Assembly (NCBI GenBank): GCA_000165425.1
Contig: CT868050.1
Coordinates: 124,001-188,000 of the forward strand
DNA: 64,000 nt
Origin: Paramecium tetraurelia
Lineage: Eukaryota
Reading direction: 5' to 3'
Part shown: piece by piece, positions 1-64,000 of the stretch
How positions within the stretch are numbered: the first letter of the stretch is position 1
How the letters are laid out: each line of letters starts with the position of its first letter
Position numbers and translations under genes: made by a program
Notes under the pieces: model-generated
What the model saw: the letters and a program-made list of their open reading frames with translations, nothing else
Databases searched by the model: none
Told to the model about the DNA's origin: nothing

Positions 1-3000
1 CGTAGAAGTTGGATAGGTATATTCTGACGAGTCCTGAGTAAAAGAAGTATTAGTAATAGGATTTGCAGATTTTTTGAATGAAATGCATAGCTTTGATTAT
101 TTTGGTGATTGTTTCGACGTATCTTTGATCGAATACGATGGGCCAATTGTAATATTTGAGTGAAGTAAGTAGCAGTTATAAGAAGTAAACGATAACGTAA
201 TTGGTGAATCCAAGAACTAGGATAATGATGAAGGATTCCAGATTGATTCCAAAGTAGCAATTGATAGAGAACACTTCAAATCTTCCAAAGGCAGGTATGA
301 AGGGAGAATTGTATTGAAACATTTCTTCGATGAATCCACTCAATTTAATTCTATCAGTTATTGGTTAAATAGTAACAAGGGAGAAAACTTCAAAGTAAAT
401 AGATAAATTTTAAGGAAATTTCAGATTCAAATATTTCATATAAGATAATTGTTATAAGGTATCTATAAGATTCCAAAAGATTTCTAGATTACCACTTATG
501 AAAGCAACACAAGCAACAGTAATCAAAGTATAGATTACAATTTCATTGAATAATGCAGCATTGGCAGCCACCATCTTTTGAGTTGAGGATAATGTAAATG
601 GATCCTTCAAGATGATAGTTTATTAATTAGATGCTAATTGATTCTCATATTGATTAACTAGTTGATCGCAATAGATCTTGACTATTAATATGGGTCCGAC
701 AACAGATTTGTAGAAATTGAGTTTAATCTTGTAGGAGACAGGTTGCAAAGTATAATCAATGCTCAGGATGGGAATTATTTCATAAGTGTAATCTGAATCT
801 TAGAGATTGGAGATGGAAATTTGAATGAGTTGCATAAATATCTCTTCAGTGATGGAAGTCGAATTCAATCTGACATCTTCACTGAAAGTAAGAATGATTT
901 CTTAGCTCTATCCATAACTATTGAGAGGAGTGGTCAATTTGATGGTTGGACTGATATTGTAAATGCAAACACTCAAGGAGTCCACAAAATAGCACTTCCA
1001 GAATTTTTCAATTTCGCAATTAGAATTGCATCCATCATTATTATCAGTGTTGGCATCTTCACATTGTTCATAAGAAGAGGCAAAGATACCATCACCGCAT
1101 TTATTTTAACAATATGATTAATTTTCATACAATCCATTAGGACATTAGATGCATTCTCCTTGGAAACACTTCAGGCAATGAGAATCACATGAATATTCGC
1201 AGTTATAACAGCCATCAAATTCTACGAGATTACCATCATCACAATATTCTTTGCCTACTATAATACCATCTCCACAAATGGATTTACATTGTCCATCAGC
1301 CAGTTTCCATCCATAGGAATCGCAGACTTAGCATAATTTACCCTCACACTATAAACACCCTAATGAACACTAGATCTAACACTTATAGCATCCATCATAA
1401 GGAAGATAATTGCCATCATCACATACTTCATCCGAATTAGTGATGATTCCATCTCCGCAAAACCCTTCACACACATCAGTAAAACAAATTTGTAACTAAT
1501 CATCCCAAAAGCATCCCTAATTATACTTATCACTCTAACAAGCCTCCTTAATTGAAAAATATTAACACTCAGTTATCTCTACACATCCTCCCCCCCTCTT
1601 AGTAGTACAAGATGATAAGTACTCTTAACATTGTTAATGAGTTGTTAAGTTAGTTGTAGCTGTGTTGCATGTTTTCGTAACACAATCATTTATTATCCAC
1701 ACACACTCTTTGAAAAACTTATCAAATGTACACCCATCCTTAATCAATACTTCTTCACAAGTACTTCTCCTGATACATTGATAACCATTTGTAGTACAAC
1801 TTTTGTCTGGAAATATAGAAGCACAAGCAGAATCAATTGCATAATAGTAATCAGTGCAAATTCTTAATCTGCATCCACCTTTTTAACAATTCTACATATA
1901 TCCCTCGCATTCCTTATTAGACAAAGCAAATTTAGGGCCATTCTCACATGTCTTCTCTACACACTATACTCTCTCGGTATTCCAAAAACATTCAGTACCA
2001 TTAGCATTGTGTTGTCCATCACTTCTACATTGCAATTCATTATAACCTAGACATTGGGCCTTTGCCAATTCGCATTCTGTTAAATTATCATTTACTGAAC
2101 AAGTTAAATCAAAATACAATTGACATGCTCCTGATGAATACCTCTATAATTATGCCGTAATACATGTTTTATAGCTGCATTTATTTTATGTTTGGATCCA
2201 CTCGCATTGTATTTTTAAACTATCAAAATAACATTATTCCTTAATTGTATACAAATTGCAATCAACTAAATGAATGCAACCGTTCTTTAGGGAATTCACA
2301 GTACAATCGGACAAATAAGATTAACATTTGGCATGGGAATCGTTTTCAATCCCTAAATCTAAACAATTTAGTATTTAAATGCATTGATTTGTCGTTGATT
2401 TCCAATAGCATCTATTTCTGATATTGTCCATATAACATTGCTTCTATGTTGCCAAACTGCAACTAGTTGGTAGATCTGTGCAATTAGGATATCTACTATT
2501 TACTGTGCATATTCCACTTAAAAAAAGGGATTCACAAGATTAATGATTATCTGAACTTAGCTATGATTCACAGTTTTCAAGATTGCTCTACCTTGTACAG
2601 ATTCCACTTAAATCTGAACAAGGATACCCTTAGATATCTTTGCTTATATTGCACAAAGTAGGTTTATGCACACTGCAAGTAGTAACGTCAACACAGTTAT
2701 CTGAGGCATTCAATGTACAAATATCTATATATAATGCGCAATCGGTTGCACTTAAAGTGGAACAAACAACATGAATACATATTGATATTCCATCCACCGT
2801 AGCCTACATGCACGTGCTATCAAATGTTTGGCATTCTGCATTATCCATTGGTGTATTTGGTATTGACATGCAATAATCTATACAACCTAAACCAAAAAGA
2901 TTCCATGCACATTTGTAACCATTTAGTGCTACCACACATGAAGCTTGAAATGAATAATCCTAGCAATGGATCTCCTTTAATTTACAAATTGGACCATTTG

Positions 3001-6000
3001 AATAAGATACAGTTTTATGAACATTCTAATTGTGACAGTCTTCATGCTTAACTAGAGCTGGATTAATTGTAGGATCACAAGGATTGTTTTCCGAACAAGA
3101 TCCACTACACCAATAACACTTCATACTGATATTTTTTGAATTAACTATCAAGACTCCATACTTGGCTTGACAATCCAGTTGAATTGTGAATAAATTACAA
3201 GATTTAGGAACACAAGAGCCACCACTCCATTTACAGTCCATTCCATCACTTGTGTGAGCAGAATTACATATTGCCATATTAGAAATGTAATCGCACTTTT
3301 AGTATTTACAACCTTATCCACTTCTATAATCTAGAATACAAATTTTGTTCATTAATTAGCATTCATACAGGGAAACTGCAGTTGTATTCAGTTCACAATT
3401 TGCAATGCTAACACAATTGTTTTATTATAATGAACATTACGAATATTGTAAACACTAGTGCTTTAATTTTATTTAAGTACAATCTACATTATCAAAGGAT
3501 TTACAATTAGTACCATCAAAAACGCAATTGTTATTCCAATCATAGCAGGCTTGATCATTTAAAGGTCCAACATTAGCAGATTTCATATGAACACACTGCC
3601 TATTCTCACAGGTAAGAGTAGCAAAATTGAATCCACATTTTTATAAGGATGTGGTCATTGAATCATTACACCACTTGTAATTGATCATACCCTAAGTTGT
3701 GAGATCACTACAATTTATAATGTTTACACACGATTTGGTTGTCAAATCAGTGGTGATATCATAAGTGCAAATGGAAGAATAATTGTGACATACATCATAT
3801 TTATCTGAGACGCTGCCTGCTAAATTACTTAATACACATTCTTAAGCCACACATTTAAGTTCAGATCCAACATATTGATAGCTGCATAAAATACCAAGGC
3901 TTGTTTTCACATTATTACAACTACTTTGAGAAGGGAAGAGATGATGGCAAAATCGATTACGTCTGCATTCGTTACCATAATAAAGGCACTTTTCATTTTT
4001 GTAAAGAACCGCAGAATTGCAATTCGTGTTTACAAGATTACTACATTAATCTACACTGTAACAACCCGTACCACTCAATTGCAATAAGCATAAAGAAAAA
4101 TAAAATTGGCACTCTTCATCGCTAGAAGCTTCAGTGATTAATTTACACTAACTTGCATCAGTTATTGTATTGCATTTATTGTTATAATAATAACATCTCT
4201 AATTGACAGTTGTTATGGTTTTATTACAAATCTATTAATATTTTACATCAGAGCAGGTTGTAGGTCTATCTTCGCAACCTGTTTGAGCTATGCCATCTTC
4301 ATTATATATGAGTTGGCATAGATATCGATTTTTATATTGGAAACATGCTGCCTCTGTTTAAGCAATAGTGTTCTCAGAGCACAATAAATTCTGACATTTA
4401 CTTTATGCCTTATCCCAATAGCAAGGTTATTGATACTTATTTAACTTACAGGCCTACTCTATTGTGTAGATGGTGCAATCCTCTGAAAGGTCGACACAAA
4501 ATTTACTGATATTATTGATTGTGCAAATCTTCATAAAATTTTCACACGAACTGTGAGTTAATTCACCCATTTTATGCCGACCACATTAAAAAGTATTAGT
4601 ATTAATACCAGAATCAAACTGAAGTGCACTTTGACATGTAGATGTTTCATAATCCCAAAAGCAATAAGATTCTGGCTTAGTATTCGGATATAAATTATCT
4701 AATACTGATTTACATTGATTTTTGGTTACGTAATTTGAACATAAAGCTAATTTCTATTAACAGGCAGGGATATTTTAATCTGAGATTGTACAATTTGGAT
4801 TCCAAGCTTGACATTCTTAATGGGTGTCATACATTTCATTTTTTGGAGATTGGGAACACACTAGATTAGTTGGCCTAATCATGCATCCTGAGTATGAAGA
4901 TGTTACAATGCAATTGCTTAGGAAACTGTGACATTGTAGATTGTTTATATACGAAGCAATTGGAGCATCTATGCAGTCGATTTGACGACATGCGTTAGAA
5001 GACCATATACAAACAGTAGAATCTTGCAAACCAAGTTCACATTGGGTTTATGACAACATCTAAGAACAAGCACTAGGCCAATCAACGCATCCGTTATTAG
5101 TACTATTTATAATACATGTTTTTGAAATAACTTTGAATTGTAAACAACTTGCATTAGTTGTGTGAGAGCTGTCTGCATCAACGCATTATTAATTGAAGCA
5201 TTAGTTTGATTACCACTTACAATGAAAACCAGAATAGGTCGAATAGCATTAATCTTATTTTGCTATTGAGCATTCAGATGGTTTGTCAGCGCATCCGAAT
5301 TTTAGAAAATTGTTATCATATTCATAGATGTTAACAGTGCATGTTTTTACCCAACTTTCACATTATTCATTTGTATCGTAATAACTGGGGGCTAATTTAC
5401 ATTTTTTGGCAATGCAACCATCATTCAAATTACAAACTTGATCTAGAGAATCAATAGTACAAGCAGTAACATCAGTAATGTTTGTACAGATGTAATCTAT
5501 GCATCCCCCTATCTCTATGTTAAATGTGCAAAATCTGCTGGCATCTTGACATTTCTGATGATTATCATATTTAGGTAATTTCAAATTAGAGCACACCAAT
5601 TAATTGCATTGGCCATTTATCCAAATACATCGAGATTCATCATATGTAATATCACAGAACTATTAATCGTTGATATCCTGACAAGATTAGGGTCTCTATT
5701 GACAACTCCCCAAAAGTGTCCCCATGCATGTTCCATATTCTTTACATTAATTATGGTTAAAACTCTTGGGAGCATGAAAACACTATCTCTTGTCACATTT
5801 ATTCTCAAACCATATACAATCTTAAATGTCTACTGATTTGCAATCGAGCTCTTAACAATAATCCTAACATTATATTGGTCTATCTTTACATCCTCCATTT
5901 TATGCACTCACACAATCCAGCAATTGGTCATAAGATTAACATTATTCATAGTTATTGTATGACTAGGGTGCTGTTATACAACTCTTCTCCTGACATTGTC

Positions 6001-6841
6001 CATTGTGATAAACACATTTCTTATTATTGATGTCCAAAACACATCCTATTGCACTCCCAATATTTTTGCATTCCTTTTTGTCAATACAATGAACACCATT
6101 TGTAGTACACTTCGACATGTAAGAATTGCATTCAGCATAGGTCTTTAATCGCTTATTTTCACAATTCTTAGTAAAACACAATTATAATTCATCTTCCCAA
6201 AAGCACTCAGTTTTTTTATTATATGTAAAATAGCATTAGTTTTCGAAAGTGTATTGTTCACATTTGTTTTTTCCCTCCTCACATCCCAACCCCAAATCAT
6301 TTACTGTACATTATTACATTGCACTTCTGCAATCATAATCACTCATTAAATACTAGGGCAGTTAAGTGCATTGCTGTGCATCTTGGCATCTCGGATTTGC
6401 ATTTACATCCCAAAAACAATAATTTCCATTCACATTTTTATTTTGACACCCTACCTCTGTGTCATAATCCATACACACTCTCTTCTCTATACATTTTAAT
6501 CCGTCGGAAACGCATTTTAGTGAAGATTCTTAACATTAATTTTTTTAAAATAAACTACACTCTGTAAACCTTATGCACTCCCCCAAATAAAATCCACACA
6601 TATCCATTTATATGCAATCTTCCTGTATATACTTGTAACACTAATCTCCATCTTATTAACCCACCTATTGAATATAAGTTTCACCTGATCTTAAAATACA
6701 ATTTTCTCCGTTCCAAATACAGATCTAAGATCTCTAACATTCATCCTTATTGTCCACATGCCTGCAAACACAATATTGACTAATATATCTCATTTCAATT
6801 GATGAGATCATCAAAAATACCAAGTACTTATAGATTTTCAT
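1..6841 (-). CDS. Giant cysteine-rich surface membrane protein (signal peptide, many Paramecium surface-antigen-like Cys repeats, CGDG..CDDGN repeats, multi-pass TM region); 3' end outside window
   Basis: ATG at 6841 reads MKIYKYLVFLMISSIEMRYISQYCVCRHVDNKDECQRSQICIWNGENC. Periodic C..C.W repeats run to ~1500 and CGDG/CDDGN (DUF4215-like) repeats lie at ~1200-1470. The hydrophobic region IVIYTLITVACVAFISGNLEIFWNLIDTLQQLSYMKYLNLKFP is at ~420-540. The same frame holds at both ends; the middle was only spot-checked. Confidence 0.85.
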
Positions 6842-7250
6842 TATTATTTAAATGAAAAAATATTAAAATCAAATCTTGATTTCTTCTATAATTTTTATAA
6901 ATGATCATAATGACAGAATAGCGCAATTTAAATATTACATATCGATAATTGTGTCCAACAATTTATTTAATTAATTTATATTTACATGTTGTTAATGAAA
7001 AATTAAAATTCCCTCTTAAAAATGATAAGAAATGAACCATTTTAGAATTCATAAAAAATGAAAATCTAATTATAAGTTGAAACAACATTAAAGAGCAAAT
7101 AATGATATTTTATCCATTTAAATTATAATATATCATAAAATTCCTTTTCTTTAAACTAAATATATTCTAACGAATCAATAAGATTTCTTTTCTAACGACC
7201 AAGAATTGGTTAATATAATTAGTCTTAATTAATATAATTATTATATTTAG

Positions 7251-7280
7251 TAATAATAATAATAATAACTAATAATAATA
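7251..7280. repeat. (TAA)n microsatellite, intergenic
   Basis: taataataataataataactaataataata. Confidence 0.7.
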
Positions 7281-7421
7281 AATATAATTTTATTTATTCA
7301 TTAGTGTTATATTATGACAATTCTACAATTAGAAAAAAAAATTTGATTGATTATTTTGTGGAACATTATTTATTTGTTAAATTAAATAAAATATAAAATT
7401 CTTCATTTGAGCCCATTCCAA

Positions 7422-10400
7422 ATGCTTATGAATCCTTATCTAGGACAATTAATTTTATTTGTTACTTTCCTGAATGTAGATTCATTAGAATGCAACCCTT
7501 ATCCTATTTAACCTAATGAATTTTATTTTTCAAATTATTCTAAACATTTTATGGTTGAAAGTGACTCCAATGATCCTGATAGTATTGATGCTTTTGAATA
7601 CCCTTTAATTAAATAATTAAAAAAGGTCTAATATGATCAAAATGCTGAAATTATTTACACAATCGTTATTGATTCATGGAGGAGGTAAGAATTATTATTA
7701 GAAAAGCAATTTTGCTCTCTTTTCAAATAAGAAGGCTATTATATATCCTGTATTGCTATTGAAGGGCTATTTTAAGATGAAGGAGAAAGCTAAACTCAAA
7801 ATAATTCATAATTCTATTCATTTATTGAGCGCTTTAAAATGTCTATATTCACTTAATAAGATGAAAATTGTGAATTCTTATTTCAAAACAGCTCTTTAGG
7901 ATTATCACTTTTTTGCACTTAACTAAATAGCCTTAATATATACTTTATAAATTAGACTGGCTTAACATTTACTAAGTAAGACTACAAGATTGAATTAGCT
8001 TATGATCATTGTAAAACAAAGTATTTATCTTACTTTCAAAATTAATTACTATTGATATTTTATGACTGCTTAACTTGGGCCATCTATATTTTAAAAAATA
8101 ATCTCCTAAGTTTGATTTTTAATAGAGACATGGCGATTCAAAAGGATCCTTCATTTAATCTCAATGTGCTTGAAGATCTTTAAATTTGTTAGGATAATTT
8201 TATATTCATTGGAGATAATAAGTATTATTATTATTCTTATATATCAGAGAACAGATTAAATTATTAATTTGTTATGGAAGTCCCTTTTTTAAAATAGATA
8301 ATATTCGATTCAGAATGTCAAATGAAATATTATATAGCAGGATCTGAATTAATTAATCAATTTTACATTAGGAGTTATTAGCTCACTTATGAATTAGAAC
8401 GTATTTAAAAATATGTTTATTTGGTTTCAAATATGCTCTTTTTAATATCTGAAGATGAACTTAAGTAAGATTAAATGATAAATTCAAATAAAAAGTATAA
8501 TTTAAACCATTTCCATTACATTTTTTAAAAATAAATAATATCTTTTATCAAATCGATTCAGAAAGTAAGTTCTTTAGATTTTTTAAATATAAAATATTAA
8601 ATAATCCCATTATACAACCTAGGAAACAATTTTTACTAATATATCCTTATAGTTTTCATTTTATTAGACACTCTCCAGAATTTTGTGTTTAATTTTAAGT
8701 AAAGCCCTTAAATTACATAAATAATTACTTTTTCTCAATAAATTCTGAATGTGATAACATTTTCACAGTTTTAATAGAAAAAACATTTACACAAATACCA
8801 TATAATTATAAAATTTAAGTAGTATAAGACCAGCTAAATATAATTAAATTTGTCACAGATTAATAAAAATTGGAACAGCTTTGTCCCATTCCAAAATAGT
8901 TGCTGAAAAATTCTATATTGTTATATTTTCACTCCTTTGGTAGAGCTTACTCAATATTTTAAACATCAAAGGTTTTGTATATTTTCTTTTGCGATAACTA
9001 ATAATTAATTCAAATTAATATTTAAAATTAGATGGTACTAAATTATTACGATATTTTTATATTGATAAATTTGTAGACAAATTATTTTAGACTTTTAAAA
9101 ATTTACCATGATGTGCAAATGCAAAATTAATATACATTGGACGGGATTATTTAAGATGTTTACCATTATTCCAATTATATATTACTAATTACAAAATCAC
9201 AGAGTCTATTTTTGTTTGATTTAAACGCTGAACTATAAATATAATTACCATTGATATTAAATAATCTCTTTTTAAATATTTACTTATCAAATATCAATCA
9301 TAAGGATAAGGCTTAAAGATTTTGCATCTATATCAATAAAAATTTGTATTTTATTTAGTACTATGAAAATTGCATTATTTTAGACAATAATTCGCTTTAT
9401 TATTTCAAAGTAAAATAATTGTAAATTATATAAATCAGAAAAATGAATCATTAAAAAGATAGTTATCATATAGTTGCTGTAGATCTGACCTAGAATGCTC
9501 TCTAATAGTATTATTTTGATTTAATAGAATTAACCCTATTGGATAAATATGATTTTTAAAATTTCAAATTGATAAACCCACTCGCTTACTAGGAAGCCTA
9601 TGAATTTATTACAATTACTTCCAGTATGAATAATAACACCTATTTGCATATTTTTTAAACTTTAGGAACTTATCCATTCAAATTGAAATAAACTATTTAA
9701 ACTGGTTCACATCATACATTTGTGTCCTTCCAAAAATTATACTACTTTGATAAGAAAAATCAAATATAGGTATTAGATATAAAATATCTATTACTCAAAT
9801 TTAAACCTCTACTTACCAAATGGGACAATCTTAACTTAGAACAAACCTTAATTTTTTATATCACTCCCGAATCTAATAATGATACTAATATTCAAATTTC
9901 TTTGAACCTTTCTATTTTTGTTAATTGCACAATATTGATTCCACTTATTCGCGAACTCCCCATTATTCTGGAAGAGGATAATCAAATAATGCTAAATTTA
10001 AGTGATCTTTATGAAGGACCTATTTATAACCTAAAAATATAAGACAATTCAAATGTACTTTTGGAAGGACCATTTTTATAGTCTCCTTGGTAAGATGAAC
10101 TATCGAAATTCACATACACTATTAAGTAATTAAGTATTAAGGTTAGTTTAACTACGATATAATTATACTCTACCAATAGGTAGATCTTATAAATGTAAGT
10201 TTATGATGAATTCAATAAGTTTAATGAAATATGTGGGTTAATTTAATTGGCCTTTTATATCAGCAACAATTAAATCTTGTTAATTTACTTTCATGAAACT
10301 AAAACAATAGCTTCAATTTTTAGAATAAATTAAGATAATTTAACATTAATATAGGTCTCAGATGAATTTACTATTAAAAAACTTTATGAGGCAAAAGAAG

Positions 10401-11323
10401 TTAAATAAATTAAAAATCTATTTTTAGATAGATAAAATATATTATTTTATGTTCATAATGATACTATCTTAGACTTATAAAATAACAATCTTATAGGCAA
10501 TTTAATATTCATTTAAAATTCTGATGAGTTGTATTTATAATTGACAAAATCAGTTTATCCTTTTCTTAGAATTCAAATATTTATAATCGAATAGATGGAA
10601 TTAAAAATTTTTAATGAGTTAGCATTTAATTTGGACAAAATACAAAAAAATTTTACTAAATATATAAAGTAGAATAATAATTTTTATTCTTATAAATAAA
10701 TTTATCCCATAAACGCAACAATCAATAAGTAAACTCTTGATATCTAATGCCTTATGATACTTTAAGATTTCTGTATTCTTCAATTTATTCAGGTTCATTT
10801 AGTTAGTGGCGATTTTAATTTGAAGTTTTATAAACTATTAAGAATCTCTTATGACTTTGACTCTACATTACATTACATCGATGAAAACTTTATAATTATA
10901 AAGTAGAAGAATAGTTGTTTTGTTTATGACTTTAGAGTTTAAAAATAAATTTATGATTACACATTTATCTTTGAATGCAACCAGAACACAATATGGTAAT
11001 ATAATACTACGCATTATTTTATTTATTCTTAGATGAATAAGAACTTGACACTTGGGCAAATAGCTTATAGAATAAGCATTTTGGATGATAAAAAATAAAG
11101 TGAGACTTGCACTTTAATAGCAGAGAACAAAATATCTAAAGCAGAAATAACCTTAAAGATTAATAAGATTTCAAATAAAATTTCAATAGAAAAATTCCCT
11201 TATTTTGGATTAGTTTTTTTCATTTTAACAGTAATAATTTTGGTTATCTATTCTATTCGGAGATGTGTATTAAAATAATAATTAACATAACACAGGAGAG
11301 TATACTTATTTTTTGGTTAATGA
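7422..11323 (+). CDS. Large (~1300 aa) single-pass type I membrane protein with one frameshift near 8461
   Basis: Signal-like MLMNPYLGQLILFVTFLNVDS and C-terminal TM FPYFGLVFFILTVIILVIYSIRR, with TGA at 11321-11323. The reading frame changes once between ~8453 and ~8900 and no suitable tiny intron explains it. Confidence 0.7.
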
Positions 11324-11898
11324 TTTATTTGAATATTATTAATATTATTATATATAATTTACCCTATATAAATTTATTTAGAAATCAATATATAACTCAA
11401 CTTTAAAAATTGATTATATTTACTTGTTATTAATAATAGTGAAGTTTCCATTCTATTTTTCATTGATGATTTCTCTAATATTAAGTTTAAGTAGATGAAA
11501 AAAGAAATGAATTGAAGAACAATATTTATATCCCTTAATGATTATATCAGAAGCTATTTCATTTTAATATCTTCTCAGACTTGAAAATCTTAAGTGATAA
11601 ATTTCTCCTTAAGTAATCTATTTTTTGGAATAGTTGATATTAAAAACAAATTAAATTTGAATTACAAAAAATGATGGGTGTTAATTTTAATTAATTTAAT
11701 TCTAAAGGGAAAACTAATATCTTGAAATATTATCTAGTTAAGACTGATGATGAATTTTTAATTTAAATTTTGAATCCAAAACTAAGGTAATTATGTGTAT
11801 TAAGACAATTAAGATTGGTTTGATGATGAAAATTTATATTTTTAAAAATTTATTGTTGCGAATAAAAAATTTGTATTTAATTTATTATTTATTCAAAT

Positions 11899-13294
11899 AT
11901 GTAAAGTGAGAGAATAAAATCAAAAAAGAGAGTTAAGCATTACGAATTTCTATACGACTCTAAAATTGGTTCAGGTGCCTATGCTAATGTGTATATGGGG
12001 AGGGATATTTATAATGATTAAAGTAGTTAAATATGATAAAATAGCTGTGGCAATTAAAATTATTAGTAATAATTTAATTAAGAGTGATTACACATCTCAA
12101 TAAATAAAGAGGGAAGTTGAGATAATGAAATCATTTAATCATTAGAATATTGTGAAATTGTTGGATGTATTTCATAGCACAAACAATATATATATAGTGA
12201 CAGAATATTGTAATGGGGGAGACTTGAAAGCATACTTGGGATCAAGAACATTAAGTGAAGAGAGAGCCCTCTAAATATTTAAATAAATCTTGAATGGTTT
12301 GTAAGAATTATTAAGGAATGGAATAGTGCACCGAGATCTAAAGCCTGCAAATATTCTACTGCAGGATGGTATTTTCAAAATCACTGATTTTGGGTTTGCA
12401 AAACGAGTGCAAATGGACTCAACAATGTCATCACTTGTTGGAACCCCTTTGTATATGGCCCCTTAAATCTTAAAGCGATAGCCATATACAAGTAAATCAG
12501 ATATTTGGTCACTTGGGTTGATTTTGTATGAAATGATTTACAAAATAACTCCTTGGCATTCAACTAATGTGGTGGAATTATTGAACAGATTAGACAAAGA
12601 ACCATTGAAGTTTTCTTTTTAACCATAAATTGAATTACAAACAAGATAAATAATCATGGGCTGTTTAGGTAAGGAAGAGAAGGATAGATGGGGATGGGAT
12701 CAATTGATGAAAGCAGTTTAGGGGAATGAAAGACAATAGATGATGAACATATATCTAACTAAAGAATTGTATTATGTCACAAAGAAATAATAAATGCATA
12801 AGCAACAATCTTAATAGAACCTATAGGAATATTGTAGAACCAGTAGCACTTAATCATCCCCTATAAGATCAATCAGTACAAAGAGGACCAAAACAATTGC
12901 CAATGAGAACAACAGCAGTGTGTTGTTATCTGAATTAATAAAGAAAAAGCAATAAATTTATAAGATTTTTGAGTTGCTTGAGAAGTAGCTAGAGAAATTA
13001 CCAATAATCAAATTGGATCAATGCAGATAGTATCTCTAGGAACAGAGATCAAGATTGGTGTGTGCAAATATTGAATAGATTTACAATAAAGAAGATGAAA
13101 GGGAATTAATTTAGCAATAAAAGATTCTGCAATAATATTCTGCCAATTTCGGTGTTTAAATCATGATACTTCTCTTAAAGTGTTATCGTAAGATCATTAT
13201 AAATAATTATCAAACAGGCACTTTGATTTTGGATTTTGCTGATAGATAAACAATTGAGAATTGCTCTGTTTTAGTTTCAAATCAATACAAGTGA
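11899..13294 (+). CDS. Ser/Thr protein kinase (ULK/ATG1-like ciliate family)
   Basis: [42 protein letters not shown]; 22-nt intron 12023-12044. Confidence 0.92.
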
Positions 13295-13326
13295 TTATAG
13301 TATATTTATATATCATTTTAATTTTA

Positions 13327-14041
13327 ATGTCAACATCAAGATTAGCAATTAGATTATATACTTATAGAGGTTATTCAGCTCCCTGGAGAGTTAGCATTAT
13401 GCTTAAATTGAAGTAACTTCAATTCCAACCATTTTTTATAAACTTACCCAAAGCTGAGTAATTATCAAATATGTACTCTTAAATCAACCCACTCTAAGTA
13501 TTTGAAATATTACATATTAAAAGATTGTCCCTACTCTAGAAATTAATGGACAATTACTACATGAGAGTATGGCAATTGCAGAGTACCTAGAGGAAGAATT
13601 TCCAAGAAACAAACTACTTCCAAAATCTCCTCTAGAAAAAGCTATAGTTAGGTAATTCCAAGTATATCCTAAGATCTATGTGCGAAACAGTGAATAGTGG
13701 CATTCATCCATATCATGCATCTAGATTCTACAAGTATGTTCACAATTATGTGGCAGATATAAATAGATAAGAAATTTCAGAACCTTTCTTGGAGAGAGGT
13801 TTCACAGGTTTATTGAATATAATACATGATAGCATTAAACACTTTAGTGGAAAAACATGGAGGAGATTATGCCTTCGGAAACTAAGTGACAATTGCAGAT
13901 GCATTTTTGTACCCAGCATTTAGAGGAGATGATGTATCATATTTGGTCAATTTGGATAAATATCCAGCCCTTAAAAAAGTTGTTGAGAATTTGGATCAAC
14001 TGTCGGAATTTGCTTATGAACATCCAGATTCTCAAGGATGA
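13327..14041 (+). CDS. Glutathione S-transferase, zeta class / maleylacetoacetate isomerase-like
   Basis: LYTYRGYSAPWRV, INPLQ-IVPTL, ESMAIAEYLEE, VNSGIHP, TIADAFLYP; three tiny introns. Confidence 0.85.
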
Positions 14042-14434
14042 TATTATTAATATGAATAATTATTTATTACGATAGTAAGATATTTTTGAACTAATTAATT
14101 AAGATTAGTAGTCACAGTTTATCAAAGCTGTGTAAGCATTTCTGTTGATGTGTGTTCACTAAACCACATATTTGATATATTGTCATAGTTTAATTATACA
14201 AATTTTAAATAATATTGATTAAGTATTATATATCCAGATTTTTTTTTATGGAGATTTATTAATATCTATTAAATAATGCAGAGCTAGCTATACTGATAAA
14301 TCATCTCTGGTGTTCGGCAGGACTATCAGAATACACTTAAACTTAAATTGAGTAATTTATGAATCAGATAATATCAGTATCTTTTTGTATTTAATAATCA
14401 CAATTCTATGATAAAATAAGTTATTATAATATTT

Positions 14435-15558
14435 ATGTAATACAATCGTTTAGGAAACACAGGTTTATTAGTTTCTTAATTGGGATTTGGAAACATGGTC
14501 AACTTCTAACCTGAAGACGAAGAGATCAATGTAGCCATTATCAAGAGAGCATATGAGGCTGGAATCAATTTCTTTGATACTGCAGAATTGTTCTAAATTC
14601 CTATCTATTATTAGTTATCAACATGGAGAGGCTGAAAAGCAACTTGGTCGATCCATTAAAATACTTAATATTCCAAGAGAGAAATTAGTAATTACTACAA
14701 AAGTGTTTGGTAACTAAGCTCCTGGAGGTATCGATTATTTATAAGATTTAGGATTAAATGTGAATAGGATGTGTACATTAAGTAGAAAGCACATCATTGA
14801 AGCAGTTCATACTAGTCTCAAGAATCTTCAATTGGATTACGTAGATATAGTTTATGCTCATCAATTCGATTCTGAAACACCCATAGAGGAGATCGTCAGA
14901 GGATTCAATACAGTAATCGAGGATGGCAAAGCCTTCTATTGGGCTACCAGTAACTGGAATGCTGCTTAGATCCAAGAGGCAATCAATTATGCAGATTTAC
15001 ATGGATTGATTCGTCCAATAGCCGATCAAGGGGAATATCATATGTTGGAGAGAAAGAGATTTGAGTAAGAGTTCGTAGCATTGTATGAAAAACACAATTA
15101 TGGAACGACTATCTATAGTCCTTTGTGTGGAGGATTCTTGACTGGAAAGTATTTAGAGGGTGTTCCTGAAAATAGTAGATGTGGAAAAGATAATGGATGG
15201 TTGACTAAGGATAGAGCTGCAAATAGATTCTTATTGAAATATAGTATTAATAATTGATAGAGTAATAGCAAGTAATCCAAGATATGTCGAAGGATTGAAA
15301 TAGTTTGTAGCTTTGGCAAAGGAATTGTCAGTCACTCCAGCTTAATTGGCATTGGCATGGACTATGAGAAATAAGGATATTGATGTTGCCATTACAGGAG
15401 CAAGGACAGTAGCACAATTGGAAGAATCTTTGGGAAGCATTGAATTATTGAAGAAATTTGATAAAGATTTGGATGAGAAATTGGATAAGGTGTTTGAGAA
15501 TGCACCAAAATAAGAGTTGGAATTTAGAACAATGAAACCATTTCCAAATAGAAGATGA
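14435..15558 (+). CDS. Aldo-keto reductase (Kv-beta-related clade)
   Basis: [74 protein letters not shown]; three tiny introns. Confidence 0.92.
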
Positions 15559-15746
15559 TGAATTTATTTATTATAGTCTATTCCAATTAGGTTTTATAAG
15601 TTTACCATATTAAAATAATATAAAAAGATTACACTCTTAAAATTATAAGATAGTGCAATAATTCTATTGTTGTCAAAATATTAATGCTTTTAAAAACAAT
15701 TAATAATATTTCTGCATAGATCAAAGAATACACTGGTAATATTATC

Positions 15747-16575
15747 TCAATTATTCAACGATTAATTATTCCTAATAACAATGTCTGATTTATTGATTCT
15801 GATATAATCCTCTATTTATGATTTAATTCTTTTTTAAATTTACTCTTCAGTAATACGACTTCTTTTGTTGATTTACCATTACAATGTAGATTTACCTTTT
15901 AATAATTTCTTCCGGATTAGTCACAGTAACAGTAATGATGAGGAAAAAGAAATACTCTAAAGCTTTAATCTCGAATAAGAGTGGAGCATAAACAATAACA
16001 AATTGATCCTCTTGGAAAAAGCAGATTTTCAATATGAATTTAGTGATTTCTTTAAGAATGAATTTATTTGTAATAGTTTGTAATTATTTCCTTAATTGGC
16101 CATCTTAAAATTCTGAAAATTCTAATCAATACTCTTTACCAACTTCTGCTAGTTTCTATGCATCAATAGGCTATCCTTCATGTCAACCTACTAGAATGGA
16201 GAGTCCAAATCTCTGAACGATGAGTTTATAAGCAGGTTTGCCAGGTTGGACATTGTCTCTGGCAATTTGATCGCAATCTATTACTTTTACACCAAGGAAT
16301 TCATTGATGTATTTGCCACAACAAATTCCACCTGTGACGCCTATAATTTGCACTCTTCCGATGTAATGCTGAATGCCAAATATTATGATTAGGGCTATGA
16401 TGAATCTCACTATATTGCCAAAGAAACCAAGCTTGTTGAGGTTGATTAGTATGCATACGAGACGTCAAGGCTAGATAGAAGGGTAACATATATATTCTAG
16501 GATATGTATTTCTGCGTGTTCAGAATGATTAGTCTCTTCAATAATTACTTATAATTCACTAATTAATTATTCCAT
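15747..16575 (-). pseudogene. Dephospho-CoA kinase pseudogene
   Basis: IIGVTGGICCGK...VIDCDQIAR...APLLFE is recognisable. In-frame TGAs occur at 16465-16467 and 16183-16185, the P-loop S/T after GK is deleted, and the 3' part is frame-disrupted. Start is approximate. Confidence 0.75.
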
Positions 16576-16607
16576 CAAGGTATTCGTTTTTTGTTTATTA
16601 ATATATT

Positions 16608-17751
16608 ATGAAATCAGCATTGCTTCTTTTAGTCATTGCTCTGGCAACAGCTTCAACAGTTGGTGACCTCACATAGAGATTGTCAAACTATGCCGAACAT
16701 CCTTTTGGATCATCCATGATTAACTTGGTCAGTGTTAACATGAAAACTGGTGGATCCCTCAACGAGCTTAAACAACTTCTCCAACAAATCAAGGATGAAT
16801 TGATTGCACTCACACAATTGCAAGATTCAGAAAATGCCACTTTCACTAGAAGATCTCAAGTTGACCTCGCCAAACTTCAAGCCACATTAGAATAAGCCTA
16901 ATAAGATCTTGATAATCAGAGATAAGAACAATCCAGTCTTAGTAATGAATTGGCTACACTCTAAACCAGAGTTAAAGAAGATTAAGCAGCTCTTGACAGA
17001 AATGGCAGAGGCAGCTCTGATGCTCAATCTAGACTTGATGCTGAAAATGCAGATTTTGCTACCAAATTCTCTGATTACAATGATGCCATCTTAGCATGCA
17101 AAGAAGCCTAAAGATTATTGCTTAATTTGAGAGGAGAAGGAGCATCACTTATCCAATTGACGTATTCCTTATCATCTCTATTCATCTAGCTAAGACACCA
17201 AAACCAATCTTATTCAAACTAAGGAGAACTTCTAAAAGATCAAGGAGATTCTTGAAGCTCACACCAAGAAGAGTTCACTCACTCTCTTCCAACCAATCAT
17301 TGAAGGTTTGGCTGAAATGACCACCAAAGTCAACCCAGAAACTTTGAATAATGTCTTGAGCTTAGTTGCCAGATTGATTACTGCCTTACAAGAAGGACAA
17401 GATTAATTGGAAGCTAATCACAAGACTCAAGTAGACAATCTCAGTAGATTGGGAGATGATTTGAGAAATGAAAAGCAAACCCTCTAAGTCTCTTTGGCCA
17501 CTGCCAACAATAGACTCAAAGAAATCCAATCAAGATTGAACGAATTAGACGGTTTAATCAATATTTCCAATGCTATTGTTGAAGTCACCCAATTGAACAT
17601 CTAGGATGCCACCAGAATCAACGAATTAGAGGATTAAGAATACAGCAACCAAAAAGTTAGCAGGTATTATATCTTTTTCTATTTTAGATAAACTGAAATC
17701 GATATCGTAGATAGATTAATTGAATATATCAACCAAAAACTATCAGAATGA
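16608..17751 (+). CDS. Trichocyst matrix protein (TMP/GRL family) precursor
   Basis: Signal peptide MKSALLLLVIALATA, HPFGSSMINLVSVNMKTGG motif, two acidic heptad halves joined by SLIQ...LFQPIIEGL; two introns. Confidence 0.85.
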
Positions 17752-18101
17752 TTTATACATCAAATGCATATATTCAATTTTTATTAATATTCAATAACAT
17801 CTTAATATATACACACATACAATCTGAACTGTTTTGATTATTACAAAAATGTCTTCTAGATGGCTACTTGCTAGTGAAATTCTTAATTTTAAGATACAAA
17901 AAATCTCAAAATTTAAATATTTTCAATTTGTTAGAGATTACGTTGGGAGTAACAAATTAAATATACTTAAGAAATTAGATATGTTGATGTAAATATAGGA
18001 AATTACTTAATGAGTTGTTATTTGTTATATATAATTGATGTCTGTAATGAAATGTGTAATTTATTATTTATAGTGAAATTTAAACAACCTTGTCAGATAA
18101 G

Positions 18102-20592
18102 ATGAGTATAGTTAATGCTTCTGAAAATTTCATCAACATAAATTCACCTGACAATTCCAGAGCCATTTTGGTGAGGAAACGACGCAAGATTGATACGGGT
18201 TGGAAGAGCAATTTCATGTTGTAAACCATACGAAATAAGGCGGAGAAAAGAGAAGTATTAGTGAAATGTATAAACAGAATGAGATAATCAACTTAAGTAA
18301 AAATTGGATTGTAAGCTTAGGTGAAACAATTTCATTCGTTGACCGAGAAGCAATTAAATGTGATCGACGATTTCGGATCTGGACATTCAAAGGGGACTAC
18401 TACTAAACAAATTAAAAAGCAAGAAACTCAATTTGAATCCATTTATTATGAATCGAAGTTATAAATGGGTAAACTCAGGGGATTGGTCCTTAGATATTTA
18501 GAGAAGCACAGCAAAAACCAGGAATGGTCAATTAAACCAAGTCACCCTTTCATTATTATTTGGAACATGTTCAAGCTATTTTTTATGGTCCACATTTTCA
18601 TTCTATTTCCATTAATTGATGCCTTCGGAGTGAAATTGAATTAAGTAATAGTTAGATAAGAATAAATATTTTTGATGGAATGGATATTTCTAGTACGTAT
18701 ATATCATGATACCTTAGTTATTTGACATTGTCTTAAGATTTAATGTGCAGATATATAAGAGTGGCCAATTGATAAAGTAACACTAATATTTGGCATTACA
18801 ATATTTGAAAAGTGGGTTCTTTTTGGATGCCCTGGGCATTGTTGGATTCTCCTTGTTTCTCTTTTAAGACATACTATACATCAAATACATCTACTTTTTC
18901 AAGATATCCGAAATCAAAAAGTTCATCAAGTTCCTGAGATACGAGTTGGATCCCCAAAATAAATACAACAATCACATCAAACTGATAACTCTCTTTGTGA
19001 CCATATTTCTATTAGCACATATCATAGTAAGCTAACATCTAAATAAAAGGCATGTCTATGGATAGTTGCTGGTCACACTGAACCCAGTTGGCTGAGTAAT
19101 CATGGCTTACAAGACGACCAGTGGTATATCCAATATCTGTGGGCATTTTATTTTGCCATCCTTACAATGACTACAGTAGGTTATGGAGATATAGTTCCAG
19201 TCAATGAGATTGAATTGGTAGCTTGCATTATGATTGGTGCTTCTTTCCAGTGCAATATTTGCTTATACTCTAAACACCATCACGACTGTTCTCAAAGACA
19301 TCGATCAGAATAAGAGTTAGTTTAATCAGGAGGCCAGAATCATATAAAATTACTTAGTAAAGAAAGGTTGTGATACTGATCTGTAGAGGAGAGTGTAATA
19401 ATATTTGAAATCTCTATTGAAATGGGGTTTGGGAGAAATAGAAGTAGAATGAAGATAGGATATTCTCCAAATTAAGTAGGCCTCTGTAATAAGAAATCAA
19501 CTTATAGGATAAGGGTCAGATGTTACTTAAATTACCATTCTTAGTTAACAATTTTAATATCGAGTGTATTAAGGAGTTGATGTAACACATTCAGGAAGTG
19601 TATTATCAGCCTGGAGAATTTATTAATCCCTAAGATGGAGTTTACCTATTGTATAAAGGATAAGCAGAAGTCTGTTGGGAGTTCGTAGATCAATCCTAAA
19701 TACATCTGCGATATATTTTAAGGTGACCACTATGGATTACTAAATCTATTCAATGTTGATCAATCCAAATACTTTCTAAAGAGCTCAGGGTTCTCAATTT
19801 TCTATTTCATACCAACTTAGATATTTCAATAAGTATTGAAGAATAATGATAAGGAAGTCTTCTGCATGATTAACGATTAAGTTATCTTTGAAAACTATTC
19901 AAATCTCTTTCTATTTTTGTCCACTTTGCAGACGAGAAGGTCATCTCATTTGTCAAGATATCACCTACAAACCTCATAGAGCCATCGCTATTGCCAAGTC
20001 TAATAAGCAATCTGTTTAGGAAAGATAGCAATACAAACGCTTCTGTGTTAAGCAGTAGATCTTGAGAAACTACAAGGAGATGCATGTCGAAACCTGCCAA
20101 TTCATAAACGATAAAAAGGAGATCATGAAAATTAAATATAAATCTATCTTCGATTCTGATGATGCAGATGAAGAACCTGAAAGCATTGAATTGTAATCCT
20201 CTCAATCTTGGTAATTTGATGAAGCCTAAATGGATGAACAAAAGGTTCCTATTTATGTTGATGAAAATCAATTCAAACCCAAAATCCCTTAATAAAAAAG
20301 ATTAACTCTTAACAAACGGCAGACCATTGTTGGGTTTCAAAAAAAGAAAACCTAAGACATTATGTAAATCAACTTATCGAACCTTTAAGAAGCGGAGACA
20401 TTCCCAAACCATCATAATCACATTCCTGATAACAGCTCTCAGAAATCGAAAGATACATTCGATAATATTGACGTTATGAAATCTTTTAACAAATACTTCA
20501 AAAAATACAATTATCAAAATATTATCAAACAACTAAATTAGAGAAGGAAAACCATTAAGAAAAAGATTAAAAGATTAGAAAGGATCTATTGA
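18102..20592 (+). CDS. Cyclic-nucleotide-binding-domain K+ channel (KCNH/HCN-like), frameshifted in this sequence
   Basis: Pore YFAILTMTTVGYGDIVP, S6 VLLSSAIFAYTLNTI, C-linker LSRPLQQEI, degenerate CNBD and CPLCRREGH zinc knuckle. Four frame disruptions between 19236 and 19918. Confidence 0.8.
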
Positions 20593-20920
20593 ATTCATGG
20601 TTATTATATTAATTAATTAGAAATATATGATTGCACATATTTTATAAAAAATGAAAGATTATTTTTTATATGAATTCAATTTCGTCTTCATTTTAAATAG
20701 TTTCTGTATTTTATTATATTCCAATAAAATTGGCATTAAATAGAAAAGAGTTCCTAAATTACTCAATTCTCAAACAAACTCTTCTACTTTAAAATGTAAT
20801 AAATGTATTATTCTATCCATCAATAGAAAATCTTTCTATCCTTTAGAAATGATATTGGATCCTGTAGATTTAAATTTTGAATAATAATTATATAATATAT
20901 GTTTAATGTATGCATAATTA

Positions 20921-21978
20921 TCATGCTAAGAGTCCTTTTCCTTCAGAATGCAACCAAGTGGGGAATGATGGTTTAACCTTCTTGACCTATGGTTGCTGAT
21001 TTCTTTTCAACCATATTGTGTAAGTTCAGATTTGAGTTGAGAAATCAAGGATGAATCGAATTTACTCAAGTCTCTATTGTTATTAATAGGCTTCAAGAGC
21101 ATAGAATCGTTGGAAATCAAATTTTTCACTAAATATTGAAACCGAATCATTACCCTTCCTTAACGATGGATCCAGGATAGAGGTCAATGAATCTGTTAAC
21201 ATTGACTTTCAAATTGTCTTCTGCCTTCTTCAGTAGCTAAAGGGATTGGAAAGATTGCATACTTAATTGAGCTTTGAATGGTTTTGGAATGTTGGCCAAT
21301 TCTTCCTTGGAGTATTCAAGACCCTTGTACATGACTTCGTTGTAAAAGTATCTGTCCCAAGAGTCGACTCTGAGGAGACCGAAAAAGAGGAACCACTCAA
21401 GAGGCAATAGTTTCTAAAGGATGGTTCCTCTTGCAGTAGGTGTCATATCGCTCATGTAGTTTTGATAGACATAATTGTCCCATTCATATATGTTTTAAAC
21501 GCTATCAGCCAATGTTCGCTCTCTTGCTTCTGCTTATAACCACTCTGGGGCTGTGGATCCTCTGACACCTCTTTCGACTTTTGAGAATCTTGCTCTTCTT
21601 TTATTGAAGAGAATCCAAGTGTAGGGATGGAATCCTTCTCTTTGGATATGTTCGAAGAGGGGATCTCTTCTTAATTCTCTATCTTAAAATAGGACTAAAT
21701 CTTCTAATGCCAATCCTCGATCCAAGCCAATGTTTCTCATCCATCGGTAGAGGAATCTTGTGTGATGAAGTGATCGTTGAGTACCTTGCAAATAAGGGTT
21801 CAACCATCTTGTAGATGAGACCAGTCCATCCTTAGGTGAATAATTTCATTGCTGATAGGGTCATGGCAGGTGTTCGTGGTTCTGAGTACCATTTCCTGGG
21901 AGACCCAATTATTCTTTGTCTATTGAGGGCACGTATGTTGACTAATTGTTCATAGACGAGTTTCTCTAGTCGAACCAT
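20921..21978 (-). CDS. Probable ciliate mitochondrial respiratory complex III subunit (QCR7/UQCRB-like core), frameshifted in this sequence
   Basis: MVRLEKLVYEQLVNIRALNRQRIIGSPRKWY...FLYRWMRNIGLDRGLALEDLVLFQDRELRR; recalled resemblance to a Tetrahymena complex III subunit (not searched). Three introns and four single-base insertions at 20991-21209. Confidence 0.6.
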
Positions 21979-22019
21979 GGATGTAAATTAAATCTTTTTT
22001 TATTTATATTTACTAATAA

Positions 22020-25000
22020 ATGGACTAAGAAGCATTAATGCAAATGCTCCAAACGTTGATGAAGGATCAAGGGGAAATTAAAATTGGGAATTTTGTTATT
22101 TAACAATAAGAACCAAAAAGAAATAACACCACTTTGATTCCACATAACAAGGCCGATGTTCCGCAATTCAGCAAAAGCTAATAAGATATAGATTACATAA
22201 TAACTAAACCGAATGAGTTTGTCAATGATCTGTTCTTCGATGAACCACTGCCGGATTTGGATTAATTCATCGAACAGGAGGTTGTGTCCAATTTTACAAT
22301 CGATTCATAAACAAAGCCCAACAATGTTTAAAAATAGTTGTTCTCTAAAACCTATTAGATGATAGACAAATTCAGTCCAAACCTCAAGGAAGAATTCGAA
22401 AGTGCATTGGAGTATGATTTTGAATAATTGCTCAAACCCAAAACCTCCGAATGTTCCTCTGACACTATGACTACCATTACAGATACTACCTCCAGTGACC
22501 CTTTAAGGACCTTCCTCATGTCTTTGATTCCAATAAAATCTTCCCTCTCTCCCACAAAATAAACTTAGATCGATTTCTTATTTTTGTACTCCCAACCTCT
22601 GCTCCAAATCACCAACAATTCGACCAAGAAAGCTGTGCAGAAATTGGAGATAAACAAGGAGTTGAATTCAATCAAAGAAGTATTTATAGATGTCAAAGCA
22701 GAAATCAAATTTATGTCAACTCCAGCGAGAATGGATAGATTTGGAGAAGCCCTGGATTTGAATCCTAAAGCCTTGCATTACGCAGGTCATGGAATCTACA
22801 TGGAATCAAATCAACAATCATACCTCCTCTTTGAGTAATTACATGGAGTAGCCTAATTAGTTTCAGCAAATCAAATTCTCTTATGCCTCCAAAAACTCAA
22901 ATCTCCAATCCTATTTGTATTTGTAGCCAGTTGTCATTCCAAACTCATAGGCGAAGTCTTTCATCAAGCTGGAGCTGAACATGTGATCTGTGTCCACTCC
23001 AAAGAACAGATAATGGATGAAGCCTGTTGTGTCTTCGGCCAGATCCTTCTATCACGGCTTAATCAAAGGACAATAGACCGTCTGTTAAGCCTTTCTAACT
23101 GCCAAAAACTAAGTCAAAGTTGAAGGGAGATTCCCATATGCCGAAGAAAACAAATTCCTTCTGCTTACTAAGACAACTCATCAATGCTCCACTTGGCTAT
23201 TGCGAGAAGGGGAGTTTAAAGATCTCACTCCTCAACAGAACTAAAACAATCTGCCTTCTCTTGTCCCCAATTTCACTGGCAGAACTCAATAGATGTAAGA
23301 AGTCATGGACAAAATCATTTAAAATTAACTTATCAATATCAAAGGAGTGTTGGGAGTAGGCAAAAGTGCTTTGATAAAGGAAATCAGTATTTACATAGCT
23401 TAAAGAAACATTTTCAAAAATGGAGTTGTCTACTTATAACTCAATTAATGTGATAGTTTTGATAGTGTAACTAGTAGATTTGCTCAAATCTTTATGCCCA
23501 ATCTAACATTGCAAAGTAATTATGAAATCAAATAATTGATGGTCACTCAAATCATATAAACTATTAAAAATCAAGAATTCCTCCTCATTCTGGATAATTG
23601 TGATTTGATTATGCATTCCAATGACCGCGATGTCTTTGTTGACTTTCTTGAATTACTCCTAGCCAATTGTAAATGTCATCTATGTATCACAAATAGAAGT
23701 GAAATCCTTCAATAAGGAAGAGTAATCAAAATTGAAGGTTTACCCCAAGAAGAAAGTGCTCAACTATTCATTAATTCATCTTCAAGAGAAATTACCATTC
23801 AAGAAGTTGAGGAATTATTAGGTTGTAATGATCTTCTGAATAGATATACTTGGAATGATAAATTATTGATCTAGAAATTCTCCAATCATGCCCTATTCCA
23901 AATTCTGGATGGACATCCTTAAGGTATCATACTATCATCAGGTCTACTCGAGAATTACACTCTAAAAGAATTATACTAACAATTATCCTACAAATAATTG
24001 ATGGATTTGCCTATTTCAAGTAGGGTAACTGAAGAGGAAAGGAGATCACTTAGAGTGTCATTGAATTTAAGTTGGGGGAACTTAGTGGAAAGATATGAAA
24101 AGGCTGCCATCTTTTTTGGGATGTTAGGATTACTGCCATGTGGTATTTACAATGATGAATTAAATGATGTTTGGGGGCCAGGATGGGAAAAATTGGCAAC
24201 TCAATTGATTAAGAGTTCCTTATTGTTGTCTACTAAGAAAAATACAAAAACACATTATTGCTTATACAATTTTACTGTTAAGTTTGCAGAAAGTAAATTG
24301 GATTCTAAATAGAAAAGATTGTATCATCATAATATTGTTAAATTATTACTAAAAAAGTCATTGACATATTACACTCAAATAGGTACTTAAGCACATGATA
24401 TTAATAATCAACCAAATGATGATTTCTTGGCAATTGAATAAAATATCAAGAGTGCTATTTTTAGAGAATTTGAAATCATATCAAATGGTTAATTCGAAAT
24501 TGAACCCTAAAAACAAGAAAATAAGGATTAGGAAAATGATGATGAAACATTCAATCTGCCTTTGACCAAAGAAAACTTAGAGATGATGCAAAAGAAATAT
24601 GAAAACAATAGTTAAAAATCTCATCTAAGTTCCAAAGTAGGTTTCACTGGTTCTGTTATATCCAGCTTTAAATATGATTAAATCTCTGATGATTATATGA
24701 CTAATGCTCCAAAACGAAAATCTTTTTCTATCGCTAAGGTTGGGGTCACAATTAGTGAGGAGGATGAATTATAATCGAATAAAGATTATTCAGATAATGG
24801 TATGAGTATTAATTATGTGGAATCAAAACTTTTTAAGATCAACTCCAACAATGTCAAGCATGAACTCATTGATGATTCTAGCAATCCCTAGGAATGCCAA
24901 ACCTAATCATAATTTTAATAGTCATCAATTCCTCAAGCTATTCAGAGTGATTAAACCCAGGTACAAAAGATTGTCGATCCAAAATTTATTAAATCCTCTC

Positions 25001-26184
25001 CTAATCCTAATCCATTAACTCAAAGAGTTACTTTTCTTGATTAACAAATTAAGCCTCTTGCCCAGGATATGAAAAAATAGAAACTTGAGGAGGATGAAAA
25101 GCAACATCAACCTCTATCTAAGCGATAAGCAATTTCTAAGAAGGGAGATAGAGCGAAATCTGGTAAGGCCAAAGAAGAACCGACTTTATCTGCCTAATAA
25201 CCAAATAAAAAGGATAAAATATAAAAACTGATCCTGTATTATTGTTAAATTTTGTTGCTTCAAAGAAGGTACAACGAATGTCTAAAATTTATTAACTGGT
25301 CTTATTAATACTTTTATGGAGATTTATTATTCACTGCTAATATAATCAAAACAAAGGCATGTGTATATTATATGCTTAAGGAACCCAAAAAATCGTAATA
25401 AGCATTCAAGTAAGCAAAGGAGATGTTCATTAAAAAGGGTTGTACTCTAGGTGTTGCATGTTGTGAAGCTGCTAGTGGTTACATTTCCTTATAAGAACGA
25501 AGTTTGCTTTAAGCCAAAGTTAATTTTGAAAATGCACTTTAATTTTATGAGTAATTGAATCATGATTTTGGAAAACACTTCTTAAATAGATGGCTGCTCT
25601 TAGTTAAAAATAAAATTTCAAGTCTCAAGAATGATAGAGCCAAACATATTCAATAAGAAAAGATGTTGATTGAAAATCTTAAACAAGAATTCAAAAAGGG
25701 AATTAAAGTAGACAATCTCATTTAAAAAAAACACAAGGGAGGAGTCTTCATTTTAAGATGGCTAGGCGATACGTTATCTATTTTCATTGAAATTGCTACA
25801 GTTGAAGATTCTAAATAGAAGGATATTATGAGCATTTTGAGAGTTGTTGAATAGAATCCAATTACAAACTATAAAAGAAATTCAAAAAAATCAGATGAAA
25901 TAGAAATCAGACCCACAACTGTGAGTAATGCTAAACCAACTAGTTCAAGCAGCAGCACTGCAACTCTGAAAAGGTTTAATAAAGTATAGAAACCACCTCC
26001 TAATAGCAAATATTTAAATGAAATAGCAGAAAATGTATAACAAGAAGAAGATCCTACAAATACATCCTTATAACAATTATAGAAATAATAATAACAATAG
26101 TAGTAACCTTAAAAACCGTTTATAAAAAAGAATGCTCAATTATAAATGATGCCTTGCCAAAAAAAAACTACCAAAAATTAATGA
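22020..26184 (+). CDS. CHAT (caspase-like) protease - STAND/NB-ARC ATPase - TPR protein (NLR-like), ~1387 aa
   Basis: LHYAGHG (His 22788-22790), FVFVASCHS (Cys 22932-22934), FTGR, Walker A GVLGVGKS (23344-23367), Walker B LLILDNCD (23581-23604), ITNR, LDGHP, winged helix, and TPR-like helices at ~25225-25610. One extra G at 23037-23038; otherwise intronless. Confidence 0.85.
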
Positions 26185-26200
26185 TCAATTTAAAAAAAAC

Positions 26201-28462
26201 TCAATTATTAGATATATGCATCATGCCCTATTTAATTAATTCTCTCTCTGCTTTCACATATCCAAACAATGCCGATAATACTTATAAGGGTTCTACAGAA
26301 AATCTTATAACTATAAAATATCACTTAATACCTCTGTAAATACTTTTTATATTCTATTTCCTTAACGACTCTCTACAATTCCAAATCTTCGAATTTCTTA
26401 AACAAACCCTCTTTGATTTCAATGTCTTTTTAGATTTATTAGTATTCTCTTATTAATTTTTCTTTGTCTTCTGAAATAAAAGATTACTCTAGGATGACAC
26501 TGGCTTCAGTTTTGAACATTTTTTATATTTTCTTCTGTGCTTCAGTATATATTATATCATTCAAAGTTTATTTACTTTAGAAAATCTACGTAAGAGTTCC
26601 TTGTATGCTCTGTTTTTCATCTCTATTCAATCCTTTAAGTAATAGATTGATTTCTCCACTTGATTTCATTCTCCTATCTCTTAAAGTCTTTCTCTTAATG
26701 TCTTCTGAATCAATTTACGAAAAATGATTTTTAGATAAAATGGATAATATCGAATTGTTTAAATTATCTTATGAGGTTTCTAACCTTCCATGATAACTTC
26801 CAAAAAGTTGATGAGCTCTTATAAACAACTCATTCAATTCAATCATTTTTTTGGCTTTCTAAATTAAAAATTCTCTTCCTTTAGAATCTAAATAAGAAGG
26901 GAAATTATCATCAGATAATTTTTCATTTGTATCCCAAACAGCCTTTACAATCCAGCATAAACCTTATTTTCTACAATCGAGACCAATTTTAAGTAATTCC
27001 AATAGAAATCCTTGAATAGATTTTAATAATTCTTTATTATTTTTGTTTAATTTAGAATTTTCAGTCTCTAATTTTTCAATCTATTTGAAATTGAGCTTAA
27101 TTTGCAATTTGTATTTTTTGTAACTATCTTTCATAGTTTCTAATTGAGTTTCTATTTCATTCTGTTTTCCAACTGTGGCCATGTAAAAATCAACATTAGA
27201 AGACTTCTAAGACTTTTACACTTATGAGTTATTGTTGCTACCAACCTTGCCAAGTTCTTCTTTCAATTATTTTTATAAATCCTCAATGGATCTTAGTCTA
27301 TTGTATATTTCATGATTCTCCATCCTTAAAGTCTCAAGATCACGATCATTTTTATTGACTATTTTTTTTTGTTTCTCCAATTTGGCATTGATCTATTGTA
27401 AAATTGAATTGGTCTATTTTTCATAAAACACAGCTCTCTCATTTGCATTTAAGAAATTAGTCAATTGCATCTTGATCCTTGTATGCAAACTATTCTTCAA
27501 ACCCTCAACAGTGTAATCAAAGATCAAAGTGTCAGTTTGCTTTTCTTCATGCGATTATTTTTGCCTTGCCTATTCTATATTAATTAGTTCTTATGAAGTG
27601 AGGGTAGATCCTTATTAAAGATACTTATCCAATTATTTGACTAGACCCATGTCTTGATGCAACAATTCTGCCTTCTTTAAATTAGATAACTTGGCCAATG
27701 ATCCTTTGACTTTAGCTTAGAATAGATTTTGATTTTCAGTTTATGGAGATTTATCATCGGAGGATTGAGATTGCATCAATTTGGGGAATGCTGGCAGGAT
27801 AGTGGTGCCAGTCCTTTTATCTACAGCTCCTCTTCTAAATGAGGAGATCGATACTGTCTTTTAGAGCTGGGCTATTACCTACTCTATATTAAAACGAATC
27901 GTAAATACTTTCTTTCTCTATCTCCAATTATTTCTTCTCGAACTCTTACTACTTCTTGACCTTCACTTGCTTCCACCATTAATCGAGATTGGCCACCATC
28001 AAGTCATCACTTTCAGGCTTATACTATCTATTTCCCTTAAATTGTTCTTCCTTATGAAGCACAGGTTTCACTTACTAAGTGTTCTCGTCTTCATCTAATT
28101 TTTCATAACTAAAATCAATATGGAGGTTACATTTCTTAAAGTAGCAATTTACCACCAGGTTCATTCACTAACTTACTCCGCAAATTCGACTCCAAATCTG
28201 AGCGTTTTACTTTTTTATGTAGCTTAATGGGTTTCTTTGTGAGATCCTTTGGATTAGTGGTTACAATTTCATTCTAAATATAAATCTGCAATACCATATC
28301 TGGTTGTATAATATCATAGAATTAGATGGAATTCATCTCATCATTCAAGATTTTTTTTTTCATGTCATTCAACACTAACTACTCAATTTAATAATGATTT
28401 TGAGGTCGCACTTTATACTACAGAATCTCTGGAGCTGACTAAGAATTTTGCTTTTTAGACAT
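26201..28462 (-). CDS. Ciliate-family coiled-coil protein of unknown function
   Basis: Open frame with 3 tiny introns; block LLKIGLDCRKQGLCWIVKAVW...FPSYLD; C-terminus FSVEPLQVLSALFGYVKAERE. Confidence 0.75.
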
Positions 28463-28481
28463 TAAATATATTTATAATATT

Positions 28482-29636
28482 TCATTAATTTAATTTGAGC
28501 AAAACCCAATTCTTTTATCTGTCCTCTACTCTTTTCAGTATCAAAACCAAATATTTTGTAGGCAACATCAATCTCTTACGTTCCCCCTTACTTTGCAATT
28601 TGCTGAACCCCCATCTCCAATGTATTTTCTTAAAAACCTTCTCCAAATCCTAAAACCCATATGAAAAAGATCTAAATTTCCTCCTCTACCTCAATGAGTG
28701 CAATTATAATATTTTAATGCTTTATTTCTATAGCTTATTTTGAAATTATTACAATAACTCAAATATAATCGGAGATCTTTCTGTCACTGATTGAATTTGC
28801 TTAAATGAAAATTGAATTTACTTTTTGAATACGTTCTATAAACACCTTTGCAAATGCAAATCTTTATAGATCCTATTCAAACATTGTCCATATTCAAATA
28901 ATTTAATATTTCCGAACCTTATCAATCGGCTTAACCCCTCCTTTCTTCTAATTTAACACTTCATTCTATCGAAGTATTGCCCTAATTTATTGTTGTAAAT
29001 CCTCTTTATCTTAGAACCAAAGTGATCAAAAAATATCAATAGTTAGGTTTGTTGAGACCAATACTTCATGTACACTTGCATCAATAGTTCCTCCTATTTC
29101 CTCTTATTTATGAGTATCTTTCTCAACTGCTCTCTCTTTGCATATTGCAATCTCTAATTCACTTATGTTAAATTCCTTTGAAGTATAAAATATTTGATTT
29201 CCTAAAATGAAATAATCAACTTCTTCGTCCTAATGTTTTAAAGCACTATAAACAAAAGAATTGGAGCATTAATCTGTTACATACTCTCAAAATCAATGAT
29301 ACTCTCCTGTTTGATACTTAAGTTAGCAAAAGAAATCTTGAAACCTTCTCCCACATCTGAGTTCTCACTGACTCCCAAAGAACACACTTCGTCGAACATA
29401 TTTCTCTCAAAAACCATCGATTCTTTAATCCTAATCAACTCCCTCAAGTTCCTAATGATAGGTTTTCGAAGGGCTTCTAAAAGTAATTTTGCGGCATTCT
29501 CTTAAGAGATTGTATTTGGGTTACAATTCTCCTTGTTCTTTCTAAGCATTTTACTCTAAAGAAATTTATGAGAGAGATTCTTTATCTATTTATTTGCTTT
29601 GCTGAAATCAATAGTCTGAATTGATTACAATTTCAT
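28482..29636 (-). CDS. Hypothetical basic helical protein (384 aa, intronless)
   Basis: ATG 29636 MKLQSIQTIDFSK to TGA 28482-28484, 385 codons; K/R/W/F-rich helical segments. Confidence 0.7.
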
Positions 29637-30323
29637 TTTTTTATATTTAAATTATATAACGTTAAACATACTGTTAATTTTGAAATGTTGTATCACTTAT
29701 CCAAATCAATTTAATGAAGTTAATATGAGAGATGGTTAAATTAAATTAGGGTGAATCAGTTTAAAGATTGTAAACTATGTTTTAATATATTTTGAAAATC
29801 AATTCATTATTTTATAACTCTTTTATTGGCAATCTAACTGGTTTTGGAAGAAATTTATGTGATATTACTAAGAACTCCTAAGACTCAACAAATTTTAATG
29901 CTACGACTTTAAATATTTCAATTCCTAAATTAGAGGTGAAACTTATTATTTTCAATTTTCCTTAAAATCATTGTAGGTTTTTGTAGGAGTCCTTTACCTA
30001 TGTTAATTTTATGGGTTCTGCTAATAAAAATGAGAATTAAAGATTAGCCTTATTAAATAATAATATATCAAAATTAACTTTATTCAGTCAATAATGTTAT
30101 ATTTAGTATTTTTTGCATTATATTTTTAATTACTCTTAATCTTATTTAAGAATAAGTCATTTTAAATTATTTAATTATATATTTTAATATCATCATGATT
30201 TGGACATTTTGAGTTTAGAATCAAAATTTAATATGATAGTCTTTTGTTATTTAATAATGAAAATAACACCAAGAGATTTTTTATTCTTAATATGAAATGT
30301 ATTTAAAAAGCAAAAATTAATAA

Positions 30324-33300
30324 TCATAATACAGTTTTGGATCTTCTTCTTTTGAGCAAAAAGCTAAATAAAATAATCTCACAAACTATAATGATACATA
30401 ATTAGATTTAAAAAATATTTTCTTCATTCTCATTCTTTAAATCAATTTAAAATTCAAGTTGGGATAGCGAATTTTTAAAAGTCAAGTTAAATGATTTGGT
30501 TTAGTATTGATCAATTTTAATCTTATATGAATCAACTTAATAAACTGTATGATCTTAAGAATCATCATCTTCTACCACTATTAAGTGAGATTCATTATAT
30601 TTATGAACCAAGGAAATATTTTTACTTAAGATATATATCTCATTTATCAAATTGAATTCACTTATATTATACACATTAATCCTTTAAGAGTGATTCTTAA
30701 TATCATTATATGAAATAATTAATATTTAATTGTTTTACATTAATAAAATTTGTTAATTCATTGTAGTTGCAGAAACTCTTATTAATCCATTTCTCTCGAT
30801 AGTCGTACTTTCATTGTTAAAGCTTAACTCCAATACTTAAATGAAAGTTGGTCTTGAAAATAGAATTATTTGAGCATAATATTAATTATCATCTTTCTAT
30901 TCCATGAATAAAATTTCAAATTTACTTTAGAACGCTACAGAATCATAAATAAATTCATTTATAGGTACGATTACTTAAAAATGCACTTGATTAACAATAT
31001 CATATATGATAAATTCAATTGTTTCATTTTATATTATCCTTTCATGAATAGCAACAAAATTTGAATTAACTATTTAATTTACTTGGCAATAGTTACAATC
31101 ATATGAGTTTATTAAAGTAAGTGTATTATTTTGAATTTCATAAAAGGAAAGTAACAATTAGAAACTAATTACGCAATATTAATTAGCTATTGAAATATTG
31201 ATTATATAATGCCTTTCATCGTGGATCAATGTAAAATTAGCAATACTCTCTAAATTAGTCTTTAAATACAATTCGACGAATTAATCGCTTCCTTGCTGAT
31301 ACCACACTATAAAATAAAGTTCTGAACTAATTGTTCTAAAGTCAATTTTTTATTGTAAATCAAACGCTTTATAATATGATGGAGCTCCATATATATTAGA
31401 GATAGTTAGTGATTAATTATTTTCATTAATACAAACAGCATTATCAACCCTTTTGCATTTCCTCCTTTTAATAGAATCAATTTAAACCAATGGAAATACT
31501 AACTCATATGCGTTTATGGATATAGTTTCAATAGGTCCAATAACAAATCTTCTTGGATCAAATAAAATAAATTGCTAAAATATATGATATTGGAATTGCT
31601 AAACTTCAGTGGAAATAGATTTTAGTTACTGGAAACCATTTATTAGTTTAAACTAAATATAATGTAATTGAGAATGATTTTGATCGAGTTTATCAATAAG
31701 CAGAATAGGCGCATTAATTTGTTTTATAAAATCAGTAAAAATATTTATTCTACATTATAGAGATATTTCTAAAATTGTTAATCTTTTCAATTATTGCTAT
31801 TGGAAGAAAAATATTTCATTATATGATGCCTATGTGAAAGTAAAATTGTCAACTTTGATAATATCAATTAAATTGCTCCTATATAAATGTGTGAGGCTAT
31901 ATACAGCGAGTACTGAATTATTTTAAGAATCAAAAGCAGCAATTATAAGAAAAAAACTATTTATGCTATGCTTCAACGGGTAAGCGTAATTTAAATTTTC
32001 ATTGAATATTTATGTTATGGGAATCAATTGGAAATTAAAATACGAATAAAGAATAGCGAGAGTTTTATTTCCTATGGTTGAAATCACTAAAAATGAATTT
32101 TTATTAAAGTAAAATTAATGCAAACTATGAATAGTTTGGTTTTAATATCTAATAGTATTTGTAAGATTTTCGCTTTTGAAAATGAAAACTTGACGTGAAA
32201 AATCTATCTCCAAAAAGTCTGAATAAATTATCCTCTCTTAAATACATTAGCCATTTGAATTTAATTTATAGATTTATTATTCAATAATCTTTTCATTGGA
32301 TAATATTAAATAACTCACACAAGATTTTAAAACGATTTAATGACCAAGGTTTTGATAACTAATGTTAATGACTTCATCTTTAAATTCATAGATACCTTTC
32401 CATAAAGTAGGTCTTCTCAAATTTAACCTTAAAACTTTCTTCCTTTAATTAGTCAACAGAAAGACATCACTGTTAAATACATAAACATTTTCTTTTTCGA
32501 TTTCTCCAAAATACCCTAAATTAAGATTTGTATTTTAGTAGCACATTATTACTATTATTTATAAACTTTATTTTAGTTAAATAACTTTTACAACCTAGCG
32601 ATTCTAAAATACATCAACCTGCCATAAAATCTCGAGTTTTTATTCATTTAAACAATCTTGCATAACCTCATATTATTATTCTTCACAATAAATAGCATCA
32701 TTTTTTAAGAATTAGATATTAAATGGCAGAAAATCACTTTTGAATTCTTACGGCTAAAAAGTAAACTAAAAACTTTCTTCTTCAATTACCTTTTTGATAG
32801 ATAGGAGTCGTAATCCATACATCGAAAAATCGTTAAATATTATTTCCATTTAAAGAAATTCAGCGTTTTAAAATAAATTGCTTGAGGCCAAATCTACAAG
32901 TGTTTAATTTGAATAATCGTTGCAATTAAAAAAGGGAGAATACTCATTTTTCTTAAAGACAATAAATTGATTATTTTATTTACCTATAAAAAATGGATAA
33001 AATGAAATGGTTTGAATTGATTATAATTAAACCTGGAATATATATATCATATCTTCTCTAACAATGCATTCAAGATGTGATTCACTAATTAAAACAATGG
33101 AATCTGAAAACATTAGAATTTATCTAGGTTTTATATATTTTGTAATTATTATGAACGTACTTAAATTTTGCTCAACCATTCTTTAAATGCTACTTTTCTA
33201 TTCATAAATTGATTGTAAAACAATTACTTATCTTCCAAGCTTAATTTCGAAATCTAAAATTGTAGATTCATAATTTTAATAGATCTTATTGTAAGTCTAC

Positions 33301-34085
33301 CCCTAAAATGAAACAATCCAATGATCAAATTGGAAAAAGTAATTATTATCAAAAGTAACTTTCCTTAATATTAGTTAGTCAATAAAATAGTGATTGTTTA
33401 CAAACAATCTAAAATTTAGAGCACCATCATTGTTAAATTCTATCATAAATATTTCCCAATTCAAACAATTCAAAAATATAACTAAGAATTAAGAAGAATT
33501 TTCATTAAAATATACATCAAATTAGCATTTTGACTATTTTTTTACATCAAAGGACTATTGTATTTGAACTGTTGATTCATTAATTTTGATTATGTTAATT
33601 TAATAATTCTCAATTTATTCGCAACAAATAATGAACTTTTATTTAATTAGATAATAGACATGAGTGATCTTATCACAATTTTCAATATTAAATTTTAGTG
33701 AATAGATTAACTCCATTTGAACATTATACTCCTTAGAATCAAAAATGCTTAACCTTAGCTCCTTCATTTACAATAAATAACGTTTTTCTCTTTGATAAAT
33801 TTAAATTAATCTATATTCCTAAATGCTTGAGAAAATTAATATATAATCATCTTCCTATAACAATTCTTCATCAAAAGAAATAATTTATTCTAAAAATTAT
33901 GGATTTTCTTTATATACATAATCAGATTTCTCATTACTTTAAAAAATTATAGGAAAGAATTTAGTTTAGAATTCTTGAATCTAATTTTTATTGCAAAAAA
34001 CCTTCGGTTTATCACAGCTAATTTCAGGCAACATTAGTAGAGTAAGAAGATAAGGAGTGATAAATTAGAGAATAATCGATTTCAT
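30324..34085 (-). CDS. Large (~1250 aa) single-pass type I membrane protein
   Basis: Signal-like MKSIILQFITPYLLTLLMLPEISC and C-terminal TM LCIIIVCEIILFSFLL followed by KRRR; length 3762 nt in one frame (ends checked, middle spot-checked). Confidence 0.7.
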
Positions 34086-34771
34086 AAATTAATATTATTT
34101 TAAATATAAATAATATCGCTATGAATTTACATCAATTTAAAAAAAATCATTCAAATATTCTAATCACTATTCAATTATTAAATCTACGTATATCCACAAA
34201 CATGATCTTATTTTGTACAAGGAAACTCTTTAATTAAAAATATGCTTCATTAATATATTTATTATTGACTATGATTTAAAAGCAAAATTAATTAATGTTG
34301 CACTTTTTATAGAAAATTTTAATTAAAAGGAATTAATATCAAATTAATTTATGGGCATATTTGGTTAATAATATGAATCCTGAATTTGAGCTATTTTAAT
34401 TCTATTTTTATATATGTTTAATATTCTGAATAGAATTTAGTTGGCAGAAAACTCTATTAATATTAACGGTAATATGTCTATAATATTAAACATTTAATCA
34501 TTATTAAACTGAGGAAAGCATATGTGTTATTAAACTAATATAATTTAACAAAATTTGAATTTTATTAATTACTCAAATCTTTTAATAATAACTGTATATA
34601 TTCATTTAAAAGTATTTCTTTTTTATGAATACTTTTCCAAACTTATTACAATATATAAAATACTAGTTAATTGAAAATTTAATTCCCAAAAAACTTATAT
34701 TAATTAAGTATAATATTGACAAAGGAAATGATAATTATTTTAAAAACTAATTTTAATCTCTCAATAAAATC

Positions 34772-36092
34772 TCAAGCACAAACAGTTGTCCAAGTCTTGT
34801 AAGCCAAGATACATTATGCTCTTTTTTTGTCACCTTATGATGCATCATAGTTAACATGGGCTATAAAATAATTTTATCCTTTTCCATCAGAAGGAACAGG
34901 AGAGGGTGAATAAGTTCCAGTATTTGTACATGTTCTTGAAGCAGGTACACAAGTAAAGACAACACCAGTGTCTACAATAGTTTGGGTGTCATCGCTTATT
35001 TTAAATAATTTAACTTGTGAATCGGTGATAGTTAGAGTAGTATCTGACCAATAATAAGTAAATTTAAGTGAAGCAAATAAATTATCATAGTTATTTTCTG
35101 TAGGTGAATAGGCGACAGTACTTCCGAGGAATGGGCGAATGCAAAAAACATCAGTATAAGCTTTAATAATTCCAAATTACTCTGGTGCATAGGAATAAAC
35201 CATCACATAGCCTTTATCAGTATAGCTGTAAGCACTCCAATCAATGGTCAAAGTATGTAATTGACCTGAAATTTTGAGGGAGTTTCTAAAATAAGGAATG
35301 ATAGCAAAGTTGATAAAATAATAGTTGGTCTGATAATAATTGGGTTGAAATGTCGTCATTCTAGTTAAAGCAACAAGAGCTAAACTCCAAATCTTAGGCA
35401 GAATTGCATTTCTAAGAGCAATAGTAGACCTATGAATGACAGTCCAATCCCTGAGTAATTATAGGGATTGGTAGACTGTTCTCTCTAAGTAGAAGGGGTG
35501 AGATCTTGATTACGAAAGTAGAACATCTCGAGTTGCTGTCTCTAAATATTTATTTAAGATAGCAAGAAGTTTGCTTTGGAAATTGGCCTCAGTTGTTTCC
35601 TGAGAAACAATCCAAGGGTTGATTGTATACAATTTAAACATTTCTTTGACACTGGTAGCAACATTCAAAGATGCCATAGGAATTGGAGTGGCATCATTGG
35701 TTTAATCGACAAATCCATCAAAATTCATAGTGAATCTTACGAAGGCATAGTTCATTTTTCCAAAATTCTTATCACAGCAAACATTGTCATATTAAAGACT
35801 AAATGTCTCCAAGGAATCACACTCTGTATTTGCACCGCCTGTTTATAATGATCCTCCTGTTCGACAGGCTGCTACTTCATCAATAAGATAGCAAGGTAGG
35901 GTTACACAAGCAGGAGTACCTAGAGTACTAATTTAATACTGTCACAATTTACCTATCCCAAAAGCACCAGCCTTTACCATTAATCGCATCTGATCCACAA
36001 GTTGCCTATGTTGTTAATGCTGAACAGGTATTTTATCCAACATATGTTTAGGCATACGTAGTTATTAAGAAGACAAAAATTAATGAGATCAT
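34772..36092 (-). CDS. Secreted Cys-containing protein, tandem paralog B
   Basis: Signal MISLIFVFLITTYA; motifs CYLIDEVAACR, HPFYLE, YQTNYYFINFA, FGIIKAYTDV; one 25-nt intron; no TM. Confidence 0.8.
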
Positions 36093-36104
36093 AATTTTAT
36101 TAAT

Positions 36105-37193
36105 TCATTTCTATATATAAAAAATAAATTAAGAATCTGTTAAAGGTGACGGAAGGATAAATTTACAAGTTCTTTCTACATCATCGCATATTGTTGATGT
36201 TATTGAGGAGGATTTTATATGAGGAATCTAGGATTTATCAGCTATGAAGTGTAATTGTCTTGGACTATTAGTCATGGTTCCTGAGGTTTGAGTGTAGACT
36301 ATTTCCATATTCTCAATATTAACAAAATTGGATCCATCTTAAGCAATTACATTCACATAAACAACATCTGTCAAGGCATCAGTGATGCCAAAGAATTTCG
36401 GAGTGTAAGATATTGCCTACACGAAACCATTCCTTTCATATTTGACCCAAGTCAACGAGGTGGTGTGATCTTGTCCCTCAATTGAAATATACAATCTGGA
36501 GAATGTTGTTTAAGCAAAATTCAAAAAGTAGTAGTTTGTTTGATAATGCTTACTGTAAATTGCCATCTTCTTCTAATAAACCGAAGCAACACCCCAGAAC
36601 TTGATTAATGTATTTTATTTTTCGGGTGTACTTAAAGTAGTGGTGTCATCTCTTAAATTTTGTAGGGTTTAGAACAAGCACTTCTCCAAATAAAAGGGGT
36701 GCACTGTAATGTTCAGAAAGGCACTCTCGTATTCTTTATATAAGTCCAATATATCTTATAATTCTTTATTTTGAGCCACTTGAATATTCACAGTCAGAAT
36801 TTGATATAGAAAATTCATTTGTGGTTTGGCAATCTTTAACTAAGCCACAGTCAACCCAGAAATTGAGTATGTTGCATAACCAGTTGTCACTATGGGGTAT
36901 CTAACATAATTAAAGTCTATAGTAGCACTTGTTCCACACACGTTCTTATATTCAATGCTCACCAAATCCAAAGGCACACAAAGAGTCTAATATTTTCCAT
37001 TAACTCGACAAGACCCTATCTCATCAATCCTGTAGCAATCTTGACTTTACGTGTAAAGGCCACAAGAAGACCCACTCCATTTACAATACCCAGAGCTTAA
37101 GCAATCAGCTTCTGCAGTATAAACGTTACATTCTCCTGTTCCCGGCGCCGGTGTACTATAAACATAGCCTACTAAAAACAAAATCAATATCAT
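36105..37193 (-). CDS. Secreted Cys-containing protein, tandem paralog A (362 aa, intronless)
   Basis: Signal MILILFLVGYVYS; motifs CYRIDEIGSCR, HPFYLE, YQTNYYFLNFA, FGITDALTDV. Confidence 0.8.
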
Positions 37194-37956
37194 AAAGAAA
37201 TTATATTTATAAATTCAAGGTTTATTATTCAGGCAGCTTGAGCATCCCCATACTCGTTGAGACTATTAAATAAGGATCAATTTCAACTATAAATTCAACA
37301 TATCCTAAATGCGCAACTGTTTAACACTTTTCCTATTAAGCATTTGTTAATGACTATTAATAGATACGTTTTATAGGTAATATTTACTTATTAATATACT
37401 TTTAAATTGAAAATACTTAGGAGAGAAAATATAATATATATATATTTGAATCTATTAATCAAATACACAAAACTCTCGATACAGACTTTTATTATCTAAT
37501 ACTATAATATAATAATTAATCCTCTAATTTGTTTAGCCTTTAGAATAAGTTATTAACTTTATAAGGTTCTTTTTGAATAAATAAAATAGTAGCAATATTT
37601 ATTAAAATGAACTAAAATATTAATAGTATACTTAATACCCTGTGAATATACTAAAATATTGTATAAATTGTTATAATAGATTTGACAATTAGACTGCATT
37701 TTATAAGCTATTCAAATTCTTTAATAAGTTAAGTCTTTTTATATATAGTTTATAGTTCTATTTACATATTATAATGAATAAATTATTTACAGATTTTAGC
37801 AGGCATTCAATTGATATCTTATATTCGCATCAAATTAAACTAAGTTTTAAGTAATTTGATCATCCATATTTTTGTCATATCTCTTATAGAATTTATCATT
37901 TATAGAAGCGTATTAGATAAAACAATAATTAACATAATTAACATAACCGTAAAAAT

Positions 37957-40324
37957 TCATTTAACTACATTTTCAAATTGATTGCTTGGGAAGTTGCTTT
38001 ATCGAATTTTGTTGAGATTGAATCTTTTTTTGGTAGTCGAATTCGTAATTTGTGATCCAGCCTAAGATTACTAAGATGCCAATCTTGGAGACCAAAACTA
38101 AGAATGTTAATGAGGTTTTTCGGGAGATTTCATTTATGATAAGAGAATGCTTCTCCCCATATCTTACAGTGGCAATTCAGAAGCCGATACTCCCCTCTTT
38201 CTATCGTCGGTTTGATTCTTTGGTCTAGTAATACTAACAGTCAATCTTGTATATCGATCTTGACTAACATAAATAAATAGATAGTTATACATTGTAGACT
38301 AAACATCATTATCGCCAAGGCTAAAGATTTATTAGACATTGCCAATAGAGAATTGCCTCTACTTTTAAAATGGTTTTCTCCATTCAGATTGTCTAACTTG
38401 CTCTATGAATCCATTAATGGTTTGTCTTTGATTTAAGGAAGATTGCTAAGAATTGGTAGGATTGTTGTCTGTTGGAATAGTATCCCTTTAATATTTCTCT
38501 AATTGAACTCTGCATCTTTAGCATCCCTTCATGTAACCTAATCTGTATTATTCATGAGCCTTCTTTAAGTTTTTCTCCACTTGAACTCCCTTTTCGTAAA
38601 CCTTTCCTCTCATGTAATAGGTAATGGTCCAATCCTTATTATTTTCCTCAATTTGATCAAGCAAGGAGAGGAAATCATCAATCGCCACTTCAACTTTAGT
38701 TAAAGCTTAAAATCTCAAACTGAGTAACTTCTAAGCACATTTTAGATCCCCCTTCAAACATCCCTATTCAAAAATCAAATCAGCCATCACTTAATTCGAT
38801 TCAACCTCATCTTGTAATCCCTATTACAGAAGCAAACCTAAATCATAAAAGGCAGGTAAATAATCTTGATTTTTGGCCTAATTCAAAAGTGGCTAGATCA
38901 ATTAGCTTCTATTCTAGAAGACTTTAAATAAATAAAATACTTTGTATAGTGGTTATTTGCACATGGTTTGATAAAGAAGAGCCAATTTGTGCATGGCTTT
39001 TGTAGAATTCTTATTTTTGGCCTACTTGTAATAGAATTCAGCATTTGAGTAATCTTTCTCTAAGGTATCTAATGTATTATTATTAATATTCTACAATCCT
39101 ATAATTGAAGTCCATTGCTGTAAAGATCTCCCAAATAGATCATGGATTCCAAGTGATCTAATTCTGCAGCTCTTTTAAGGAGAGTCAAGGCAAAATTGCA
39201 ATCATAATTCCGATTATATGCATCACTGCTGGCTATAGTGTGATTGCTTTCCTTATCAGAGAACTTATCAAATACTCTTCCTTCCTTAAATGATTAGCAT
39301 AATAAATACCAAAACCAATTTCGATGTGTGATACAAACTGAATGTGTTCCTTTAATCTGCACTCTTTTTAAAGTAACTGAAAGCCTAGAATAAACTAATA
39401 ATTAGAATGTACTTAATCATAATCTTTTGGACCTGTAATTCCTTCTAAACAAATTTATCCCATTATTGCTTATGCTGTTGCATTATTTTCCTCTGCTAAT
39501 TTGGTGTACAATTACAGAGCTGCTATCTAGTCCTTCTCTCTGCCAAGTCCTGCAAATAATTCGTGTGCATTTCTTAATCTATGATCAACTTGAGGTTAGG
39601 CCTTTGAAGATTAAATAGAAGCAGCTTAGTATTTTTGCTAGAGCCTTTGCGAGGTCTATTTAAAATCAAACCTCTGGATCAAAGTTTCCACCCATTGATC
39701 CAAAAACTATGAAATTTCAGAAGATATAGTTTCCTTATTTATAGTTATAGTTCTATTTTCTAGAGTAGGTAATTATTCCCAAAAGAAACCCAATTAATCC
39801 AATTATCTGATATATTTATCGTATTGTTTGAAAGAGGCATCTTTGCCGCATAATTAGACTTTATCAACCTACTAACAAGCCTCAAATGCCTCTTAAATTG
39901 TACGTATCGTATCCCTTGCTAAATAGTGCAATTGTTAATTGATTTTAATACTAACCTTGTATTACTGTGTGCTGTAACTTTTCAGTATTTGAGACATTTT
40001 AGTGAAAACCTAATTAGAAAATGCTTTTCTAGGTTAATCAATATTGGAACTCATTGAGACCTACGACTTCATGTCAGCTAAAATATATATTTCTATCTAC
40101 ATATCTATTAATGAGCAATCACGTATTTGAACCCATCGTAGAATTGCTAATCTCCCTCAATTGGCTGCTATCAATACAAACATACATACCTAGTTTGAGT
40201 TCGACATTAACAGTTGCACTTGCTCTATAATCTTTTGCAGCAATTTGTCTTTATGCAGAAGCATTTTCTCATCCCCAATCTCCGTTGATATGCGAGAGGA
40301 ATGAATAAATTGTTATTAATTCAT
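37957..40324 (-). CDS. Sel1-like repeat protein
   Basis: GLGREKDQIAALQLYTKLAE, AQAIMGQICLEG, AFSYFKKSADQ, SMIYLGDLYSNG, GVQVEKNLKKA; ~7 tiny introns. Confidence 0.8.
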
Positions 40325-41761
40325 ATTTTAACTTTTTTTTTATAATAGTCCAAATATTTGATTTTCTTTTTCTGATTGCGCATTACACAACTTAAATTCT
40401 ACCAGTACTCCTCTAATTTACTTCAAATCGAAATCAACATATTTTACCCAAGTCATCCATTGCATCCTCTTTTAACATAATCGTCTATTGTAGTGAATTT
40501 CCTATTTGATTGAATATCTGTTAATAGTAGTATTTATTATAAACATCATATAAAATATATCACAAATCTATCCCAAAATCTGTTTAATATAATTAATCTT
40601 CTGTTAATTTATTTTATCTTCACTGTTAAGAATCAATTTTATTAATTATGGCAACTGAACCAAATGATATTCTCATTTTCTTTACCTATCGAATGAAAAT
40701 GTTAAATTGTTTTATTGTGGTATATTGAGTATCATTTTTTTATAATATTTATTACTAAACTGAATTATTAAAGTAAGATTCCTAAATCTTTTATGATTAA
40801 TTGTAAATTTAGTTATTCTACTTTAAGTGTCTAATATTCTCATGGGAAGTAACAATGAATGTAACATTTAAAAAAGCATAGTTTTCCATTTTGAATAACT
40901 TGTATCTTGTGTGCATTGAACCATCACTTAATAACTATACAATTTATATAAGCATCATAGGTTTAAAAATTAATATATGAGGAAATTCTGTTAAAAAAAT
41001 ACAATTTTCAAAAAGATTTTAAGGTTTGTTAATACTTATTTTAAGACAGGAATGCAATCACGCGAACAATTCTACTAAAAAAAATTTGGATACTTAGAAT
41101 TGTAATTAATAATCAACTGAGTGTTTTTGGATTATTACTATGTTTATTTTTGAATTGACAAATAAAACTATAGAACTGACTAATAATGAATAATTGAAAT
41201 TTTTATATAGTATTTCATTCATAACCGTTAGTTAAATTACATTTTCAGCCTATCAAACATAAATTTATCTAAAATTCTAAAAGAATTATTCTTTAAATAT
41301 GCTCATAGCTTAAATAAATTATTGGTGACAATCTTCCATGGTTAATTCAATTTTATAGTATTTTAAACATTGAATTACATTATTTTGAATTTTCCAATTA
41401 CAAAACGCTATTGAAATAATCATATATACATAATAAATCATCATTACTCAATATGTATTTTTATCTCATCGTCTTTATCCTTATTTACAATCATCTTTGT
41501 TGGATAATAAAGAGGAACGATTCACATTCATATAATTAGATTATATTTAATTAACTAAAATTGCATTATGTATATACAATCAATAAATAAATTCAAATAA
41601 TTCTTATATTAATAGGTCTTGTAATTACAAATAATAATTAAAGTAATTTTGATGAGATAAGTGATTCCTCTCCTTCTTTCCATTCACTTAGTAAATCGTA
41701 TAATTTTCAACATTATTACATATGTAAATTAATCATACATTTCATTATTATTTTATTATTA

Positions 41762-42911
41762 ATGTACAAACTCGTAGCTTTGGCATTGATTATTTCATCT
41801 GTATTTGCCGTTCAAAAGGATACTAAAACTATTTTGGCAGAAATAGACGCTGACAACTTTGGTAATACTATTCTTTCAACTGTCCAAATGTATTTACAAT
41901 CAAAAGGAAATGCTGAAGAAATCTTAGTTTTGCTTAATCAAGTCTTGGCTGGATTGGTCGACGATTAAAACAAGCATGACAACGTGATTAGAGTTGACAG
42001 ATCAGCATGCACTCGTATTGTTACAGATTTAGAAAACTCTATTGCTTATCATACAGCTTAAGTAGCTGCAAATGCTTAGATGAGAGAAGATAACGAAAAG
42101 GCTTTGGCTGAAGCTGAGAACGATGTTAGACAAACTATCTAAGTAATAACATAATATAATGAAAGGACATTGAAAGCAATGAAAGAACCTTTGCTTAAGA
42201 GGAAGCAAACAGAAATAAGGCTCATGAAACTTGGGTTAGAAAGAATGAAGAACACGATGATGCAATTGCAGCAGTTGATGAAGCAACCAAATTAGTCTAA
42301 CATCTTTCTTTGGGTGCCACATTTGCTGAGCTTAAGCCCAAATTCGAAGCTGTATAAAAGAGATTAATCGAAAATGAAAGCCACGGTGCTCTCTTTTAAC
42401 CAATTGTCACTGCCTTGACTGAATTAGCCACAAAGGTTGACCAAAAGGCAATCCAAAGAATTCTTTAATTACTTTCATAACTCAGATAACAATTGATAGA
42501 AGCTAGATCAGTTTTAGAAGTAATGAGATGTCATATACATAGGATACCGAAAACAGATAAGCTTAAAGATGGGTTGAGTTTTCTACTCATTTGAGTAATG
42601 AGCACAATAGATTGGTTGATAGAAAGAATCAATTGGAGTAAGCAATCCAATCATTCAAGACCAATATTGATACTGCCACTCATTTCTATGAAGTTCACCA
42701 AGTAAGAAGATAATATATTGAATTCTAGTTGGAATTAGAACAGGCTCAAGAAACTTTGGATGCTGAGCATGAGTGGTGCGACCTCCAAGAGAACACTTAT
42801 AGTGTTTAATCTTCAGAGAGAACAAGACAATAGGAAATTGTGGAGAGAATATTGGAACACTTGACTGAGAAATTGACTGCAACATCCCAATACCTTGGTG
42901 GCAGATTTTGA
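41762..42911 (+). CDS. Trichocyst matrix protein precursor, T4-like
   Basis: MYKLVALALIISSVFA, DNFGNTILSTVQMYLQSKG, HETWVRKNEEHDDAIAAVDEATKLVQHL, ALFQPIVTALTELATKVD; three introns. Confidence 0.88.
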
Positions 42912-42939
42912 GATTAATACATAAATATTAAATATAATT

Positions 42940-43511
42940 ATGGGACAACAATAAACTTAGGAACCCAGACCATTAAATGTGCTAGTCAAAGATGTGGCTA
43001 CATTTAATCTGTTGACTAAGTATTCAAATGTTGTAATTCAAGATCTCCAACAATTAAATAATGCTTAGGTAAATAATTGCTGGCAGAAGTAACAAAAAAG
43101 AAATAAGATTTATTTGAATCCTTCCCCTTTTTTAAAAAGTAAGATGACTTATGGATTGGAGTATTTGTGGACAAGGAATATTTTGTAATTACTTAGCAGA
43201 AATTCTAATATTGTAGACAATTGTTGGAGGATTTGTAATCAATTTTAATGTTTGATTTTTAAAATGAAGAAGGCACTTGTCAAATATGTTTTGCAAAAAA
43301 GATAGATAAATTACTCCCTTGTGGACATAGTTATTGTTAAGATTGTATTGATGGATGGTTTACAACCAAAGAACAAGACTCCTGTCCAATGTGTAGATCC
43401 CAAATAACCAAATTAAAAATGAAGAATGAATCCTATATTGTACCAAATGAGGCAGAACTGATAGAATCCTTTAAAGAGTAGCTCTTTATGCAATTAACCT
43501 AGTAGAAATGA
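42940..43511 (+). CDS. C3HC4 RING finger protein, RNF141-like
   Basis: MGQQ N-terminus; CQICFAKKIDKLLPCGHSYCQDCIDGWF...CPMCR; one intron. Confidence 0.8.
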
Positions 43512-43543
43512 AATGAATTAATTAATATTTTTTTAATTATATT

Positions 43544-44183
43544 ATGGATTTCGAGCAATCAGACTAATTTACTTAGAGAGTAGAACAAATTATCAGGAAT
43601 GTAATATATGCATCTTGACTATATGTAGTTCTTACATATTCCAGGAGAGGACAATCCGAACTGGAAGGAGATCGGTTAAAAATTAGATCAATTTTAAAGT
43701 TAATTGGAAGAAGCACAAATGTATGAAATGATTATCTATTAAAAGGAGGATCCTCCAATATCTAAAGTCTAGTTTTGAAGCAATCCTAGAGCAATTATAA
43801 TGTGATTTAGGAGGCACTTAAATATAGAATCTATCAACGAGTTCAATAAACCAATAAAACCATCCTCTGAAGACTGATGACTTAAAGGTGAATGAGAGAA
43901 TAAATCAAATTGGGTTGAATGTGTACGAGATTGAGAAAAACTTAGACATTAAAATTGATTTGCTCGGCAACAAGGTAGAGAGCATAAAGATAGAGAGAGA
44001 GGAATTGCAAGAGCAGATTAAATCTATTGATGGTATACTTAAAAGTTTATCGAAGCTCGTATGGAATCGTAATGGCAAGGGTTGGCCAATGTCTCTGATC
44101 AATTCTGGCAATTCAAGAAGCAATTTGAGCCTCTTTTAATTGGAACGTAACAACAGAAAAAAAAATTCTCGCTATTTACATGA
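43544..44183 (+). CDS. Hypothetical coiled-coil protein (3' end uncertain)
   Basis: MDFEQSDQFTQRVEQIIRN with two introns and a heptad region. The TGA at 44181-44183 is in frame only if the A-run at 44157-44165 is mis-sized; otherwise the ORF runs antisense into RPS13. Confidence 0.55.
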
Positions 44184-44237
44184 GGATTTATTTTATTTAT
44201 ATTATTAATAATGTACTATATTGATTAAATTGTTTGC

Positions 44238-44775
44238 TCATTAACCGATTAAGGCAGATGCAGTCTTTGATACACTATATGTTTAGAGATTTATGTTTAC
44301 TATTTCCAATTGGATGGCAATTTTTGGGTTCTTCTATAATATCTGCTGAGTCTATGAATTCTGCTTTCAACCAAAATCAATCTGAATTTGCTTGTAATAT
44401 CTCCTCTGTTCTTTTCTAAATGCTTTCTGATTTGGACAGCCTTTTTGATCAAAGCATATAAGTCTTCAGGGATTTTTGGTGCACAACCTTTATTAAATAG
44501 CACATCCTTACCTCTCTTCTTCAAGATTCTCAAGATCTTTTGACCAGTCAAGAATCTGGTTTATGGGATTCCTTATTGATCTCTCAAGTAAACACCGATT
44601 TATGATCCATTAAGTCCTGAATTTACATTATTCTTGTACCCTTCTTCGCCAAATTTACAATCTAGTCAACGATGGACTTTGATGAGAGTGTCAACCACTT
44701 TGGTGCTTTTCTCTTGTATGGAAGGGCTGATCCGGAGATACCCTTTCCTTTTCCCTTAGCTTGCATACGTCCCAT
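44238..44775 (-). CDS. RPS13: 40S ribosomal protein S13 (uS15)
   Basis: [22 protein letters not shown]...[23 protein letters not shown]...[17 protein letters not shown]; three introns (23, 24, 26 nt). Confidence 0.97.
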
Positions 44776-44829
44776 AATTTATTTAAAGATTTAATTTTAT
44801 TTTAAATTTTATCCATTAAATGATTAAAA

Positions 44830-45323
44830 TCACTCATGCTTGTAGAATACCTTGGGCTTCTCGATCGAATTGCTTTTACAATTAATAATTTCATACATTC
44901 CGTGATGCCATAATGAAGGTTCGAAATTGTTATCGTCATCAATGAAGAAGAATTTCTTATCCAACTCAGGCACATCAAACTTATTTTCCCAAATTGGGGC
45001 ACCGTCCAATAATTTGCCAATCTCTGATTATGTGCTTCTTTGATAAAAAGACCCTGCTGCAATTCTTTAATTAGTCACTCTCCATACCTTGTTCCAAAGA
45101 ACGTAGCTCCCACTGCTGCAGCCTTGAAATAAATAGCCAATTTCTTGGCAGCAGGAATCCTGTTAACTGCTTCCAAACTCAAATAGGTGGAGATCAAAGT
45201 TGCCTTGTTTTGGAAACTGTCCACTCCATTTACAATATCCAACACCTTCTGATGAGTCTAAGTTGGCACCAATGAAGTATGAGTCCACCAAGTCTTGTTC
45301 TAAGAGTTAAGACTAATATACAT
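44830..45323 (-). CDS. Small ciliate membrane protein, possibly a mitochondrial inner-membrane complex subunit
   Basis: MYISLNSQNKTWWTHTSLVP...GAPIWENKFDVPELDKKFFFIDDDNNFEPSLWHHG; two introns; the function is inference only. Confidence 0.65.
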
Positions 45324-45394
45324 TTTATTTAATATTAATATTGTATTGTAAAAGTACTAGTGTAAATTCTTTGATAAAGTGTTAATCTTTTAGA

Positions 45395-46091
45395 ATGAAT
45401 CCTAGATACAAAATTATCTTCATTTAGAGATTAAGTCCTTTAATGAAATGATACTAAATATGATAGATTAAGAATGCCAATTTTAAGTCGTTTCTGATAC
45501 TGAAATAAACTCCTATAAAACAATCTTGATGATTTAATTATTAGAATTAAACATTAGATTTCAAATATATAATGTAATAGGAATTACAATTATGTAAGGT
45601 GTTAGAAAGTGAATTAATTTTGATTTAAAAATCTAAATTATATACTATGATCTATAGTTAGACTGTAGTTAATGAAATAAAGGAAGGAAGGAATCAGATA
45701 TGCAGAAATCAAAAAGAAAACTAATCCATATTAATATATATAATAGAACTAATCAATAAGAATGAGATTGCTATGACAGCATGTTTGTTAATTGTATGTT
45801 TCTAAGATATTATTATTTAATGAGAAATTTTAGTCTATTTAGAGAATATTTAATATATACATAATAGAATCATTGTAATTAAGTGAGTAAAGGAAGATAT
45901 ATGTATTTAGATTTAATTTACTTTATAGGATATTTTAAGTACGAATTGATGAATCTCTTATTGTTTCTCGAGCTATATAGGGGAGAATTCCTTAAGAATA
46001 TAGTGTTGGTCAGAGGATGATTGTGAGAGTGATTAAGAAGATAGTGATAGAGGGGATATTGATTATAGTGATAGTGATTTAATTAATATGA
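45395..46091 (+). pseudogene. Possible decayed gene remnant
   Basis: Unusually long intergenic region with a coding-like acidic tract WSEDDCESDQEDSDRGDIDYSDSD (~46008-46080) but no continuous frame. Confidence 0.25.
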
Positions 46092-46127
46092 ATAAAAACG
46101 GTATTTGTAGTAATAATAAAATAAATA

Positions 46128-47400
46128 ATGAAGAGTGTAGCAGGAGTGCTAGTGATTTTACTGTTGAGCCAAGGGGTTTTGTGCAGTCCAAAGAAGATCA
46201 ACACAGATTTTTTGAATTTGCTTAGTTCTAAGACAAATGTGATGAGCTCGTAGGATGCCATACAATCAGTTTTAACACTCTTGGAGGATTTGCAGGGTGC
46301 CAATGTTGAAGCCTAAGACAAGGCGGATCTCACCTTCTAGAGATTTGAGAATGCTATCTTATCTGATATCAATGAGTTCTCAGGAATTGTGAATGTTAAC
46401 TCAAAGAGTGCTGCAGCTGCCTCACAAGACCTCGAAGCTGTTGAGTAATTCTTTATCTAACTTAATCAAGTTTGAAAATTCAACAAACCACAGATTACTT
46501 GAATTGGAATAATAAGAGATACAAGGCAAATGAACTCAAATTAGAGAATTTGGCTGAGTAACCACATATTCATTACACTCTAGGTAACGTTGTGAAGCCA
46601 ATGCTTTGTTCATTGACACCTTAAGGGAGTACAAAAATGCACTTTCAGTCCTCGATTGGGTGAGAAGTGATGCTCAAAGCAAATAAACTAATTTGGTTGA
46701 AAAGAGTCACGTTGGAGATTATGCTGAGAAATTGAGCAAGTATGCCAATCTCTTTGAGGAACAAGCAGTCTAAGACTTTGTGAAATTAGGAGATGATGAG
46801 ACATCATTCTCACAATAAAGTATAATTGATGATTCATTGAATAGGACAGAGAGGAAACAGCGAATAGTTGGTGTAATTGATGACAAAGGATGTGGTGGGT
46901 GTGATTTAGTAATTGATTGACAAATTGAGAGAAACAATCAAGGGATTGGAAGAGTAGGAAATTCAATCAGCCAACGATTTCGCTGATTTCAAGACAAATC
47001 TATTGGCAGAATAGGAATCCTTGAAACAAGAGTATGATGCTAAGGCCAAGTTCTTGAATTCACTATAGAATGACAAAGAATTAGCTTCTGATATTTTAAC
47101 CAAAAAGAAGGAGTTATAAGATTAAAGCATGAGAATTCTCAGTTTGACTCAAGGTATCACATGCATCTACAGGTTTTTATAGAGGAATACAATTACAAGA
47201 AGAAGTTGTATAATGCAGAGAAGGCAAAGAGACACGAGGAGAATCAATTGTTGGAGGAGTCTTTGTTGATTTACAGAGAGAAGATTGCAACTGTCAATGA
47301 GTATCTCAAGAAACGAGTAAATGAATATGTTGGTGATTCTTTGATTGAAGAACATGCCGTCACTAAATAGTAACCAGTTTCAACAAGAAAAGGATAATGA
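46128..47400 (+). CDS. Trichocyst matrix protein / granule lattice family precursor
   Basis: Signal MKSVAGVLVILLLSQGVLC, DAIQSVLTLLEDL, QRCEANALFI, LEEQEIQSANDFADF; four introns. Confidence 0.8.
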
Positions 47401-47462
47401 AACAATATTCAAAAAATACAAATTAATATTAACTAATCAAATATATATATATATTATAGATT

Positions 47463-49288
47463 TCATTTTTTGTCAGGTGATTATTAGAATCTTCTCTATG
47501 AGTTTTTTTGAGTTTATTGATGTTATAATTTAGAGAGTTCGGCATCATATTGATACCCATCAAATAGTGCTATTGAAATAGTGCAATACTAAATACCTTA
47601 GACAGTATCTCTACGTAACATCACTTGATTTTCGAGTACTTACTCTTCATTCAATTGTGTCTCTTCTGATATCTAATTTTGGAAATCAAAATTGTTGTCT
47701 ACAGACTACTATTAGATAAATGAAATTACTCCTGGAGTGTAAAGAGCTGTCAACTTCTTTTTTAAGAGATCATCCCATGGAAATCCTTTGAGCCAAGGAT
47801 GATGGAGAATCTCTTCAATCCCATTGGCTCCCAATCTTCTCTCCGGTTTCCGTTAGATTAACTGTATATGATTGAATCTATACTGTATTAACAAAATCCA
47901 TAGCACTCTCACTCCAATAATTAGGCATTTCTTCTCTCCTTACTTAAACTTATTTAGCCAAGATCTATTCACGAATGTCTTGTCTGGTTCTACCATTATA
48001 TGGTCTACGTCCAAGCATTAATTCATATGTAATGACACCTAATGCATAATAGTCAGCCACAATGGAGTGATCCATTCTACACATTACTTCAGGTGCCATA
48101 TATCCTGGAGTGCCAGAAGTATCTCCAGCATTATTGCCCTTGTTTATGCGTGCAATTCCAAGATCAGTCAATCTCATGTAGCCATCTTCTTCCAGGACTA
48201 GATTCTCTGGCTTTAGATCTCGATGGATGATGCCGTGTTGATGTAGATATGTAAGGGAGAGTAGAATGCAGGCAACGAAGAATTCTAAACAACTTAGATG
48301 ATCAATAAGTACTTGTTTAAGCTTCACTGAATTTTCTCATCTTGCCTAGATGGAAACGCAAATCACCTCCTGTTAAGAGATCGATGATAAGGTAGAGATT
48401 GTCTCTATCTTAGAATGCATATGACATATTAACAAGGAAGGGGTGATGAAGATGTTCTAACAAGTATTTCTCATTTAGCACAGAATTTACACTACGTTTC
48501 TGAATGATCTTAGCCTTCGCCATTTCCTTTAGAGCGTACATCTTTTTATTCTTCTTCATTTCCACCTTCCAGACTCTACCAAATCCTCCCTTACCAATCA
48601 CGTAGAGAAATTTAAAATGTTAACGTCCCACTATCTCTGGGGGAAGACTCTCCACCTATTGTGCTACCAATTGAGTTTTGTCATTCAACTCTGATTTGCG
48701 ACTATAAGATGGCTTGTCTTTCTTGGGAGAATTCGGAGCTGATTCAGATATCGAGTTCAATATCTGTTCAGAACGAGATTGCGAATTGATTGAATTTGCT
48801 GAATTCGCAGAACTGTATTTGCTAGCCAATTTCAATTTAAATGACATCTATGTGCTACTCAACATACTTTTGCTCTCCACTTTTTTTGGTACTACTTTAC
48901 TTTTCAATTGATAACTATGTTCGTACACTTACGAATTGCTGACATTGCTTTTGTGATAGATAACATTGTCTGGATACAGTGGTTTCTTCGCAGATGGTTG
49001 TCTATTCATTAATATTTGACTTTGTTTCTCCCTGTTCGGTGATTGATGGGCTGAGATTGAACTCCCAACCTTGACGTCTCTTCGTGAATCCTATTGTCTG
49101 ATCATGGGACTCTGATTCACCTTCTTGCGAGCACAGATTGCACAATGCTTGAGATTGCATTAGCATTCCCAAGTGCTTGACTGTTTTCTAAGTGGGACTT
49201 TAATTGGTTCACCCTTGAAATGAATCTTAGAATTCAATTATTGTTTAATGAGCAAGTCCCTCAGATTTTTGGCTGTAGATTGTTACAT
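47463..49288 (-). CDS. AGC-group Ser/Thr kinase
   Basis: IGKGGFGRV, YALKEM, HPFLVNM, HRDLKPEN, TDLGIAR, SGTPGYMAPE, AGC C-tail; long low-complexity N-terminus. Confidence 0.93.
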
Positions 49289-49444
49289 ATATTTATTTCG
49301 TTAATTATTTTTTTTTCATCAAACTACTATTTATTATTGCCATTCTCAAATTGTCTCTTTCGCTTCGATATCCTCTCCTCGATACACATCCTTATATGCA
49401 AAATTAATCATTCTCAAATCAATATTATAACTAATTTTTATTTA

Positions 49445-50305
49445 ATGGGCTTGCGAAAATCCAAGGTCATCAAGAAGATCAAAATGGATATGCAATAAAA
49501 AGCACTCAGCAAGGCTCCAACCACTCAGCAAAAGGTGACCATCAAGAAAGCAGAGAAAAGATCAGATGCACTCAAAAGCACCAATTCTCAATTTAGAAAA
49601 CATCAATACATTACAGAAAAGAAGGTCCAATTGGATTAATCTAAAATATAATCCGTTATCGATTCACTAAACAAGTACTACCACACTAATAATGATGGCG
49701 ATCGCAAAATTTATTTAATTGCTGAATTGCAATAAATACCAGAATTAAGTGAAGCACCCATAATTTAAATGTAACCATTTTTTCTATTCAGTCCTCTTAA
49801 AGAAGCCATACACTTCAAAGTAGCATTCGTAGTTCATGGTAATATACTAGAAGATTTCTAAAAAAAATACCCACAGTATAATGTTATGAGTTAAAATGCT
49901 TTCATAGCTGGCAAATCGTTTCCCAACCTTGATTTGATCCTCATTGACTACACACTCTATAATAAGATCATTGAAAAGAAACCCAGCAAGTAATTTATCT
50001 ATTTAGTTCTTAGGAAAATATACCCTTTTCATCCATCCAAAGTGCCTTTTGATTACAAGAAACATTACAATATTGGCGAATATTAGGAATACATTAATCA
50101 TTTAATTGGAAGTACTTTCAGCGTAATGAAAAACCAAGTTAAACAAATAATTCCAATAGGAAAAGTAGGTCAGAGTGGGACAATCGATAATGTATTGAAG
50201 GGAGCAATTGATTTTATTGCCAAATTACTTACTCAGAGTAAGGGGAACAACGTAGAACACTTATATTTGAAAACTAGCAAATCGATTGAGTTATTAATAT
50301 ATTGA
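49445..50305 (+). CDS. Ribosomal L1 domain-containing protein (RSL1D1/Utp30-like)
   Basis: Basic N-terminus; C-terminal NNVEHLYLKTSKSIELLIY matches the L1-family terminal strand. Confidence 0.6.
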
Positions 50306-50391
50306 ATGTTTAAATAATGAGTATAAATGATGAGTGTGAATAAAACGAGTATTGGGTGTTAATTTGTACATGTAATAATGTTGATCATGAC

Positions 50392-50602
50392 TCAATTGAT
50401 ATTTAGCTTAGTTCTTCTCCAGTGTCTTCTCTTTGAATTATATCTAAACATTGCAATTTCAATTACCTGATTGTATTGTCAGTTCTATATCTGAACCAAT
50501 TTGGTAATGGTCTGTTTTATTTATTGGCTTTAATTAATCTTTTCTTCATTCTCAAGGATTTGTGAGCTCCCTATTAAACAATAAGTGTGAAGCTATTACC
50601 AT
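50392..50602 (-). CDS. RPL39: 60S ribosomal protein L39 (eL39)
   Basis: ATG, 29-nt intron, then [51 protein letters not shown]. Confidence 0.95.
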
Positions 50603-50644
50603 TTTTAAATCTTTTTTAATTTATTTAATATATGAATCAAATAA

Positions 50645-51307
50645 TCAATTATACTCAGTCAGCAACGATACCAAATGTTCTTCCGATTGATGAGCACCCG
50701 ACTGCTTCACAAAGTCAAACAACCAATTCTCAGGGTATTGGGTGAACATCTAGGATAGCTTTTTGGCCTTCTACGTGATGATAATCGTCTCTTAATCCTT
50801 TGCGTTCAAAAGATTGTAGTGATTCAATCGTTCATCGATGATTTAAACTATAGCTTACTTTAATTTCTCATCCTTCTTGTAATCGATTACTTGTTTTTAA
50901 GGCACTTTGCTGTTTTGCTCTAACACCTACTTATTGTTATTGGGCTGATCTTGGTAATTGGATTTGTCCAAAATAATTTAACTCTGATTTAGTAAATCCA
51001 TGGAATTTCGAAGTTGGGTTTCATCATTTAAATTCTCCACAACAAGCAATTTGATAGTCGGCCATTTCATCTATTTATACATTTTCTTCAGGAACGTTAG
51101 AGCCAAATCGCAATTGATTTCCTCAATTCCATCAGGTTCACCTAGGAGATATGTTAATTTTCTACTTGGATTGATAATGGTGAATAAATGAACCTCCTTG
51201 ATTTGAGGGTAAAGGGTCTTGATAGTCTCTACGATTTCCTAAAAGGTCGTCACCTTTGGGGGCAACTTATGGACTTTTCTCTGATACACGATTTTTATAT
51301 TAGACAT
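50645..51307 (-). CDS. PB1-like domain protein with C-terminal helical (CUE/UBA-like) tail
   Basis: MSNIKIVYQRKVHKLPPKVTTFQEIVETIKTLYP...TIKLLVVE; C-terminal KAKKLSQMFTQYPENWLFDFVKQ. Confidence 0.6.
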
Positions 51308-51457
51308 TTTCTTTTATTATTATTTTATATCTAATTTTCATTAATATATACTCCTTTACTAATAAGAGATACAATGCATTTTTAATTGCATTTTGCATTC
51401 TCCATTCCTACAAATAGAAGATCACTTAGATATTTAAAACATAATTATAAATTATTA

Positions 51458-52140
51458 ATGAAATAAGTGCCATCAGCAAGTGAGTATTCTATATTACGAA
51501 AAGTTCAAAACCTCCACACTCACACTCAACCCAAAGAATCCAATTTAACATTGGGACGCACTACTAGTTATGAGTCTGGTCAATTCTGCAAGAGTTTCGA
51601 CATTATGGCATTTCGAAGAGCCTCCACTAAAGAAGATATTAACAATGCTCTACAAGGAAAGAACTAAGGGAGTCCCATAGAAACACATGCGATCAGTAAC
51701 CTCAATTCAATTAAGTAATCCGAATTGCCAATTACATTAGTCCTTCGTCCCACATTGAGATGGATCAATTGCAGACCAAAGTGTGGAAATCCCTGCAAAA
51801 ACAGTCCTTGGTATTTGATTGTAATATTATCAAGTAAAAGGCATATTTGATCGACATAATTGTGTTATTGCAAAACCAAAATGAATACGAATTTAAATTT
51901 GACATAAGCCAGCTTTCGTGTTTTCTCATGGTTAAAGACTTATCTAACATAATTTCATAAGCCTACTGGGATAGAGTGAACAAATCTCATTTGAAATTTG
52001 CTCTTCCTTATTTATCTATCTTAGTGGGCAAAGTGAAAACCCAGAAACTCGATGGCAACATGAGGCTCTTTGAACTAGTACACATATTGCTGAACGGTCA
52101 AAAGACTCTTATTTTATCAGAATCAACTCAACAAATTTGA
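51458..52140 (+). CDS. Hypothetical protein
   Basis: MKQVPSASEYSILRK, one 26-nt intron, TGA 52138-52140. Confidence 0.65.
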
Positions 52141-52233
52141 TTCTTAGAAATAGATTTTGTACTTGATTATTATCTATAATTATTGATTATGAGATTTTTG
52201 TTATGCAATATTTAAATTATTAAAAATCACACT

Positions 52234-54371
52234 ATGTAATAATCTATTCACTAATAAAAAATAGTCGAATTTACGAATCAAGGTACAACTTCATTTGCAC
52301 ATTAGGTGAATATGTTTAATTGGAAGATTATATACGAGTAAATCAAACAGTGCAGATGAATTTTTCATAAGCCTTAGTCGAATGCATCCAATATACAAGG
52401 GATAGCGAAGAACACTTGCAATGCATTCAATAAATTCTGAAGTAACTCTTTTCCAAAAATATCAAGATAATAAATTGATTTCAATTATAAGGATAACCAA
52501 GGAAACACTGCCTTGATCTAAGCAGCGAAAAGCGGCAAAATCAGTATATTGAATGAAATCATTAAATACAAAGAAAGGTTTGAGAAAAGACAATTTAAGC
52601 TCGCACTTGATATTGCAATACAATCAGAACAAGATAATTGGGATATCGTTGAGACTTTGCTTCAATTAACTTCACTAGAAAAGCCTCAACATTTGATTAA
52701 ATCTATGCGCAAAGGCAATTTTAAAACTGCACAAAAGATTATTGAATAATATGGTGCTTCTGGATAAGATGAAAATGGAGACACAGCCTTACATGTGGCT
52801 TCTCGATTGGGCAATCTATAAATTATTAAAAGCATCTGTCAAAAGGAAAATCTCTATAAAAAAAAAAATTAATAACATCAAACTCCATTAGATGTGGCTT
52901 GCAATCAAGAAACCAGAAATCAACTAATAGAAGAAGAAATCCAATTCCAAAAATCACCAAATAGAAAAAGAAGATAAGATGATCTCAATGAAAATAATTA
53001 GATTTCTTAGAAACCTTAAAAATATGAGGATTTTAATGAAATATTTTAGAACCCCCCCAAGGTATTACATGATCAAGCAATCCAAACTGAAAACAAAGAA
53101 AAGAAAGACTCTGAATCATAAATTCCAGAGCATAATTACATCAATCAACCATTCTATGATTAATTAATCTCTGAAGCCCTAGTTACTCTACCTCAACATA
53201 GAATTAGTCTAGATGACATTGTGAAGTAATTTCTCAATAATATCAAGGTAATTGTCCTTTGAAATCAATACATTCTCTTAAGAGTTGAATAAATTGTTGG
53301 AGGAACAAAGACCCATTATTGACAAGATAGTTTAGATGGTTGATGAAGTATGATTCAGTTCTTATGCAATTATTAGACTGTTCAATCTGTATGTTCTAAG
53401 TCTCGCGCCTTTCTATACGGTTCTTGCTAAACTGGTCTAAATTTACTCGATTCTGATATTGATATTGTGATCGAAACAAACGAGTAAGAAAGGATCTCGT
53501 TATATAAGATTGCTGAATAATTTAAAGTATTATGGTATATAGTTTTAGACACAAGGCTTTATTAAGGAGGTGAAGGTTATTGATAATGCGAGGAAACCTG
53601 TTTTGAAAATGCAATGTTCACAAGAATTTCAAAATAAACTTATCGATATTACCATTAGTAAGAATGATCACTCTGGGAGAAAGACTGCTAATTCGATGAT
53701 TGAATTCCAGAAGGAATTTAAATAGTTTAAAAGTCTTGCTTTAATCTTGAAATTTTACTTTAAATCTATTAATCTTTTAAATGCTTATCAAGTATCTCAA
53801 TCATTTGTAACAAGGGTGGTTTGAATAGCTATTGCATTCTGACTATGATCTTAGCCTTACTATAAATTAAACGTGTACGAGATCTTGAAAACGAAGAGAT
53901 TGGTAAGACCTTTATGGACTTTTTCGATCTATATAGTTAAGATATCGATTACTTTAATAAAATTATAAATATTGTTCCGTCCCAATCAGAGAATATGTAA
54001 GTTGATGAACCTAATATTTACTAATAACAATTTCCTTAGTTGTAAAGATTCATCTAATTTTAGTGATCAAGGATAGTAAGAATTAGTTATATTGGATTTA
54101 CATAATAAAGGCAATAACATTGCAAGCAGCACCTTCAAAGTCAAGCACATCAAAGTAAGTATTCCTATTCACATCTAAGAATGCCTTGACACTCGCTTAT
54201 AGTACTATACTGAATTCTCAAAAATGCGAAGAACCATGCTTTTTCTCCAGATACAATAAACCTGTTTGTTGTATACTCAAATAAATCATCTAACAATCAA
54301 AGAACCATCACTTGACTGGTGCATATAAATCAAAATAGCCATTTTATTTCTTTAATTTTAATACTTATTGA
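52234..54371 (+). CDS. Ankyrin-repeat + TRF4/PAPD5-type non-canonical poly(A)/terminal nucleotidyltransferase
   Basis: Ankyrin motifs DNQGNTALIQAAKSG and DENGDTALHVASRLG; NTase LYGSCQTGLNLLDSDIDIV (53419-53463), LIDITI, GGLNSY; PAP-associated LDLHNKGNNIASS; multiple tiny introns. Confidence 0.85.
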
Positions 54372-54511
54372 CACATGTAATATCATTTTCTAATTATATT
54401 CCAACTAATTATCTATAAATATTGTTTAAACACTAAAATAAAACTCATATGTTAACATCTTAATTGATTAGACAGCATACAAATATAAAATTACATATTT
54501 ATAAACAAATA

Positions 54512-55366
54512 TCATTTCATCTTATCTAATTAGTTTAAATACTTTAGATGTTCTCTTTCAAGTCTAGCAATTTCATCATCAAAAGGATCCTAGTTCATAT
54601 TACTTACGGGTTTATTCGACATGACCTTCATAGGAGCATCCTCCTTTTTTTTGGCCACAGGTTTTGGTATATTTCTGGCAAATTCCATAGCCTTTTGTCT
54701 CGATATGTTTGTAATAATACCTTGCATTAATTTCAGGTTGCTTAGTCTCTTTGCTCTTGATAGTTATTATATTGGTTGAATTAAACTGTCTGACTTATTC
54801 TGCAAATTCTTGTCTTTTTTGTACTTTTTCTTTTTCTTTTGCCCATTCATCCCCACTAATATTAGGCCCTAAACCTCCTAATTTGGCATTCGCAGTCTTT
54901 TTCATTATCTCGTAATCCTTGATGGTGTATGGTTTGTACCGTTACGAATCACCTACTTGTTGTTATTATTATTTTGCGGATTGGGATCTTTGTTCCATTT
55001 TCTTTTGAGGTTCAGTGACCGTTTGCCTTACTTGATAGTCGTAAGTGGGTTGAAAATATTGCTATTGACTCAAGTATTATAGAGAATCTTGGATCTACTA
55101 CTCTGGTATGTATGGGTTGTGTTAATATAAGGGTTAATGGTATTGTTGTTGGTTGTATTGAATTTGAGTAAGTACAGGTTGAACATTAACTTACTATTGC
55201 AAAGGTTATTGAATCTGGGGAATTCTATTTTGATCTGAGATAAGTGACATATGATACATTCGAAGTCTTTCTTGATTGGCTGTTAACAAGAATTGAGAAC
55301 AGACTCTAGGCCATTCCTACCCATGACTGTTGTTTTGCCCTTGAACCTTTCCTAGAAAGTTGACAT
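54512..55366 (-). CDS. JHY-like ciliary protein
   Basis: YKPYTIKDY...KLGGLGPN...KRQEFAEQVRQFN...RQKAMEFARNIPKP...LEREH; Gln-rich N-terminus; two introns. Confidence 0.7.
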
Positions 55367-55715
55367 TATAAATAATTATATGTATAATAATAACCCTTCT
55401 AAATGCACAATCCATTTGCATGAATTCTTTGAATAGCTCAGTCAGTCAGGCTGTTTTAATTCATAATGGTATTTGAGTTCTCTCAAATAATCTTTAACAC
55501 CATACTTTTGGCTTTTTGTTCAATTTATGGAAGTGAACACTGAAGTGGATAAAGCTATTCCTAGTATTTTATTATTCATTTAAGATGGTTACGAAGATTT
55601 TTGAATTTGTTTGCAATTCAAAATTATTAATAGAATAATTTTATTACATATATTTATAAGTTTTCAGCAATGGAAGACTTAATAATTATTTTTGTAAGTG
55701 TATATTTCATTGATC

Positions 55716-56570
55716 ATGCCCAGGAATAAGAAGAAATGTGGGAGGCCATCCAAATCTGAGAACTCTGAGGAGATAGAATATTAGGATGAGGGATACATTG
55801 CTACCAATTAATTTGCCTTGGAACTTCTATAATTGATCACAGAAATGGCTAATTATAAATTACTAACAATAACAGGGCCAGCTCCAGGTAAAAAGGATGA
55901 GGAGAAGAAAAAATATAAGAAAAAGTGTCTAAAGAGTAGAAAGGAGATTGAAAAAGAATAAAAATGGTTAAGAAGTAAGTTAAATATCAAGGAGGACTAG
56001 GTGTTCTTCTTGAGGAATCAAGATGATAATCCCAGGAAATATCGATTAGTAGATGGCAAGTTGGTGGAGTGTGGAGGTGAATCATCTAATAATATATTTT
56101 AATTCCAAAATGAGAATTATGAAGTCAACGATTTTATGAGGAACATCCTAAGAGTTTGTAATGAGTTAAATACGGAGAATTAAAAGTTTATAAAACAACT
56201 AGTGATGATATTCTTTCGATCTAACAAATCAATCAATGAGTTTTAAGAACAATTTTTTTTATCTTTTAATTCATAATCTGAGTAAGAATATAAAGAACTA
56301 AGATAATGGGATGAATTATTTGAAATCTCATTCGACGAAAAGTTATCATTGATGTAAAGTGAGATTGATTAATTCAAAGAGAAATATTCTCTGAATTTGA
56401 ATCTTGAGCAAAGTCAATTGAAAGTTGAATAAAAAAGAATGGATGTCTTAAAAAACCAACAGTTGAACCTTGAGGTATTTAAAAGTATAGAAGGACCCAA
56501 TCGACCCTTAAAACTATTCACAAGGAGGATACATAGTTTATTCTATAAACATTTTGATGTAGAAGAATGA
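55716..56570 (+). CDS. Hypothetical protein (284 aa) with N-terminal AT-hook-like KKCGRPSK
   Basis: Intronless open frame of 285 codons. Confidence 0.7.
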
Positions 56571-57030
56571 TATAAGTTTAATTTTATCACTATTAATTTA
56601 TCTCTTCTTTTAATGTTTATATTCTTATCTTATAATTAAATTTATGTCTCGGAACAACCAGAAAGAATACAGACTTCTTTGATGTGTTGAATTTATTCAA
56701 TTAAATTAGGTCAAATAATTCAAATACATTATGTATTCTATTTAAATAATGTTTTGTGATTGGAATAGGTTATATTAATATCTTTAAAATAACAAATCAA
56801 GGGGTCAAATAGAATTAAATAAAGCTAATATTTAAGATTACTGAATAATGAATATTTGCACTTGAATTATTTTTCATCCTCTGTATTTTAGAATAGAAGG
56901 GTTATTTTTTAGATTAAATGCGGTTATGATCACATCAACTGGTTTAAGTTTATAACCGTATAAGGTTGAATTTTGGATCATGTGAAGTTAGTACAGTCGA
57001 TAATTAAAAGCTGTTTATTAATTTAATATA

Positions 57031-58532
57031 ATGAAGCAACCTCCTAAGATGAGTTAGGCAAGCAGTCCAAACAACAAACTCATCCATACTCTATTACTGA
57101 AACAAAAGAGTCCTTCATAGTATGCAATTCAGAGTCCAGCAGTCTCTCCTACTCAAGTGAGTTTGCCGAAAGGTCTGTATCAAAGCAAGAACACATCAAT
57201 TGATTTGACCAAATTGGCCACTCTGATGAAACAATAGAAAGTAAAGTAACCGTCCGACGGACAGAAAGACTCAATGAACTAGTTGATAGCAAAGGCTCGT
57301 GCAATTGCAATTTCTGCAAAGACACCAACAGGCCCAATTCATATTCGTAATGATTCGACGCAGGTTCGGAAGGAGAACAAGGAGCCAGAGGTGGTGAGTC
57401 CAAAGGTTGCGGATACGAAATAGATGGGGAAGGCAGCATTTACATTTGAATATGTAATAGGAATTGGAGGATTTGGGAAGGTATGGAAGGTGAAGAGAGT
57501 GGGATAGCAATATGCTATGAAGGAGATGTCTAAGGCTTTGGTGATAACAAAGAAGAGTGTGAATTCAGTGATGAACGAGCGTATGCTGCTCAGTCAACTG
57601 AAGCACACATTCTTGATCAATATGTACTATGCATTTCAAGATCGAGAGAACCTGTACCTGGTGATGGACTACATGTGTGGAGGGGACTTGCGATTTCACA
57701 TTGGACGAATGCGACGATTCAATGAGGAACAGACTAGTAATAGTATTCGATGATAATAAGAGTTTTTTGTGGCCTCTATTTTTATTGGTCTTGAGTACCT
57801 ACATACAAACAACATCATACACAGAGACATCAAACCAGAAAACCTGGTGCTTGATGAAAAGGGCTTTGTGCACATTACCGATTTAGGTATTGCTCGTGTT
57901 ATGAAGCCTGAAAACTCTAGCGATACGAGTGGCACTCCTGGTTATATGGGTAAGCAGTTTATCATTTAATAAGCAATTAGCTCCTGAGGTGATGTGTAGA
58001 TAGAACCACACTTTTGCAGTTGATTACTATGCTTTGGGTGTTATTGCTTATGAGTTTATGTTGGGCAGAGTATGAATTAAGATTTAATCAAATATAGCGA
58101 CCCTACGTTGGTCGATCTAGACAGGAGATCCGTGATCAAATACTAGCCAGATAGGTGTAAATAAGAGCAAGTGAAGTACCTCCCAATTGGAGTGCCGAGG
58201 CAGTTGATTTTGTGAATCGTTTATTACAACGTAAACCCAATAGTCGACTTGGATATAATGGAGGACATGAAATCAAATTGCATCCTTGGTTCAAGAGTTT
58301 CCCATGGTCAAAATTATAAAACAGAGAATTCACTGCTCCATTCATTCCAAATCCGAGTGATGATAATTTTGATCAACGTCAAATAGTGATCGAGGATGAA
58401 GAGAATGCTGAATTGATCAGTTAGAATATGCAATTGTTAAGAGATCCAAATGTTCAGCAACAGTTTGTTGGCTACGAATATCAAGCGCATAATAATGAGA
58501 GGGTCTTCGTCTTTGATTAATAAAAATAATGA
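57031..58532 (+). CDS. AGC-group Ser/Thr kinase (same family as 47463-49288)
   Basis: IGIGGFGKV, YAMKEM, HRDIKPEN, TDLGIAR, SGTPGYM-APE; three introns; TGA 58530-58532. Confidence 0.93.
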
Positions 58533-59725
58533 AGCTATCACTCACATTATTTACACTTCTAATATCTATTTATTGTGCCGTGCATAGAGAATATTACGAT
58601 ATCTTGGGAGTCTCCCCAAATGCTTCAGTCTAAGACATCAAAAAGGCCTATCGTAAACTATCCCAGCAATACCATCCCGATAGAAATCAAGGGGATCCAG
58701 ATGCAAATGAAAAATTCTCGAAAATCAACGTGGGTATTTGAGAATCCTATGATTTTAGCCTATGAGGTGCTATAAGACCCGGAGTAGAGGAAAAAGTATG
58801 ATAAGGGAGGAGTTGACGGTCTCAATAATCAAGGAATGTAGCATCATGATCCATTTGACATATTCGGATCATTTTTTGGAAGAGAATAGTAGGGAGAACG
58901 AAAGGGCCCAGAATTGAAGGTTAAGGTTAGAGTCACATTGGAGGATATTTACAATGGCAAAGAGATTCCAGTTTATTTGACTAAATAAATATTATGTCCA
59001 CATTGTAGAGGATCTGGTGCTGATGACCCAGATCTAGTAGAAACATGTCCTACTTGTAAAGGTGTTGGAAGTGTATAGAAAAGACAATAAGTGGGTTTTG
59101 GATGTAAGCTAATTTATCGACATTTAAGTCTTTTAAACATTCCAAGCCACGTGTGAAAGATGTTATGGAACAGGAAAGATCATCAAAAAAAAGTGCCATC
59201 TTTGTAAAGGTGATAAGGTATTAGAATATTAGTGATTCCTAGATCATTCCTGGTGCTGATAACATCAGTTTGTATATAGAAAAAGGAATCTAGGACAAAC
59301 AAACTATTGTAATCATATACATAGATATACTATATAGAAATATGAGAATATGGCTGATGAACGTAATGATTCTGGCACTTCAGATCTCATCTTTTAAATT
59401 GAACAAATACCACATGCATTCTTTTAGAGACAAGGAACTGATTTAAGATGCAAGGTGGAGATTACTTTGAAGGAAGCCTTACTTGGATTCAAGAAGAAGA
59501 TCAAACATCTTGATAATCATTTTGTGAGAATTGATAAGGAAGGCATTACAAAGCCTGGAGAAGTGCAAATCATAAAAGGAGAAGGAATGCCATAACACGA
59601 GTTTTCATCTCAACACGGAGATTTATATGTAGAATACAAAGTGGTAATTCCAGATTTCAATGGAGAATAACTTAGATGTAAATATAATTTATTATCACTT
59701 AGAATGGTAAAAATTCTTTTAATGA
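58529..59725 (+). CDS. ER-targeted DnaJ/Hsp40 (Scj1/ERdj3-like, with zinc finger)
   Basis: Signal [64 protein letters not shown]; five introns. Confidence 0.93.
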
Positions 59726-59820
59726 ATATAATATAAATGTATAATTTATATGTTTTTGTTTATTTATGTGCTTCATAATAAGGGATTATGCCTATTATTT
59801 ATTATAATATTAATAAATTA

Positions 59821-60442
59821 ATGTATTCAAGTTATCAGATAGTGATTGAAAGCGAACCTGAATGTGTGAATTTGTAGGACATACCCATACTGTATGTGAA
59901 TTCAATAGCATTGTAATTTAAGGATGAATAGATGACGGAGTTTAAAGTCATCGAATTTGCATTGATAATACTCTCAATGTTGATTAGTATGATTTGTGGT
60001 GCACGTTACTTGATGTGAGCATGAAATTAGTTAATGTTAGTGTGTCGATGACTTACATGTGTTAGACAACAATCAGCATATTGGCACTCCTATCATTGAT
60101 GTTAATGATATTGCCTTCACTCACTCTATGTTCTAAGACTTTCAAGATGAGTTTGCACATGCAGAGAATAGCACAATTGTTATATTTATCGTTATTGATC
60201 ATGGGAGCAGTAGTATTTTTTTTTTTCAAACTCAAACTTATCAAGAATGTAGACTGTAAGGGAAGGTAATAGTGGAGGAAGTAGGAATGTTGCCTTTCCT
60301 ATTGGAAATTCTTTGTTGTCTGATGAATCTAGCCTATGTAAGTTACTTGCATTATGTCACAGTGCAATATTGCAACAAGGAGTAACCAATCAGAATGTAG
60401 ATAGTGCAGAAGATTATGAACACAATAGTACCAATAATTTGA
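59821..60442 (+). CDS. Small multi-pass membrane protein
   Basis: About four hydrophobic segments and one intron; the T11 run at 60216-60226 appears mis-sized, because the last TM and TGA 60440-60442 lie in another frame. Confidence 0.55.
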
Positions 60443-60464
60443 TATTATATTATAATTTATAAAC

Positions 60465-60710
60465 ATGGGATGCGCAATTACAAACGAGAAAGTTGCTCTC
60501 TAGAAAACCATGATGATGGAGTCCACATTCAACAAGGAACAACGAGAGAAAGAGTAGCGGATCAAAGCACATCTTATTTTAGACGAATACCGTCAAACCA
60601 AAACAATTAGAAAGTAAATCAAACTGCAATCCGACGTCAAGGATGCTTTGCTAGAGTAACTCACAAGGAATAAAACTGTAACTCCTCAAAAGTCCTCGAT
60701 TGCCAATTGA
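60465..60710 (+). CDS. Small (81 aa) protein with MGC N-terminus (predicted myristoylation/palmitoylation)
   Basis: MGCAITNEKVALQK...; intronless, TGA 60708-60710. Confidence 0.65.
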
Positions 60711-60739
60711 ATTATATATATATATATAGATGTTTTCAT

Positions 60740-61809
60740 TCATTTAATTAAGTAACCCCTTACTGTTTCATACCAGTAGTGAGTCAGACTTTCCAATTTG
60801 CTTTAAACGCAATCCTTTATCTAGCCAAAGAGTGTCTTCTAGTCATCAGAGTCAATGGCAATTTAATATTTACGAATCCGATGTTGCAGAGCTTCTTTTA
60901 TGGTCATTCTTTTGTCTTCCTCAGTCAAACACTTGTCGATGAAATCATTAACTACTTCATCCTCTTCTTCTCGAGTGTCTCTCCTCTTATTCTCCCTTTG
61001 CTGATATTGAATACACTTACAAAAGACACTCCAATGATTCAAATGGATGGATTTTATAAAATAATTAGTGCAAAATAATTCCCAAAGCCCAAACATCCTA
61101 CTTGTCACTGTAGATTGTTCGCTTATTGCTTTTGTGGACTTCTGGTGCCATTGTCTCAGGAGTTCCACACTTGACTGACTCAGTTCCCAATCCATTGTCT
61201 GAAATGCTCTTGGCAAATCCAAAATCAATGATCTTTATCTAATCAACATTTGTACAATCATTACTTATCTCTTTTTCAATAGGATGTTGTCTAATTTCAA
61301 ATCCCTGTGGATAATTTTGTGTTTCTGCAACTCTTCTAGACCATTAAGAATTTGCTAAAAATATTAAATGGCCTCATTTCTACTAAACTCTTGATACCGC
61401 TTGCTTAGAGACTCTCATTTTATACACACTTATTTACCATCGCACAATTCCATTATTATGTAATGTTTGTCATCAATCTTTACATCATCATAAATCTTAG
61501 CAATATTCTTTGATTTTAAACTTTTCTACAATTCTATTTCCGAGCTTACTCTCTCGTTCCCAAGCATCACTCTTATTGCCACCTTCTTGTTCCTATTCTA
61601 GCACTAAATCATTAACTGAAGCTCCTTACTTTCCATCCCGCATATACCTAACAATAAGAACCCTTCCCCAATAAATTATCAGAATTATAGCAGTATTCTC
61701 CTATAGTAATTATTGCACCCTAATCTAAGATTTCTCTTTTTTATTTAAAGCATCTTTCAAGATCGTTTCTTCGAGTTTCAATCCTAAACTTCTCCCTCTT
61801 CTTTTACAT
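60740..61809 (-). CDS. Ser/Thr kinase-fold protein, probable pseudokinase (VAIR), with IBB-like N-terminus
   Basis: LGKGSYCQV, VAIR, HRDLKLDNIL, DFG, CGTPETMAPE, DVWALG; four introns. Confidence 0.85.
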
Positions 61810-62025
61810 CTACTTCAAAATTATATATATATATAAATTAATATTAATGACACTCATATATATAATAATTATTGTATACTCTTCTAGTTATCTCCATTCA
61901 CTAAAATTGTTGATAATCAGTATAAATACTGCGTAGAAATATTTCATTTAAAATGTTATATATGATGAATTATCAATTGCTCAATTATCCTAAAATTTAA
62001 TACAAACCTAAATAAATAAATTTAA

Positions 62026-62349
62026 ATGGATTTAGAAGACAACGACTTCTTGGCAGATGGCGACAATCGCAATGTGAGATCTCGGAATAAGAACAATAAT
62101 AATAAGAGAAACAATATGGTAGAGACAGTGCAAAGAGATTAATAAAAATAAAAAAGGCAGGAACAATAACATAAAGACGAAGAATGGTCAGATGAAGAAG
62201 AGAAGAAGAATAATGCCAAGAGGTTGTAACAGTAGGAAAAGAAATTAAAGCAAGCCTAGAAGCAATTAGAATTTAAGAAAGACGAGGAAGAAATGTAACC
62301 AAAATTAAAGGGCAAAGAAAAAAGACAAGCTCATATACACGATCTATGA
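62026..62349 (+). CDS. Small charged low-complexity protein (107 aa)
   Basis: MDLEDNDFLADGDNR...AHIHDL-TGA; intronless. Confidence 0.6.
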
Positions 62350-64000
62350 TCATTATTTTAATAATATCAATTCCTTAATTTACTTTACAATGCCTTAAAC
62401 TGCCAGACCATGCTCTTCCTGCTCTATCAATTGCTATAGAATGGAATTCTTAAACATGTCTTTAATTTTTATCGAGTCGGACTCTAATAGATAATATAGT
62501 ATCTGTAACAAATGTTTGAGGTTCAACTGACTTTAATCCTTCTGAATCAAGAGTTCCAATAGTTATTTCCTAAACAATAGACTAAGTCCAAATTCTTTTG
62601 GTAATACTTTAACTAGTGTTGGGTACATGGGAACAGTGTTATTTTTAAAATAAGCCACAAGAATGTCAATGTTTTTGCTTAGAGGGATGCGTTGAGTTTA
62701 ATCTAATTCTATTAATTTAACAATTGTATCAAGTAACTTTGTGATATTTAGATTTGTTGTTAATAATCCAACATAAATGCTAATACCTCCATTTTCTTGT
62801 AATTTTTATTTGCATCTTTCAGAAGATGTAGCTAATGAGCATAATATGCTAATAGCTGCCTTTTTCATAGAGATTTGGTTTTCTTATTCACTTGGCAATT
62901 TAAATAATTCTAGCAATAAAGGAACGCCTTCATAAAGACACAATTCTTCTTATTTATCATGATTCAATTTGGTAAGATAAAATATAATTCTTAGAATATC
63001 TGCAATCATCGGCCCTTAACTTGGTAAGTCCTTCTTTAACAGGGTTAAGGCTCTAGGGATGATAGCGAATCCATCTAAATGTGGTTAAAGATTGGGTTCA
63101 GTGGAGAGATATCTAAATATTTTTATTGTTTTTAGAAGTGCTTATTCCTAATTTTAATTAAGGAAAGTGGCCAATCTGGTAATAACTTCTTTTTCGCAAA
63201 GGGATTGTTTAACTATTTTGTCGTCGCACTTTGCTAAGATCACTAAAATATTCAATGATTTGATCATTAAATTAACATCTATATTTTGAATTTGTTCAGC
63301 AATAAGCACTAGTCTATAAGTGATGAATTTGCTAGTTAAGAGTCTACTAAGATTTCTTTAACTTATAGTATTAAGATCGTATAGTAATATGATAGTGTCT
63401 AATGCTAAACCAATTAAGTCAATGTTATCAGAGATGTCTGATGTGTCAATTAATTCTAGGAGGTTATCCAATCCTCCAATTGAGAGAAGGTATCCTTCTT
63501 TGAAGTAGGTTAACTATCCCAAAAAATAGGCAGCTTCAACTCTTAGTTCTTTATGAAATTCAGATGAAGTGATTTATTGATAAAAGTTAGCTGCTCCCAA
63601 ATAACATGACAATTCTAATAATTAAGGATTCTAATCAACAACAATATTTATTAATTCAAATATCAATTTTAAAATTTATAAAGATTAGGATTAATCTTAT
63701 GAATTATTTTCACAATATAGTGGCATATATTTCTCAATAATTTCCAATAATGATGTTAAACCAGTATGAATGAAATATTCTTTACATTTATCATTGGGAA
63801 TAGTATCTTTTAACTATTCTAAAATTTTAATAATCTAAGAATTATCACTTTGTTCTGTTAATTAAGTGATTAGTTCATTAATTTCTCTCATACTTTTGCC
63901 ATCTTCATTCTAGCCCCAAAATCCATTTTACTTAATTTGATGACTGGTTCTTAATTTAAGCTATCTTAGTGAATCCAATTAAGAATCTCTCACAGCACTG
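62350..64000 (-). CDS. Armadillo/HEAT-repeat protein; 5' end outside window
   Basis: Leu/Ile-rich helical repeats, e.g. ILRIIFYLTKLNHDNKEELCLYEGVPLLLE, MKKAAISILCSLA, LQENGGISIYVGLL; TGA at 62350-62352. Confidence 0.7.

Follow-up and report, generated by a model that had tools for sequence, protein, structure and literature searches.

The window, by which we mean the whole 64-kb stretch of Paramecium tetraurelia DNA analysed here, probably carries on its plus strand an intact, weakly transcribed gene for an 'all-in-one' CHAT-NB-ARC-TPR-like signalling protease, a protein that would be switched by nucleotide, oligomerise and answer to a conserved cue. With TAA and TAG read as Gln (translation table 6), positions 22020-26184 of the plus strand form a single frame of 1387 codons with a one-base break at 23037. 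From N to C terminus, the predicted product would consist of an N-terminal extension, a CHAT domain, an Apaf-1-like NB-ARC STAND NTPase, a flexible linker of about 235 residues and a small TPR-like domain. The earlier note on this region had described such a gene, and its overall observation was confirmed with regard to frame, positions, motifs and profile matches.

Reading frame, surplus base and transcription

Under table 6, the region contains two overlapping ORFs on the plus strand, 21981..23123 (380 aa) and 22990..26184 (1064 aa). When one base is skipped at 23037-23040, a 1387-aa protein is obtained that runs from the ATG at 22020 to the TGA at 26182-26184, so that the whole coding region (22020..26184, +) comprises 1387 codons plus TGA, is intron-less and contains one surplus base at 23037. 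The repaired frame, produced by scripted base removal, includes 63 TAA and 17 TAG codons and one TGA, the terminal one. The 1064-codon ORF is longer than the longest TGA-free run found in 30 whole-window shuffles (maximum 635, mean 460 codons). The longest TGA-free run of the 64-kb window itself, of 2289 codons, belongs to a different gene.

The apparent frameshift is caused by a surplus base at 23037..23038 (+), where the window reads GG but only one G is found in relatives and in other read sets. Orthologs are continuous across the break (..CCVFARSFYH.., with F-A-R-S-F-Y at the site), and the base at 23037 is absent from a 2009-nt contig of run X1 and from a 930-nt contig of run X8, each of which shows 0 other differences from the locus; the two runs are public, independent and from different studies and years. 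The repair proposed in the earlier note, dropping one G at 23037-23038, agrees with both the orthologs and these contigs. Raw RNA reads lacked the base in one of two cases in run X21 and in two of three in run X22 (three of five in total), and the two unchanged reads weigh little, since RNA reads ending near 23037 can align ungapped. Moreover, the CHAT profile scored 24.2 bits on the unrepaired N-terminal piece, with a match that ends at the break, compared with 32.9 bits after repair, so the break interrupts a continuous domain.

Because orthologs read through the site and independent contigs lack the base, the frameshift is most likely a fault or variant of the reference rather than the mark of a dead gene. 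Public gene models are split at the same place into products of 308 aa and 1055 aa on one 221-kb contig; the two most likely represent one 1387-aa gene divided by a single-base fault, and joining them corrects the annotation. We also considered that the frameshift is genuine in the strain, in which case this copy would be a young pseudogene and only the other ohnolog would work. The extra G in the window sequence, the break at the same place in the public models of the species (308 aa and 1055 aa) and the two of five raw RNA reads without the deletion all fit such a decaying duplicate, which we nevertheless regard as very improbable: over 2009 and 930 nt, the contigs of the two runs are identical to the locus save for the missing base, and no further frame break or internal stop was found in the repaired frame. 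In addition, comparison with eight other aurelia sequences revealed only eight copy-specific residues, all conservative, one of which is a read-through artefact.

RNA depth in the gene was 0.35-5.6 in X21 and 0.29-10.1 in X22 in 27 of 28 bins, with one bin at 0 in X21. The first mate of every read lies on the minus strand, indicating transcription from the plus strand, and no splice joints were seen in the RNA reads across the gene. The gene is intron-less and transcribed at a low level. The raw RNA reads, from runs of unspecified stage, are few and 58 nt long, and some could derive from the ohnolog. The earlier note had named confirmation of the extra G by reads, together with missing transcripts, as grounds for rejecting the gene; strand-specific RNA reads cover it, and reads without the base were found. 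The note had further described the gene as hidden, which holds less than supposed: intact orthologs are already automatically named 'CHAT domain-containing protein'.

Domain architecture

The N-terminal region (residues 1-175; 22020..22544, +) has no recognised domain, and no Pfam match was obtained in these residues. It is conserved within Paramecium only: aurelia-complex sequences are 93-99% identical here and that of P. bursaria is 49% identical, and the N-termini of relatives in other ciliates differ from those of Paramecium.

A CHAT (caspase-like) protease domain follows at about residues 181-397 (22560..23211, +), as recognised by Pfam, a structure model and the family profile. On the read-through protein, Pfam CHAT (PF12770) scored 32.9 bits (cut-off 24, E 6.2e-8), and the orthologs of P. 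bursaria and Stylonychia reached 38.6 and 37.3 bits, respectively. The catalytic motifs of CHAT domains are G-H-G and S/A-C, the His and Cys following two core strands. Here the codon of the putative catalytic His257 is CAT at 22788..22790 (+) in HYAGHG and that of the putative catalytic Cys305 is TGT at 22932..22934 (+) in FVASCHS, at the positions reported earlier. Conservation of the two residues, which the earlier note had made a point on which the idea could fail, was found to be complete in alignments A1 and A2 (5 of 5 rows each), and in the 48-row alignment A3 each residue is present in at least 90% of rows; the pair aligns with HFSGHG and SSC of a bacterial member. Structural comparison was performed with a CHAT-NTPase model (pLDDT 90.7, pTM 0.90) made from the ohnolog, which is 93% identical overall and 95-96% identical in the modelled domains. 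Model residues 6-222 matched SAVED-CHAT (8tl0_A) with Z 25.1 and rmsd 2.0 over 192 residues, and the CHAT fold of this ohnolog model matched DdvA (8rw5) with Z 16.0. The family profile searched against the PDB also matched SAVED-CHAT 8tl0, at E 2.8e-6. Together, these data support a predicted caspase-fold cysteine protease with a putative His257/Cys305 dyad.

The NB-ARC STAND module, composed of a nucleotide-binding domain, a helical domain, a winged helix and the next helices, spans about residues 404-825 (23230..24495, +) according to Pfam, PDB profile matches and the model. All motifs listed in the earlier note (LPSLVPNFTGR, GVLGVGKS, LLILDNCD, ITNR, LDGHP and SLRVSLNLSW) are present in the translation. 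The Walker A/P-loop GVLGVGKS (residues 442-449; 23344..23367, +) has its three G and its K invariant in 48 of 48 rows of A3. In the Walker B motif LLILDNCD (residues 521-528; 23581..23604, +), D525 and N526 do not vary in A1 or A2 and the Asp is kept in at least 90% of A3 rows; the second acidic residue is thus an Asn, the motif being D-N, not D-D/E. The GxP motif GHPQ (residues 631-634; 23911..23922, +) aligns with GSPL of Apaf-1 and is invariant in A1; its Pro does not vary in A2 either and recurs in at least 90% of the A3 rows. The sensor-1 Arg lies in ITNR in Paramecium and is missing or shifted in two of five A2 rows; the A3 consensus is TSR for this motif and GHP for the GxP motif. In the Apaf-1 LHD and plant MHD motifs, the His holds ADP in the resting state. 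This His is not kept in the winged helix here, where L-H-D of Apaf-1 aligns to l-n-r of the profile and to L-Y-N in Paramecium, suggesting that switch details may differ from those of Apaf-1 and plant NLRs.

On the read-through protein, Pfam NACHT scored 29.7 bits (cut-off 26.7), NB-ARC 27.6 bits (cut-off 23.5) and nSTAND1 26.6 bits, slightly below its cut-off of 27.1. The best PDB sequence match of the family profile was Apaf-1 (E 1.2e-8), with weak matches to the plant NLRs NRC1 (E 7.9e-4) and ADR1 (E 2.7e-3). Structurally, the model matched Apaf-1 3sfz with Z 27.0 and rmsd 3.9 over 354 residues, followed by the NRC1 NB-ARC 8bv0 (Z 23.5), the STAND-TPR protein 6mfv (Z 23.3), resting NRC2 8rfh (Z 22.6) and MalT (Z 22.1), and the NACHT proteins NLRC4 (Z 15.5) and NLRP3 (Z 14.9) scored lower. 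The modelled NTPase fold is therefore nearer to AP-ATPases than to NACHT, a class on which Pfam alone cannot decide, both NACHT and NB-ARC being above their cut-offs. The module fits monomeric ADP-bound, resting or inhibited crystal structures (3sfz, 1z6t, 8bv0 and 8rfh) at rmsd 3.4-4.2, whereas several assembled oligomers fit at rmsd 11-15.7 (8jo0, 8jns, 8jol and 9cc8) or over the nucleotide-binding part alone; AlphaFold may favour closed forms merely because they are present in its training data.

Residues 826-1060 (24496..25200, +) form a linker of low complexity in which Q, N, K, S and E abound; it is presumably disordered, and no Pfam domain match was found in it. It is among the least conserved parts of the protein (83-96% identity within the aurelia complex, 32% to P. 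bursaria). Next to it, eight antiparallel helices of a TPR-like repeat domain (25201..25695, +) are predicted by a model and by Foldseek. In the model, which was built on a shallow alignment, pLDDT is 85-96 from helix H7-26 through H128-144, after which comes helix H146-171. The first ten Foldseek matches in the PDB were TPR-type proteins (LGN, BtubC, Rap, NASP and KLC) or uncharacterised helical-repeat proteins, with E of at least 1.5e-3 and TMq 0.51-0.57. These predictions suggest a fold of about four divergent TPR-like repeats for the C-terminal domain. This domain has TPR clusters as its feature neighbours in the Atlas (0.93-0.94), no more than a lead.

Sequences of the aurelia complex are 98-99% identical in the TPR-like domain; to P. 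bursaria, the identity is 70% for this domain, compared with 65% for CHAT and 61% for NB-ARC. By these sequence comparisons, the putative sensor is the best-conserved part of the protein. The C-terminal tail (25696..26181, +) contains a short conserved stretch, ..KKHKGGVFILRWLGDT.., and then a low-complexity end, with pLDDT below 60 for most of it. Overall, the proposed architecture of CHAT, NB-ARC-type STAND and TPR-like domains is supported by profiles, motifs and two structure models, except that the TPR_12 profile stayed under its cut-off on the read-through protein (15.8 bits against 30.1). As no LRR profile match was found with Pfam, the protein is not an NLR in the strict sense (NOD plus LRR), and the label 'NLR-like' fits its tripartite logic only.

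Paramecium copies, ciliate relatives and bacterial homologs

Orthologs of 1383-1390 aa align end to end with the 1387-aa protein; for that of P. octaurelia, also of 1387 aa, identity in the individual domains is 94-100%. In the Paramecium species that were found, the gene has been conserved, and four P. aurelia species have two copies of it; the P. tetraurelia gene is one of two whole-genome-duplication copies, and Paramecium has one gene per pre-duplication genome. Paralogs occur in spirotrichs, with at least four named proteins in Stylonychia and at least three in Euplotes. Stylonychia P0017 shows 30% identity in a 709-column BLASTP alignment across both domains. No Tetrahymena member was among the named matches listed, and such searches cannot show absence. 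In an unrooted tree, the Paramecium relatives group with proteins of Stylonychia and Euplotes in a clade of their own, and well-supported branches separate the named ciliate rows from the two named bacterial rows. Two Mycena STAND proteins were also seen among the distant matches; their listed Pfam domains do not include CHAT.

Of the bacterial proteins, P0084 reached 272 bits with the ciliate profile (profile positions 8-634) and P0139 reached 212 bits. A Phaeodactylibacter CHAT-NACHT-TPR protein is collinear with that of Paramecium (hhalign probability 96.6%, E 6.9e-10, 354 columns), and the catalytic and switch residues are conserved across ciliates and bacteria. The bacterial CHAT-STAND-TPR proteins, with named examples ('tetratricopeptide repeat protein') from Phaeodactylibacter xiamenensis, Oscillochloris sp. 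and Thermoanaerobaculia and Clostridiales MAGs, have the same domain order, are collinear through CHAT and NTPase, and align at the His, the Cys and the P-loop. They carry long canonical TPR arrays right after the NTPase (TPR_12 228 bits in L001). Different from these, the Paramecium protein starts with an extension of 175 residues and has a low-complexity linker of about 235 residues and only about four divergent TPR-like repeats.

At the one bacterial locus examined, the homolog lies between Septu (PtuA E 1.7e-132, PtuB E 1.7e-69) and a type IIG restriction enzyme (E 2.2e-204), a defence-island setting at this single locus. None of the PADLOC families matched the read-through protein at E <= 0.1, and the Phaeodactylibacter relative matched generic TPR, PDC-S39 and SAVED_CHAT models only. 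The ten ORFs flanking the Paramecium gene include no informative neighbour and no gasdermin-like effector, one being a protein kinase and nine having no Pfam match. No paper on ciliate CHAT or STAND proteins was found among the top-ranked full-text literature matches.

Proposed switch and alternative roles

By analogy with Apaf-1/CED-4, plant NLRs, MalT and bacterial STAND proteins, the resting protein would be monomeric, closed and bound to ADP. The closed state would be released by a cue that the C-terminal TPR-like region perceives, ATP binding would lead to oligomerisation via the NB-ARC module, and the fused CHAT domains, once clustered, would switch on proteolysis of one or more substrates. 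A 'ligand-triggered oligomerising protease', as the earlier note called it, is a reasonable expectation from family knowledge. Because the sensor is the most conserved part and one pre-duplication gene has been kept in Paramecium, we favour a conserved cue, probably endogenous or generic, as for a stress, death or developmental switch like Apaf-1, over a diversifying pathogen receptor.

The rival view of an innate-immune receptor, raised in the earlier note, would have the TPR region respond to something made by a bacterial symbiont (such as Holospora or Caedibacter), a pathogen or a virus, and the protease then trigger defence or abortive cell death, as bacterial STAND systems and fungal CHAT-NLRs do. 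It draws on the collinear bacterial relatives, on the defence-island setting of one bacterial homolog and on the several spirotrich paralogs (at least four named in Stylonychia and three in Euplotes), paralog families being typical of immune receptors. However, that setting comes from a single locus, the Paramecium protein has no PADLOC match at E <= 0.1, and Paramecium has one gene per pre-duplication genome with a putative sensor that evolves slowest of all its parts (98-99% across aurelia species), the opposite of what pathogen receptors usually show. Although fungal NLRs headed by CHAT or S8 proteases control gasdermins, as described in the part of the source consulted (PMC12881547), we consider an immune role in Paramecium rather unlikely. 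Still less likely, in our judgement, is a developmental switch that would supply regulated caspase-like activity for the destruction of the old macronucleus in autogamy or conjugation. The joining of a caspase-fold protease to an Apaf-1-like module would suit it, as would the conserved sensor and low copy number expected of a housekeeping developmental role. It would also address the statement, in the portion of the Tetrahymena literature at hand, that true caspases are absent and that the origin of protist caspase-like activities is hence unexplained (PMC2829475). Against it, low-level transcription of the gene is already seen in RNA runs of unspecified stage, and Tetrahymena is missing from the named matches listed, in searches that cannot show absence.

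The preferred reading, a signalling protease answering to a conserved cue, can be extended, speculatively and with low confidence, to a fused 'one-chain apoptosome' kept since before the oligohymenophorean-spirotrich split and related to bacterial CHAT-STAND-TPR proteins. The Paramecium gene would then be the source of regulated caspase-like proteolysis in cell or nuclear death, and the spirotrich paralogs perhaps an immune-type repertoire.

In bacteria and fungi, protease-headed STAND proteins are understood to be switches for death or immunity, and in animals and plants the same logic is divided among several proteins. The CHAT-STAND design is already known from bacteria and fungi; new here is the ciliate version, which is well conserved and low-copy. 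Because RNAi by feeding works in Paramecium, the gene is open to genetic study as a concrete candidate for regulated proteolysis in the pathways by which ciliates respond to stress, die or eliminate nuclei. The enzymes behind protist caspase-like activities were still to be named according to the passages available from one source (PMC2829475).

Compared with known eukaryotic systems, the Paramecium protein resembles Apaf-1/CED-4 in its P-loop, Walker B, GxP and winged-helix elements, which align. Whereas Apaf-1 recruits a caspase via CARD and senses cytochrome c by WD40, the protease in Paramecium is fused and the putative sensor is TPR-like. The plant NLRs NRC1, NRC2, ZAR1 and Sr35 have the NB-ARC fold in common with it; different from it, they possess LRR sensors, CC or TIR heads and an MHD His that is not kept in Paramecium. 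The fungal protease-headed NLRs are likewise eukaryotic and NLR-like, and their N-terminal module is a protease. In the sections consulted of PMC12881547, their CHAT or S8 heads are combined with NOD and WD40, TPR or ANK parts to control gasdermins, and in Podospora a TPR-bearing CHAT protease activates a gasdermin; in contrast, a gasdermin-like neighbour is not recognisable among the ten ORFs flanking the Paramecium gene. The CHAT fold itself is shared with DdvA (8rw5) and with SAVED-CHAT (8tl0), which, according to its entry title, is activated by filament formation of the SAVED sensor, whereas the predicted regulator in Paramecium is a STAND NTPase. Craspase TPR-CHAT is another CHAT protease.

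The reading frame and transcription of the CHAT gene

With TAA and TAG read as glutamine, two long overlapping ORFs were found on the plus strand between 21981 and 26184. The first ORF (21981..23123) stops in the middle of the CHAT domain, and the remainder of this domain opens the second (22990..26184). When the GGCC at 23037, a unique site, was read as one step and one base was thereby dropped, a single protein of 1387 residues was obtained, with its ATG at 22020 and its TGA stop at 26182-26184. The in-frame codons of this repaired frame (one base removed) include 63 TAA, 17 TAG and only one TGA, which is terminal. No TGA-free run in 30 whole-window shuffles (maximum 635 codons) is as long as the unbroken 1064-codon ORF. 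The positions that the earlier note had assigned to the putative catalytic residues (His codon 22788, Cys codon 22932) are exact, and all the motifs it had named, including GVLGVGKS, LLILDNCD, ITNR and GHP, were found. Its proposed correction also held: every full-length relative carries ..EACCVFARSFYH.. across the break, and removing one of the two G at 23037-23038 makes the window match these relatives there.

Four public sequencing runs were aligned to window positions 21700-26500 at a likeness of at least 97%. A 2009-nt contig from run X1 (2013) differs from the window at a single place, a gap at base 23037, and a 930-nt contig from run X8 (2021, a different study) has the same single gap and is otherwise identical. 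Since the identity holds over 2009 and 930 nt, the ohnolog, the second whole-genome-duplication copy in P. tetraurelia, was excluded as the source of these contigs. Among the raw RNA reads of 58 nt that cover this site, base 23037 is absent from one of two in run X21 and from two of three in run X22. Reads confirming the extra G, which the earlier note had named as a point against its reading, were thus not what was seen, as both contigs and some of the RNA reads are without this base. Public P. tetraurelia gene models are also split here, into a 308-aa "CHAT domain-containing protein" and a 1055-aa product on one 221-kb contig, indicating that the extra base has long been part of the reference. 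The final ~37 residues of the 308-aa model (P0011) differ from the frame of the window, as if an intron had been wrongly called there to accommodate the frameshift. The window copy has no other sign of damage: compared to eight other sequences of the aurelia complex, only eight residues are unique to it, all of them conservative, and one of the eight is an artefact of read-through translation.

Taken together, the gene is most likely intact, the extra G being either an error in the sequence or a minor variant. A genuine, strain-specific frameshift, which would agree with the window and the split public models, has a small probability given the contigs from two studies that are without the base. 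An intron in place of the frameshift was rejected, as there is no GT..AG stretch of suitable length and phase, the orthologs align without interruption across this position, and a one-base gap, with no joint, is seen in the reads. Bacterial contamination was likewise rejected on the basis of the 80 in-frame TAA/TAG codons, a Paramecium surface-antigen gene in the same window and orthologs known from six other Paramecium species.

In two oligo-dT paired RNA runs, the CHAT gene has a depth of 0.3-10 in all bins but one and is covered only by pairs with the first mate on the minus strand, which fits a plus-strand transcript of low abundance. An absence of transcripts, which had also been listed as evidence against the gene, is therefore contradicted by the RNA reads that cover it. 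No splice joints were found in the CHAT gene in these reads, and the protein is equal in length to its orthologs; the gene is therefore without introns. At window position 22727, G>A occurs in five of nine X21 and two of five X22 RNA reads and is absent from the X1 and X8 contigs; it could be ohnolog cross-mapping, a variant or editing.

Predicted folds of the CHAT, NB-ARC and C-terminal regions

An AlphaFold2 model was built from an alignment of 48 rows, headed by residues 176-825 of the ohnolog. This modelling of the monomer, proposed in the earlier note as a check, gave a confident CHAT-NTPase model (pLDDT 90.7, pTM 0.90) whose predicted folds match Apaf-1 and CHAT structures. A Foldseek search against the PDB placed Apaf-1 first (3sfz, E 1.3e-10), followed by CED-4, the SAVED-CHAT protease 8tl0_A (E 8.2e-9) and plant resistosomes. 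With a second structural aligner, the highest score was again obtained for Apaf-1 3sfz (Z 27.0, rmsd 3.9 over 354 residues), followed by 8tl0_A (Z 25.1, rmsd 2.0 over 192 residues, model 6-222), the NB-ARC domain of NRC1 (Z 23.5), the archaeal STAND-TPR protein 6mfv (Z 23.3), MalT (Z 22.1), ADP-bound Apaf-1 1z6t (Z 21.6) and the NACHT proteins NLRC4 (Z 15.5) and NLRP3 (Z 14.9). By sequence, the C-terminal of the two ORFs searched singly against the PDB gave only a weak match, to ADR1 (E 0.028), and a family profile was needed. The best PDB match of this ciliate profile was also Apaf-1 (E 1.2e-8), and the CHAT part matched 8tl0 (E 2.8e-6).

The whole module fits crystal structures of ADP-bound monomers, and complexes in a resting or inhibited state, at an rmsd of 3.4-4.2; for several assembled oligomers the rmsd is 11-15.7, or the fit is limited to part of the module. 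As closed or resting forms fit best, the model looks like a closed state, although this look may partly reflect what AlphaFold learned. The L-H-D of Apaf-1 aligns with L-Y-N in Paramecium, indicating that the ADP-contacting histidine is not kept.

For the C-terminal region, a model of 241 residues (window 25183-25905) from 19 rows had a pLDDT of 77, with eight antiparallel helices at pLDDT 85-96 followed by a poorly defined tail. Its best Foldseek matches are TPR-type helical-repeat proteins, among them LGN, BtubC, Rap, NASP and kinesin light chain; none reached E <= 1e-3, and TMq was 0.51-0.57 among the first ten. Pfam TPR_12 scored below the cut-off in the Paramecium protein. The earlier note's description of TPR-like helices therefore agrees with the predicted eight-helix fold and its weak TPR-type structural matches, while "TPR" itself is not proven.

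Relatives in ciliates and bacteria

Outside Paramecium, the family profile found proteins of Stylonychia lemnae, one of which (P0017, 1764 aa) has 30% identity in a 709-column BLASTP alignment across CHAT and NTPase. When run against 1.84 billion cluster representatives, the CHAT-plus-NTPase profile (A2, 671 positions) gave 53,716 matches at E <= 1e-3, 14,021 at E <= 1e-10 and 679 at E <= 1e-30. Many of the best 150 matches cover most of the profile in one stretch, and others are single-domain or fragmentary. Twenty of the best matches were looked up, eight of which lie in clusters with a name: three from Euplotes (Moneuplotes) crassus, two more from Stylonychia, one EukProt entry, and two MAG proteins, of Thermoanaerobaculia and Clostridiales, both called tetratricopeptide repeat proteins. 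No Tetrahymena member was among the named matches, though its absence cannot be inferred from these searches. One of the two further Stylonychia proteins (P0049, S. lemnae, 1551 aa) bears the source name "SH2 domain containing protein", a database name which suggests that ciliate members may carry differing N-terminal adaptor domains.

A word-indexed search with 48 family members recovered bacterial CHAT, STAND and TPR proteins in Oscillochloris and Phaeodactylibacter, together with many bacterial NTPase-TPR bodies with other heads (adenylate cyclase, SARP, XRE and TIR). The Phaeodactylibacter member is collinear with the ciliate profile through His, Cys and P-loop (hhalign probability 96.6%, E 6.9e-10, 354 columns). 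When genome contigs were searched with A2, the 13 pattern matches contained no relatives; the same search with a bacterial member gave five loci, of which one (L001, from Phaeodactylibacter xiamenensis) was examined. In this locus, between 3609 and 15545, the CHAT-NACHT-TPR homolog (6001-9549) lies between a Septu pair, PtuB (3609-4277) and PtuA (4274-5548), and a type IIG restriction-modification enzyme (13404-15545), with three matchless ORFs in between. This looks like a defence-island setting, seen in a single locus; its relevance is to the bacterial family and not directly to Paramecium. The PADLOC models gave no match to the Paramecium read-through protein.

A quick IQ-TREE analysis used 65 of 161 domain-matching sequences, namely those with a best match that starts at profile position 40 or lower and reaches position 560 or higher. 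This filter dropped the Oscillochloris and Phaeodactylibacter proteins, and the ohnolog stands for the window copy. One clade of 29 rows (SH-aLRT 100) holds the EukProt row and all ten named ciliate rows, and another, of 28 rows (SH-aLRT 99), holds both named bacterial rows. The tree is unrooted, with 52 of its 65 rows unnamed and several long branches; it shows a distinct clade holding the ciliate rows and gives no donor or recipient direction.

Bacterial proteins combining CHAT or caspase with STAND and TPR were reportedly described in comparative genomics by the Aravind group, and the bacterial CHAT-STAND-TPR design is supported here by database relatives and the homolog in P. xiamenensis. 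Orthologs of the Paramecium gene already bear automatic CHAT and NACHT/NB-ARC annotations. The Paramecium gene is thus a member of a ciliate lineage of this known CHAT-NB-ARC-TPR design. Features particular to the lineage are an extension of 175 residues at the N-terminus, a long, presumably disordered linker, a presumed sensor that is short and highly conserved, and the loss of the MHD histidine. In fungi, according to a passage in PMC12881547, NLRs with CHAT or S8 heads control gasdermins. A full-text search found none of four gene identifiers in the literature, and no paper describing such a protein was among the top-ranked matches for ciliate CHAT, NB-ARC, NACHT, STAND or gasdermin. The main text of the Oxytricha genome paper is without "CHAT", "caspase" or "apoptosis", and "NB-ARC" does not occur in the main text of a survey of apoptosis factors in P. 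tetraurelia and T. thermophila (Klim et al. 2018, PMC5982838).

Conservation, candidate roles and neighbouring genes

The nearest proteins, in a 90% cluster, are from P. primaurelia, P. sonneborni, P. pentaurelia, P. octaurelia and P. tetraurelia. Two copies each, of 1385-1390 aa, were found in all of these except P. sonneborni, where one copy was found. The second P. tetraurelia copy, an intact protein of 1385 aa, shares 93% identity with the window copy, and the closest protein to the latter is a 1387-aa protein of P. octaurelia (94-100% per domain). A P. bursaria relative shares 63% identity over the searched region. By region, identity between the window copy and P. bursaria is 49% in the N-terminal region, 65% in CHAT, 61% in NB-ARC, 32% in the linker (residues 826-1060), 70% in the TPR-like domain (window 25201-25695) and 24% in the tail. 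The TPR-like domain is 98-99% identical within the aurelia complex. With these values, the presumed sensor is the most constrained part of a protein whose conservation across Paramecium relatives appears, from sequence comparison, to be purifying. The Paramecium copies represent a single pre-duplication gene; Stylonychia and Euplotes have several copies (at least four named paralogs and at least three, respectively).

Our data establish the domain order, the conserved putative catalytic dyad, the nucleotide-binding motifs and transcription of this protein, together with its folds as predicted by modelling. By analogy with Apaf-1/CED-4, plant NLRs, MalT and STAND proteins of bacteria, the protein would rest as a closed monomer with bound ADP and be opened by a cue on the C-terminal repeat domain, ATP binding would lead to oligomerisation through the NB-ARC module, and the fused CHAT domains would be activated by proximity to cleave a downstream substrate.

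As to its role, we rank a conserved stress, death or developmental switch first. Immune receptors that chase variable ligands usually do not have the sensor as their most constrained part. Paramecium, with its highly constrained sensor and single pre-duplication gene, has the opposite of this pattern, and an infection sensor is therefore ranked second, although Stylonychia and Euplotes do have the several paralogs that such a role would favour. A switch for the programmed death of the old macronucleus is ranked third, behind the more general stress, death or developmental switch. A passage of a Tetrahymena paper (PMC2829475) describes caspase-like activities in protists, the source of which is unknown because caspases are absent; the Paramecium CHAT-NB-ARC protein is a candidate source.

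When the flanking ORFs were scanned with Pfam, nine of ten were without a match and one was a kinase, giving no pointer to a substrate. The protein kinase gene lies at 11981-13294 on the plus strand (Pkinase, 215.5 bits). On the minus strand, a surface-antigen-type gene at 2-6841, a 2280-aa Cys-rich ORF open at the window start, contains 11 Paramecium surface antigen repeats (PF01508, 334 bits) and DUF4215. A 1276-aa ORF (30324-34154, minus strand) has no Pfam match; by eye, it has a hydrophobic N-terminal stretch and a membrane-like C-terminal segment. A 546-aa ORF (26136-27776, minus strand), also without a Pfam match, is convergent with the CHAT gene, its 3' end overlapping the end of that gene by about 49 nt. 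The upstream neighbour (21147-21998, minus strand), which has no Pfam match, has a depth of 85-145 with reads of the opposite orientation only, and its transcription is 20-50 times as strong as that of the CHAT gene. At 21758 and 21788, loose ends of reads match sequence beyond a ~28-nt gap, which suggests a tiny intron at about 21757-21787 in this neighbour. The changes 21799 T>C and 21853 T>A are present in about half of the X21 RNA reads and in a quarter to a third of those from X22.
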